64,000 nt of DNA from Octopus sinensis (GCF_006345805.1 NC_043021.1:9238001-9302000); one strand, 5' to 3'. Positions 1 to 64,000 are shown, counted from the stretch's first letter. Notes: generated by a model not told the origin, from the letters alone. Translations and numbers: made by a program.

Positions 1-86
1 ATGTTTGAGGTTGGAGAAATTGAAACAGCTCTTGTTATAGTACCGAGTTCTTTGTTATTGCCTTGGTGCCGGGAAATTGATAAATG
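1..86 (+). CDS. ERCC6L: ERCC6L exon (5'-truncated by window edge)
   Basis: MFEVGEIETALVIVPSSLLLPWCREIDKW (motif Ia region); donor TG|GTAAGT, phase 2. Confidence 0.85.
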
Positions 87-3000
87 GTAAGTAGGGCTGC
101 CTTAATCTCTCTCTCTGTCTCTCTCTTTCTCTCATGCTAATGATCAAGAAATTTGTTTTGCAATCATCAAGTCCCAGGTTCAATCCCACTGTGTGGCATC
201 TTGGGCCAGTGTCAGTTCCCACAGTCTCAGGTTGACCAATATGTGGTCAGTGAAATTGGGTGGCTATGCTGATTCCATCTGAAGATTTCAATAACAGTAC
301 ACTTACTAATACAATGAACTTTTACTCTTACATGTTTCAGTCATTTGACTGGGGCCATGCTAGAGCACTGCCTTTAGTCGAGCAAATGACATTGCGATAC
401 TTGACGAAACATTTGCTGACGTCCAGTTTGCTATCGATGAGCTCCAGCGCGTTGCATCACAGATTGGTATAAAAGTCAATGCCTCAAAGACCAAAATCCT
501 CACAGCCGGCTTCGCCCCACCAGACAATGCAGTGGGTCCCACATTTTATGATGATCAACAAGATTTTAATGCTGTTTTTATCATGTTGAATGATTGTGTA
601 GTTATTTCTCTCTCTGATGATTGATTCTGCTATTCTTGTATTCTTGTGTTATTTCAGGGCTCCAGGATTGAATTATGATTCATTCCATGACAAGGGAAAA
701 TCTGGCAGAAAGAAAACCCTTCATTGTACCCAGAGAAGAGGTGGTGTTCTACTTGTGACTTATGGTTTATTAGTAAACAACTACGAGGAACTTTCAACTG
801 ACCGAAATGGTCAGGAATTTGTTTGGGTAAAAACAACATTCACACCTTCTTCTAGTGTGCTTTCTGGTTCATTCCCACTGTGCAGTACCTTGTACTATAA
901 CTTTGTGAATGGATTTGGTAGAAGGAAACTGAAAGAATCCCATCATATATATATATGTGAGTGGATTTGGTAGACAGAAAATGAAAGAAGCCCGTCGTAT
1001 ATATGTATATATATTTGTGTGTGTATACGTTTGTGTGTCTGTGTTTGTCCTCCCCGACATCGCTTGACAACCGATGCTGGTGTGTTTACATCCCCGTAAA
1101 TTAGCGGTTTGGCAAAAGAGAACTGATAGAATAAGTACTAGGCTTCCAAAAAATAAGTCCTGGGATCGATTTGTTCGACTAAAGGCAGTGCTCCAGCATG
1201 GCCACAGTCAAATGACTGAAAGAAGTAAAGGAGATAACCTAGTAAAGGAAATCCAATGCATTAATTTGCCTTCTTTCCCTTTATTCTTTTATTTGTTTCA
1301 GTCATTTGACTGTGGCCATGCTGGAGCACTACCTTTAGTCGAAGAAATCGACCCCAGGACTTATTCTTTCTAAGCTTAGCACTTATTCTATCGGTCTCTT
1401 TTGCCAAACCAATAAGTTATGGGAATGTAAACACACCAACATCGGTTGTTAGGTGATGGTGGGGCGGGGGGTAAACAGGCACAAATACAGTCATACATAC
1501 ATATATATATTTATATATATACAACAGGCTTCCTTCAATTTCTGTTTACCAAATCCACTCACAAGGCTTTGGTTGGTCCAAGGTTACAGTAGAAGACACT
1601 TACCCAAGATGCTACGCAGTGGGACTGAACCCGGAACCATGTGGTTGGGAAGCAAGCTTCTTACCACACAGCCACTCTTGAATGTGTATTAATGTTTTGT
1701 TTTTTTTTGTTTGTTTTGTGACAGGACTATATGATACTGGATGAAGGTCATAAAATTAAGAATCCCACCAAGACACAGAAAGCAGCCCACCATATTCCGT
1801 CTCGTAATAGAATTATTATGACTGGAACCCCTATCCAGAACAACCTGGTTGTAAGTTTTCATTCTTTTTGGGTTTTCTGAGGCATGGGCAGACAAATGTG
1901 TTGAGCCTGTTTAACAAGTGCGAGTGCTGTGTGGAAGAGAAAAGACTTGAATTATTAATTTCACAGACTATCGAAATCGATCAACATCAATGGAAATTGT
2001 AGCTGTGATACCAGTGCTGGTGGCATGTAAAAAAGCACCATCTGAATGTGGCCGTTGCCAGCGCCGCCCTGACTGGCCTCCGTGTCGGTGGCACGTAAAA
2101 AAGCACCATCCGATCGTGGCCGTTGCAAGCCTTGTCTGGCCCCCGTGCCGGTGGCACGTAAAAAGCACCATCCGATCGTGGCCGTCTGCCAGCCTCGTCT
2201 GGCACCTGTGCAGGTGGCACGTAAAAAGCACCCACTACATTCACGGAGTGGTTGGCGTTAGGAAGGGCATCCAGCTGTAGAAACACTGCCAGATCAGACT
2301 GGAGCCTGGTGCAGCTTTCTGGCTTCCCAGACCCCAGTTGAACCGTCCAACCCATGCTAGCATGGAAAGCGGGCGTTAAACAATGATGATGATGATGATG
2401 ACTAAGAATAATCAGGGAGGAACAGACTCCGAGTATGATTTGATGGCTGTACATGAGACATTGATATCATATTGGAAGTCTGGATCTGTGTTTGTGTGTG
2501 TGTGTGTGTATGCAATGGAGGCTACGTCAGATTGCATGCAGAGGTTAACTGCAATTCTAGGGTGTTAGTAAATGTATGCAGGAAAGGGTACAGTAAGATT
2601 ATTAAGTTAATTTTTTGGCTCAAAAAGCAAAAAGCAAGTCCATGTAGGGGGACATGGAGTTATGTACAGGGAGGGTGTTCATGCAAAGAGTTCAGGCCGT
2701 TTCTGGTCAAGAGAGACTTTGAACCGAATGGTCGTTGGCAACTTCACTATCTCGTCCGGCAGCTTATTCCACGGATCCGCAACCCGGACGGAGAAAGCCC
2801 CTCTCCTTTGATTGAGATGAAATCATCGCAGATAGAGCTTTTCGGAGTGACCCCGCAGCCGACGCTCTGGAGCAGGAGTGAAGAACAGCTCTTTCGAGAG
2901 GTTACACTTTCCGCTTATGATGTTATGAGCAAGAATGAGATCTCCATGGCGTCATCGTTTTTCTAGAGAATAAAGGTCAAGCGTCTTCAGCCTTTCTTCA

Positions 3001-5513
3001 TAAGACAAATGCTCGAGACCAAGAACCATGCAGGTAGCCAGCTTCTGGACTCTTTCGAGATGATGCATGTCTTTGAGGAGATAAGGAGAAGTGGCTTGAA
3101 TCCCGTACTCCAATATGGGTCTCACCAGCGTGACATAGAGCGGTAGGAATTGTGATTGCTCTCCACAAGTATTGGTGGATAAACTGCAGGGAGTGCACTA
3201 AGATAATGATTGCACTGCAGGTGTATTAGTGTCACTGCACTTCGGAGGTGTGTGTGTGTGTGTATGTATACAGGAGTTGACCCCCAAGGTTGGCAAAAGT
3301 TAATGGACCACCTGCCATTTGTCAAGAGTTTGCATTTTTGGAACCTTGTTGATTTAAGTACTCCTTCACAGTTACAAAACTCATGTACTCAGTACCCACT
3401 TCTAAACGTAGGATATCCTCACCACTTCATGTTTATTAAATTCTTAAAGGGCCTGAGTGAGACCCATTTTATTGTATATAGCATGTGGATTAACACACCT
3501 TGGTATGTGTAATTTTAATCTCGACATATATATCTATATACAACTTGGCCTTATCTACACTCCTTTATGTACATATCTACACACTTAGCCTCTATTATAT
3601 ATCTGCAAATGAACATTTATTTCTACACACCTCATCATCATCATCATTGTTCGACTGTGGTCGAGACAATGGAATTTACTATGCTACGCCAGACATCACG
3701 GTCCATCATGGCATTACGGAGGTCCTGTTGCTGGATGCCTGTATCCCTGGAGATTACATCAGGGTAGGAGAGTGTGCGCCCTCTGGCATTGCGAGTAGAT
3801 GGCTTCCAGAGGAGGAGAGTAGAAATTACTTCTTTTTCAGCTCTACAACAATGTCCAGAAAACTGGACTCTCCTACCTTTCACAAGAGATGACACTGGTG
3901 GTAGTTTCCCATATATTGCTCGCCTGGCCCCGTGCCGGTGGCACGTAAAAGCACTGTCTGTTCGTGTCCTTTGCCAGCCTCGCCTGGCCCCAGTGCCGGT
4001 GGCACGTAAAAGCCCCATCCGTTCGTGGCCGTTTGCCAGCTCTGTCTGGCACCTGTGCGGGTGGCACATAAAAAGCACCCACTACACTCACGGAGTGGTT
4101 GGCGTTAGGAAGGGCATCCAGCCATAGAAACACTGCCAGATCTGACTGGGCCTGATGCGGCCTTCCGGCTTCACAGACCCCAGTTGAACCGTCCAACCCA
4201 TGCTAGCATGGAAAACGGACGCTAAATGATGATGATGATATCTATTCGTGAAATAATAATTAATGTATGCTGTATACTGTTATTTCTATGTTTTTTTCCC
4301 CCTTTTTCTCTTTAAGGAACTTTGGGCTCTGTTTGATTTTGTCCATCATGGTTCATTGCTGGGAACTCAGAAAACATTCAAAATGAAGTATGAAAACCCC
4401 ATTACTCGGGTAAGCTTTATTTTGCTTCCTGCTAGTTTGGTTTGAAACCTGACTACATTCACTTGTATTAGATCTGTATGAGGTTAATGTAAAAGGGTAC
4501 AGGGTAAAGACCCCCTTCGGTCATGAATGACCATGGAATGCATCTAGAAAGTTCCCCCTTTGAGATTCAAATCTGGGCAAGGTTGTTTATGGAAGACCAG
4601 CAAGCCACCCCTGCATGCCAGCCTCCACTCTTCACATCACCGATGTTGTCCAAGTCAAAGGCAAAGGGGCCGATACAGCTTGGCACCTGTGACATCACAA
4701 CTCATTTCTACAGCTGAGTGAACTGGAGCAATGTGAAATAAAGTGTCTTGCTCAAGAACACAACACGCAGCCCAGTCCGGGAATCGAACTCGCTACCACA
4801 TAATTCTGAGCCTTCACTTTGATGTGGTGCATGATGCACTACCTCTGCATTGATGGTTTAGTGGTAGAATTCTTGCCTGCCATGCCGGCAGCCTGATGTT
4901 AATTTTTCATCACCATAATCACCACCACCACCACTGTTATACTTGCATGAATAGACAAGCCTTCTCCAGCACAGCATTTCAACACTAATCACAATCCTTT
5001 GTTATAAGCCTTTGTGAATTTCAGCCCCTTGAAATCAGATATAATCGACTCAATCCCTTTGTGTGTCCTTGTTTGTCCCCTCTATGTTTAGCCCCTTGTG
5101 GGCAGTAAAGAAATATATACTACACGTGTACACCACTGTTGTTGTTGTTGGCAAGTTAGTATTTTCCTTATCCCCTTCTGAAATGTTTCATTCTGACAGG
5201 CACGGCAAAAAGATGCATCTTTAGAAGAGAAGCAGTTAGGTTTCATCATGACCAAGAATCTGCAGAAGTTAATTGCTCCGTTTTTCCTGAGAAGAACCAA
5301 GGCCCAGCTGATGTCTGATCCAAACAGTGGGTAAGGCTAGAGTTTCTCTCTTGTTCTTGCTGCACACTAAGACAATGTACGATCACTTTACAACCCTACG
5401 ATTCTGGCTTCCATCTCAATGCATAGCATCCTGGACAAATATCTTCTACAGAAGCCTCGTGTTAACCAATGCACCATGAGTGGAATTTTGTAAACAGAAA
5501 CTCAGCAGAAGGC

Positions 5514-5582
<69 letters not shown>

Positions 5583-8500
5583 CGTGTGTGTGTATATATA
5601 TGTATATATAATATAAATAATATATAAATATATGCATATATATATACATATATGTACATACCTACATATATATGTACATATACATGCATATATGGGTACA
5701 GGACATAAAAAAAGCGTTGAACACAATGTGTGTATGTTTGTGTTTGGCCTCCACTTACTGCTTAACAATTGGTCTTGGCTTGTTTATGTACTTGTAGCTT
5801 AGCAATGTATCCCTTAAAGTGGTACTCCAGCATGGCTTTAGTCCACTGACTAAGACAGATTAAAGAAATACACACACACACACACACACAATTGTCCTTC
5901 GGTTTGCTTGGTATACAACATAGCTGTTTATAGACAATATTTTCAAGTTTGTTCTCACAGAACATCCTCATTTAAGTGGCGATAAATATTACTTCTCAAT
6001 ATTTTCTAGCTCTTTCTAGCTATAGATGGTCCCATTGTATTTCTAGACAATGGTACCTTAACATATAATATGGTAAATCTTTCTAAAGTCCTTGTTTCTC
6101 TTTCCAGTATACCAGAATTACCACGGAAGAATGATCTGATTATCTGGGTGAAAATGACCGAACACCAAATGCAGGTCTACGAATCTTATCTATGTTTAGA
6201 TGAAGTGAAACAGGTGAGAATTAAAGTTTGTCTTACATTTAGATAATGCCAAACAGGTAAGAATTAAAAAAAAAAAAAAACGAAAATATTGTGTGGATGA
6301 GATTTTAAAATTGAATTCTTTTCTTGTTTCAGTCATTTGATAGCGGCCATGCTGGAGCATTGCCTTTAGTCGAACAAATTGACCCCAGGACTTTTTCTTT
6401 GTAAACCTAGTACTTATTTTATCGGTTTCTTTTGTCGAACTGCTAAGTTATCGGGACATGAACACACCAACATTGGTTGGCAAGCAATTGTGGGGAGGCA
6501 AACACAGACACACAAATATACACACACATATATATAAAGACGACGGGCTTCTTTCAGTTTCCATCTATCAAATCCATTTACAAGACTTTGGTTTGTCCAA
6601 TGTTATAGCAGAAGACATTTTCCCAAGATGCCAAAAAGTGGGACTGAACCCGGAACCATGTGGTTGGGAAGCAACACCGGCACCTATATTCAAATATTAT
6701 TTCAACTTCCTTTCCTCTTTTTGCCTTTCAAATAGTCAAAAAGCGCTGCCCCGACTGGCTTCCGTGCCAGTGGCACGTAAAAAGCACCATCCGATCATGG
6801 CTGTTGCCAGCCTCGCCTGGCTCCTGTGCTGGTGGCACATGAAAAGCACCATCCGATCGTGGCCGTTTGCCAGCCTCGTCTGGCTCCTGTGCTGGTGGCA
6901 TGTAAAAAGCACCCACTACACTCATGGAGTGGTTGGCGTTAGGAAGGGCATCCAGCCGTAGAAACATTGCCAGATCAGACTGTGCCTGGTGCAGCCTTCT
7001 GGCTTCCCAGACCCCAGTTGCACCGTCCAACCCATGCCAGCATGGAAAGCGGACGCTAAACGATGATGATGATAAACTGTCAAGTTGAATGTAAGTTACT
7101 GCATGTTGAACCTAAGGTTGGAAATGTCAGGGTAAAAAAAAGACATAGAGAAAACTTCCACTGCTAACTTCATAACAATGTGTCTGTACTCACTGCTGGT
7201 ATCTCATCCGATCGAGTTACCAACTTTACTGTGCTCCTACACCAACTGACAACCAAGATCCGGGTCCAAAAGTTGTTTGCATGTTTCATCCTTTGAGAAT
7301 TCATCAGGATATAATTTCTGAAAACCAAGAGATGTACTTAAAACAATCGGTAGAGCAGTTCTTTGACAATTGTGAAATTTCTTTGAAAGTGTCTTTTAAG
7401 AGTTTGTGGTTTGGTAACCAAAATGAGTTGACAAACTTGGTAGTCTTGTTAAGAAAATAATCCCCTCTTGTGTGTGTATTTATAAATACTAATGGGTTGC
7501 ATTAGTAAGTAGCTTGCTAACCAACCACATGGTTCCGGGTTCAGTCCCACTGCGTGGCATCTTGGGCAAGTGTCTTCTGCTATAGCCCTGGGCCGACCAA
7601 TGCCTTGTGAGTGGATTTGGTAGACGGAAACTGAAAGAAGCCCTTCGTATATATGTATATATATATATATGTGTATGTGTGTGTGTCTGTGTTTGTCCCC
7701 CTAGCATTGCTTGACGACCGATGCTGGTGTGTTTACGTCCCCATCACTTAGCGGTTCGGCAAAAGAGATCAATAGAATAAGTCCCGGGGTCGATTTGCTC
7801 GACTAAAGGTGGTGCTCCAGCATGGCCGCAGTCAAATGACTGAAACATGTAAAAGAGTAAAAAAGTAAAGAGCATGACTATTTCACAGAATTAACCCTTT
7901 TGTTACCATATTTCTGTTGAAATGCACTGTATTTCTTTCAATTGATTTTAAATATAACAAAGAATTTAATAAAACAACTCAGTTATCATGAAGCTAGTGT
8001 TAGGAACATAAATTGTGACTAAAGGTTTGGTGGAAGATTTTTATTCAAAACTTATGAAAACAAGACATTTGTACTACAGAGCCAGAGGTGGTTTCAGCCA
8101 GGTTGGTATCAAAAGGGTTATAAGAAGGGATTTAGTAAAATAACCTAGTTATCATTAAGCTAGTGTTAGGAACATAAATTGTGACTAAGGTTTGGTGGAT
8201 GATTTTGACTCAGAACTTTTGAAAACAAGACATTTGTACTACACAGCCAGAGGTGGTTTCAGGCAGGTTGGTATCAAAAGTGTTAGCAGTAAACTTATTG
8301 GGTTATTTCTGAAAACTTTACCCAAAAAACCTGAAAGCATAGACTGTGTTGTGTTTGTATGGAAAGATAGTTGCTCATTTGCTATTCATTGAAAATTGAA
8401 GGAAATTGGAATACGATGATTACTTAATGCACAATTTTATAGACTTAATACACAGCACCCTCCCACTTAATCTCTCACTCTTTGCCTTACCCTCTTTTTC

Positions 8501-11500
8501 TTTTGCTCTTCGCATTTCCCCTCAACTAATCATGTGAAAGCATTACAGACAGGCTATGTAACAGAGAAGTGGAGGCACAATGGCCCAGTGGTTAGGGCAG
8601 CGGACTCGCGGTCGTAGGATCGCGGTTTCGATTTCCAGACCGGGCGTTGTGAGTGTTTATTGAGCGAAAACACCTAAAGCTCCACGAGGCTCCGGCAGGG
8701 ATGGTGGTGGTCCCTGCTGTACTCTTTCACCACAACTTTCTCTCACTCTTACTTCCTGTTTCTGTTGTATCTGTATTTCAAAGGGCCGGCCTTGTCACTC
8801 TCTGTGTCACGCTGAATATCCTCGAGAACTATGTTAAGGGTACACGTGTCTGTGGAGTGCTCAGCCACTTGCATGTTAATTTCACGAGCAGGCTGTTCCG
8901 TTGATCGGATCAACCGGAACCCTCGTCATCGTAACCGACGGAGTGCTTCCTCTATGTAACAGAGGAAAAAAAACTTGGTTAAAAAAAATAAAAACGTTAC
9001 ACATTTCACTCTGTGACATTGAGCAGAATATTTGCTATAATGATATTTCTGCTTCAGCAACTCTCTGCTGAATCTGTGTGAAATGTAATGGAAAAATAGG
9101 TCAGTTTCAAAACATTGAGGTCTGAAAGGAACAGTTGTCATTTCGTTTGATTTCTAGATAGAAGCGAATAAGAAATAACACTTACTGACCAAAGACAAAA
9201 AAAAAAGAATTTTGTTACACTGTAATGTATGTAACACCGGATCTTTTCGGTTTGAACGGCAAGTTTTTTCTAGCGGTGTCATATGAAATTGTCACCCATA
9301 ATTATGACCCTAGTATCGATCTATTGCATTTCAATCTGTTTTAGGGTTAAGGTTAGAGTTAGGGGTGGGAGGAAGGGTATCTTTTTTTCTTCACAAATGT
9401 AAATAAACCCAATCCGTTGCTTAAACGAGGGACATATTTAATACGGCACAGAATGTTTTTTAACTCAATAGACGTCATTGATTGGTTGAAATTGCAGAAA
9501 TTGAAGAAAAAAAACAACAACAAATATCTTACAAACTATAGAATTTTCTCAATAAAGCCAAGAGAAAAGATGTCTTATAAACACATTCTACCAGTATACG
9601 AAGTTTAAAAGTGTTTAGTTACATGGAAATTATTTTAAAAAAACTGTCATTCAAACCGAAAAGATCCGTAACACCTACCAAATTTATCGAGTGACTCATT
9701 TGTGTGTCCACTCACTTGTATCTCTCTGTCTTTTATAGCTGATGTCATCAAGTAAATCTCCACTTGTGGCTCTTATCATACTCAAGAAACTGTGTGATCA
9801 TATCCGTCTGATGTCTGTGAGAGTTTGTCGAAGTCTGGGATTGCTGAACAAAGAGGAAAGTCAAAAATTGTAAGTGGAATTGGGGTGGGGATCAAGAGAC
9901 AACATTTTATTGTTATAGGGTTTCATTAACAACTATTAGGTTGGTGCATAATTATTGCGGCATTTTTCCCAAAAATTTTATTCAACAAAAACAATAACAT
10001 TTAACAAAAACATCTTTAACCCTTTAGTGTTTAAACCGGCCATATCTGACCCAGATATTCTATAGGTTTTATATTCAAACTGGCAATATCTAGCCGCCTC
10101 TCACACCTACCCGACAATGTCATTCTAAATATAAACAATCACATCATTGAAACCTCAAAGCTATGAGATAATGCTTGATTAATTCAAAACAATTTGAGTG
10201 GAAAAGTATTACATTGAACAGAGTAATCTGAACACTAAAGGGTTAAATGATTATTCTGGAGCATAATCACCATTTGTTTCAATTTCTGCCTGGTGTTTTA
10301 TTGAAGAGAATACCGCAATAATTATACACCAACCTAATACTTCAAACAGCAGCGCGTCATTATCATCGTTGGTTTTATGTCATCTTTTTCTTTCCTTGAA
10401 AAATCGGCATGAACTTTCCAGACAACCCAATACATTCATAATATGATGATAATGGTGTTTTTTTTTTGTTTTTTTTTCTTGTAGCCGTTCATCTTCAGTC
10501 CATCACCTAGATGATCCAGATGAGATTGCTGAACAGACAAAGGAAATGAATGCTTTAAATCATAGCTTTAAACACTCCAGTGGTGGCAACACCATCCATA
10601 GCAGTGAGTTCAACGAGAATGCTTGTGCTGCCACTCAGCTTAATGGTATTCCAGACATTGTATTATTCCAAGAGTCTGGTAAACTGATTGTTCTTATTGA
10701 GTTGCTTGGTCACATTGTGGGCACGAACCACAAATGTGTCGTCTTCTCCCAATCCGCCAAAATGTTAGACATCATTCAAAAGATTCTGAAAAACCTGGTA
10801 AGGCTTTATTTATATACTAGCTGACGTACCCAGTAATTTCTGGGAATGTGGGGCTTATCCCTTGGTTCCGTTCTCAATTGTTTCTCTAATCCAGTGCTTT
10901 TCAAACTTTTTGCTGGAGCGGAACCACAAGGAAACATTCCACTGACTCGAGGAACCCCTGTGCAATAATTTAATAGTCTTATGCACACATATCTGCACAA
11001 GGGAATTAAAAATTACTGTTGATTTTAGCAGTTTTGTAACTTCTTGCGGAACCCATAGACTGTACTGGCAGAACCCTAAGGTTCCGTGGAACCCTGGTTG
11101 AAAACCACTGTTCTAATCCAATAATAACAATACAAAGTATGTAGCCCTTAAAACGGTTTTTGTGCATTTATTGAGAATTCCAAACTGTCTTACACAGGAT
11201 CTTGTTTTCAGGAATTCCCAATAAGTTATGAATGCCCAAATTATGAAGTCAGTTATGTAATAACGTGAAATTAGTTACCCGATAGTAAGAATTCAAGTAA
11301 AGTAGCCCTGAAAAGGGCTTTAATACGTTCCCAGAGTATATAGAACTTAGGAGGAAATACTAATAAGGTATGTATACTAAAATCATGAAGCATGTTACGT
11401 AATAACAGGCTAATCAGATATGAGATAATAACAATTGAAAATAAATAACTCTGAAAAGGGCTTTTGTGCGTTCCCAGAGAATATTACCCTCAGGGGCGCT

Positions 11501-14500
11501 TGTGTTGGTATATTCATGAATAAGTCACTAACCGAAATAAGTAGATCTATTGTTTAGGAAAATACTCTTGTTTAAAGGTTGTACTGGTTAAATTGCAAAA
11601 ATAACTCTAATAGTTCAAATACTAAGAAATAAGCATACTCAATTTGATTTTTACCAAATAATTTAGGAAAATGAATGTGTTATTTCTCGTGGTTTTTAAA
11701 ATAAAATTAGCTATATATATATATAATGATAAATATTAGGGAATAAATCCAAACTTACAGGGAAAAATCATTGTTTAAACCTCGCCAAGATAAATATTTA
11801 AACCACCTGATGAATGACTAACTCAAAAATTTAAAGAAATTAACAGCCATGAAACGATCGTAGTGTTATATTAATTATATTTTTTTAATAATTTTGTTAT
11901 ATATTTAAATAATATAAATTAAATAATCTTATGTATTGGCTTAAGTTTTTCATTGTATGATTTGCCTAATAGTGGTTTTGTCTCTAATTTAATATAATAT
12001 ATATATATATGTATATATAAGGATCCCTTCCAGGGACCCTATTATTGACTTTTTTCAACAATCAGAGTTTGCTATGAAGTTTCCAGACGTGAGTTCTACT
12101 TGCATGTCAAGTGTCATCAAAATTGATAAAACGATGTAGGAGGCGTTAGCTAACAACTCCACAAACACACCCACTGACAGAATTTCCCGCATATGTAGTA
12201 GATAATCAAAACTTAGAAACATCATATGTGTTGGTATTTTACAGAAATACATATATATATATGTGTGTGTGTATTGTTTCTCTTGTAGAAGTACAAATAT
12301 GTCCGAATGGATGGCAAAGTCATAAAATTAGAAGAGAGAGCAAGGATTATCCGCAAATTTGAGACAGACGAGAGCATTTGTATATTCTTAATGACTACAC
12401 AGGTAAGAATTTGTTGAACACCTGACAATAATATTTCCTTGCATGTGTCTGTAGTTGTGTGCATTGTTAGGTGGTTGCAGTATACTTCTGCACTTTTTAA
12501 AACCCTTTTGATACCACCCTGCCTGAGACCGCCTCTTTCTCTGTAGTACAAATGTCTTGTTTTCAAAAGTTTTGAATTCAAATCTTCCTCTAAGCCTAGT
12601 CACAATTTATGTTCCTAAGACTAGCTTAATGATAACTAAGTTATTTTATTAAATTCCTTGATATATTTAACCCTTTTGATACCAACCCGGTTGACACTGC
12701 CTCTGGTTCTGTAGTACAAATGTCTTGTTTTCAAAAGTTCTGAATTCAAATCTTCCACCAAACCTTAGTCACAATTTATGTTCCTAACACTAGCTTAATG
12801 ATAACTAAGTTATTTTACTAAATTCTTTCTTATATTTAAAATTGATTGAAAAGAACACAGAGCATCTTAAAAGACATACGGTAACAAAAGGGTTGAATAA
12901 TGTATGGCTTTCCTCCCAGCACAGTACTTTCATCACATTATTACTTCACCACTCCACCACTAGCACCACCACATCCTTGCTACAATTACATGACTATAGT
13001 TAACACCTTACAACAATCAATACCAAACTGCTACTACAATGGTACATCATCATCATCGTTTAACATCCGTTTTCCATGCTGGCATGAGTTGCACAGTGTG
13101 ACTGGAGCTGGTAGGGCCAGGAGGTCACACCGGGTCCCATTGTGTGTTCTGGCATGCTTCCTTATTTCTTTATTGCCCACAAGGGGCTAAACGTAGAGGG
13201 GACAAACAAGGACAGACAAACGGATTACGTCGATTACATTGACCCCCCCCCCTCCTGTGCGCAACTGGTACTTAATTTATCGACCTTGAAAGGATGACAG
13301 GCAAAGTCGAAGGACAGACAAACGGATTAAGTTGATTACATTGACACCAGTGCGTAACTGGTACTTAATTTATCGACCCCGAAAGGATGACAGGCAAAGT
13401 CGACCTTGGCGGAATTTGAACTCGGAACGTAATGGCAGGTGAAATACCACTAAGCATTTCACCCGGCACGCTAATGTTTCTGCCAGTTCGCCGCCTTCTA
13501 CGACTGGACTCCCTTCCTAACACCAACCACTCCACAGAGTGTACTAGGTGCTTTTTATATGCCACTGGCACCAGTGCCAACATGAGTGCTTTTTATGTGA
13601 CGTCAGCACCGCTATCAATTCTGCTGTGGCGAACGGGTCTTTGTGAGTACCACAAGGCACTAGATTTGTCCTCCCCTTCGTAACACTTAGTGTCTTGAAA
13701 TCAGCCTTCAGTACTTTGTCCCATGTGTTCCTGGGTTTCCTTCTTCCACAAGTTCAATGATGGAAGCACTCCGTCGGTTACGACGACGAGGGTTCCGGTT
13801 GATCCGAATCAACGGAACAGCCTGCTCGTGAAATTAACGTGTAAGTGGCTGAGCACTCCACAGACACGTGCACCCTTAACGTAGTTCTCGGGGATATTCA
13901 GCGTGACACAGAGAGTGACAAGGCCGGCCCCTTGAAATACAGGTACAACAGAAACAGGAAGTAAGAGTGAGAGAAAGTTGTGGTGAAAGAGTACAGCAGG
14001 GATCACCACCATCCCCTGCCGGAGCCTCGTGGAGCTTTTTAGGTGTTTTCGCTCAATAAACACTCACAACGCCCGGTCTGGGAATCGAAACCGCGATCCT
14101 ATGACCGCGAGTCCGCTGCCCTAACCACTGGGCCATTGCGCCTCCACACAAGTTCAATAAAGTTAACACTACCACTATAATTTCTACTTCAACTACTACA
14201 GCTACTACTACTACTACTGCCACCACCATTACTATATGTAATATATTACAACTGCTCAACTGTATAATAATTTTTCTTATCTTTTTCATTTTTTTTTTCG
14301 TTTTTGGAAACAGGTTGGAGGAGTTGGTCTCAATTTAACCGTAGCTGACCGAATAATCATTGGTATAAACTTTCATTAAACTGATTTTGTAAATGCATGT
14401 GTGTGTGTGTGTGTGTGTGTGTTTTGCTGGCAGAATGGTTAGCACGCTGGACGAAATGCTTAGTGGTATTTCGCCCTTTGCTATTATCTGAGTTCAAATT

Positions 14501-17500
14501 CCATTGAGGTCGACTTTGCCTTTCGTACTTTGATAAATTAAGTTACCAGTGAAACACTGGGGTGGGTGGGGGTCGATGTAATCGACACTAGCCTCCCCGC
14601 CCGCCTCAAATTTCTGGCCTTGTGTTTATAGTAGAAAGGATTATTATCATCAAGGTGATGCCCCAGCATGGCCATAGTCTAATGACCGAAACAAGTAAAA
14701 CATAAAAGGTATATGTGTGTGTGTGTATATATTATAAAAGAGCATATTGGATGTCCACTTTAGTGGTCATCCCTCTTATATGGTGTAACTTAGTAGTTCA
14801 GCAAAAGTGACCTTTAGAATAAGTACCAGGCTTTAAAAGAAAAAAAAGAGTACTGGGGTTGTTTTATTCAACTAAAAGTTCTTTCTGGTGGTGTCCCATC
14901 GAGGCCCCTGTTTAATGACTGAATGAAAAGATGTGTGTGTGTTAAGAGTATACTCTTTTACTTGTTTCAGTCATTTGACTGCAGCCATACTGGAGCACCG
15001 CCTTTAGTCGAGCAAATCCACCCCAGGACTTATTCTTTGTAAGCCCAGTACTTATTCTATTGGTCTCTTTTGCCGAACCGCTAAGTGACGGGGACGTAAA
15101 CACACCAGCATCGGTTGTCAAGCAATGCTAGGGGGACAAACACAGACACACAAACATATACACAAACACTTATATATACATATATACGACAGGCTTCTTT
15201 CAGTTTCCGTCTACCAAATCCACTCACAAGGCATTGGTCGGCCCGGGGCTATAGCAGAAGACACTTGCCCAAGATGCCACGCAGTGGGACTGAACCCGGA
15301 ACCATGTGGTTGGTTAGCAAGCTACTTACCACACAGCCACTCCTGCGCCTATGTATATGTTATGTTTATTTCTGTGTAAATTTTTGTTATAATGTGGGAT
15401 CCTTGTCCACTTGTATGTTATTGTTGGCATGTGATTATGTTGTCAGCACTATTATGTTGTGGTTTTCTGCATCTTATTATCTTTGACTTGTCTATTGTGC
15501 TACCGCTGGTAGCTCCGCAAGACGGCGACTTTGAAGGGTCTACCTTGACGGTGACTTGAACTCATATAACATTTAACTGCCGCTCCAACCGAGAAACTCG
15601 TATGACAACTCTCTCTACTACCACCACTACTACTGACTGACCTCTGACTTTATAGTGGCTGAGTCATACCACTTTGTCACATGGGAAAGGGGTGTAGCAT
15701 TTCATTACAACAATTTATTTCTCTGATGAAAATCTTTGCACACTGTTTCATTTTTCCAGTTGATCCAAGCTGGAACCCAGCAACAGACAACCAGGCTGTG
15801 GACAGGGTTTACCGTATTGGTCAAACGAAGAACGTAATTATCTTCCGCTTAATGACTTGCGGTTCAGTTGAGGAGAAAATCTACATCCGCCAGTTGTTCA
15901 AACAATCTATCCATCGACAAACCACCAAAGAATCCAAGGATCCATTTAGGTAATTCAAAGCATGAACAGTTTTACTTTATAAGCTTATAGGTGCAGGCAT
16001 GGCTATGTAGTAAGAGGCTTGCTTCCCAGTCACAAGTCAAGGAATCCTTGTATTTAGGATTACATTGTGCAGTGTGTCTTTTCTTAAAGATTTGGAGGGG
16101 ATTTGGCTGCTATTTCTAGCTGGGTAGCAATCATGCAGGGACGCAGGGACTCTGTTATTAGCTTTTCGGGAATTGTTATACTGGATACATGTATAATTCT
16201 TTTCACGCTGATTATTTTTCTACTTTGTTGTTAGGTACTTCACTAAGCAGGACCTGAAACAGTTGTTCATTGTGGAGAATCTGGCTTGGTCTGACACTCA
16301 GCAGCAGCTGAATGAGATGTTTGCTGGTATGAGGCAGTCTGACGAAGTTGTGGACCAACAAATTGAATTCCTCGAGTCTCTTGACTGTGAGTAACATGTC
16401 TACCTTTTTCATAACCATAACCCATCAACTATCCTCATCAACTTGAATTTAGTATCTTTGTGGTTTAGTTTTAAAGTGGAGAAAATTGGGGTCCCTTCAT
16501 AAAAACTCCTTCAAAATTGATGAGGTTGAGGCATTAGTCGTCTTTATACTTCCATTCTCTGTTCCCATTTCCTTTAGATCTCTCTCAATACCTTTTGATA
16601 CTATCCCCAAGGCCCCAACATAATTTGGCTCTATCTTCCCCTTTTTCATCTTCCAGTTGGGCTTTCTCATATTTAAGAGGATTGTACTTTCTTCAGACAA
16701 ATGGGCATGCAATATCCATTATAAAGCTCATGTAGTTTGCCTTGTCCACCACCACAAGCTCCAGCTTATCTGTTTTGTTTGGGAATTCCGTCGGGATTTT
16801 GCAAGTCGACAATACAGTCACTCTTTGTGGTTTGTGTTCATACCATGTCTTGCCTCTCTCTAACCTCCACTTTTCACACAGTTTCCAATGTAGCACTTAT
16901 TATTATCACTATAATTATTATTATTAAATTCAAATTGCGATGTACAGTGCTGGTGGCACATAAGAGAACCATCCGAACGTAGCCGTTGCCAGCGCAGCCC
17001 CGACTGGCCTCTGTGCCGGTGGCACATAAAAAGCACCATCTGATTGTGGCTGTTGCCAGCCTCGTGTGGACCCCGTGCTGGTGGCACGTAAAAAGCACCC
17101 ACTACACTCACGGAGTGGTTGGCGTTAGGAAGGGCATCCAGCTGTAGAAACACTGCCTGATCAGACTGGAGCCTGGCGCAGCCTTCTGGTTTCCTAGACC
17201 CCAATTGAACCGTCCAACCCATGCTAGCATGGAAAACGGACGTTAAACGATGATGATGATGATGATAAACAAACAGGAGCACAGGAGTGGCTGTGTGGTA
17301 AGTAGCTTGTTTACCAACCTCATGGTTCCAGGTTCAGTCCCACTGCGTGGCACCTTGGGGAAGTGTCTTCTACTATAGCCTCGGGCCGACCAAAGCCTTG
17401 CGAGTGGATTTGGTAGACGGAAACTGAAAGAAGCCCGTCGTATATATGTATATATATATATGTATGTATGTGTGTGTTTGTCCCCCTAGCATTGCTTGAC

Positions 17501-18770
17501 AACCGATGCTGGTGTGTTTACGTCCCCGTCACATAGCGGTTCGGCAAAAGAGACTGATAGAATAAGTACTGGGCTTACAAAAGAATAAGTCCCGGGGTCG
17601 AGTTGCTCAACTAAAGGCGGTGCTCCAGCATGGCCGCAGTCAAATGACTGAAACAAGTAAAAGAGTAAAGAGTAAACAAACGAAGTTTCCTTTAGAAGTG
17701 GCGTTTAGATGTCTTAGAAAGTTAAAGAAGTGATTTTAAATTCTCAAACTCAGGATAATGCTACTGATATAGCCTGAACAGTATAAGCTACCCCATATTT
17801 TGCAGAAAATATGTGTTGGTGCCTGGCTATATTATTATTATTATTATTTTATTATTATATTATTATTATTATTTTTATTATTTTTATTATTTTATTTTTA
17901 TTATTTTTATTATTTTATTTTTATTATTTTATTTTTATTATTATTTTTATTATTTTATTTTTATTATTTTTATTATTATTTTTATTATTATTTTTATTAT
18001 TATTTTATTAATTTTTATTATTATTATTTTTTATTATTATTATTTTATTATTATTATTATTATTGTTATTTAGGCAGTAGGCTGGCAGAAACATTAGCAC
18101 ACCCGGCAAAATGCTTAGTGGCATTTCATCGGCCTTAACGGTTCTGAGTTCAAATGCCACCAGAGTTGACTTTGCTTTTCACCCTTTCGGGGTTAATAAA
18201 AAATAAGTATCAGTTGAGTGGGGTTGGGGGTGTAATCAACTTACCCCCCCTCCCCTCCCAAATTGCTGGCCTTGTGCCAAACTTTGAAATCATTGGATGT
18301 CTCCCTCTTTTAGGGATTTTCATTGTTAGAATTTATATTGTCATCCTTTGTTTGCATGCTTCGATCCCACTTTATTTGTATTGTCCTCTACCATCCCCAA
18401 TGTTTTATTTGAACCCTCAGTGGTTAATAAAGAAAACGTTATCATCATCGTCATCATTATTATTTCTAGATGTGTTTGGTGTCAGTGACCATGATTTAGT
18501 GTTTTCAAAAGAAGATGACAATAAAGAAGCAACGTTATCTAACCCCAGGGTGGAGACAATGGCAAGTTGGTCTTTATATCTATCTGTCTGTCTGTCTGTG
18601 TCTGTCTATATATCTATCTACATATCTATCTATCTATCTATCTATATATATAGCTATCTATATATCTATCTATCTATCTATATATATAGCTATCTATATA
18701 TCTATCTATCTATCGATCTATATATCTATCTATCTATCGATCTATATATCTATCTATCTACCTATCTATA

Positions 18771-18802
<32 letters not shown>

Positions 18803-18950
18803 GTTCTATCTATCTATCTATCTATCGTTCGTTCGTTCGTTCGTTCTATCTATCTATATATATATATGTATATTATGAAGATTATATTTGAGTTTTCTCA
18901 ACACAGGAAACTGTTAGTAGCGCTTTGATACATGTATTGTGACCTTTAAT

Positions 18951-18983
<33 letters not shown>

Positions 18984-20965
18984 GGTAATAATTATTATTA
19001 AAATTATAATTTAGGGGTATCTAAGAGATACCCTAAATTGTGTGTGTGTGTATCTATATATGTTTGTTTTTATGATGTTTTTGATTATGGTTATTGTGTG
19101 TTTATTTTTAGCAGAGGAATTCTCTTTTTGCTTATTCTGGCATTGTCAGCATCTGGAATTTGGCAACCCCTGAGTCTCTAAACTGCTTTTAATTCCCATT
19201 TGATGGTGCTTTCTCGTTGTGTGCCTTATATTTTCTATGTATGAGCCCATATACTGCCTATTGCCCACTCCTGTTGTTTTATTGCCTGTCGTCTCACTTT
19301 AGGGTTAGGGTTAGTGTTGTGCTTTTACAGCCTAACCTTCTAGTCCTTTGGTAGATATTTTCTGTTGTCTGCAACACTGGTTTTAACTAATTTCCTCTCT
19401 TCCAGATGGTCAAAGCTGAAGAAGCGATTCGGTCCGAGGTGAATACTGACCGAAGTATTTCCGTAAAACAATGGTCAGGTGCTGCTACTTCGGTCAATAA
19501 CCAGACACAAATGAGGAACCCTGATAGTCAACATTTTGTCTCTTTGCTCCCACCATCCACCAATGGAAAGGTCCCTACTCTCACTACAGTACCAACGACT
19601 CACACTCGTCCACCTTTCAACAGGTGTAAGTGACCCTTTATGTACTCTTTAGTTTCTCTACCACCTTCTTTCTGTTAAGGCACATGGCTCAGTGGTTAGT
19701 GCGTTGAGCTTACGATCGTGAGGTTGTGAGTTCGAATCCTGGACCGGGCTGCGTGTTGTGTTCTTGAGCAAGACACTTTATTTCACGTTGCTCCAGTTCA
19801 CTCAGCTGTAGAAATGAGTTGCAGTGTCACAGGTGCCAAGCTGTATCGGCCCCTTTGCCTTTCCCTTGGATAACACTGGTAGCGTGGAGAGGGGAGGCCG
19901 GGATGCATGGGCGACTGCTGGTCTTCCATAATCCACCATGCCCGGACTTGTGCCTGGGAGGGTAACTTTCTAGGTGCAATCCCACGGTCAGTCATGACCA
20001 AAGAGGGTCTCAACCTTCTTTCTACTCCCTCTCTTTCCTTTGGCCATGTCTCTCTACCTCTCTTCTTCCTCGCCTCTTCTCATCCTTATTTTTGACCTTC
20101 TCTTTTCCCCCTCCTATTCATTATTCTCATCTTCCATACTTAGCTCTCTCTCCCACTAATCTCTCTTTAGTCTTCTTCTTTCTTCTACTTTCTCTTTAAT
20201 TGCTTACTCTCTCTCTAATCTCTTTTCTCTCCCCCTCTAGTCTATCTCTCTCCCCCTCTAGTCTATCTCTCTCCTCCTCTAGTCTATCTCTCTCCTCCTC
20301 TAGTCTATCTCTCCGCTTCTAGTCTTTCTAGAAATTTTTATATTCTGAAATATTATATCAGACTCTTTTACTTGTTTCAGTCATTTGACTGCGGCCATGC
20401 TGGAGCACCGCCTTTAGTTCAGCAATTCGACTCCAGGACTTATTCTTTGTAAGCTTAGTACTTATTCTATCGGTCTCTTTTGCCGAACCGCTAAGTTATG
20501 GGGACGTAAACACACCAGCATCGGTTGTCAAGCGATGTTTGGTGGGGGACAAACACACACACACACACATATAGACATATATACGACAGGCTTCTTTCAG
20601 TTTCCGTCTACCAAATCCACTCACAAGGCTCTGGTCGGCCCGAGGCTATAGTCGAAGACACTTGCCCAAGGGGCCACGCAGTGGGACTGAACCCGGAACC
20701 ATGTGGCTGGTTAGCAAGCTACTTACCACACAGCCACTCCTACGCCTATAATAATTATGGATGATTAAATTATAACAGTTATTATAGGCGCAGGAGTGGC
20801 TGTGTGGTAAGTAGCTTGCTAACCAGCCACATGGTTCCGGGTTCAGTCCCACTGCGTGGCATCTTGGGCAAGTGTCTTCTGCTATTGCCCCGGGCCGACC
20901 AATGCCTTGTGAGTGGATTTGGTAGACAGAAACTGAAAGAAGCCAGTCGTATATGTGTGTATATA

Positions 20966-21012
<47 letters not shown>

Positions 21013-24000
21013 TTGTGTGTCTGTGTTTGTCCCCCTAGCATTGCTTGACAACTGATGCTGGTGTGTTTACGTCCCCATCACTTAGCGGTTCGGCAAAAGA
21101 GACTGATAGAATAAGTACTAGGCTTACAAAGAATAAGTCCCAGGGTCGATTTGCTCGACTAAAGGCGGTGCTCCAGCATGGCCGCAGTCTAATGACTGAA
21201 ACAAGTAAAAGAGTAAAGTAGAAAGAGTATAGTCCACTCTGCATTGTCGTGCCATTCAAGACATATTTCACAAACAATACACAATGCTTCCAGCAAACTA
21301 CAATACTCTCTCCTTCCATTCCAGTGATTTATAGCTCTTGATATTTTGTCTTCTTGATGCACAGATGATGATGATGATGTTGTTGTTATTAAAGAGAGCG
21401 ATGACGACGATGATGATATCACCAGTGTTTCAGAGCAGTTGTCATCTAAAAGTCCAATTGGTAGCAACAGTAACAATAACAACTACCACCACCACCACCA
21501 CCATAACAGCAGTAGAACTGGAGTCACTGACCTGACAACGCCATCTCTTGGTACCGTTTCTAATCCAATCTCTATTGAAGACCATTGCCCTACTGAACAG
21601 CAGCCACCAACGCCTATTGTCCACTCATCAGCCCCTAATAGAGTAAGTCTAAGGAGAATTTCCTAGCCTTTAGCCATTGAACTGTGACCATGCTGGAGTG
21701 CTTAGTATGTGGGGTTTTGTTTTGTAATTGACCATATTACTTACTGTATTTTAACATGGCGGTGCCCCAGCATGGCCACAGCTTGTGAGCTGAAACTAGA
21801 TAAAATAAAATAAATGAAATAAACGTATAAGGAACCCCCCCCCCTAATTTTTAGGGCTTAAAATTTGGAAAAAAGGTTTTGTAAGGGATTATAATACTAT
21901 CCATGTAAGAAACTCCCGTATTTTTCAACCTAATTTTTTGAGTAAAAAAAGGGTTCCTTGTACTCATTAAAGTGCTTAGTATGTGGGGTTTTCTTTTGTT
22001 ATTGACCATATTACTTACTGTATTTTAACATGTATAAGAAACCCCCTAATTTTTAGGGCTTAAAAATTTGGAAAAAAGGCTTTGTAAGAGATTATAATAC
22101 TATCCATGTAAGAAACTCCCGTATTTTTCAGCCTAATTTTTTGAGTAAAAAAAAGGGTTCCTTGTACTCATTAAAGTGCTTAGTATGTGGGGTTTTGTTT
22201 TGTAATTGACCATATTACTTAATGTATAAGAGACCCCCTAATTTTTAGGGCTTAAAAATTTGGAAAAAAGGCTTTGTAAGGGATTATAATACTATCCATG
22301 TAAGAAACTTCCGTATTTTTCAACCTAATTTTTTGAGTAAAAAAAGGGTTCCTTGTACACATTAAAGTGCTTAGTATGTGGGGTTTTGTTTTGTAATTGA
22401 CCATATTACTTACTGTATTTTAACATGTATAAGGAACCCCCTAATTTTTAGGGCTTAAAAATTTGGAAAAAAGGCTTTGTAAGAGATTATAATACTATCC
22501 ATGTAAGAAACTCCCGTATTTTTCAACCTAATTTTTTGAGTAAAAAAAGGGTTCCTTGTACACATTAAGATCTGGTGTTTCTGTACAGTTTTATTATATT
22601 GAGCTCTGTTTGTTGAACATTTTGATGCGAAGGGACACAACACCCCGGTTCTCATGCACACGCACCCTCACTCACAGACAGCAAGCTGAATTGTTAGCAT
22701 GCCAGACAAAATGCTTTGTGGCATTTTGTCCAACTTTACGTTTTGAGTTCAAATTCTGCTGACGTCAGCTTTGCTTTTCATTATTTTGGGGTTGAGGAAA
22801 TAAGTACCAGTTACACACTGGGGTCAATGTTATTAATTTATCCCCTCCCACCACATTTCAGGCCTTGTGCCTATAATAGAAAGGATTATTATCACACTGA
22901 GTAAAATTCTTAGCGGCATTTCGTCTCTTTACGTTCTGAGTTCAAATTCTGCCAAGGTCGACTTAGTCTTTCTTCTTTTCAGGGTCATTAAAATAAGTAC
23001 CAGTTACACACTGGAGTCAATGTTATTGACTTATCCCCTCCCCCAAAATTGCAGGCCTTGTAGAAAGGATTATTATTATGGAAAATGCCACAGATAATTT
23101 ATTTTAACTTTCATTTATCATGTACTATAAAGATAATCAATTATTATTATTATTACTCTTACTCTTTTACTTGTTTCAGTCATTTGACTGCGGCCATGCT
23201 GGAGCACTGCCTTTAGTCGAGCAAATCGACCCCGGGACTTATTCTTTGTAAGCCCAGTACTTATTCTATCGGTCTCTTTTGCCGAACCGCTAAGTGATGG
23301 GGATGTAAACAAACCAGCATCGGTTGTCAAGCTATGCTAGGGGGGACAAACACACACACACACATATACATATATACGACAGGCTTCTTTCAGTTTCCGT
23401 CTACCAAATCCACTCACAAGGCATTGGTCAGCCCGGGGCTATAGCAGAAGACACTTGGCCAAGATGCCACGCAGTGGGACTGAACCCGGAACCATGTGGT
23501 TGGTAAGCAAGCTACTTTAACACACAGCCACTCCTGTGCCTATATAGCCACTCCTGCGCCTATTATTGTTATTATTATTATTATTATTATTACTATTGTT
23601 ATTATTAAGGCCACAAGCTGGCAGAATTGTTAGCGCTCCAGGTGAAATGCTTAGTGGTATTTTGTCTGTTGCTACATTCCAAGTTCAAATTCCACCGAGG
23701 TCGACTTTGTTTTTCATCCTGTCAGGGTTGATAAATTAAGTACCAGTTGAGTACTGGGGTTGAAGCCATTATTATTATGATATATGAGTTCAAATTCTGC
23801 CGAGGTTGGCTTTACCTTTCATCCTTTCAGGGGTCAATAAAATAAGAACCAATCGAGTACTGGGGGTTGGGGTAATTGACCCCCTCTATCCCCACAAATT
23901 GCTGATTTTCTGCCAAAATTTGAAATTATAGTCACGATGTATTATGAATAATTTATTGTAGATTTTATTGAACTTTATTTATTTTTCTTGCAGAAATCCT

Positions 24001-27000
24001 TGTCTGGTTCTGTTTGTGAATCTCCTGCTCCTGAAAACAGCACTACAAAGACTGGTTCCATTGGCCAGAAATCTTCTACTTCACATTCCGATGTCTTTCT
24101 GAAATCATTCATGCGTAACAATAGCGCTAATTCCAGTCGCCAGCGTCCTCATCCGTCTGATTCTGTCCACGAGGCAGACGACACAGCAGATGGTACATGG
24201 TTTGTTGCTGACTCAGATGATGAAAATGGTACCACTCCTGAGACAGGTTGCCATTCTACATCAAAGCCAAGTCTCAATTTCTGTGTAGCAGAATCTGACA
24301 GTGAAAATGACATGATTAATGATTCCTGTGCAGATGGTAGCCTGTCAGGAAAGGCTTTAGACAGCACCAAAGGTAGCAGCAGTAAGAATTTCCGTACACC
24401 ACCATCTTTCAAAGGTATGTCTTCTACGGTACCAAGTAGTTCACCAAGAACTGAAGGCAGCAGAGAGGAGGAAATGGAGACTGTTGTGGCAGATAACTCA
24501 TTTGATGGTCAAGCAGAACAACGTTTGGGGCATAACCAAAGCAAGAACACAAAACATGATGGCCAGGGGGACGACAGCGTTGTCAATGTTAAAAAAAAAC
24601 GATTGATATGTCATGTGATAAGTTCTTCAGAAGAGGATTCTGGTTCCGATGACGACGACAATGAAAACAAAAGAGCCAATGATGACGACAGCAGTTTTGA
24701 TGCAGCGCTTCCGAAACTGTCTCAGTGTCGTCGAAAGAGACTCCTCTCATCATCGGAGTCTGATGGTGAAGGAGAGAATGATGTCTCTATTGTCCAAGAA
24801 ATGTTGAATATTTCTGCTAATCCACACGAGTCACTCATCTCTTCCGTCCAAATCCCTTCTGTTAAGGATAAAAGATCGCAACAGTTTAATCGTTCCCAAA
24901 CGGCAGAGTCTCCTAGCCTGTCGGCAGCTGGGAAGGGTCTTTTTGAGGCAAAGCTCAGCGATGCAGATGTGGAAGGCCGCCCATCTGCAGTGGTTAAGAA
25001 CAACAGCTTGGTTGTTTGTGGGGCTGGAGAGAAGTCTGATGGGGTCGGTGAAAGTGTTAAAAGAGAAGAAAATGATGTAGAGGAAGAGGAAGACAGTGAA
25101 GAGGAGGCAGAGGAAGACAGTGAAGAGGAAGAAGACGAGATGGATGTAATAAATAAAAAGAAAAAGGAAATATCAGTAGTAGAGGAAGAAGAAAGTGAGG
25201 AAGAGGAAGAAGAAAGTGAAGACAGTGAGGAAGAAGAAGACAGTGAAGAGGAAGAAGACGAGATGGATGTAATAAATAAAAAGAAAAAGGAAATATCAGT
25301 AGTAGAGGAAGAAGAAAGTGAAGACAGTGAGGAAGAGGAAGACAGTGAAGAGGAGGAAGAAGAAATAGGTATGTCGTTTCTTTATCGTAAGTGAATGATT
25401 TAAAAGAGGTAGGTGGGTGACGAGTCTACAGTTGGTGGTTGCAGGGGTTAGGGGCATCCTGTTCTTCAGCGTTACTATCTTGTGCCCATTGTAACTCAGT
25501 TGTAGTTTAATCCCTTGGCATTTAATCTGGTCATAGCCAGTCCAAATATTCTACCTGTTTTTTTGTTAAATTGACCAGATTTGGCTTCTCACACCTACCC
25601 TACAATGTCATTCTTAAAAATCAAGCAGTCACATCATTGAAATCTTGAAGCTGCAGGGTAATGTGTAATTAACTGAAAACAATGAATAAATAAGCGTTAC
25701 ATTTGTAACAGGATCTGGTATCGGTATCACTGAAAGGGTGTTGATCCGATCCCGTCACATACAATTTAGTTAGATATAACAGACGAAGTCAGGTTATCGG
25801 TGAAAGACAGCAGTTTGTTTATTAATTGTGATGGTGTACGTATATCTGATGGGAAAACGACAGCCGAATCTGTTGTACAGCTTCTTGTTCGTTGGTTGAA
25901 GTGGTTCGATGTCGTCCGCGGCTAAGTCGGTGTGGTTATCAGAGACTACCAATGCACATCTGTTCACGATGGCTGAACGACCAGAGAGAATGATCGAGTT
26001 TAGTGGGCCTTAGGGATCAGTTTCCCGCTCATGCGCATGGGGAAGTAGTCCCATTCTGCGCATGCGCGCTGAACCCTACACAGTAGCATCACTACACATT
26101 TGACAGAATAATCTGAATGCTAAAGCATTCAAATATGAAGGTTGTTCACATTTAGAGATAGAAATTGTAACCATTTTACAGCAAATTGACAAATTTGCAG
26201 ATCTATCAGACCATTGCTTTAACTGCTTTAGTTGTAAAATTAAATCTTTGGTTGGCCTGAGGCTCTAGAAGACACTGGCCCAAGGTGCCATGCTGTGAGA
26301 CTGAACCCAGAACCATGTGGTTGGGAGGCAAACTTCTTTATATTTTAAAATACCCCATAGAAGTGTTCTGTAAAGTCTTTCCAATCGCAGACCTGTGTTG
26401 AATCAATATTTGAAAGTTTTTATTCTTTGTTTTCAATGGAAAAAAAATAATCTCATGTTTATATTTTTTCTGAAGAATTGCCATCTTTTTCCAACGACAA
26501 GAGTGAAGAATTCAACAACTTTGTCAGGGATGCTAGGTAAGTATTTCGTTTTCTCTCAGAAGATTTTTCCCAGCACAACATTTGTCCAACCTTATCTTCA
26601 GTAACTAAAAGACTTAGAGCAGCAAAATAAATTTATGGCCAAGATAATTTATATAATTTAACCTTTAGTATTCAGATGCTTATTTATCCACATTGATAAA
26701 AAATTCGTCGTGCATTGCCTTGTAGTTTTATATCCTGTTGTTTAATAAATAATTTAATGAAGCAAGGGGAAGAAGTATTGGGTTGTCTGGAAAATTTGTG
26801 CCGGTTTATAGTAGCTTACCTTTTGACTTAGTTTAGAACATGGTTGAGTACATAAAATAGGATTTGACTATACCTCCATTCAGAGCACAGTTTAAGCTAT
26901 CTTTTCGTGGAAGAAGGTCTATGTTTCTATAACCTGTGTTAATTCTGTAACCCTTTAAATTGGAAGATAAGAAAGTTCATTTTCGGCACTTGATGCTTTG

Positions 27001-28203
27001 GGAACCAGACAAAAATTGCTGCAGCTCGGCTGGGATGTGTTACCCCACCCTCCATATTCACCAGATATTGCTCCTTCGGATTTCCACTTATTTAGGTCTC
27101 TGCAGAATAGTCCTAATGGTAAAAATTTCAATTCCTTGGATGATGTAAAAAGATACCTTGATGAATTCTTTGCCATGAAACCACCTCAATTCTGGGCTCC
27201 AGCAGTCGAGGAAAGAAGTCTTTAAGCACGACTGCAATTTCCAAATTTCACAGAATAGATGAAGTGTTTTGCTCTCAGCGTACCAACTCGAGCTGTGTGT
27301 GTTTTGTTGTATCTCCGTTAACGTGGGACCATTGCCTCTGGAGATACAACATGCAGACAGGACTAGCTTGGAGTTCAAGCCAGTGAAGTGTGCTCAGCAA
27401 GCGCTTGTGGTGAAAAGAGAATGAATCTGTTTTTGTTGGGCCATTACATCCAGTTTGCCATCGCGAGCCTTGTGATCTTGCGCATGGCAAATGGATGCAG
27501 GTGAGGTTTCGGAGATGGTAATGGGTGCCATGAGATCTCATCCAATATGGCACTGACTTCTTGTGCCGCTACAAGCTTCTTCTTTTTCTTAATGTCATGT
27601 CAAACTCTGGAGAATTCTTACCTGTATTTGTTGTTCATATATCTGTCACATGCTTCCCTTAGCTCGTTTTTTTTTGCTTAAATTATGCAAATTGCCTAGT
27701 CCATGTGTCTTTACATCTAAATCCCATGGCTACAGGAAGTAAGGTAGAACTGTTGTCATGCTGATGATGTCTGTTGAAGTAGATACATGTTTAAGGTGGC
27801 GAGCTAGCAGAATCGTTAGCACGCCGGGCAAAATGCTTTGTGGTATTTCGTCTGCCGCTGCGTTCTGAGTTCAAATTCCGCCGAGGTCGACTTTGCCTTT
27901 CATCCTTTCGGGGTCAATAAATTAAGTACCACTTACGCACTGGGGTCGATGTAATCGACTTAATCCATTTGTCTGTCCTTGTTTGTCCCCTATGTTTAGC
28001 CCCTTGTGGGCAATAAAGAAATAAGAAACATGTATCCCTGAACAAAAAACTAATGTTCCTTTCTCCCTTTTCTTTTCAGAAAGTCTTATCGAAGTGAGAA
28101 TTACAAAGAGGCCTTGTATTCAGCACTGAAGGCCCTTAATCTGGATTCAAGTGACATTAAATTACAAACATTTGCACTGAAACTGAAGAAACTCTGTCAG
28201 TAA
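1..28203 (+). CDS. ERCC6L: ERCC6L/PICH SNF2-family DNA translocase, 18 exons in window, 5'-partial (1269 aa in window)
   Basis: join(1..86,658..826,1725..1850,4317..4409,5200..5330,6108..6213,9739..9869,10485..10797,12289..12402,14314..14362,15760..15949,16235..16386,18470..18561,19406..19625,21365..21642,23994..25368,26476..26536,28080..28203) = 3810 nt with consistent phases and no internal stop. SNF2 motifs [59 protein letters not shown], plus PICH-type RKNDLIIW, PFRYFTKQDL, GVSDHDL and a C-terminal TPR-like helix pair. Confidence 0.95.
658..826 (+). CDS. ERCC6L: ERCC6L exon
   Basis: ttcag|G..GG|gtaaaa; APGLNYDSFHDKG...GVLLVTYGLL...GQEFVW. Confidence 0.92.
901..1232 (+). mobile_element. 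SINE family S1, 5'-truncated
   Basis: Matches S1 body and tail. Confidence 0.8.
1284..1680 (-). mobile_element. SINE family S1 (tRNA head, CORE-like GGGCAAGTGTCTT, about 400 bp)
   Basis: Most abundant family in the window, about 20 copies; head GGCGCAGGAGTGGCTGTGTGG, tail GAAACAAGTAAAAGAGTA. Confidence 0.85.
1725..1850 (+). CDS. ERCC6L: ERCC6L exon (Walker B)
   Basis: acag|..|gtaagt; DYMILDEGHKIKN...[12 protein letters not shown]. Confidence 0.95.
1966..2401 (+). mobile_element. Retroposon family S2 (about 57-bp internal repeats, (GAT)n tail)
   Basis: GTGCCGGTGGCACGTAAAAAGCACC units, GTGGTTGGCGTTAGGAAGGGCATCCAGC core, CCATGCTAGCATGG palindrome, (GAT)n. Confidence 0.82.
2597..3150 (-). mobile_element. 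CR1-like LINE, 3' fragment of ORF2 (dead)
   Basis: LYVTLVRPILEYG..ERVQKLAT..LSYEERLKTLDLYSLEKR*..GDLI..RVADPWNKLP with stops. Confidence 0.85.
3632..3885 (-). mobile_element. RTE-clade LINE 3' end
   Basis: LLWKPSTRNARGRTLSYPDVISRDTG..DLRNAMMDRDVWR followed by a (TGA)n tail. Confidence 0.8.
3912..4238 (+). mobile_element. Retroposon family S2
   Basis: Matches S2. Confidence 0.8.
4317..4409 (+). CDS. ERCC6L: ERCC6L exon
   Basis: ELWALFDFVHHGSLLGTQKTFKMKYENPITR; ag/gtaagc. Confidence 0.95.
4497..4803 (-). mobile_element. SINE family S5
   Basis: Reverse copy of 19679..20010. Confidence 0.75.
5200..5330 (+). CDS. ERCC6L: ERCC6L exon
   Basis: ARQKDASLEEKQLG...APFFLRRTKAQLMSDPNSG; cag/gtaagg. 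Confidence 0.93.
5517..5578. repeat. (TG)n microsatellite
   Basis: Direct reading. Confidence 0.95.
6108..6213 (+). CDS. ERCC6L: ERCC6L exon
   Basis: IPELPRKNDLIIWVKMTEHQMQVYESYLCLDEVKQ; ccag/gtgaga. Confidence 0.93.
6315..6675 (-). mobile_element. SINE family S1
   Basis: Matches S1. Confidence 0.8.
6744..7072 (+). mobile_element. Retroposon family S2
   Basis: Matches S2. Confidence 0.8.
7505..7866 (+). mobile_element. SINE family S1
   Basis: Matches S1. Confidence 0.85.
7895..8117. mobile_element. piggyBac-type MITE family B
   Basis: TTAA-CCCTTTTGTTACCA..TGGTATCAAAAGGG-TTAT; partial copy follows at about 8125..8283. Confidence 0.78.
8567..8951 (+). mobile_element. tRNA-derived SINE family S4, full length
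   Basis: A/B boxes (TGGCCCAGTGG, GTTTCGATTTCC); 13-bp TSD CTATGTAACAGAG. Confidence 0.88.
9239..9667. mobile_element. MITE with 8-bp TSD (Merlin/hAT-like)
   Basis: TIR GGATCTTTTCGGTTTGAA; perfect TSD GTAACACC. Confidence 0.85.
9739..9869 (+). CDS. ERCC6L: ERCC6L exon
   Basis: LMSSSKSPLVALIILKKLCDHIRLMS...; atag/gtaagt. Confidence 0.92.
9936..10337. mobile_element. Mariner-type MITE with nested TTAA MITE
   Basis: TIR TTAGGTTGGTGCATAATTATTGCGG, TA TSD; insert at 10020..10242. Confidence 0.8.
10020..10242. mobile_element. piggyBac-type MITE family A
   Basis: TTAA-CCCTTTAGTGTT..AACACTAAAGGG-TTAA. Confidence 0.85.
10485..10797 (+). CDS. ERCC6L: ERCC6L exon
   Basis: ...LFQESGKLIVLIELL...KCVVFSQSAKMLDIIQKILKNL; gtag/gtaagg. 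Confidence 0.93.
10817..11729 (-). mobile_element. Non-autonomous Helitron-like element (with nested hAT MITE)
   Basis: minus strand A|TC...hairpin CCCAG/CTGGG...CTAG|T; the 5' boundary is less certain. Confidence 0.55.
10892..11110. mobile_element. hAT MITE
   Basis: CAGTG..CACTG termini; TSD CTCTAATC/TTCTAATC; second copy at 59637. Confidence 0.85.
11802..11867 (+). ncRNA. Type-I minimal hammerhead ribozyme motif, core intact
   Basis: accac-CTGATGA-atg..cat-GAAAC-GATC-GTA|gtgtt; palindromic stem III ACGATCGT; stem I only 3+1 bp. Confidence 0.72.
12289..12402 (+). CDS. ERCC6L: ERCC6L exon
   Basis: KYKYVRMDGKVIKLEERARIIRKFETDESICIFLMTTQ; gtag/gtaaga. Confidence 0.94.
12671..12892. mobile_element. 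piggyBac-type MITE family B
   Basis: TTAA-CCCTTTTGATACC..GGTAACAAAAGGG; partial copy upstream at about 12500..12660. Confidence 0.78.
13759..14146 (-). mobile_element. tRNA-derived SINE family S4, full length
   Basis: Highly similar to 8567..8951 in the opposite orientation; 12-bp TSD CACAAGTTCAAT. Confidence 0.88.
14314..14362 (+). CDS. ERCC6L: ERCC6L exon (motif V)
   Basis: [16 protein letters not shown]; acag/gtataa (weak donor, phase fits next exon). Confidence 0.9.
14952..15350 (-). mobile_element. SINE family S1
   Basis: Full-length S1. Confidence 0.87.
15760..15949 (+). CDS. ERCC6L: ERCC6L exon (motif VI)
   Basis: [42 protein letters not shown]...KDPFR. Confidence 0.96.
16235..16386 (+). 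CDS. ERCC6L: ERCC6L exon
   Basis: YFTKQDLKQLFIVENL...IEFLESLD; ttag/gtgagt. Confidence 0.93.
16490..16905 (-). mobile_element. R4/Dong-like non-LTR fragment (restriction-like endonuclease region)
   Basis: WYEHKPQRV..ELVVVDK..IMDIACP..VGALGIVSK across frameshifts. Confidence 0.7.
16935..17266 (+). mobile_element. Retroposon family S2
   Basis: Matches S2. Confidence 0.8.
17276..17674 (+). mobile_element. SINE family S1
   Basis: Full-length S1. Confidence 0.87.
17830..18066. repeat. (TTA)/(TTTTA) low-complexity microsatellite
   Basis: Direct reading. Confidence 0.95.
18470..18561 (+). CDS. ERCC6L: ERCC6L exon, probable GC donor
   Basis: YVFGVSDHDLVFSKEDDNKEATLSNPRVETM; donor ATG|GCAAGT (alternative weak in-phase GT at 18550). 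Confidence 0.82.
18577..18864. repeat. (TATC)n microsatellite
   Basis: Direct reading; begins about 15 bp after the GC donor. Confidence 0.95.
19406..19625 (+). CDS. ERCC6L: ERCC6L exon
   Basis: MVKAEEAIRSEVNTD...RPPFNR; ccag/gtaagt, phase 0 to 1. Confidence 0.85.
19679..20010 (+). mobile_element. tRNA-derived SINE family S5
   Basis: GGCTCAGTGGTTAG..GTTCGAATCC head, GAGCAAGACACT core; reverse copies at about 4497..4803, 31250..31555, 37785..38106 and 57670..57825. Confidence 0.8.
20362..20746 (-). mobile_element. SINE family S1 (left of head-to-head pair)
   Basis: Full-length S1. Confidence 0.87.
20787..21214 (+). mobile_element. SINE family S1 (right of head-to-head pair)
   Basis: Full-length S1. 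Confidence 0.87.
21365..21642 (+). CDS. ERCC6L: ERCC6L exon (low complexity, His6)
   Basis: YDDDDVVVIKESDDDDDD...NNNNYHHHHHHN...SSAPNR; acag/gtaagt; phases 1 and 0 link the flanking exons. Confidence 0.8.
21697..22568. repeat. Tandem array, about 195-bp unit x4 (MITE-like core plus flank)
   Basis: AAGTGCTTAGTATGTGGGG recurs at about 21697, 21970, 22174 and 22366; core bounded by TATAAGGAACCC / GGGTTCCTTGTA. Confidence 0.88.
23152..23561 (-). mobile_element. SINE family S1
   Basis: Full-length S1. Confidence 0.85.
23994..25368 (+). CDS. ERCC6L: ERCC6L large Ser/acidic exon
   Basis: 1375-nt open frame (468-aa ORF in the track); gcag/gtatgt. Confidence 0.9.
25113..25321 (+). repeat. In-frame 123-bp tandem duplication in the ERCC6L acidic tract
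   Basis: EDSEEEEDEMDVINKKKKEISVVEEEESE twice, nucleotide-identical over about 86 bp. Confidence 0.9.
25704..26096 (-). mobile_element. Solo LTR (Ty3/Gypsy-like), 393 bp
   Basis: TG..CA termini, 4-bp TSD CATT (25700..25703 and 26097..26100), AATAAA on the minus strand; splits a TTAA-MITE. Confidence 0.82.
26476..26536 (+). CDS. ERCC6L: ERCC6L exon
   Basis: ELPSFSNDKSEEFNNFVRDAR; gaag/gtaagt; phases fit. Confidence 0.8.
26778..27196 (+). mobile_element. Mariner deletion derivative (same family, one TIR)
   Basis: TA+TIR; GWDVLPHPPYSPDIAPSDFHLFRSL; near-identical to 49862..50427. Confidence 0.85.
27795..28026 (+). mobile_element. SINE family S3, full length
   Basis: tRNA-like head (GGCAGAATCGTTAGC..GAGTTCAAATTCC) and central GAGGTCGACTTTGCCTTTCATCCTTTCGGGGTC domain; other copies at about 13160..13497(-), 14427..14645, 18077..18295, 22678..23075, 23610..23925, 37196..37597(-), 46680..46820(-) and 63255..63410(-). 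Confidence 0.82.
28080..28203 (+). CDS. ERCC6L: ERCC6L last coding exon (TPR-like)
   Basis: KSYRSENYKEALYSALKALNLDSSDIKLQTFALKLKKLCQ* resembles the PICH C-terminal TPR; long polypyrimidine acceptor. Confidence 0.88.
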
Positions 28204-28422
28204 ACCTCAATGAGACAATCACTGCAAATATGGAGTTCAATGAACTCATAAACTAAACATCATCACAGATCCATCGTTAACTGCTAATTATTTGTTAATT
28301 ATGTAATTTGCTTTATTTGTTAGAGTTTAGTTTTTCTCATTAGAGATTTTACTGTCCTTTCTTAAAAAAAATATGCACTGCATAACATTGTGTCTGTGAT
28401 TTGTGTGTTGTATATATGTATG

Positions 28423-28670
28423 TGGAGGCGCAATGACCTAGTGGTTAGGGCAGCGGACTTGTGTGTGTTTATTGAGCGAAAACACCTAAAAGCTCCACAA
28501 GGCTCTGGCAGGGGATGGTGATCCCTGCTGTACTCCTTCACCACTCTTTCTTCAGTTGGCCTGCTCGCTTAGCCAGCGGGGTGGCGTCATTCTAAGGCTA
28601 AAACAATGCGAACACATTGTGACCAGCGATGTGTAACAACATCTGATGGTCTGGTCGGTCACGTGATATA
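28423..28670 (+). mobile_element. S4-head SINE with alternative tail
   Basis: Same tRNA-like head; tail shared with 32543..32829. Confidence 0.75.
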
Positions 28671-28872
28671 TGTATGTATGATAAATTGCGTATGTGGTTG
28701 TTTGTTACTCTAGTGTGTATGTCTAAAGTTTACTATGTGTGTATTTGTCTATATAAATTTATGGCTACATTTGTGTTTATGAATGAGTAGCTATTTCTCT
28801 GTGGATCTGTATGTGCTATATAGGCAATCTCTATGTTTGTGTTGTGTCTATATATGTGTGTGTGTGTGTGTG

Positions 28873-28987
28873 TGTGAGTGAGTGAGTGTGTCACGGTTCA
28901 AGTCACTAGTGCAAATGAAAGACAATGAATGTGTGTGAGTGAGTGTGTCATGGTTCAAGTCACTAGTGCAAATGAAAGACAATGAAT
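28873..28987. repeat. 57-bp tandem duplication
   Basis: TCA(C/T)GGTTCAAGTCACTAGTGCAAATGAAAGACAATGAAT twice. Confidence 0.9.
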
Positions 28988-29223
28988 GAATGTGTGCGTG
29001 TGTGTGCAACCGTGTTTTTCACAGTTCAGCTGCAAAAAATACACATTAAAGAAATAAAAAAAATTTCATATTGAACTTGCTGAACAGATACTTTCAAGTC
29101 TCTGGGACCAAAAACAACTTTTCACACACACCACACACACATACTAGAATAACGGCTGTTTCTTCTTTTGTTTTATCTCCAAACCCCAATTTCTTTTGTC
29201 TCATATTGGTGAATATATACATA

Positions 29224-30122
29224 GGAGGGGGGGGGGCACCCAAAAGAAACTAGAATTTTGCAATATTATTTTAATCACTTAGTTTTACAAGTTTACATTT
29301 TTGTTGTCTTCAAATTATTCTCCATTTGAAGCAATGCGTCGATCCAGACGCGTTTTCCACTGTATGAAGTAGTTCTGGAACTCTTGTGAAGTTATGCCTT
29401 TTAATGCTTCTGTTGTTTTTTAATCTTCATATCTTCTTCATCTTCAAATTCCATAGCACAGGCTTTCATCACCAGTGATGACCTTCGAAGAATAAATAGT
29501 TCAGATCAAATTCCACTCGTTCCCTCAGTTCACGACACGCATTCAGTCAAGACTACTTTTGATCTTCTGTGAGCAAGTGAGGTACAAATTTTGCTGCAAG
29601 TCTTTTCATTTGCAATTCTTCACTCAAAATTCATTGGCAGGAACTCCAGGACACACTAGTCATAGTCATATCAACAAGTTCGTCAGTTGCTTGTTGACGG
29701 TCCTCCATGATCAGATCATGAATTTCATTTGTTCAGTAAGAGTCAACGGTCATCTTGAATGGAGTTGATCTTCAAGCGACAAGAGACCATTCCTAAAGCG
29801 TGAAAACCACTTGCAAACTTGCTTCCCTCATGGCAGTGTCCTTGTAAGCTGTTTGAAGCATGACAACTGTTTTGGCTGTCATCTGTCCCTGCAGAAAACA
29901 GGACTTCTTGTAAGCATGTTGTTCCTTCATTTCAGCCATCGCAAAAATTGATGAACAGGGGAGAAGCTCTGCAAAACAGAGGCGCACCATGTGATAGTAC
30001 AACTTCACAATGACCCCGGTTGGCAGGCTGATGCCTGAGGGGTGCACCAAGTGGCGGGATCCTGAACTGCAATAGGTTTGTTCCAAAGAGAACATTTCCA
30101 GTTATGTTTGGGTGCCTCCCCA
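29224..30122 (-). mobile_element. Internally deleted mariner element
   Basis: Imperfect TIRs (ggaggg..gcacccaaaagaaac / gttatgtttgggtgcctcccc) with TA flanks; HTH N-terminus (KTVVMLQTAYKD) and C-terminus (QWKTRLDRRIASNG) remain, catalytic core missing. Confidence 0.8.
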
Positions 30123-30467
30123 TATGTGAGTGTGTATGTGTGTGTGTAGAGAGAGAGGGACATAATAAAAGAAATTACAATTTTTCTTCTTACTCATTAT
30201 TTTTGACTTGTGATATATAACATGATAAAGTTGATGACCAAAAATGTATGTACATGTACACATATATAAATATTTGTATAATATCTCAAATTGTTGTTGT
30301 TTGTGATTTTTATAGATCTTCTTTTACAATGGGCTGTATATCATCATCATCATTTCTATGCTTGTGTAAGTGGATGGATCTTCAGCACAGCATCTCCCCA
30401 CTTGTTGCATGTGTGTATGTATGTATATATATATATATATATATATATACATACACACACACGTGTG

Positions 30468-31076
30468 CTCTGGCTCTGTGGTAAAATGTCTTGTTTTCAT
30501 AAGTTCTGTATTAAAATCTTCCACTAAACCTTAATCACAATTTATGTTCCTAATACTAGCTTAATGATAATTAAGTTATTCTATTAAATTCTTTGTTATA
30601 TTTAACCCTTTAGTGTTCAGATTACTCTGTTAAATGTAATACCTTAACCCTTTAGCATTTAAACCGGCCAAAAGTATTCTGCCTGTTTTATGTTCAAACT
30701 GGCCAGATCTGGTCTCTCACACCAGCCCTACAATATCGTTTTAAAAATTAACAGCTACCTCATCAAAATCTCATAGCTACGAGATAATGCATGATTAGTT
30801 CAAAACAATGTGGATAAAAAAGGATTAATTTTGGCAGAATAATGTGAACACTAAAGGGTTAATCATGCATTATCTTATAGCTTTGAGGTTTCAATGATGT
30901 GATTGTTTATTTTTAGAATGTCAATGTAGGTTAAGAGTGAGAGGCTAGATATCGCCAGTTTGAATATAAAACATGTAGAATATATTGGGCTGGATTTGAC
31001 CGGTTTAAACACTAAAGGGTTAAAATTAATTGAAAGAAACACAGAGCATCTGTACAGCAATATGGTAACAAAAGGG
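30468..31076. mobile_element. Triple-nested TTAA MITEs (B > A > A)
   Basis: A1 30606..31019 and A2 30648..30858, each flanked by TTAA, inside a 5'-truncated family-B copy. Confidence 0.8.
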
Positions 31077-31706
31077 TTAAAGAGTTTGCTTGAATGTTGA
31101 TGAAATCTCACAGAGGATTAAAACTAATCCAGTTGATCCCTCCTTCTTTTGTCCATAATATATTGTATATACAAACGAAGTGTTTAAATCTGTATATACA
31201 CACACTCAGTGCTGGCTAAAATCCATAGATACATCTTCCAGTACTTGTCGTACTCCGTCAGATACGAGGGTCACAGCTGATCTGATCAACGGAATAGCCT
31301 GCGTGTGAGCTTAATGTGCAAGTGGCTGAGCACTCCACAGTCAACGTGTACCCTTAATGTAGTTCTCGAGGAGATACAGTGTGACACCAAATGTAACAAG
31401 GCTTACACTTTGAAATAGAGGCACAACTCATTTTTGCCAGCTTAGTAGACTGGAGCAATGTGGAGTGAAGTGTCTTGCTCAAGGACTCAATGCGTTGCCT
31501 GGAATTGAACTTATGATCACGAGCCAAATACCCTAACCACTAAACCATGTGCTTCCATGCCATTAACAAAATGGTAATTAAAAATTTTCAAATTTTTACC
31601 TTGTCTTTTGTTCTATGGTTCCACACTGGATAGGTTTTATCAAGAAACTGTTTTCATTTCAAACTGTAGGATGCCTTCTTGTGTAGGGAAGATGGATTGT
31701 GAAATC

Positions 31707-31985
31707 ATCATCGTTTAACGTCCGTTCTCCATGCTAGTATGGGTTGGACGGTTCGACCGGGGATCTAGGAAGCCAGAAGGCTGCGCCAGGCTCCAGTCTG
31801 ATCTGGCAGTGTTTCTACAGCTGGATGCCCTTCCTAATGCCAACCACTCCGTGAGTGTAGTAGGTGCCTTTTACATGCCACCGGCACAGGTGCCAGGCGA
31901 GGCTGGCAACGGCCAAGATCAGATTGGTGCATTTTACGTGCCACCAGCACGGAAGCCAGTCTAGGCGGCACTGGCATCGGCCACG
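31707..31985 (-). mobile_element. Retroposon family S2
   Basis: Matches S2. Confidence 0.78.
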
Positions 31986-32542
31986 ATGTATAATCAGAAT
32001 ACAAATTGACCAATATGTTGTTATGTAAAATGCTTCTTTGACCTCAAGGCTGTGTGGAATATAATATTCTGTCCCAGAGACAATAGAATGTCTGCACTGA
32101 GAATTGAACTTATGACGGATGAACTGGTTAAGATGAAATATGCAATAAAGCGGAAACAAATATGAATGATGAGTTTGGTCAATTTAGCCTTATTCTGACC
32201 ATATTTCCAATGAAATACTCTGCCTAAATATACATAATTCATGTTTTTGAAAAATAAGAATTTAGACAGAATTAGTATGAGATAGTTTTGTTGTTTTTAT
32301 TAAAGCTGATGTTAGCAAAAGATTCTGTTGCTCAAAATTAGGATGGGAAGTATATAGTTATGAGCTACATGCAGTTTTATACATGGAAGATCTTATCTAG
32401 GCTTGTTTGAAAACCTGCCTAGCTAAAATCTCCAATGTATGAAACTCTTAGTAGCGCTTAAGTATATACAATATTTATCTCACCAGATGGAGTACTTTTT
32501 TTGTTGATCTTACCTTAAGTAAATTGTATATATATATATCAC

Positions 32543-32829
32543 TGTGACCGACCAGGCTATCAGATGTTGCTACACATCGCTGGTCACAATGCGCTTTGCA
32601 TTGTTTTAGCCTTCAAATGACGTCACCCCAGTGGCTAAGCGAGCAGACCAACAGAAGAAAGAGAGAAAGTTGTGGCGAAAGAGTACAGCAGGGATCGCCC
32701 CCGCTGGAGCCTTGTGGAGCTTTAAGTGTTTTCGATCAATAAGCACTCACAACGCCCAGTCTGGGAATCGAAACCGCAATTCTACAACCACGATTCTGCT
32801 GCCCTAACCACTGGATCATTGCGTCTCCA
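32543..32829 (-). mobile_element. S4-head SINE with alternative tail
   Basis: Reverse copy of 28423..28670. Confidence 0.75.
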
Positions 32830-32954
32830 TATATATATATATATATATATTGATAGAAATGATAAGGCAACAAAAGAATGAAAGAGACCTTGATATTATG
32901 TAAATAGAGGAATTTATCTGTAAATATAATATGTGACAATTATTTGGTAGCCAA

Positions 32955-33015
32955 GATAAAACTCCGAGTTTCGGATGTCAGGGCGGAAAGCTACGCCGCC
33001 ATCTCTTCAGTTAAC
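32955..33015 (-). ncRNA. Hammerhead-like motif, left arm of fold-back
   Basis: minus strand: gttaa-CTGAAGA-gatggcgg..ccgc..catcc-GAAACTC-G-GAGTT|ttatc. Confidence 0.6.
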
Positions 33016-33047
33016 GGTCGTTTTCATAGCATTTTTTGCGATGGCAC

Positions 33048-33108
33048 AATAACTGAAGTGATGGTGGCGTAGGTTTCCGCCCTGACATCAGAAACTCGGA
33101 GTTTTATC
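33048..33108 (+). ncRNA. Hammerhead-like motif, right arm of fold-back (A9 mutated)
   Basis: aataa-CTGAAGT-gatgg..catca-GAAACTCGGAGTT|ttatc. Confidence 0.5.
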
Positions 33109-33133
33109 ATGGCTACCGAATAATTGGCACATG

Positions 33134-33168
<35 letters not shown>

Positions 33169-33639
33169 CATATATACTTTCTACTAAAGGCACAAGGCCT
33201 GAAATTTGTGGGGAGGGGACTAGTCGATGACATCGATCCCAGTATTTCACTGGTACTTAATTTATCGACCCTGAAAGGACAAAAGGGAAAGATGAACTCA
33301 GAACATAGCGACAGACAAAATACTGCTAAGCATTTTGCCTGGCATGCTAACGATTCTGCCAGCTCTCTCTCTCTCTCTCTCTCTACCTATATGAATAACA
33401 GTTTGACTCAGCTCCATATATAAGTTTCATGGGTTCAGAGGATGGCACCCTTTCAGACATTGGAAAAAAAGTAACCAGGTTTCAGATAAATTCAACATGA
33501 TTTTTAGATGTGGGGTGTCTCTGTTAATCAGCTCAGGTCATATGAAAGCATCACCAGCTCTCTTCTTTATTGTGAGGCCCTGAGCTGACCAATAAAGGCC
33601 TTAATGTCTAGAATTTGTCAAAAATCTGTTACTCTTCTT

Positions 33640-33693
33640 CCAATATCTGATGAGATAGGTTCGTCCTACATGCCCATGAAACAAGTCATATGG
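33640..33693 (+). ncRNA. Hammerhead-like motif, core intact
   Basis: ccaatat-CTGATGA-g-atagg..cccat-GAAAC-AA-GTC|atatgg. Confidence 0.6.
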
Positions 33694-33788
33694 AACTGAA
33701 TCAAACTGTTATTAATATATATATATATATATATAACAGCTACCAAATGTGTTGAGTGCCACTTTCTTTTGTTTGAACACAATATCTA

Positions 33789-33827
<39 letters not shown>

Positions 33828-33829
<2 letters not shown>

Positions 33830-34037
33830 CAATTGCAGTGTGGAAGGTGTTTATAAGCCATGTAAGAAACACAAAAAACCGATAGATTCACTGTAGCATG
33901 GAATTTTGTCAATGAACAGGTCGTGGTCTCAAAGCAATGAAAATATTTTGGCAAATTAAATTTAAATGTTGAGTGAATCTAACGGTTTTTGTGTGTTTCT
34001 TAAATGGCTTATAAACACCTTCCACGCTGCAATTGTT
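33828..34037. repeat. Fold-back element, about 65-bp arms
   Basis: 33828..33892 vs 33972..34037. Confidence 0.88.
33905..33955 (+). ncRNA. Degenerate/variant-core hammerhead-like motif
   Basis: 7-bp stem I tttgtca/tggcaaa; core ATGAACA instead of CTGANGA; decayed stem II gtcgt/gcaat; GAAA-ATAT-TT with palindrome AATATT. Confidence 0.4.
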
Positions 34038-34366
34038 TTCGTTCTAGCACACGGTCTCAGATCAGGTCACTTGCTATGCAAGTACATCTCCGTACTATAT
34101 ATATATATATATATATATGTATAAAGTGAGGTTACTCTCTCTCTGGCTGCTCCAAGTTTCATCTTAGTACAATAATAATAATAATCACCTAATTGACATT
34201 CAGAAAATTTTCGTCTTCTTGGTAAATTCAATTGTTAGATTTGCAACCATTGTTACTATAGTATAATAGTGGTCTTCCATATTTTCACCAATTCCAATCT
34301 GATCCTAAATTGGAAACATTTATTGTTGTTGTTGCTGTTGTTTGAACCTGGACATCTGAAACTACT

Positions 34367-34501
34367 TCAGTACTGGACCCTGTTCGGTTGGTTATTACTG
34401 ATCAACGCTGTGTTATCTCCAACAAAATTCAGTTGGAAACAGAGACAGTTGATCTCGTTGCATCCTGGATCACAGCTGCAGTCACACTTGCAGTTTCCAA
34501 A
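34367..34501 (-). CDS. Cys-rich membrane protein exon 5 (terminal)
   Basis: ctttttctttctccag|TTT; FGNCKCDCSCDPGCNEINCLCFQ...QY*. Confidence 0.85.
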   Translation of the reverse strand, partial: FGNCKCDCSCDPGCNEINCLCFQLNFVGDNTALISNNQPNRVQY

Positions 34502-37500
34502 CTGGAGAAAGAAAAAGTCAGAGATAGAATGGTGAATAAGAACACTGTGTAACGATTTTATTTATTAGGTTGTCCCAAAAGTTCGTAAACACTTGTGAAA
34601 ATTGAATTTGTACTTGCCAAGTACTAACAAAAATTATTCCTCAAAATAAAGACCATTATTTTCCAAGACTTTCTACGAACTTTTGGGACAACCTTATATT
34701 TATTTATTAATTTTTTTTTTTTTTTTGGGGGGGGGTCTTTGGTCAGTGAGCGTTATTTCCTATTTGCTTCTATCTAGAAATCAAAGGAAATCACTAAAGG
34801 GGATTGGGCTGTTACAACCCTGTGCTGGTTCCACATGAAAGGCACCTGTGCCAGCACCACACAAAGTGCACCTGTGTTGGCACCAGATAATAGAATCCGT
34901 GCCAGAACTACATAACAGCGCTCATCCAGGTGCCATGTAAAATGCTTGGCTTTAGGAAGGGCATCAAGCCTTAGAGACCAAGCCAAGTCAGACTGGAACG
35001 TGGTGCAGCTCTCTGGCTTGCCATCATGGACAACAGATGTTAAAGGATGATGATGAGGGTGAGAAAATCAGACAGGGAAAGACAGGATAAAGCAAGTTAC
35101 ATGATGTTAATAATAATAATAATAATAATAATAAACCAGTTGAATTACTTACACCACATGTGTTACCAGAACCTGCACCAGCACAACATTGGCATAGAAT
35201 TATATCGACACAGTCCATTTGCTGAAAAGTGGAAAGAAGATAGATATATATATATGTATATAGATAGATAAGACCATATACACGCATGCACACTTCACAA
35301 ACACACATATGGAGACACACATCTATACATAACAGACAGACGTACATAGTCACACAAATCCATACACATAGACACACTCAAGCATGCACACTCTCTCTCT
35401 ATCCGAAGTCGACTCTCGGTCACTCGTTGGATCAGTGTCCTCCAGTCAGTTCTATCCTGGGCCGCTTCTTTCAGATTGGCTATGTCCATTCCAGTATCAC
35501 TCTTGATGGTGTCAAGCCAGCGGGTTCTTGGTCGGCCTCTTCCTCTCTTGCCACTGACCATTCCGAGCATGATGTCCTCCTCCAGGGATTTTCTCCGCAT
35601 AATATGACCGAAATATGCCAATCTATGCTTGGTGATCCTAGCTTCTAGATACAAAGTGATATTTACAATACTGATATCTAGTTGTATCAACATCTCACAG
35701 AGAAAAAGAGGATTCTGCAAATCATCTGAAATTGGAAATAGGTTAATAGAGGTAATATTTATCCCCACTTAACCCTTTCGTTACCAACCCAGCTGAAACC
35801 GGCTCTGGCTTTAAGTACAAATGTCTTGTTTTCATAAGTTTTGAATTAAAATCTTCCCCAAACCTTAGTCACAATTTATGTTCCTAACACTAGCTGAATG
35901 ATAACTAAGTTATTTTACTTAATTCTTTGTTATATTTAAAGTAATTGAAAGAAACACAGAGCATCTCAACAGAAATATGGTAACAAAAGGGTTAAACATG
36001 GAGGCTCAGTTAAAACAAACTATACTGTGGTAGATATCATGAGAGAGACTGTCACATTGCTTCTTGGTGTAAAATGCACTCTTGTTTCTACAGCTGGTGG
36101 GGAGATAAATCTCTGCCATCTCCAGCACCAAGATCATCATATCATGTGATTTCGACCTTGTTTGGTCTCATCAGAGATGGATACTCGACTGCTAGAGATA
36201 GCAGTGACTCATCTTTCCACCAGTAATATATAGAAAATCAGTGCCAGTGAGTTTCTTGAAAGGTATATATATATTAATGATAGAGACAGTATTAATACCA
36301 AGAGATAATATTTCCCCCCCACTTAAATATGGATGTTTTCTTAGAACAATATGAGTGCATTTTGCACCAAAAACCAATATGAGAGTTTCTCTCATGGCAT
36401 CTACTGCAGTATAGTTTGTTCTAACAGAACATCCATGTTTAAGTTGGGATAAATATTACCTCCTGAGAGTAACACTCTCTCTGTTGCTATTATATTTTAA
36501 TATACAGGGATTTTTCGACTTGCGCAAGTAATTGGGGGATGCGCAATTCGAAATTCGCGCAAGTCGAGTATCAAATATTGTTATCAATTACTCAAACACA
36601 ATATTTTTACTTTATGTATATTTGAAATGATGGATAGATAACAAGATAACAGACAAGGCAATGCAACCATGGATAATAAATATCTTTACAACAAGCGCAA
36701 GTCGAGAATACAACTCGCGCAACCTGAACACTCGGTACAAAAGTTGGCTCGCACAAGTTGGGGAATCCCTGTATATTTAACAGGGTTAGTAGAGAGAAAA
36801 AGAGTTATCTTACCTTCCTTTGGGGACAGCAGGCATCTAAGCATTTTTCCACACTCGGCACAGAACAAGTGCACTTCTCTGAGATAGCCAGGCAGCACTT
36901 GATACAATTGTTGTCAGGCTTGGACCCACAGATAGTACACTCAGAACAGACACCTCGCTTCTGTTTAGAAAAAGTGAAAGGTCAGAGTTTAGAGAAAGTA
37001 AGGAAACAAAAGTACTCACTCCCCTTTCTTTTTCAATAGGGGTATCCAGGTATCTACTCTACAGCAAGACACCTATCTCTGTGCCTATGTACCTTTAATC
37101 CTCGAACTACCCCAAAGCCACACCCCTCACAGCTATGTAGACACCTAAAACAATCAAGAAAAGCATGGTAGATGTCAGCAAGTCATACTCGATATATTTC
37201 TTTATTGCCCACAAGGGGCTAAACATAGAGAGGACGAACAAGGACAGATAAAGGGATTAAGTCGATTACATCGACCCCAGTGCGAAACTGGTACTTTTAT
37301 TTATCGACCCCAAAAGGATGAAAGGCAAAGTCAACCTCGGCGGAATTTGAACTCAGAACGTAATGACAGACAAAATACCTATTTCTTTATTACCCACAAG
37401 GGGCTAAACAAGGACAGACATAGGTATTAAGTCAGTTACATCGACCCCAGTGCGTAACTGGTACTTAATTTATCGACCCCAAAAGGATGAAAGGCAAAGT

Positions 37501-40500
37501 CGACCTCGGCGGAATTTGAACTCAGAATGTAACAGCAGATGAAATATGGCTACACATTTCACCCGGCGTGCTAACGTTTCTGGCAGCTCGCCGCCTTAAG
37601 TCATACTCAATAGGTACAGGCATGACAGTGTGGTAAGAAGCTTGCTTTCCAACTACATGGTTCTGGTTTCAATCCCACCGTGTGGCATCTTAAGTAACTG
37701 TCTTCTACTATAGCCTCAGGCTGACTGATCAAAGCCTTGTGAGTGGGTTTGGTAGACAGAAACTGAAAGAAGCCTGTTATATAGGAGCACTCTGTCGGTT
37801 ACGAGGATGAGGGTCCCAGTTGATCCGATCAATGAAACTGCCTGCTCGTGAAATTAATGTTCAAGTGGTTGAGCATTCCACAGACATGTGTACCCTTAAC
37901 GTAGTTCGCAAGGAGATTCAGCATGATACAGAGTGTGACAAGACTGGCCCTTTTTTGAAATACAGGTACTGCTCCTTTTTTGCCAGCTGAGTGGACTGGA
38001 GCAATGTGAAATAAAGTGTCTTGCTCAAGGACACAACATGTCGCCAAGAATTGAACTCACAATCTTACGATTGTGAGCCAAATATCTCAACCACTAAGCC
38101 ACGCATCTTCACACACACACACATATCATCATCATTGCTTAATGTCAACCTTCCATACTAGCATGGGTGGTACAGTTTCACAAAAGCTAGCCAATCAGAA
38201 GCTTGCACCAGACATCTGTGACTGTTTTGGCAGGATTTTTACAGCTGGATGCCTTTCCTGACACCAACCACTCAGCAGAGTGGACTGTATGTATGCATGT
38301 ATGTATATATGTATGTATGTATGCATGTATGTATGTCTGTATGTATGTCTGTATGTATGTATGTATGTATGCATGCATGCATGTATGTATGTATGCATGC
38401 ATGCATGCCTGTATGTATGTATGTGTGTGTGTGTGTGTGCGTGCGTGCGTAACCAGCCCATTTATGAATACCCCTCATTCATTGGACAATAAACCTTGCT
38501 TGTGAAGACCCATGGAGGCAAGTAAAATTAAAATCAAAATTGCTGACGTGGCTGACAACAGTACCGCCTGATTGGCATTCATGCCAGTGGAATGTTAAAA
38601 GCGCATCCGAATGTGGGGTGTAACCGGCCCATTTACGAATACCCCTCATTCATTGGACAATGATCTTTGATTGCGAAAACCTATTGAGGCAAGTGTAAAC
38701 AAATCAAAATCGCTGACATGGCCAGTGATAGTACCACCTTATTGGCACTTGTGCCAGTGGAATGCTAAAAGAAGCATATCCGAGCATGATCGTTGCCAGA
38801 GCCACGGATTGGCTCCTGTGCTGGCGACACGTCAAAAGCACCATTCAAGCATGATTGTTGCCAGCATCACCTTACCGACAGGTGCCGGTGGCACATGAAA
38901 AACAACATTCGAGCATGGTCGTTGCCAGTGCCACCAGACTGGCTCCTGTGCAGGTAGCATAAAAAAACACCTCTTGAGCGTGAGCATGGTCATTGCCAGA
39001 ACTGCCTGACTGGCCCTCGTGCCGGTGGCATGTAAAAAGCACCCACTACACCCTCGGAGTGGTTGGCATTAGGAAGAGCATCCAGCTGTAGAAACTATGC
39101 CAGACCAAACTGAGCCTGGTGCAGCCTCTGGTTCACCAGTCCTCAGTCAAACCGTCCAACCCATGCCAGCATGGAAAGCAGACATTAAACGATAATGATG
39201 ATGATGATGATATCTAGAGATTAAATTTAATTTTGTCTCACCGTAAGACATTGCTGAATAATGGTGAATATGATGATAACCAAGAGGTAGATACCAATAG
39301 CAATGGACAGGATGGATGCTGGGTGGTAAATGAGTGTGACTGGTGTTGGCTGTGGAGTCGACATAATAGGCACCATCTGGAAAATTCCAAAAAGAATTAA
39401 AATATTTAGCAAATGTGAAGTAAATAATGGCGGTGCCCCAGCATGGCCACAGCTCGTGAGCTGAAACTAGATAAAATAAAAAAAAAAATTTTTTAAATAA
39501 ATATAATTTTATTGATTCAGAAAATAAAAACATTTAACAACAACAACAATAATAATAACTGCTTGTCAGTTGCTTGAACCTTAACCAGTTGAGCATGTCC
39601 CTTAGTGGCTGATGATATGTGCATCTCTGATCACGAACAGAAGTAGTTGGGGAGCATCATAGCCGTATGTTGAGAGGAATTCTTTGGGGTTTCAATAACT
39701 CAGCCCCAGAAACATAGGCATTTCGTTCATCATCCTTCAACAACCCTCATTCAGGGACTTTTTGAGTGGGATGGGCTACTTGACCTGAAGAAAATTCTGA
39801 GTCTCACCTGCAAAGTCATGCATTGTTTATCTCAGTATGAGATCACCATGTCACGCACATATGGTTGTGATGCATGTGCCTGGTGCACTCTTATCAAATG
39901 AGAGGTCATGATGGGTATATTGGACTTTGTATACTTGTACCCCAGTGTCGCTCTGATGGCATACACTGCTCTCTCATCTAATAATAATAATAACAATAAT
40001 CCTTCCCACTATAGGCACAAGACCTGCAATTTTGGAGAAGAGGCTAGTTGGTTATCTTTATCTTTTATCTTTTACTTGGAGCACCGCCTTTAGTCAAGCA
40101 AATCTACCCTGAGACTTATTCTTTGTAAGCCCAGTACTTATTCTATCGGTCACTTTTTGCCGAACCGCTAAGTGACGGGGACACAAACACACCAGCATCG
40201 GTTGTCAAACACAGACATACACATATATACGACAGGCTTCTTTTAGTTTCCGTCTACCAAATCCACTCACAAGGCTTTGGTCGGCCCGAGGCTATAGCAG
40301 AAGACACTTGCCTAAGGTGCCATGCAGTGGGACTGAACCCAGAACCATGTGGTTGGTAAGCAAGCTACTTACCACACAGCCACTCCTGCGCCTATTGACT
40401 TTAATAATATAATGCATCTAATAATAATAATAATAATAATAATTGATTCTTGTGTATGCATATACATGCAAAGATGTATGTACATTTAAGTGTAGGTATA

Positions 40501-41889
40501 TGTATGTATATGTGTGTCTATTTATATTTATAACTTAACCTTATGTACTTTCTAAAATCTCTGATGAAGCCTAGAGAAACACCCAAGTACCTCAATTTCA
40601 TTTACTAATTACTTCAGTCTACTAGAGAGATGAAGGTAGAATGAGGTATTTTACCTCTTGGCCGAATCAACTGTAAGATATTTTCACAATTTCTATTCAT
40701 CATCATCATCGTTTAACGTTGATATTTTAATAATTACTGGTATCTTTATATATTATATATGTAAAGCATAATATGTTATACATGTATGTATATTGTTGTA
40801 ATTGGCCTTTTATTAAATAAATAAATAAATACCACCTATTGATCCAAGGCGATGGGTTCAATCCTCAAGATTTACTTGGGCTGATAGCAGGGCCACCTCG
40901 AAAGCATTATTGGCCCCTGGACAAAATATGCTCAAGAGCCGCTCTAAGAACAATCACAGCATACACAGATTTGCATTAGGGCCCTAGAACCATGGGGCCC
41001 AAGGCCAAGTTTACAGTGTGTCTATGCATCCAGACGGCACTGGCTGATAACTACATCTCTACTGAACGCGATAACAGCTTTTCGATATAATAATGAAATT
41101 ATTGTATACAGTGCTCAGGTGCACCACAACTTGTCAGACAGTGCATGTAAAGTACATGCAGTAATGTACAAATGTCTGGAAAGCGAACAGCATATGAGTC
41201 AGATACATGCTTGTGTGTGTATGGAGGGGAGAAAATCAAGTGTAGTGTTGGCGAATCTCAGGAAGCATGGAAGTTTTGAAGGATGCAGTGCTCCGACAAC
41301 TAACAAATGATGCCGGCAGTTTGTTCCATGCTTCAGCAACTCTCAGCGTGAAAAAATGTTTCCTAAAGTCATGGGAGCTGTGCTGTTTTCTGACTTTGTA
41401 AATATGTCCTCAGGTGTTAGACGGGTGGAGTTCGAAAAGGTGCTCAGAGTTATTGTTTGTAAGATGGTTGATAATTTTATGGGTGTCTCCATATATCAGT
41501 AATGACCGGACACTGAACAAGATCCTGTACAACGGTTTCGTCTCAGTTGGAAGAAGAAACGAAGGATCTTAAGTATCCTAGTACATGGCAAGTACTTTAG
41601 TTTAACGACCTAGCAGGATTCGAACTCAGAACATAAAGACACATAGTTAAATATAACATTTAGCCGGTTTTTGCGGAGAAGGGAGTGTGTATAATAGTCG
41701 TCGATTACATCAGCCCCGGTATTTAAGAGAACTTTATCAACACCGTAGAGGGATAACAGGTGTTATCGATCTCAGTATGATTCGAACTCAAAAAATAAAG
41801 TGACGCGAAAAAACAAAAATTAAAGTTTCACAACTTCGTCTTACCATAGTACCAAAGAAAACATCTTCGCTGTCCTCTGTCCAAAACAT
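34367..41889 (-). CDS. Uncharacterised 176-aa single-pass membrane protein with cysteine-rich tail (5 coding exons)
   Basis: complement(join(34367..34501,35153..35221,36814..36960,39242..39376,41845..41889)) = 531 nt. All four introns are GT-AG, phase 0, with polypyrimidine acceptors. MFWTEDSEDVFFGTM-MVPIMSTPQPTPVTLIYHPASILSIAIGIYLLVIIIFTIIQQCLT-KRGVCSECTICGSKPDNNCIKCCLAISEKCTCSVPSVEKCLDACCPQRK-QMDCVDIILCQCCAGAGSGNTCG-FGNCKCDCSCDPGCNEINCLCFQLNFVGDNTALISNNQPNRVQY*. AATAAA (minus strand) at 34319..34324. Confidence 0.85.
34565..34696. mobile_element. Mariner-type MITE
   Basis: TIR TTAGGTTGTCCCAAAAGTTCGTA / TACGAACTTTTGGGACAACCTTA; TA flanks. Confidence 0.8.
35153..35221 (-). CDS. Cys-rich membrane protein exon 4
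   Basis: ccacttttcag|CAA...GGT|gtaagt; QMDCVDIILCQCCAGAGSGNTCG. Confidence 0.85.
35392..35650 (-). mobile_element. RTE/BovB-like LINE 3' end
   Basis: RLAYFGHIMRRKSLEEDIMLGMVSGKRGRGRPRTRWLDTIK..AAQDRTDWR. Confidence 0.88.
35773..35991. mobile_element. piggyBac-type MITE family B
   Basis: TTAA-CCCTTTCGTTACC..GGTAACAAAAGGG-TTAA. Confidence 0.85.
35996..36438. repeat. Fold-back element flanked by TTAA, about 95-bp diverged arms
   Basis: TTAA-ACATGG...CCATGT-TTAA. Confidence 0.75.
36135..36179 (-). ncRNA. Type-I hammerhead motif, core intact
   Basis: minus strand: catct-CTGATGA-gacc-aaacaa-ggtc-GAAA-TCA-CA-TGA-TA|tgatg; perfect stem II; one mismatch at the first stem-I pair. Confidence 0.68.
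36505..36771. mobile_element. Tc1/pogo-type MITE
   Basis: TA-CAGGGAT...ATCCCTG-TA; internal CGACTTGCGC repeats. Confidence 0.75.
36814..36960 (-). CDS. Cys-rich membrane protein exon 3
   Basis: tttttctaaacag|AAG...AAG|gtaaga; 11 Cys in 49 aa. Confidence 0.87.
38287..38450. repeat. (TATG)/(TG) microsatellite
   Basis: Direct reading. Confidence 0.93.
38450..39212 (+). mobile_element. Retroposon family S2, long diverged copy
   Basis: Extra 5' modules plus the S2 core and tail. Confidence 0.72.
39242..39376 (-). CDS. Cys-rich membrane protein exon 2 (TM helix)
   Basis: ttttccag|ATG...ACG|gtgaga; hydrophobic ILSIAIGIYLLVIIIFTII. Confidence 0.85.
40068..40394 (-). mobile_element. SINE family S1
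   Basis: Matches S1. Confidence 0.82.
40554..40682 (+). ncRNA. Degenerate hammerhead-like motif with long stem II
   Basis: aaaatct-CTGATGA-agcctagag...(inner tacctca/tgaggta)...ctcttggcc-GAATC-AACT-GTA|agatatt; A15.1 mutated. Confidence 0.45.
40888..41042. mobile_element. hAT MITE
   Basis: CAGGGCC..GGCACTG; TSD GCTGATAG/GCTGATAA. Confidence 0.65.
41050..41475 (-). mobile_element. CR1-like LINE 3' end
   Basis: HKIINHL..T*GHIYKVRKQHSSHDFRKHFFTLRVAEAWNKLP..SFKTS. Confidence 0.78.
41845..41889 (-). CDS. Cys-rich membrane protein exon 1
   Basis: In-frame TAA directly before the ATG; MFWTEDSEDVFFGTM; donor ATG|GTAAGA. Confidence 0.6.
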
Positions 41890-42501
41890 TTACAAGAATT
41901 ACATCGTCTATTAAGAATTTTGTGAGAGGGATGACTTAACAATGAACAACAGGGGCCATCACAATGAACAACAATGTTCAAAGTTGATCCATCAATGTTC
42001 AAAATTTGTTCTTAGAAACAATGTTTGATCACGTGACTAAGTTCTGGTTTCTAACGACTGGAAACGTCACGAATTTCTGTATTTTAAAAACATTCTAAAA
42101 AAGACTTTTCTCCCATATTTTTCTCATCAAAAAATTAAAAGAAAATTTTTCCTTTTCGAATTATCTTCTTATATGTTCCCAATGAATTAAAAAAAAAAAT
42201 TTCTCCTTTTATAAACTTATTTACTTCCTTTATGTTTATTTTCGTCATCGATTTCGTACTTCCGGTTTACTCCGAAGAACCACAAGGCTTTTTGCTGTGT
42301 ATTTACTTTCGTTTGTTGATTAATCACTAATTACTAAATAATTACCAATTATTTTGAAATTTACAATTAATTTAATTCCATAAGAGTATCATAGATCGAT
42401 TCATTGTCGAAACAAAAACAAGGAAAAACAACAACAAAGTGAATGTTGTTTATTTCACTGTGAAATAATAAATAACAATTAAAAGAGAAGAGACAAAAAA
42501 A
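41890..42501. promoter_or_regulatory. Probable bidirectional promoter (Cys-rich gene / ESS2)
   Basis: 612 bp between divergent start codons, no recognisable TE; ETS-like ACTTCCGG at 42258..42265 and E-box TCACGTGA at 42029..42036. Confidence 0.55.
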
Positions 42502-52458
<9,957 letters not shown>

Positions 52459-52929
52459 GATGTGCGACAAGTTACAGTGATCAAAGAATTGGGGGAAAAA
52501 AAGTGGTTTTTTGTAAATATATATTTTGAAAATTGAAAAAATAAAAATAAAAATGCTTATTTTTTAATATTGCTTTGTTTTTTTTTAATGTAATTTTTTT
52601 GCTGAAAAAGATTTTTTTTTTAATAATATTTGCAAAATTGTTTTCCTCTTAGTGAATTTTAATTCAGTAAACCTATTGACTAAAGGTATTTTAGTTGGGA
52701 CCATCTGGTCTTTTATTTCAGAATGGGGCATTTGAACATATAATTTATATATATATAGGCACAGGAATGGCTATGTGGTAAGTAGCTTGCTTACCAACTA
52801 CTACTAAATTGGTCCCACATATGGCTTGACCCTAGAAAGACCCTCTTCCTCCTGTGCATTCTTCACATTTAATAACTTTTCATAATCACACTTCCATCCC
52901 TCTTTGTATTCAGAATCATTAAGTGTAAG

Positions 52930-53100
52930 TATGATTTAGTCAATCTCAGAGGTGATCAGGTGGATGGTTGGTTTTCTGAAGTTAATGCTGCTGACCATCA
53001 AGCTATTTGCATCACAGAACTCCAAGCACCTTGTTCCCTCCTCATTTCTAGAACTAAAGCCGCAACCTCCATGTATACCACAGAATCCTTTGGAGTCTTG
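52930..53100 (-). mobile_element. RTE LINE endonuclease fragment
   Basis: HGGCGFSSRNEEGTRCLEFCDANSLMVSSINFRKP. Confidence 0.7.
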
Positions 53101-53179
53101 CCTAACATATACTGAAATCACCAGCTATAATAATGTCATTTGTTGAGGTAATCTGCAAAACAGACTCATATCGGCCCTG

Positions 53180-53646
53180 TTCAAACTTCGGACATTGTTA
53201 GAACGTGTCATATAAAACATCTTTTACTCTTAGCATTTTTGAGAAAAACTTATATTTACGAAGTTATTTCACGTTAAAGTTCTCATATTTTGGTAATTTC
53301 AACCAGTCAATGACGTGCATTCAGCTGAATAAAATTACTGCTGTTGTTTATCAACAAGAACCTCCGGCGATGTATATTTCGTTTGTCACTGTTATTTATG
53401 ACAACCCTAACCTTAAAACCAGTACAAACGCACAAACGATGTGATAAATGAAAAATACCCCTCTGATAGTTGTTGTTGACAAACAACAGCAGTAATTTTA
53501 TTCAGCTGAATACACATTGATTGGTTGAAATTACAGAAATACGAGAACTTTAATGGGAAATAACTTCATAAATATAAGTTTTTCTCAAAAATGCTAAGAG
53601 TAAAAGATGTTTTATACGACGCATTCTACCAGTGTCCAAAGTTTGA
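53180..53646. repeat. Long inverted repeat (about 180-bp arms, 107-bp spacer)
   Basis: 53180..53361 vs 53469..53646; related to the MITE at 9239. Confidence 0.88.
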
Positions 53647-53915
53647 AAGTATTTAGTTACAAAAAATTATTTTTTAAATCTGTCGGTCAAACGGTAAAGA
53701 TCCCAAAAATATAAACAGAAAGAAAAAAGAGAAAAAAAGAAATCAAGAAAAATATTTCGTTCCCTATAATAATTCATATATATTTTTTCTAGATATGTTT
53801 CTTTTTTTATTTGGTATTAAAAAAAAAAAAATCAATGAAACCCAACATAATTAAATATTAATTAAAAAAAAAAAAGCCGCAATATTTTTTTTAAAGTCTA
53901 ATTGTTTATTAAGTT

Positions 53916-54126
53916 TCAAGTTGGCTGTTGGTTCTGAATTTGTGATTGTAATTTTTTCATAGCAGCTTCATCTTGTTGTGAAATAGCTGTGAGTTTTTTA
54001 CCAATTCTGTCATGAACATCGAGGTACTTGGCCACACATCGGTCTAAACAAACTGCTTCACCTTTGTTGAGTTCGGCATCTTTGTATCGAGGTGGAATGC
54101 ATTTCTTCTGACAGGCACTGGTCATT
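53916..54126 (-). CDS. TIMM10: TIMM10 coding exon 2
   Basis: cttttgcag|A ATG ACC; CQKKC and CLDRC; TGA at 53916. Confidence 0.96.
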
Positions 54127-57100
54127 CTGCAAAAGATCAAACAAAAAAGAACTATGAGTGCATTGCATTTTATAGCAGAAACAACTGCAAGCCAATGAAA
54201 TTCATTGCATAATTACTAGTTCCCTTGTCATTTACATAATCTGGGCAGCGAGCTGGCAGAAACGTTAGCACGCCGGGCAAAATGCGTAGCCGTATTTCGT
54301 CTGCCGTTAGGTTCTGAGTTCAAATTCCGCCGAGGTCGACTTTGCTTTTCATCCTTTCGGGGTCGATAAATTAAGTACCAGTTATGCACTGGGGTCGATA
54401 TATATTTCTTTACTACCCACAAGAGGTTAAACATAGAGGGGACAAACAAGGACAGACAAAGGGATTAAGTCGATTACATTGACCCAGCGCGAAACTGGTG
54501 CTTTATTTATCGACCCCGAGAGGATGAAGGGCAAAGTCGACCTCGGCGGAATCTGAACTCAGAACGCAGCGGCAGCCGAAATACCGCTAAGCATTTCGCC
54601 CGACGTGCAAACAATTCTGCCGTTTAGCCCCTTGTGGGTAGTAAAGAAATATATAATCTGGGTTCACTTAGAGTGGAGGGAAGCTGTGGAAGAGGGAGAC
54701 CCAGAAAGGCATGGGATGAAGCACTGAAGGCCGATCTCAAAATGCCGAACCTTATGAAAGAGATGTTAGAGAACTGAGATACGTGGTGCATTGTTGAACT
54801 CGAGAAGACCTATCCACCACAACATAAAGGACCGTAACTAAAGAGCCTAGGGCTTTTTGTCTGATGCTCTACCGATTCTTCTAATCCACTGCCTATAGGA
54901 TAAAATGGCCAAATGTGACCAGATAAAATTGTTGGACTGTCATGGCACTAGGACATGGTTTCAAATATAGTGCAATGTTTGTTATTTTCTTATGTTATGC
55001 TATTTCCGAGACCTATTGAGTCGAGTACATCAACATCAGCAACATCAATATCAAATCAAATGGAAATTGTAGTTGTGAGTACCTTGCCAGTAGCACATAA
55101 AAAGCACCATCTGAACATGGCCGATGCCAGCCCCGTCTGGCACCTGTGCTGGTAGCACATAAAAAGCACCCACTACACTCACGGAGTGGTTGCTGTTAGG
55201 AAGGGCATCCAACTGTAGAAACACTGCCAGATCAGACTGGAGCCTGGTGCAGCCTTCTGGCTTCCCAGACCCCAGTTGAACCGTCCAACCCATGCTAGCA
55301 TGGAAAACAGACGTTAAACATTGATGATGATGATGAATGTTTTGTGTGTTTCTGGGACCAAAAGACATAGTCCCACAATTGGCAGTTTACCTGAACTATG
55401 GTGGAGCAGACAAGTACCAACGTAGAAGGCCCCTCATTTATAAGTTCCTTGAATTGTAAAAAATTGAAACATCATCAACATCATTATCACCATTTAACCC
55501 TTTAGCATTCAGATTATTTTGTCAAATGTAATGCTTATTTATTCACATTTTAAATTTACCATACATTATCTTCCGTGCCGGTGGCATGAAAAAACCACAA
55601 TTCGATCATGATCGTTACCAGCGTCGCCTTACTGGCACTTGTACTGGTGGCACGTGAAAAAGCATTTGAGTGAGGTCATTGCCAGTGCTGCTGGACTGGC
55701 TCCTGTGTAGGTGGCACATAAAAAACACCATTGAGCGTGGCCATTGCCAGTACCGCCTGACTGGCCCTCATGCCGGTGGCACGTAAAAGCACCCACTACA
55801 CTCTCAGAGTGGTTGGCATTAGGAAGGGCATCCAGCTGTAGAAACTGCCAGATCAAGATTGGTGCAGCCATCTGGTTCGCCAGACCTCAGTCAAATCGTC
55901 CAACCCACGCTAGCATGGTAAGCGGACGTTAAACAATGATGATGATCTTATAACTTTGAGATTTCAATGATGTGATTGTTTAATTTTAGGATGACATTAT
56001 AGAATAGGTGTGAGAGGCCTGATCTGGTCAGAACATAAAACAAGTAGAATATTCGGTTAGTTTGAATACTAAAAGGGTTACACTGGTCATATCCAGCCCA
56101 AATATTCTGCCTGTTTATAATCAAACTGGCTAGATCAAGCCCATCACACCTATCCTACAATGTCATATTAAAAATAAACAATAGGCACAGGAGTGGCTGT
56201 GTGGTAAGTAGCTTGCTAACCAACCACATGGTTCCAGGTTCAGTCCCACTGCGTGGCATCTTGGGCAAGTGTCTTCTGCTATAGCCCCAGGCTGACCAAT
56301 GTCTTGCGAGTGGATTTGGTAGACGGAAACTGAAAGAAGCCTGTCGTATATATATATATGTATGTTTGTGTGTCTGTGTTTGTTCCCCAGCATTGCTTGA
56401 CAACCGATGCTGGTGTGTTTACATCCCCGTCACTTAGCGGTTCGGCAAAAGAGACCGATAGAGTAAGTACTGGGCTTACAAAGAATAAGTCCCAGGGTCG
56501 ATTTGCTCAACTAAAGGCGGTGCTCCAGCATGGCCGCAGTCAAATGACTGAAACAAGTAAAAGAGTAATAACATAATTGAAATCTTGAAGCTATGAGATA
56601 ATGCTTGCTTAATTCAAACACAATGTAGATAAATAAGCATTACATTTGACAGAATCTGTTGGGCTACCCAAGGAGTGCACTGTTCCCCAGTATTTGTTTG
56701 ACGTAACTTGTATGACATGATGTCCTTCCTAACACCAACCACTTTACAGTATGTACTGGGTAGTTTTTTTTGAGCCACCAGCAATAGTGAGTTACCATGG
56801 ACCTTATAAAACTACATACCCTGAATGGGGAGGGGAAGTTTATGCTGGGAGAATAAAAAATGGTGGAAGTTTATACTAGAATAAAAAATGGTGGGAGGAA
56901 GTTTATGCTAGGAGAATAAAGAATGGAGGGGTAAAATATGAGAGAAAGGGCTATGATGTTTTTTTTCTATAGAAACCACTTTACAGTAAGAACTGGGTGT
57001 ATTTTTATCATACCATCTATAATTTATAAATTATGTGAGGATGAATGGCTTGTAAGATCATGAAGATAATGCATGTATGGGATTTTTCACCTGTGGACCT

Positions 57101-60100
57101 TTTTTGATTCCTATTTTAATTGGACAGACCCAGGTTTGCAGCTGATACAGCAAGGTTGGTGTAATAACTGTTTGTGATTTAGGTACAAGGCCTGCAAATT
57201 TGAATTTGGCAGGAGGAGGGTTAGTCAGTATCATTGACTCCCAAAACTTGACTCTCTTTTACTTGTTTCAGTCATTTGACTGTGGCCATACTGGAGCACC
57301 GCCTTTAGTCGAGCAAATCGACCCCAGGACTTATTCTTCGTAAGCCCAGTACTTATACTATCGGTCTCTTTTACCGAACCGCTAAGTGATGGGAATGCAA
57401 ACACACCAGCATCGGTTGTCAAGCAATGCTAGGGGGACAAACACATACACACACACACATATATATATACATACATATATATGACAGGCTTCTTTCAGTT
57501 TCCGTCTACCAAATCCACTCACAAGGCATTGGTCAGCCCGAGGCTATAGCAGAAAACACTTGCCCAAGATGCCACGCAGTGGGACTGAACCCAGAACCAT
57601 GTGGCTGGTTAGCAAGCTACTTACCACACAGCCACTCCTGCGCCTATAAAATGACAAGGCTAACCCTTTGAATTAAGGTACAACTCAATTTTGCCAGCTG
57701 GGTGGACTGGAGCAATGTGAAATAAAGTGTCTTGCTCAAGGAGACAACGCGCCACCAGGAATCGAAATCGTGACCTTGTTAACCTGAGCCAAAAACCCCT
57801 AGCCACTATAAGCTATGTGCCTTGACTCACATTACTTTATCAAACATGGAGAAACAAAAGGCAAAAACATGGTGTGTGGTACTGAGGACATGTGAGGTGT
57901 AACGTGGATACGTTGTGTGGTTTGTAGAGTGATGCTGGCACTCCGTCGGTTACGACGAGGGTTCCAGTTGATCCAATCGATGGAAAACCTGCTTGTGAAA
58001 TTAACGTGCAAGTGGCTGAGCACTCCACAGACACGTGTATCCTTAACCCTTCCATTACTGCATTTATTTTGAGACGTTCATAGTTGGAATATTCATTCTA
58101 TCGTTAAACGTCTAAATTGACCCAGAAGGTAAACAACAACAATTGGTGAACAGCCATAGGCGCAGGAGTGGCTGTGTGGCAAGTAGCTTGCTAAACAACC
58201 ACATGGTTCCGGGTTCAGTCCCACTGCGTGGCATCTTGGGTAAGTGTCTTCTGCTATAGCCCCCGGCCGACCAATGCCTTGTAAGTGGATTTGGTAGACG
58301 GAAACTGAAAGAAGCCTGTCGTATATATGTATATATATATATATGTGTGTGTCTGTGTTTGTCCCCCTAGCATTGCTTGACAACCGATACTGGTGTGTTT
58401 ACGTCCCCGTCACTTAGCGGTTCGGCAAAAGACACCGAAAGAATAAGTACTGAGCTTACGAAGAATAAGTCCTGGGGTCGATTTGCTCGACTAAAGGCGG
58501 TGCTCCAGCATGGCCACAGTCAAATGACTGAAACAAGTAAAAGAGAGAGCCAAATGAAAATCGAGAGAGATTAACAAATATATAAGAAACGTGGACAATA
58601 AGATCGCGTACGGTATTTCCCATAAGGATCTAACAACGAGAGAGAAAAGCTGAGGAGCGGAGAGAAGCTGCTCACAAAGCACTAATCTCTCTATATATAA
58701 ACGGCAGTTTGTCTGTGTGTGTTTCTGTGTGTCTGTTAGGTTGTACCCTCACCCTGACCACGGCTTTCAACCGATTCTGATGAAACTTGACACAGACATA
58801 GCCCAATGTCATAATTCAAAACTAACGCAGCGAAAATTTTGAAAAGTTCCCCCAGTTCTGAAAAAAATCGATAAATTCGACATGGGGTCGAGAATCTAAG
58901 CTTTTTATATGCAACACATTTTCTGTCTAGGGGACACAACTCGACCTTTTTATCGCCCAAACGGACAGCTAGGAACATCGTATACACAGAAGTATTCGAG
59001 TGAAGAGAAGACATTGCAACCTACACATGCGCCTTCGTTCCCTAGAGGGAAAGGACTAGATTGGGATTAGTCGTTGCCTACTAGGGGCTCTTACATACCC
59101 GGGCTATGCTGCTAGTATATTCTATAAGGCAGTGTTTACCAACCTATTTCCCCCCCGGCTCCACTATAACTTCCTAGAAAAATGTATGCTCCACCGGTGG
59201 CTCGAAAAAAAAAAAAAACAACTTATTCTTAATATCTTATCACAATTATTTAATACGAAAGAATCTACAGTAACTCTTTTAGGCATTCCTTCGATATAAC
59301 TCGACAAAATCAAAACATTTCACTTGGGGTATTTCCGTGGGTTGTGGAGTATTGATATAACGAAATTATGCCAGCAATCTTTCATTTTAAACTTGAAGAA
59401 AACCTGCTTCATGTGTGTATGTAAAATCCGCAAATTTCCAAGCAGAAAACAGAATCGAACTGTTATTTGCTTCCACGGAAATACCGGGAGTGAAGTGTTT
59501 TGATTTTGTCGAGTTGTATCGAAAGAATGCCCTCTTTTATTACGTACTGAGTACAAAAAAGTACAATACTAAGAAGAAAAAATTGGAGCCCACGTCCCAC
59601 CATAATTTTCCCAGGCCCTACCGGTAGGGCATATATCAGTGGTTTTCAACCAGGGTTCCGCCAGTACAGTCCAGGGGTTCCGCAAGAAGTTACAAAACTG
59701 CTAAAATCGGCAGTAATTTTTTTATTCCCCTGTGCAGATATGTGTGCATAAGACTATTAAATTATTGCACAGGGGTTCCTCGAGCCAGTGGAATGTTACC
59801 TTGGGGTTCCGCTCCAGCAAAAAGTTTGAAAAGCACTGGCATATATGACCTACGTTAGGGATCACTGCTATAAGGCATCCAAGATATGAATGAAATTATA
59901 ATTGAAGGCATAGTAGCATCAATGAGAAAAGTCAAAAACAAAACGGAAATTATAACAGAAATCCATTCGCAGAATGGAACAGATTCTCGAATAAAGTTTC
60001 TATTGCCACTCGATTTCAGTCAACACAAACGAATTCCTGTTAACTATCCTTATTTAAAGAAAACACACACACACGTATATATAATCAACCGGTTTATGCA

Positions 60101-62247
60101 TAACTTATATTCTATGTTTATCAAGCTAACGCGGGAGCCTTTATGTAGTTACTCAAACGGTTAGAAATAGCTGCCAAATTTCCACACCCACACACATACA
60201 CACTGAAAATCCTACATTCACAACGTATGTTTGTTTGAATAAAGACGTGAAGGTCACGACTGGAATGGTTTGTGTATAAGCTCGCTGAGCTGAAGCCAAA
60301 CAACAATAACAATAGCGGCGTGTTTGGTAAAGTATGGTAAACCATCGCATTTGTTAGTAGAATATTACCTAACCGGCATTTTGGTCATATTCTTGGACAC
60401 GTGCTTAGAAGAACCGTGCATCTGTAGCACAATCAATCAATTCTTGAAAGATAATTACTTGAAAGCAATCGAAAATGATGCCGATTTAATATCTAAAGAA
60501 TGTTTAGGGTCGCTGATTTCAAGAATTATTAAAACTAGCATCTTTATACGCAGCTAAACGAAATGACCTTAAAGTCGACACTTTAAGGTCAAAGGGGCCT
60601 AGTCGTTGTTGTTTCTTATTTTTGTCTTTCAACTAATATTTCAAAATAATTCATTATTACCGAATGGCAGTATTAAATTCGTTCGAAAATCAATTACAGA
60701 AACAAAAATCAGAAAATATTAGGGATGCTTCTTCGCTTTTTTTTAAAAATTATTTCTGTAAACGTGTTCTAAGCCCAAAATTAAGATGTGTGTGTGCGTG
60801 TGTACGATCCTTATTACAGCTGAGAAAGGAAGGGTCCCACGCAATAGTCAAGTTTGTTAATATCAAAACGGTGTAAAATTCACTATAAACGGTCATACGG
60901 GAAAATCGATTTCCTTAATCAACGAGGCAATTAAGTAATGATCTTTATTATTTAGTCCCAAAATAAACCATCATCCGGCAGACCTTATCATCAGAGATAA
61001 TGCAGTTATGATCATCCCGAATTTTTGTATATCAGTGACTGACCTTTTTTTTTTTTGAGAATAAGTGTAATTTGAGTGAAATTTGACTGCTATTTCTAGC
61101 GGATCGAGCGATTGCATCGAAGCTCACTCGCCTTGTTTGTTATTTAGGGCAAGGTAATGAGAACAGCAGGGACTGATTCTCTGCATGACCCAAACGACTT
61201 GACTGACTGAGTTCAAATACCGCCGAGGTCGTTCGACCGTGTCCTTGATTTTATCAATCAATCAAGCTTCGGATATAAGCACCAATAAAATACTAATTGG
61301 AATAAACTTTATAAAACTGCAGGATTTTGTTTATTAATATATTAAATATATTATAATATTTTAAGTTATTTTGTTCCAAGATTCGAAACAAACAAGAGTC
61401 TTTAAATAATCGTTCGATCTGCTAGAAAAAGCAGCTAGGTTCTCACTCAGATTACACTCCTATCGACTTAAAAAACAGATGGGTAATGTAATTCTACATA
61501 CATTGTTCTTTTTGCTTTCTTTGTTTTTAAGGTGGGAGCGGAGAGATTAAACGGTCATAACTGGAATACTTCAACCAGGACTAACCTTTTGGCTGAACGA
61601 CAAATTAAAATGCTTTGTATTTTCGGTATAGTTATATATGGTAATTATAGCAATATAATTATGAAATTATCATATAATTAATGTATTTATATGAGGAGTT
61701 AATTAAAAATTAACCAGTGATTACTGAAGCAAAATTTTGGCAATGTAATATAAGAATCTAACAGGTATTATCACGCACTGATATAAACTACACACAAAGG
61801 ACCCTTAGATTTTTAAAACTAAAAATCATATTAGTTTATATTAAGAAAACTTCTTTCACTCTCTCTCTCTTCCACCCACATTTCAATACTCAAAGATATT
61901 ATTTGATGACGGAGTACTTTTTTAAAGACATATCCATGCAGCATCCAGGATATTTGGTCGAACCAAAGAGTCGTCGGAATAGTCGAAGACTTTTCAGTTG
62001 ACAATCAACGAAAGGTGTTTTGTGGGTGATGGGTGGACGACAGAACTGGAAGACTGTTAAACTTTGCGTATCATCAGTTCGGAGTGCGGCGATGAGTGAT
62101 GTTGGTGAAGAATGAATGGGAGGTCGCCGAAATCAGTATGGAGTCGAAGACTTTGAGATCGATCTGATTATCAGACCATCCCTTTCTTCCAAACTATGTG
62201 ACTGTGTGCATGTGTTTGAAATCAATTATACACAAAGGATATGTATA

Positions 62248-62281
<34 letters not shown>

Positions 62282-62405
62282 GGGGAGAGATATGCAGAGA
62301 CAGAAGTACTTTGAAAAACCTTTAAACTGACCTGTTATACATGTCCGCCATCATTTCCATTTCTAAATCCACAACTAGTTTCATTTGAGCTTCGTTTAAC
62401 GCCAT
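53916..62405 (-). CDS. TIMM10: Mitochondrial import small Tim chaperone Tim10, 94 aa
   Basis: complement(join(53916..54126,62332..62405)); [59 protein letters not shown]...; twin CX3C motif; 8.2-kb GT-AG intron, phase 2. Confidence 0.96.
54246..54652. mobile_element. S3 SINE with an antisense S3 copy inserted
   Basis: Plus copy 54246..54400 resumes at 54622; minus copy about 54402..54621. Confidence 0.78.
54670..54820 (+). mobile_element. RTE LINE 3' fragment
   Basis: [23 protein letters not shown]. Confidence 0.6.
55025..55336 (+). mobile_element. Retroposon family S2
   Basis: Matches S2. Confidence 0.78.
55498..56077. mobile_element. piggyBac-type MITE family A interrupted by a SINE
   Basis: TTAA-CCCTTTAGCATT...TACTAAAAGGG; SINE insert at about 55574..55946. 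Confidence 0.65.
56185..56568 (+). mobile_element. SINE family S1
   Basis: Full-length S1. Confidence 0.87.
57252..57645 (-). mobile_element. SINE family S1
   Basis: Full-length S1. Confidence 0.87.
58158..58548 (+). mobile_element. SINE family S1
   Basis: Full-length S1. Confidence 0.87.
58686..59115 (+). mobile_element. Non-autonomous Helitron-like element
   Basis: A|TCTCTCTATATATAAACGG..CCCGGG..CTGCTAG|T. Confidence 0.72.
59637..59839. mobile_element. hAT MITE (same family)
   Basis: Perfect 8-bp TSD GCATATAT. Confidence 0.87.
62332..62405 (-). CDS. TIMM10: TIMM10 coding exon 1
   Basis: ATG at 62405; ...ADMYN AG|gtcagt. Confidence 0.93.
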
Positions 62406-62783
62406 CTTTCAATCAGTCAAATTTTTTTTTTTAAAGAATATTTGGGGAAAAGTGAAAACAAAATTTTAAACAAACGTAATAGCTGTCGACTGAAAGGAGC
62501 AGGAGGTGAATTATGGAGCAGGAAGTGTATGTTTTGTTGTGTGAGGGGCAAGAAGGGGGCAGGACCGCCGCGTTACTGAAATATCAAGGTGTTTCTCGAT
62601 AGAGGTGTGTAACTCAGTATGTACACGTGCTTTTGTGAGGAACTTCGCTGCTAAACTGTCGTAACTGGGAAACAGAAGGGCAGATAACTCTCTTTTACTG
62701 GCGAGAACGAGGGCACTTCTTACCCGGTCATTCCACCCGACTTGCTAGAAATAGCAGTCAATTTTGCCTTCATATGCCCCATT

Positions 62784-63100
62784 CATCATCATCATCATTG
62801 TTTAACGTCCGCTTTCCATGCTGGCATGGGTTGGACGGTTCAACTGGGGTCTGGGAAGCCAGAAGGCTGCACCAGGCCCAGTCTGATCTGGCAATGTTTC
62901 TACGGCTGGATGCCCTTCCTAACGCCAACCACTCCATGAGTGTAGTGGGTGCTTTTTACGTGTCACCGGCACAGGTGCCAGACGAGGCTGGCAAACGGCC
63001 ACGATCGGATGGTGCTTTTTACATGCCACCTGCACAGGTGCCAGATGAGGCTGGCAAACGGCCACGATCGGATGGTGCTTTTTACGTGCCACCGGCACGG
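62784..63100 (-). mobile_element. Retroposon family S2
   Basis: Matches S2. Confidence 0.8.
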
Positions 63101-64000
63101 ACTGGTTATTATAATTCCTTGATTTATGAATCGACTGGATGTTCACTACAGGGACGCCTATCATCATAGGTCTTTTCGATCAAAGTTAACCCATGCTTAA
63201 ACTATAATTCTTTCTATTATAGACACAAAGGTTTGACATTTTGGAGGAGGTGGGTTACTCGATTACATCGACCCCAGTGCTCGACTGGTACTTAGTTTAT
63301 TGACTCTTAAAGGATGATGGCAACGGAATTTGAACTCTGAACGTAAAGACGGAATAAATGCCGCTGAGAATTTTGTCCGGCGTGCTAATGATACTGCCAG
63401 CCCGTCGCCTTTCGGGGTTAAACAATAACAGCTCTCTTTCGCAGATATAAACGAATAAACCAGCGAAGAACCTCCTATGTGATCGTTCGACCTGCTTAAA
63501 AAGTAACCAAATTCCCTCAAATTACACCATGCCGGGATTAGATGGTACCCAGTGCACACAAACATACATACACACAATCTCAGTGCATAGCTGAACACTC
63601 ACATACCCTCACACAATCTAGTACAGATCTGTGCTCCAGTACGCACATCACGAGGGAGCTTCTACGTAATCACTGGCTTTTCTAGAACTTGCAACCAAAT
63701 CTCCAAAGAGAGGATCGAATCATCGGTCTTCTCGAAGACCAAGGGGAACTGGAACTGTATTTTAAACTCGTGAAATGACTTTGTAGGGCCAGCACATGAA
63801 AGAGGAGGGTGCAAAAGCCTTGAAAATCTGTTTCGGAGTTCCCAGATGTTTGAAAGGTACCGACTAGATTTCCTTGATGTGTCAACAACTACAGTGGGAC
63901 TACAGAGTTTGTCAGGTCACTGAATAAGGTCGGTTCATATTTCAAACTGATCGGTTACAGAGACAATTCATTTGTGATCTGCGCGGTGACATATTCAGGG

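What the first reader, a model, noticed from the sequence alone, without database searches (positions are those of the whole stretch)
34367..41889. Hidden 5-exon gene for a single-pass membrane protein with a metallothionein-like Cys-rich tail
Seen: five short minus-strand exons with strong splice sites, all phase 0, join into a 176-aa ORF that the ORF track does not report. It has a short N-terminus without an obvious signal peptide, one hydrophobic helix (ILSIAIGIYLLVIIIFTII) followed by KR, then 24 Cys in about 96 aa (CC, CxC, CxxC, CKCDCSC). I recognise no family. Inference: the basic residues after the helix suggest N-out/C-in topology, so the Cys tail would be cytosolic. That fits Zn/Cu/Cd binding at a membrane or heavy palmitoylation better than disulfides. 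It is head-to-head with ESS2 and has an ATG-TAA start-stop element 9 nt upstream of the start codon.
Basis: partly seen in the sequence, partly recalled or inferred. Interest (0 to 1): 0.85.

Follow-up and report, generated by a model that had tools for sequence, protein, structure and literature searches.

The report
Conserved membrane protein with cysteine-rich tail
The five-exon octopus gene is real but already annotated; it belongs to an unstudied family of small membrane proteins with a cysteine-packed tail, found from tardigrades to mammals, whose human counterpart appears to lie in the 16p11.2 deletion/duplication region.

Summary
Five minus-strand exons, all phase 0 with GT/AG introns, join into a 176-aa ORF with one transmembrane (TM) helix and 24 Cys.

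The gene is not hidden. The window is Octopus sinensis chromosome CM016883.1, and the product is identical to RefSeq XP_029651345.1 (LOC115224561 isoform X1).

It is under strong purifying selection: dN/dS is 0.037 against O. bimaculoides. The same four junctions are spliced out in a Sepia RNA contig.

A profile search found 59 clusters of relatives. They include molluscs, annelids, spiders, tardigrades, a ray, reptiles and mammals. NCBI names the mammalian ones "LOC112694756 homolog". They share motifs and two phase-0 intron positions.

The family has no Pfam model, no solved relative and no functional paper that I could find. It shows no metallothionein similarity beyond composition. Its resemblance to the MDFI cysteine domain is not significant.

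Charge distribution, glycosylation sequons and variable Cys parity support N-out/C-in topology. The Cys domain is therefore cytosolic.

Its chemistry (metal-thiolate fold, S-acylation or both) is inferred, not shown.

Verdict: a known gene model of an uncharacterised conserved family. Moderate interest.

The parts
41845..41889 (-). Coding exon 1 (M1-M15, acidic N-terminus). Poorly conserved; the first coding exon holds only 2-4 codons in spider, dolphin and Sepia.
   Evidence: Followed by the donor gtaaga. The RefSeq X1 product is identical.
39242..39376 (-). Coding exon 2 (M16-T60): S/T/P-rich ectodomain segment plus the whole TM helix. It is a symmetric phase 0/0 exon. Annotated isoforms skip it in O. 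vulgaris and in mammals.
   Evidence: The Sepia exon is the same size, 135 nt.
39257..39313 (-). Core of the TM helix (I37-I55). The AF2 helix spans 34-62 and is the only confidently modelled part.
   Evidence: maximum Kyte-Doolittle 19-mer score 3.03; pLDDT 84-97.
36814..36960 (-). Coding exon 3 (K61-K109): juxtamembrane KRGxC, CxxCxxC, CC, ExCxC and PSxxxCLDxCCP motifs.
   Evidence: The phase-0 boundary lies at the same residue in spider and dolphin.
35153..35221 (-). Coding exon 4 (Q110-G132): MDCVDIILCQCC block, almost invariant in cephalopods.
34367..34501 (-). Coding exon 5 (F133-Y176 plus TGA): CKCDCSC and PGCNEINCLCF motifs and a variable tail.
41899..41904 (-). ATG-TAA start-stop element, 9 nt before the main ATG and in frame with it. 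The upstream ATG at -15 is conserved in octopods.
   Evidence: O. bimaculoides has ATG-TGA; Argonauta has ATG TCT ACC GTA TAA. It is absent from the Sepia and squid-like mRNA contigs. Whether it lies inside the transcript was not shown.
41890..42501 (.). 612-bp bidirectional promoter region shared with ESS2. It holds an E-box (CACGTG, 42035-42030) and an ETS-like AAACCGGAAGT (42268-42258), both conserved in Argonauta.
34319..34324 (-). AATAAA, a candidate polyadenylation signal 43 nt after the stop codon.
   Evidence: Read from the sequence. Not verified by RNA.

Best explanation
This is a real, expressed and already annotated protein-coding gene: Octopus sinensis LOC115224561. It is the octopus orthologue of an unnamed, uncharacterised animal family. 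NCBI labels the mammalian members "LOC112694756 homolog". The mouse member is Gm57854.

Shown here:
- The product has a short S/T/P-rich N-terminal segment without a signal peptide.
- It has one long TM helix whose residues are conserved across phyla (LPxxAIVxIAxGxY...RxCLxxRGxC).
- It has a roughly 100-aa domain with about 18 conserved Cys, held in fixed motifs together with conserved Pro, Asp, Glu, Asn and Gly: PSxxxCLDxCCP and PxCxxxNCxCF.

Inferred:
- The helix is a reverse signal-anchor, giving type III topology (N outside or lumenal, C cytosolic). The Cys domain therefore sits on the cytosolic face of a membrane.
- In the reducing cytosol the domain most likely folds around metal ions, probably Zn-thiolate sites.
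- The Cys nearest the membrane (C58, C65) are probably S-acylated.
- Because the TM helix itself is so conserved, the protein probably acts as a small accessory or adaptor subunit of another membrane protein. It is unlikely to be a bulk metal buffer.
- Skipping of the phase-0 TM exon, annotated in both octopus and mammals, would release the same domain as a soluble form.
For: Identity and reality of the gene:
- The product is identical to XP_029651345.1, and the window maps to GCA_006345805.1 CM016883.1.
- dN/dS is 0.037.
- All four introns are conserved in Argonauta.
- A Sepia RNA contig is 100% identical to five colinear genome blocks with exon sizes 135, 147 and about 70 nt, so it is a spliced mRNA.

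Family:
- 59 clusters score E < 1e-3 and 31 score E < 1e-10 in 1.84 billion representatives.
- Members were named in annelids, bivalves, gastropods, spiders, tardigrades, a manta ray, turtles, geckos and many mammals.
- Phase-0 introns lie at CL[TIL]|[KA][RQ]G in octopus, spider and dolphin, and after CCPxx[KQ] in octopus and spider.
- Held-out weak members score z = 12-17 over composition shuffles.

Topology:
- K+R averages 0.28 on the N-flank and 2.15 on the C-flank. Cys number ranges 11-35 in most members (a few probably truncated models have fewer), with parity 36 even and 36 odd.
- Sequon density is 1.36 per 100 aa in the N-segment and 0.35 in the Cys domain.
- AF2 gives one confident helix, residues 34-62.

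Fold-like conservation:
- 18 Cys columns are at least 62% conserved, alongside conserved G63, E88, P95, L101, D102, P106, P144 and N150.
- Residues 100-158 are nearly invariant across cephalopods.

TM-exon skipping: P0006 in O. vulgaris; P0133, P0135 and P0178 in mouse and macaque.
Against: - No experiment or structure bears on metal binding or acylation.
- AF2 models the Cys domain poorly (pLDDT 35-58). That fits a metal-dependent fold, but it equally fits disorder.
- There is no similarity to any metal-binding family in Pfam or the PDB.
- Topology rests on statistical rules only.
- Some bivalve and gastropod members begin MGNxxxS, which resembles an N-myristoylation signal and would favour a cytosolic N-terminus.
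- No RNA data for O. sinensis itself were available. No Logan contig carried the exact octopus product.
- The isoforms are annotation models, not transcripts I verified.
- The human protein sequence itself was not retrieved. The link to LOC112694756 rests on NCBI's orthologue names and on position next to ALDOA.
Confidence: 0.55

Rival explanations
1. The cytosolic Cys domain is mainly a multi-S-acylation platform, as in MDFI/MDFIC, cysteine-string protein or the Sprouty SPR domain. Many Cys would carry fatty acids, pressing the domain onto or into the inner leaflet, where it would regulate a membrane partner. No structural metal would be needed.
For: - The domain is membrane-tethered, so it is within reach of DHHC enzymes.
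- The hydrophobic Cys-containing blocks MDCVDIILCQCC and NCLCFQLNF look like lipidated amphipathic segments.
- A colinear motif resemblance to the MDFI Cys domain exists (CxxCxxC ... CCxCC ... ExCxCxxP ... LDxCC). hhalign gave P = 0.0038 over 42 columns.
- AF2 finds no compact fold.
Against: - The MDFI resemblance is not significant once composition is controlled. z is 1.6-2.25, and 89-198 of 3000 shuffles score as well. hhalign probability is 8.7%, and no Pfam MDFI hit appeared in 73 members.
- Fixed Cys spacing with conserved Pro, Asp, Glu, Asn and Gly over more than 500 million years is more typical of a folded site than of an acylation patch.
- This rival is not exclusive of the main explanation.
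Confidence: 0.3
2. The orientation is the opposite (N-in/C-out, type II). The Cys-rich domain would then be lumenal or extracellular and disulfide-knotted, like a small receptor or ligand ectodomain.
For: - Cys-rich domains with fixed spacing are common outside the cell.
- The octopus protein has an even number of Cys (24).
- Some mollusc members start MGNxxxS, a possible myristoylation signal for a cytosolic N-terminus.
Against: - Positive charges lie after the helix throughout the family (0.28 against 2.15 K+R).
- The N-flank is neutral or acidic.
- Cys parity is 36 even and 36 odd, and the number ranges 11-35.
- Sequons are concentrated in the N-segment, not in the Cys domain.
- The annotated TM-less isoforms would place the same domain in the cytosol.
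Confidence: 0.1
3. It is a membrane-anchored metallothionein: a high-capacity Zn/Cu/Cd buffer or detoxifier at a membrane.
For: About 24% Cys, with CC, CxC and CxxC patterns in a cytosolic domain.
Against: - MT2A scores no better than its shuffles against the family profile (z = 0.15).
- hhalign probability is 0.9%, and no Pfam metallothionein hit was found.
- The domain contains conserved hydrophobic and aromatic residues.
- The strong conservation of the TM helix and of non-Cys residues points to a specific partner rather than bulk buffering.
Confidence: 0.07
4. It is a chance ORF or pseudogene assembled from splice-like sites, with no function.
Against: dN/dS is 0.037. The intron positions are the same in five cephalopods, a spider and a dolphin. 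A spliced Sepia mRNA contig exists. Cross-phylum E-values reach 1e-30.
Confidence: 0.01

Closest known systems
Mammalian "LOC112694756 homolog" proteins (human LOC112694756 in 16p11.2; mouse Gm57854 / NP_001405981.1), plus unnamed relatives in spiders, tardigrades, annelids and other molluscs
   Same: - Same architecture: tiny first coding exon, S/T/P-rich N-segment, conserved TM helix, juxtamembrane RxCLxxRGxC, PSxxxCLDxCCP, and C-terminal PxCxxxNCxCF.
- The same phase-0 intron after the TM exon.
- TM-exon-skipped isoforms are annotated in both mammals and octopus.
   Different: - Identity is only about 30-35%.
- Mammals lack the MDCVDIILCQCC block and the intron that follows it, and they end right after CFEIKLR.
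- Octopus has Q56 where 89% of members have R.
- The neighbours differ: ALDOA and PPP4C in dolphin and human, ESS2 and Tim10 in octopods.
- No member has a described function.
MDFI / MDFIC (I-mfa domain, Pfam PF15316)
   Same: Both have a C-terminal cytosolic domain of 80-100 aa with more than 20 Cys. The motif order looks alike: CxxCxxC, CCxCC, ExCxCxxP, LDxCC, then DCxEI..CxxCC..CF. From my own knowledge, MDFIC is S-acylated and sits in the membrane as a channel accessory subunit, so it is a functional analogue for one rival explanation.
   Different: MDFI has no TM helix. No Pfam hit was found for 73 family members. hhalign probability is 8.7%. The profile score is not clearly above composition shuffles (z = 1.6-2.25). 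Homology is not established.
Metallothioneins (Pfam PF00131 and related)
   Same: High Cys content with CC, CxC and CxxC patterns, in a reducing compartment.
   Different: Metallothioneins are small, soluble proteins without conserved hydrophobic or aromatic residues. There is no similarity beyond composition (z = 0.15; hhalign probability 0.9%; no Pfam hit).
N-terminally anchored cytosolic metal-cluster proteins such as mitoNEET/CISD1 (an analogy of architecture only, from my own knowledge)
   Same: One N-terminal TM anchor holds a small Cys-dependent metal domain on the cytosolic face of a membrane.
   Different: There is no CDGSH motif and no sequence or Pfam relationship. The metal, if any, is unknown.

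Membership tests
Unnamed LOC112694756 / Gm57854 family | Significant full-length profile similarity to members from other phyla | tested here: met
   59 clusters at E < 1e-3 and 31 at E < 1e-10, matches spanning TM plus Cys domain; mammalian members at E = 1e-40 to 1e-49 against the family profile; held-out members score z = 12-17 over shuffles.
Unnamed LOC112694756 / Gm57854 family | Single N-proximal TM helix with the conserved LPxxAIxxIAxGxY face, followed by R/QxCLxxRGxC | tested here: met
   Octopus has HPASILSIAIGIYLLVIIIFTIIQQCLTKRGVC. I37 is 92% conserved, Y45 95%, L59 88%, G63 93% and C65 92%.
Unnamed LOC112694756 / Gm57854 family | Signature motifs PSxxxCLDxCCP and PxCxxxNCxCF in the C-terminal domain | tested here: met
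   Octopus has PSVEKCLDACCP and PGCNEINCLCF. The first motif (loosened pattern) is present in 66 of 86 members. NCxC[FC] is present in 65 of 86.
Unnamed LOC112694756 / Gm57854 family | Shared intron positions (phase 0 directly after the TM exon, and phase 0 after CCPxx[KQ]) | tested here: met
   Octopus CLT|KRGVC, spider CLI|ARGIC, dolphin CLL|AQGCC. Octopus CCPQRK|QMDC, spider ICPAKQ|RVNC. In dolphin the second intron lies two residues later.
Unnamed LOC112694756 / Gm57854 family | The human LOC112694756 protein itself aligns with the octopus protein | not tested
   The human sequence was not retrieved. The link rests on NCBI's orthologue names for primate and other mammalian members. It also rests on gene order: TLCD3B, LOC112694756, ALDOA in human (PMC11354020), matching this gene, ALDOA, PPP4C in dolphin.
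Metallothionein | Match to a metallothionein profile, or similarity beyond Cys composition | tested here: not met
   No Pfam hit at E <= 10 for 73 members. hhalign probability is 0.9%. MT2A against the family HMM gives z = 0.15, and 1166 of 3000 shuffles score as well.
Metallothionein | Binds several metal ions through thiolate clusters | not testable with these tools
   Needs recombinant protein with ICP-MS and spectroscopy.
MDFI / I-mfa domain (PF15316) | Match to the MDFI profile | tested here: not met
   No PF15316 hit in 73 members at E <= 10. The human MDFI sequence used as control hits PF15316 at 4e-55.
MDFI / I-mfa domain (PF15316) | Remote homology by profile comparison, controlled for composition | tested here: inconclusive
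   hhalign gives P = 0.0038 but probability 8.7% over 42 columns. Against shuffles z is 1.6-2.25, an empirical p of about 0.03-0.07.
Other Cys-rich membrane-associated families (Sprouty PF05210, CYSTM PF12734, PLAC8 PF04749, Shisa) | Match to the family's Pfam profile | tested here: not met
   None appears among the 22 weak families listed for 73 members at E <= 10. The listed hits are weak chance matches, several of them to TM regions (CD20, ECSCR, Mid2 and others).
Start-stop (minimal uORF) regulatory element | An AUG directly followed by a stop codon, lying inside the 5' leader, and conserved | tested here: inconclusive
   ATG-TAA is present at -15. O. bimaculoides has ATG-TGA. Argonauta has a 4-codon uORF from the same ATG. 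It is absent in the Sepia and squid-like mRNA contigs. The transcription start site in octopus is unknown, so its presence in the mRNA was not shown.

The most novel reading that the evidence does not exclude
The octopus gene and its relatives may define an undescribed animal domain family: a type III membrane protein whose conserved TM helix and cytosolic 18-Cys module act as a metal- or lipid-dependent accessory subunit of a conserved membrane machine. Alternative skipping of the TM exon would serve as an ancient switch between anchored and soluble forms. The human member would then be an overlooked protein-coding gene inside the 16p11.2 BP4-BP5 copy-number region.
Probability: 0.3. Interest if true: 0.7.

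Novelty: already known. Interest (0 to 1): 0.45.

Why it matters
The gene model is not new, so the "hidden gene" claim adds nothing to octopus annotation.

What deserves attention is the family. It is a small membrane protein conserved across several animal phyla, from tardigrades, spiders, annelids and molluscs to mammals. It has a distinctive TM helix and Cys module, no Pfam model, no structure and no functional paper that I could find. Automatic naming wrongly labels members as keratin-associated or sperm proteins.

Its human counterpart, LOC112694756, is listed between TLCD3B and ALDOA in the 16p11.2 BP4-BP5 interval, whose deletion and duplication cause neurodevelopmental and metabolic phenotypes. 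In the papers I found it appears only in gene and expression lists.

The chemistry of the Cys domain and the identity of its membrane partner can be tested directly with standard methods.

Tried and rejected
- **Pfam.** I scanned the octopus protein, ten relatives and all 73 aligned members. Only weak chance hits appeared, several of them to TM regions.
- **PDB sequence search.** Two family profiles gave only chance hits, E >= 0.48.
- **AlphaFold2.** With 5 sequences mean pLDDT was 41.7, and with 73 sequences 55.0. Only the TM helix was confident. Foldseek against the PDB returned nothing, as expected for such a model.
- **Metallothionein relationship.** Rejected.
- **MDFI relationship.** It looked attractive by eye and by hhalign P-value, but it did not survive composition-preserving shuffles. 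I keep it as a lead only.
- **Octopus RNA contigs.** None was on record for the exact 176-, 161- or 131-aa octopus products. Only genome records were found. The junction evidence therefore comes from Sepia.
- **Third homology search.** Using a non-mammalian alignment to name more invertebrate members, it returned only 7 proteins. It added tardigrades and nothing else.
- **Literature.** I searched by locus names, accessions and peptide strings. Only gene and expression lists turned up. AC093512.2 / ENSG00000285043 appears in 16p11.2 papers, but I could not show that it is the same gene, so I do not use it.
- **tRNA scan of the window.** None found.

Full report
**What is in the sequence**

On the minus strand, five segments join into a 531-nt CDS: 41889-41845, 39376-39242, 36960-36814, 35221-35153 and 34501-34367. 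Each length is a multiple of three. Each of the four introns begins with GT and ends with AG after a pyrimidine tract.

The product is 176 aa. It has an acidic N-terminus and a Ser/Thr/Pro-rich stretch. The hydrophobic segment ILSIAIGIYLLVIIIFTII occupies residues 37-55, followed by QQCLT-KR. All 24 Cys lie between C58 and C153.

ATG-TAA sits at 41904-41899, 9 nt before the start codon and in frame with it. ESS2 starts at 42502 on the other strand, 612 bp away. An ESS2 exon at 49146-49601 hits Pfam Es2.

**The gene is not hidden**

The exact 176-aa product is on record on Octopus sinensis chromosome CM016883.1 (GCA_006345805.1), which places the window there. It is identical to RefSeq XP_029651345.1, "uncharacterized protein LOC115224561 isoform X1".

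A second RefSeq isoform of 161 aa starts at the first codon of exon 2.

The O. vulgaris annotation has the same coding exons at 100% identity. It also holds two models that join exon 1 directly to exon 3, removing the TM helix in frame (P0006 and P0008).

Orthologues are annotated in three other cephalopods:
- O. bimaculoides, 98% identical.
- Argonauta hians, 65% identical.
- Sepia (Acanthosepion) pharaonis.

**It is a functional gene**

Between O. sinensis and O. bimaculoides there are 19 synonymous and 3 non-synonymous differences. This gives dS 0.196, dN 0.007 and dN/dS 0.037.

Argonauta keeps all four introns at the same codons, in phase 0, with GT/AG. It also keeps the Tim10, ES2, this-gene order. 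The window holds a Tim10/DDP exon at 53916-54140.

In Sepia, a Logan contig from run ERR4031017 is 100% identical to five colinear blocks of the genome, spread over 15.9 kb. The internal blocks are 135, 147 and about 70 nt, the sizes of octopus exons 2-4. This is a spliced mRNA and gives junction-level RNA evidence for the orthologous introns.

I could not find RNA contigs for the octopus itself.

**It belongs to a conserved but unnamed family**

A profile of the cephalopod proteins, searched against 1.84 billion representatives, gave 59 clusters at E < 1e-3 and 31 at E < 1e-10. Most matches cover both the TM helix and the Cys domain.

Members that could be named come from these groups:
- Annelids: Capitella, Paralvinella.
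- A bivalve and a gastropod: Saccostrea, Nucella.
- Spiders: Trichonephila, Oedothorax, Stegodyphus, Argiope and others.
- Tardigrades: Paramacrobiotus, Hypsibius.
- A manta ray, turtles and geckos.
- Many mammals.

NCBI calls many of the mammalian ones "uncharaterized LOC112694756 homolog". Others carry evidently automatic names such as keratin-associated protein 10-x or sperm mitochondrial-associated cysteine-rich protein. The mouse entry is Gm57854 (NP_001405981.1).

In a dolphin the gene lies immediately upstream of ALDOA and PPP4C. Papers on 16p11.2 list human LOC112694756 between TLCD3B and ALDOA in the BP4-BP5 interval (PMC11354020). I did not retrieve the human protein itself.

**Shared anatomy**

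The family consensus is M...P...LPxxAIVxIAVGxYLLL...RxCLLxxGxC..C..C.K....CC..CAExCD..PS...CLDxCCP.......C.CC....P.C.C....C.C..P.C...NCLCFEI.

Eighteen Cys columns are at least 62% conserved. So are G63, E88, P95, L101, D102, P106, P144 and N150, and the helix residues I37, Y45 and L59.

Intron positions are shared. The intron after the TM exon is phase 0 at the same residue in octopus (CLT|KRGVC), spider (CLI|ARGIC) and dolphin (CLL|AQGCC). The next intron is shared by octopus and spider.

Models that skip the TM exon exist in mouse, macaque and other mammals (for example MD|AQGCC..., P0133), just as in O. vulgaris.

**Topology**

Across 72 members, K+R in the 15 residues before the helix averages 0.28. 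In the 15 residues after it, the average is 2.15. The N-flank is neutral to acidic.

The N-segment is short, has no Cys, and carries N-x-S/T sequons about 4 times more densely than the Cys domain (1.36 against 0.35 per 100 aa).

The number of Cys after the helix ranges from 11 to 35 in most members, with a few probably truncated models lower. It is even in 36 sequences and odd in 36. That does not fit a fixed set of disulfides.

Together with the long hydrophobic segment and the lack of a signal peptide, this supports a reverse signal-anchor: N-terminus outside or lumenal, Cys domain cytosolic. This is inference from established topology rules, not a measurement. A few mollusc members begin MGNxxxS, which could instead be myristoylated.

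**What the Cys domain is not**

- No Pfam family matches any of the 73 members at E <= 10, apart from weak chance hits, several of them to TM regions.
- PDB sequences give only chance hits.
- AlphaFold2 with 73 sequences models only the helix with confidence. Mean pLDDT is 55 overall and 35-58 in the Cys domain. Foldseek finds nothing.
- Human MT2A scores no better than its own shuffles against the family profile: z = 0.15, hhalign probability 0.9%.
- The Cys domain of human MDFI shows an eye-catching colinear motif pattern and an hhalign P of 0.0038 over 42 columns, but a probability of only 8.7%.
  - Against 3000 composition-preserving shuffles, its z is 1.6-2.25.
  - Held-out true family members reach z = 12-17.
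  - I therefore treat MDFI as a functional analogue and an unproven lead, not as a relative.

**Most likely mechanism**

Shown: a conserved single-pass membrane protein with a conserved helix and a conserved Cys module.

Inferred:
- The module faces the cytosol, where it cannot be held by disulfides.
- It is therefore stabilised by metal-thiolate sites (Zn most likely), by S-acylation, or by both. The juxtamembrane C58 and C65 are the most likely acylation sites.
- The cross-phylum conservation of the helix and of non-Cys residues suggests binding to a specific partner rather than bulk metal buffering.
- TM-exon skipping would give a soluble version.

I put about 0.55 on this package. The alternatives are:
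- Mainly an acylation platform: 0.3 (overlaps the main reading, so the figures are not additive).
- A lumenal disulfide domain: 0.1.
- A metallothionein-like buffer: 0.07.

**The start-stop element**

The upstream ATG at -15 is conserved in octopods. O. bimaculoides has ATG-TGA. Argonauta reads ATG TCT ACC GTA TAA, ending right at the main ATG. It is absent from the Sepia and squid-like mRNA contigs.

Whether the octopus transcript starts upstream of it is unknown, so a regulatory role is only possible.

**Literature**

Searches by locus names, accessions and peptide strings found only 16p11.2 gene lists and expression tables, and nothing on function.

**Verdict**

The "hidden gene" and "no family" claims are not supported. 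The topology is supported by indirect evidence, and the chemistry is untested.

The gene model is already known. The family is uncharacterised and worth a modest follow-up, mainly because of its breadth and the position of its human member.

Noticed in passing
window 41890-42501: The 612-bp region between this gene and ESS2 looks like a bidirectional promoter. An ETS-like AAACCGGAAGT (42268-42258) and an E-box within TCACGTGATCAAACA (CACGTG at 42035-42030) are conserved between Octopus and Argonauta. Two TCACGTGA motifs also lie upstream of the Sepia ORF in contig L002.
   Followed up: partly
window 42502-52458 (+ strand): ESS2 exons. The first coding exon starts at ATG 42502, and the ORF at 49146-49601 hits Pfam Es2 at 1e-13. 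The ESS2 head-to-head arrangement is conserved in O. vulgaris, O. bimaculoides and Argonauta.
   Followed up: partly
window 53916-54140 (- strand): An exon of a Tim10/DDP-family small Tim protein (Pfam zf-Tim10_DDP, 1.2e-17). The same Tim10, ES2, Cys-rich gene order occurs in Argonauta (L008).
   Followed up: partly
window 23988-25394 (+ strand): A 468-aa open exon, very acidic and Ser-rich with repeated EEEEDSEEEE blocks, and no Pfam hit. It probably belongs to the large tail-to-tail neighbour, annotated with a 1445-aa product in O. vulgaris and a 1615-aa product in Argonauta.
   Followed up: no
window 35295-35768 (- strand, intron 3 of the gene): A 157-aa ORF containing GRGRPRTRWLDTIKSD...DRTDWR. 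From my own knowledge this looks like the C-terminal tail of a LINE-type retrotransposon ORF. It has no Pfam hit.
   Followed up: no
window 1987-2454, 16860-17282, 46863-47330, 55051-55368, 62774-63169; also about 38700-39200 in intron 2 of the gene: Many copies of one dispersed repeat that reads through as ...[53 protein letters not shown]... in either orientation. It has no Pfam hit. A tRNA-like SINE-looking element lies at about 40230-40390 in intron 1, but ARAGORN calls no tRNA in the window.
   Followed up: no
L009 (O. vulgaris) 3001-16653; P0008: One O. vulgaris model ends ...NTALITEL instead of ...NTALISNNQPNRVQY, and the gene range extends about 5.5 kb beyond exon 5. This implies an alternative 3' exon spliced from a donor inside exon 5.
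   Followed up: no
L011 (dolphin) 10001-21581; proteins P0125, P0128, P0160, P0163: Several mammalian annotations fuse this small gene with the downstream ALDOA into one "fructose-bisphosphate aldolase A" model of 478-547 aa. These are either read-through transcripts or mis-joined models. Many orthologues are misnamed keratin-associated protein 10-x or SMCP.
   Followed up: no
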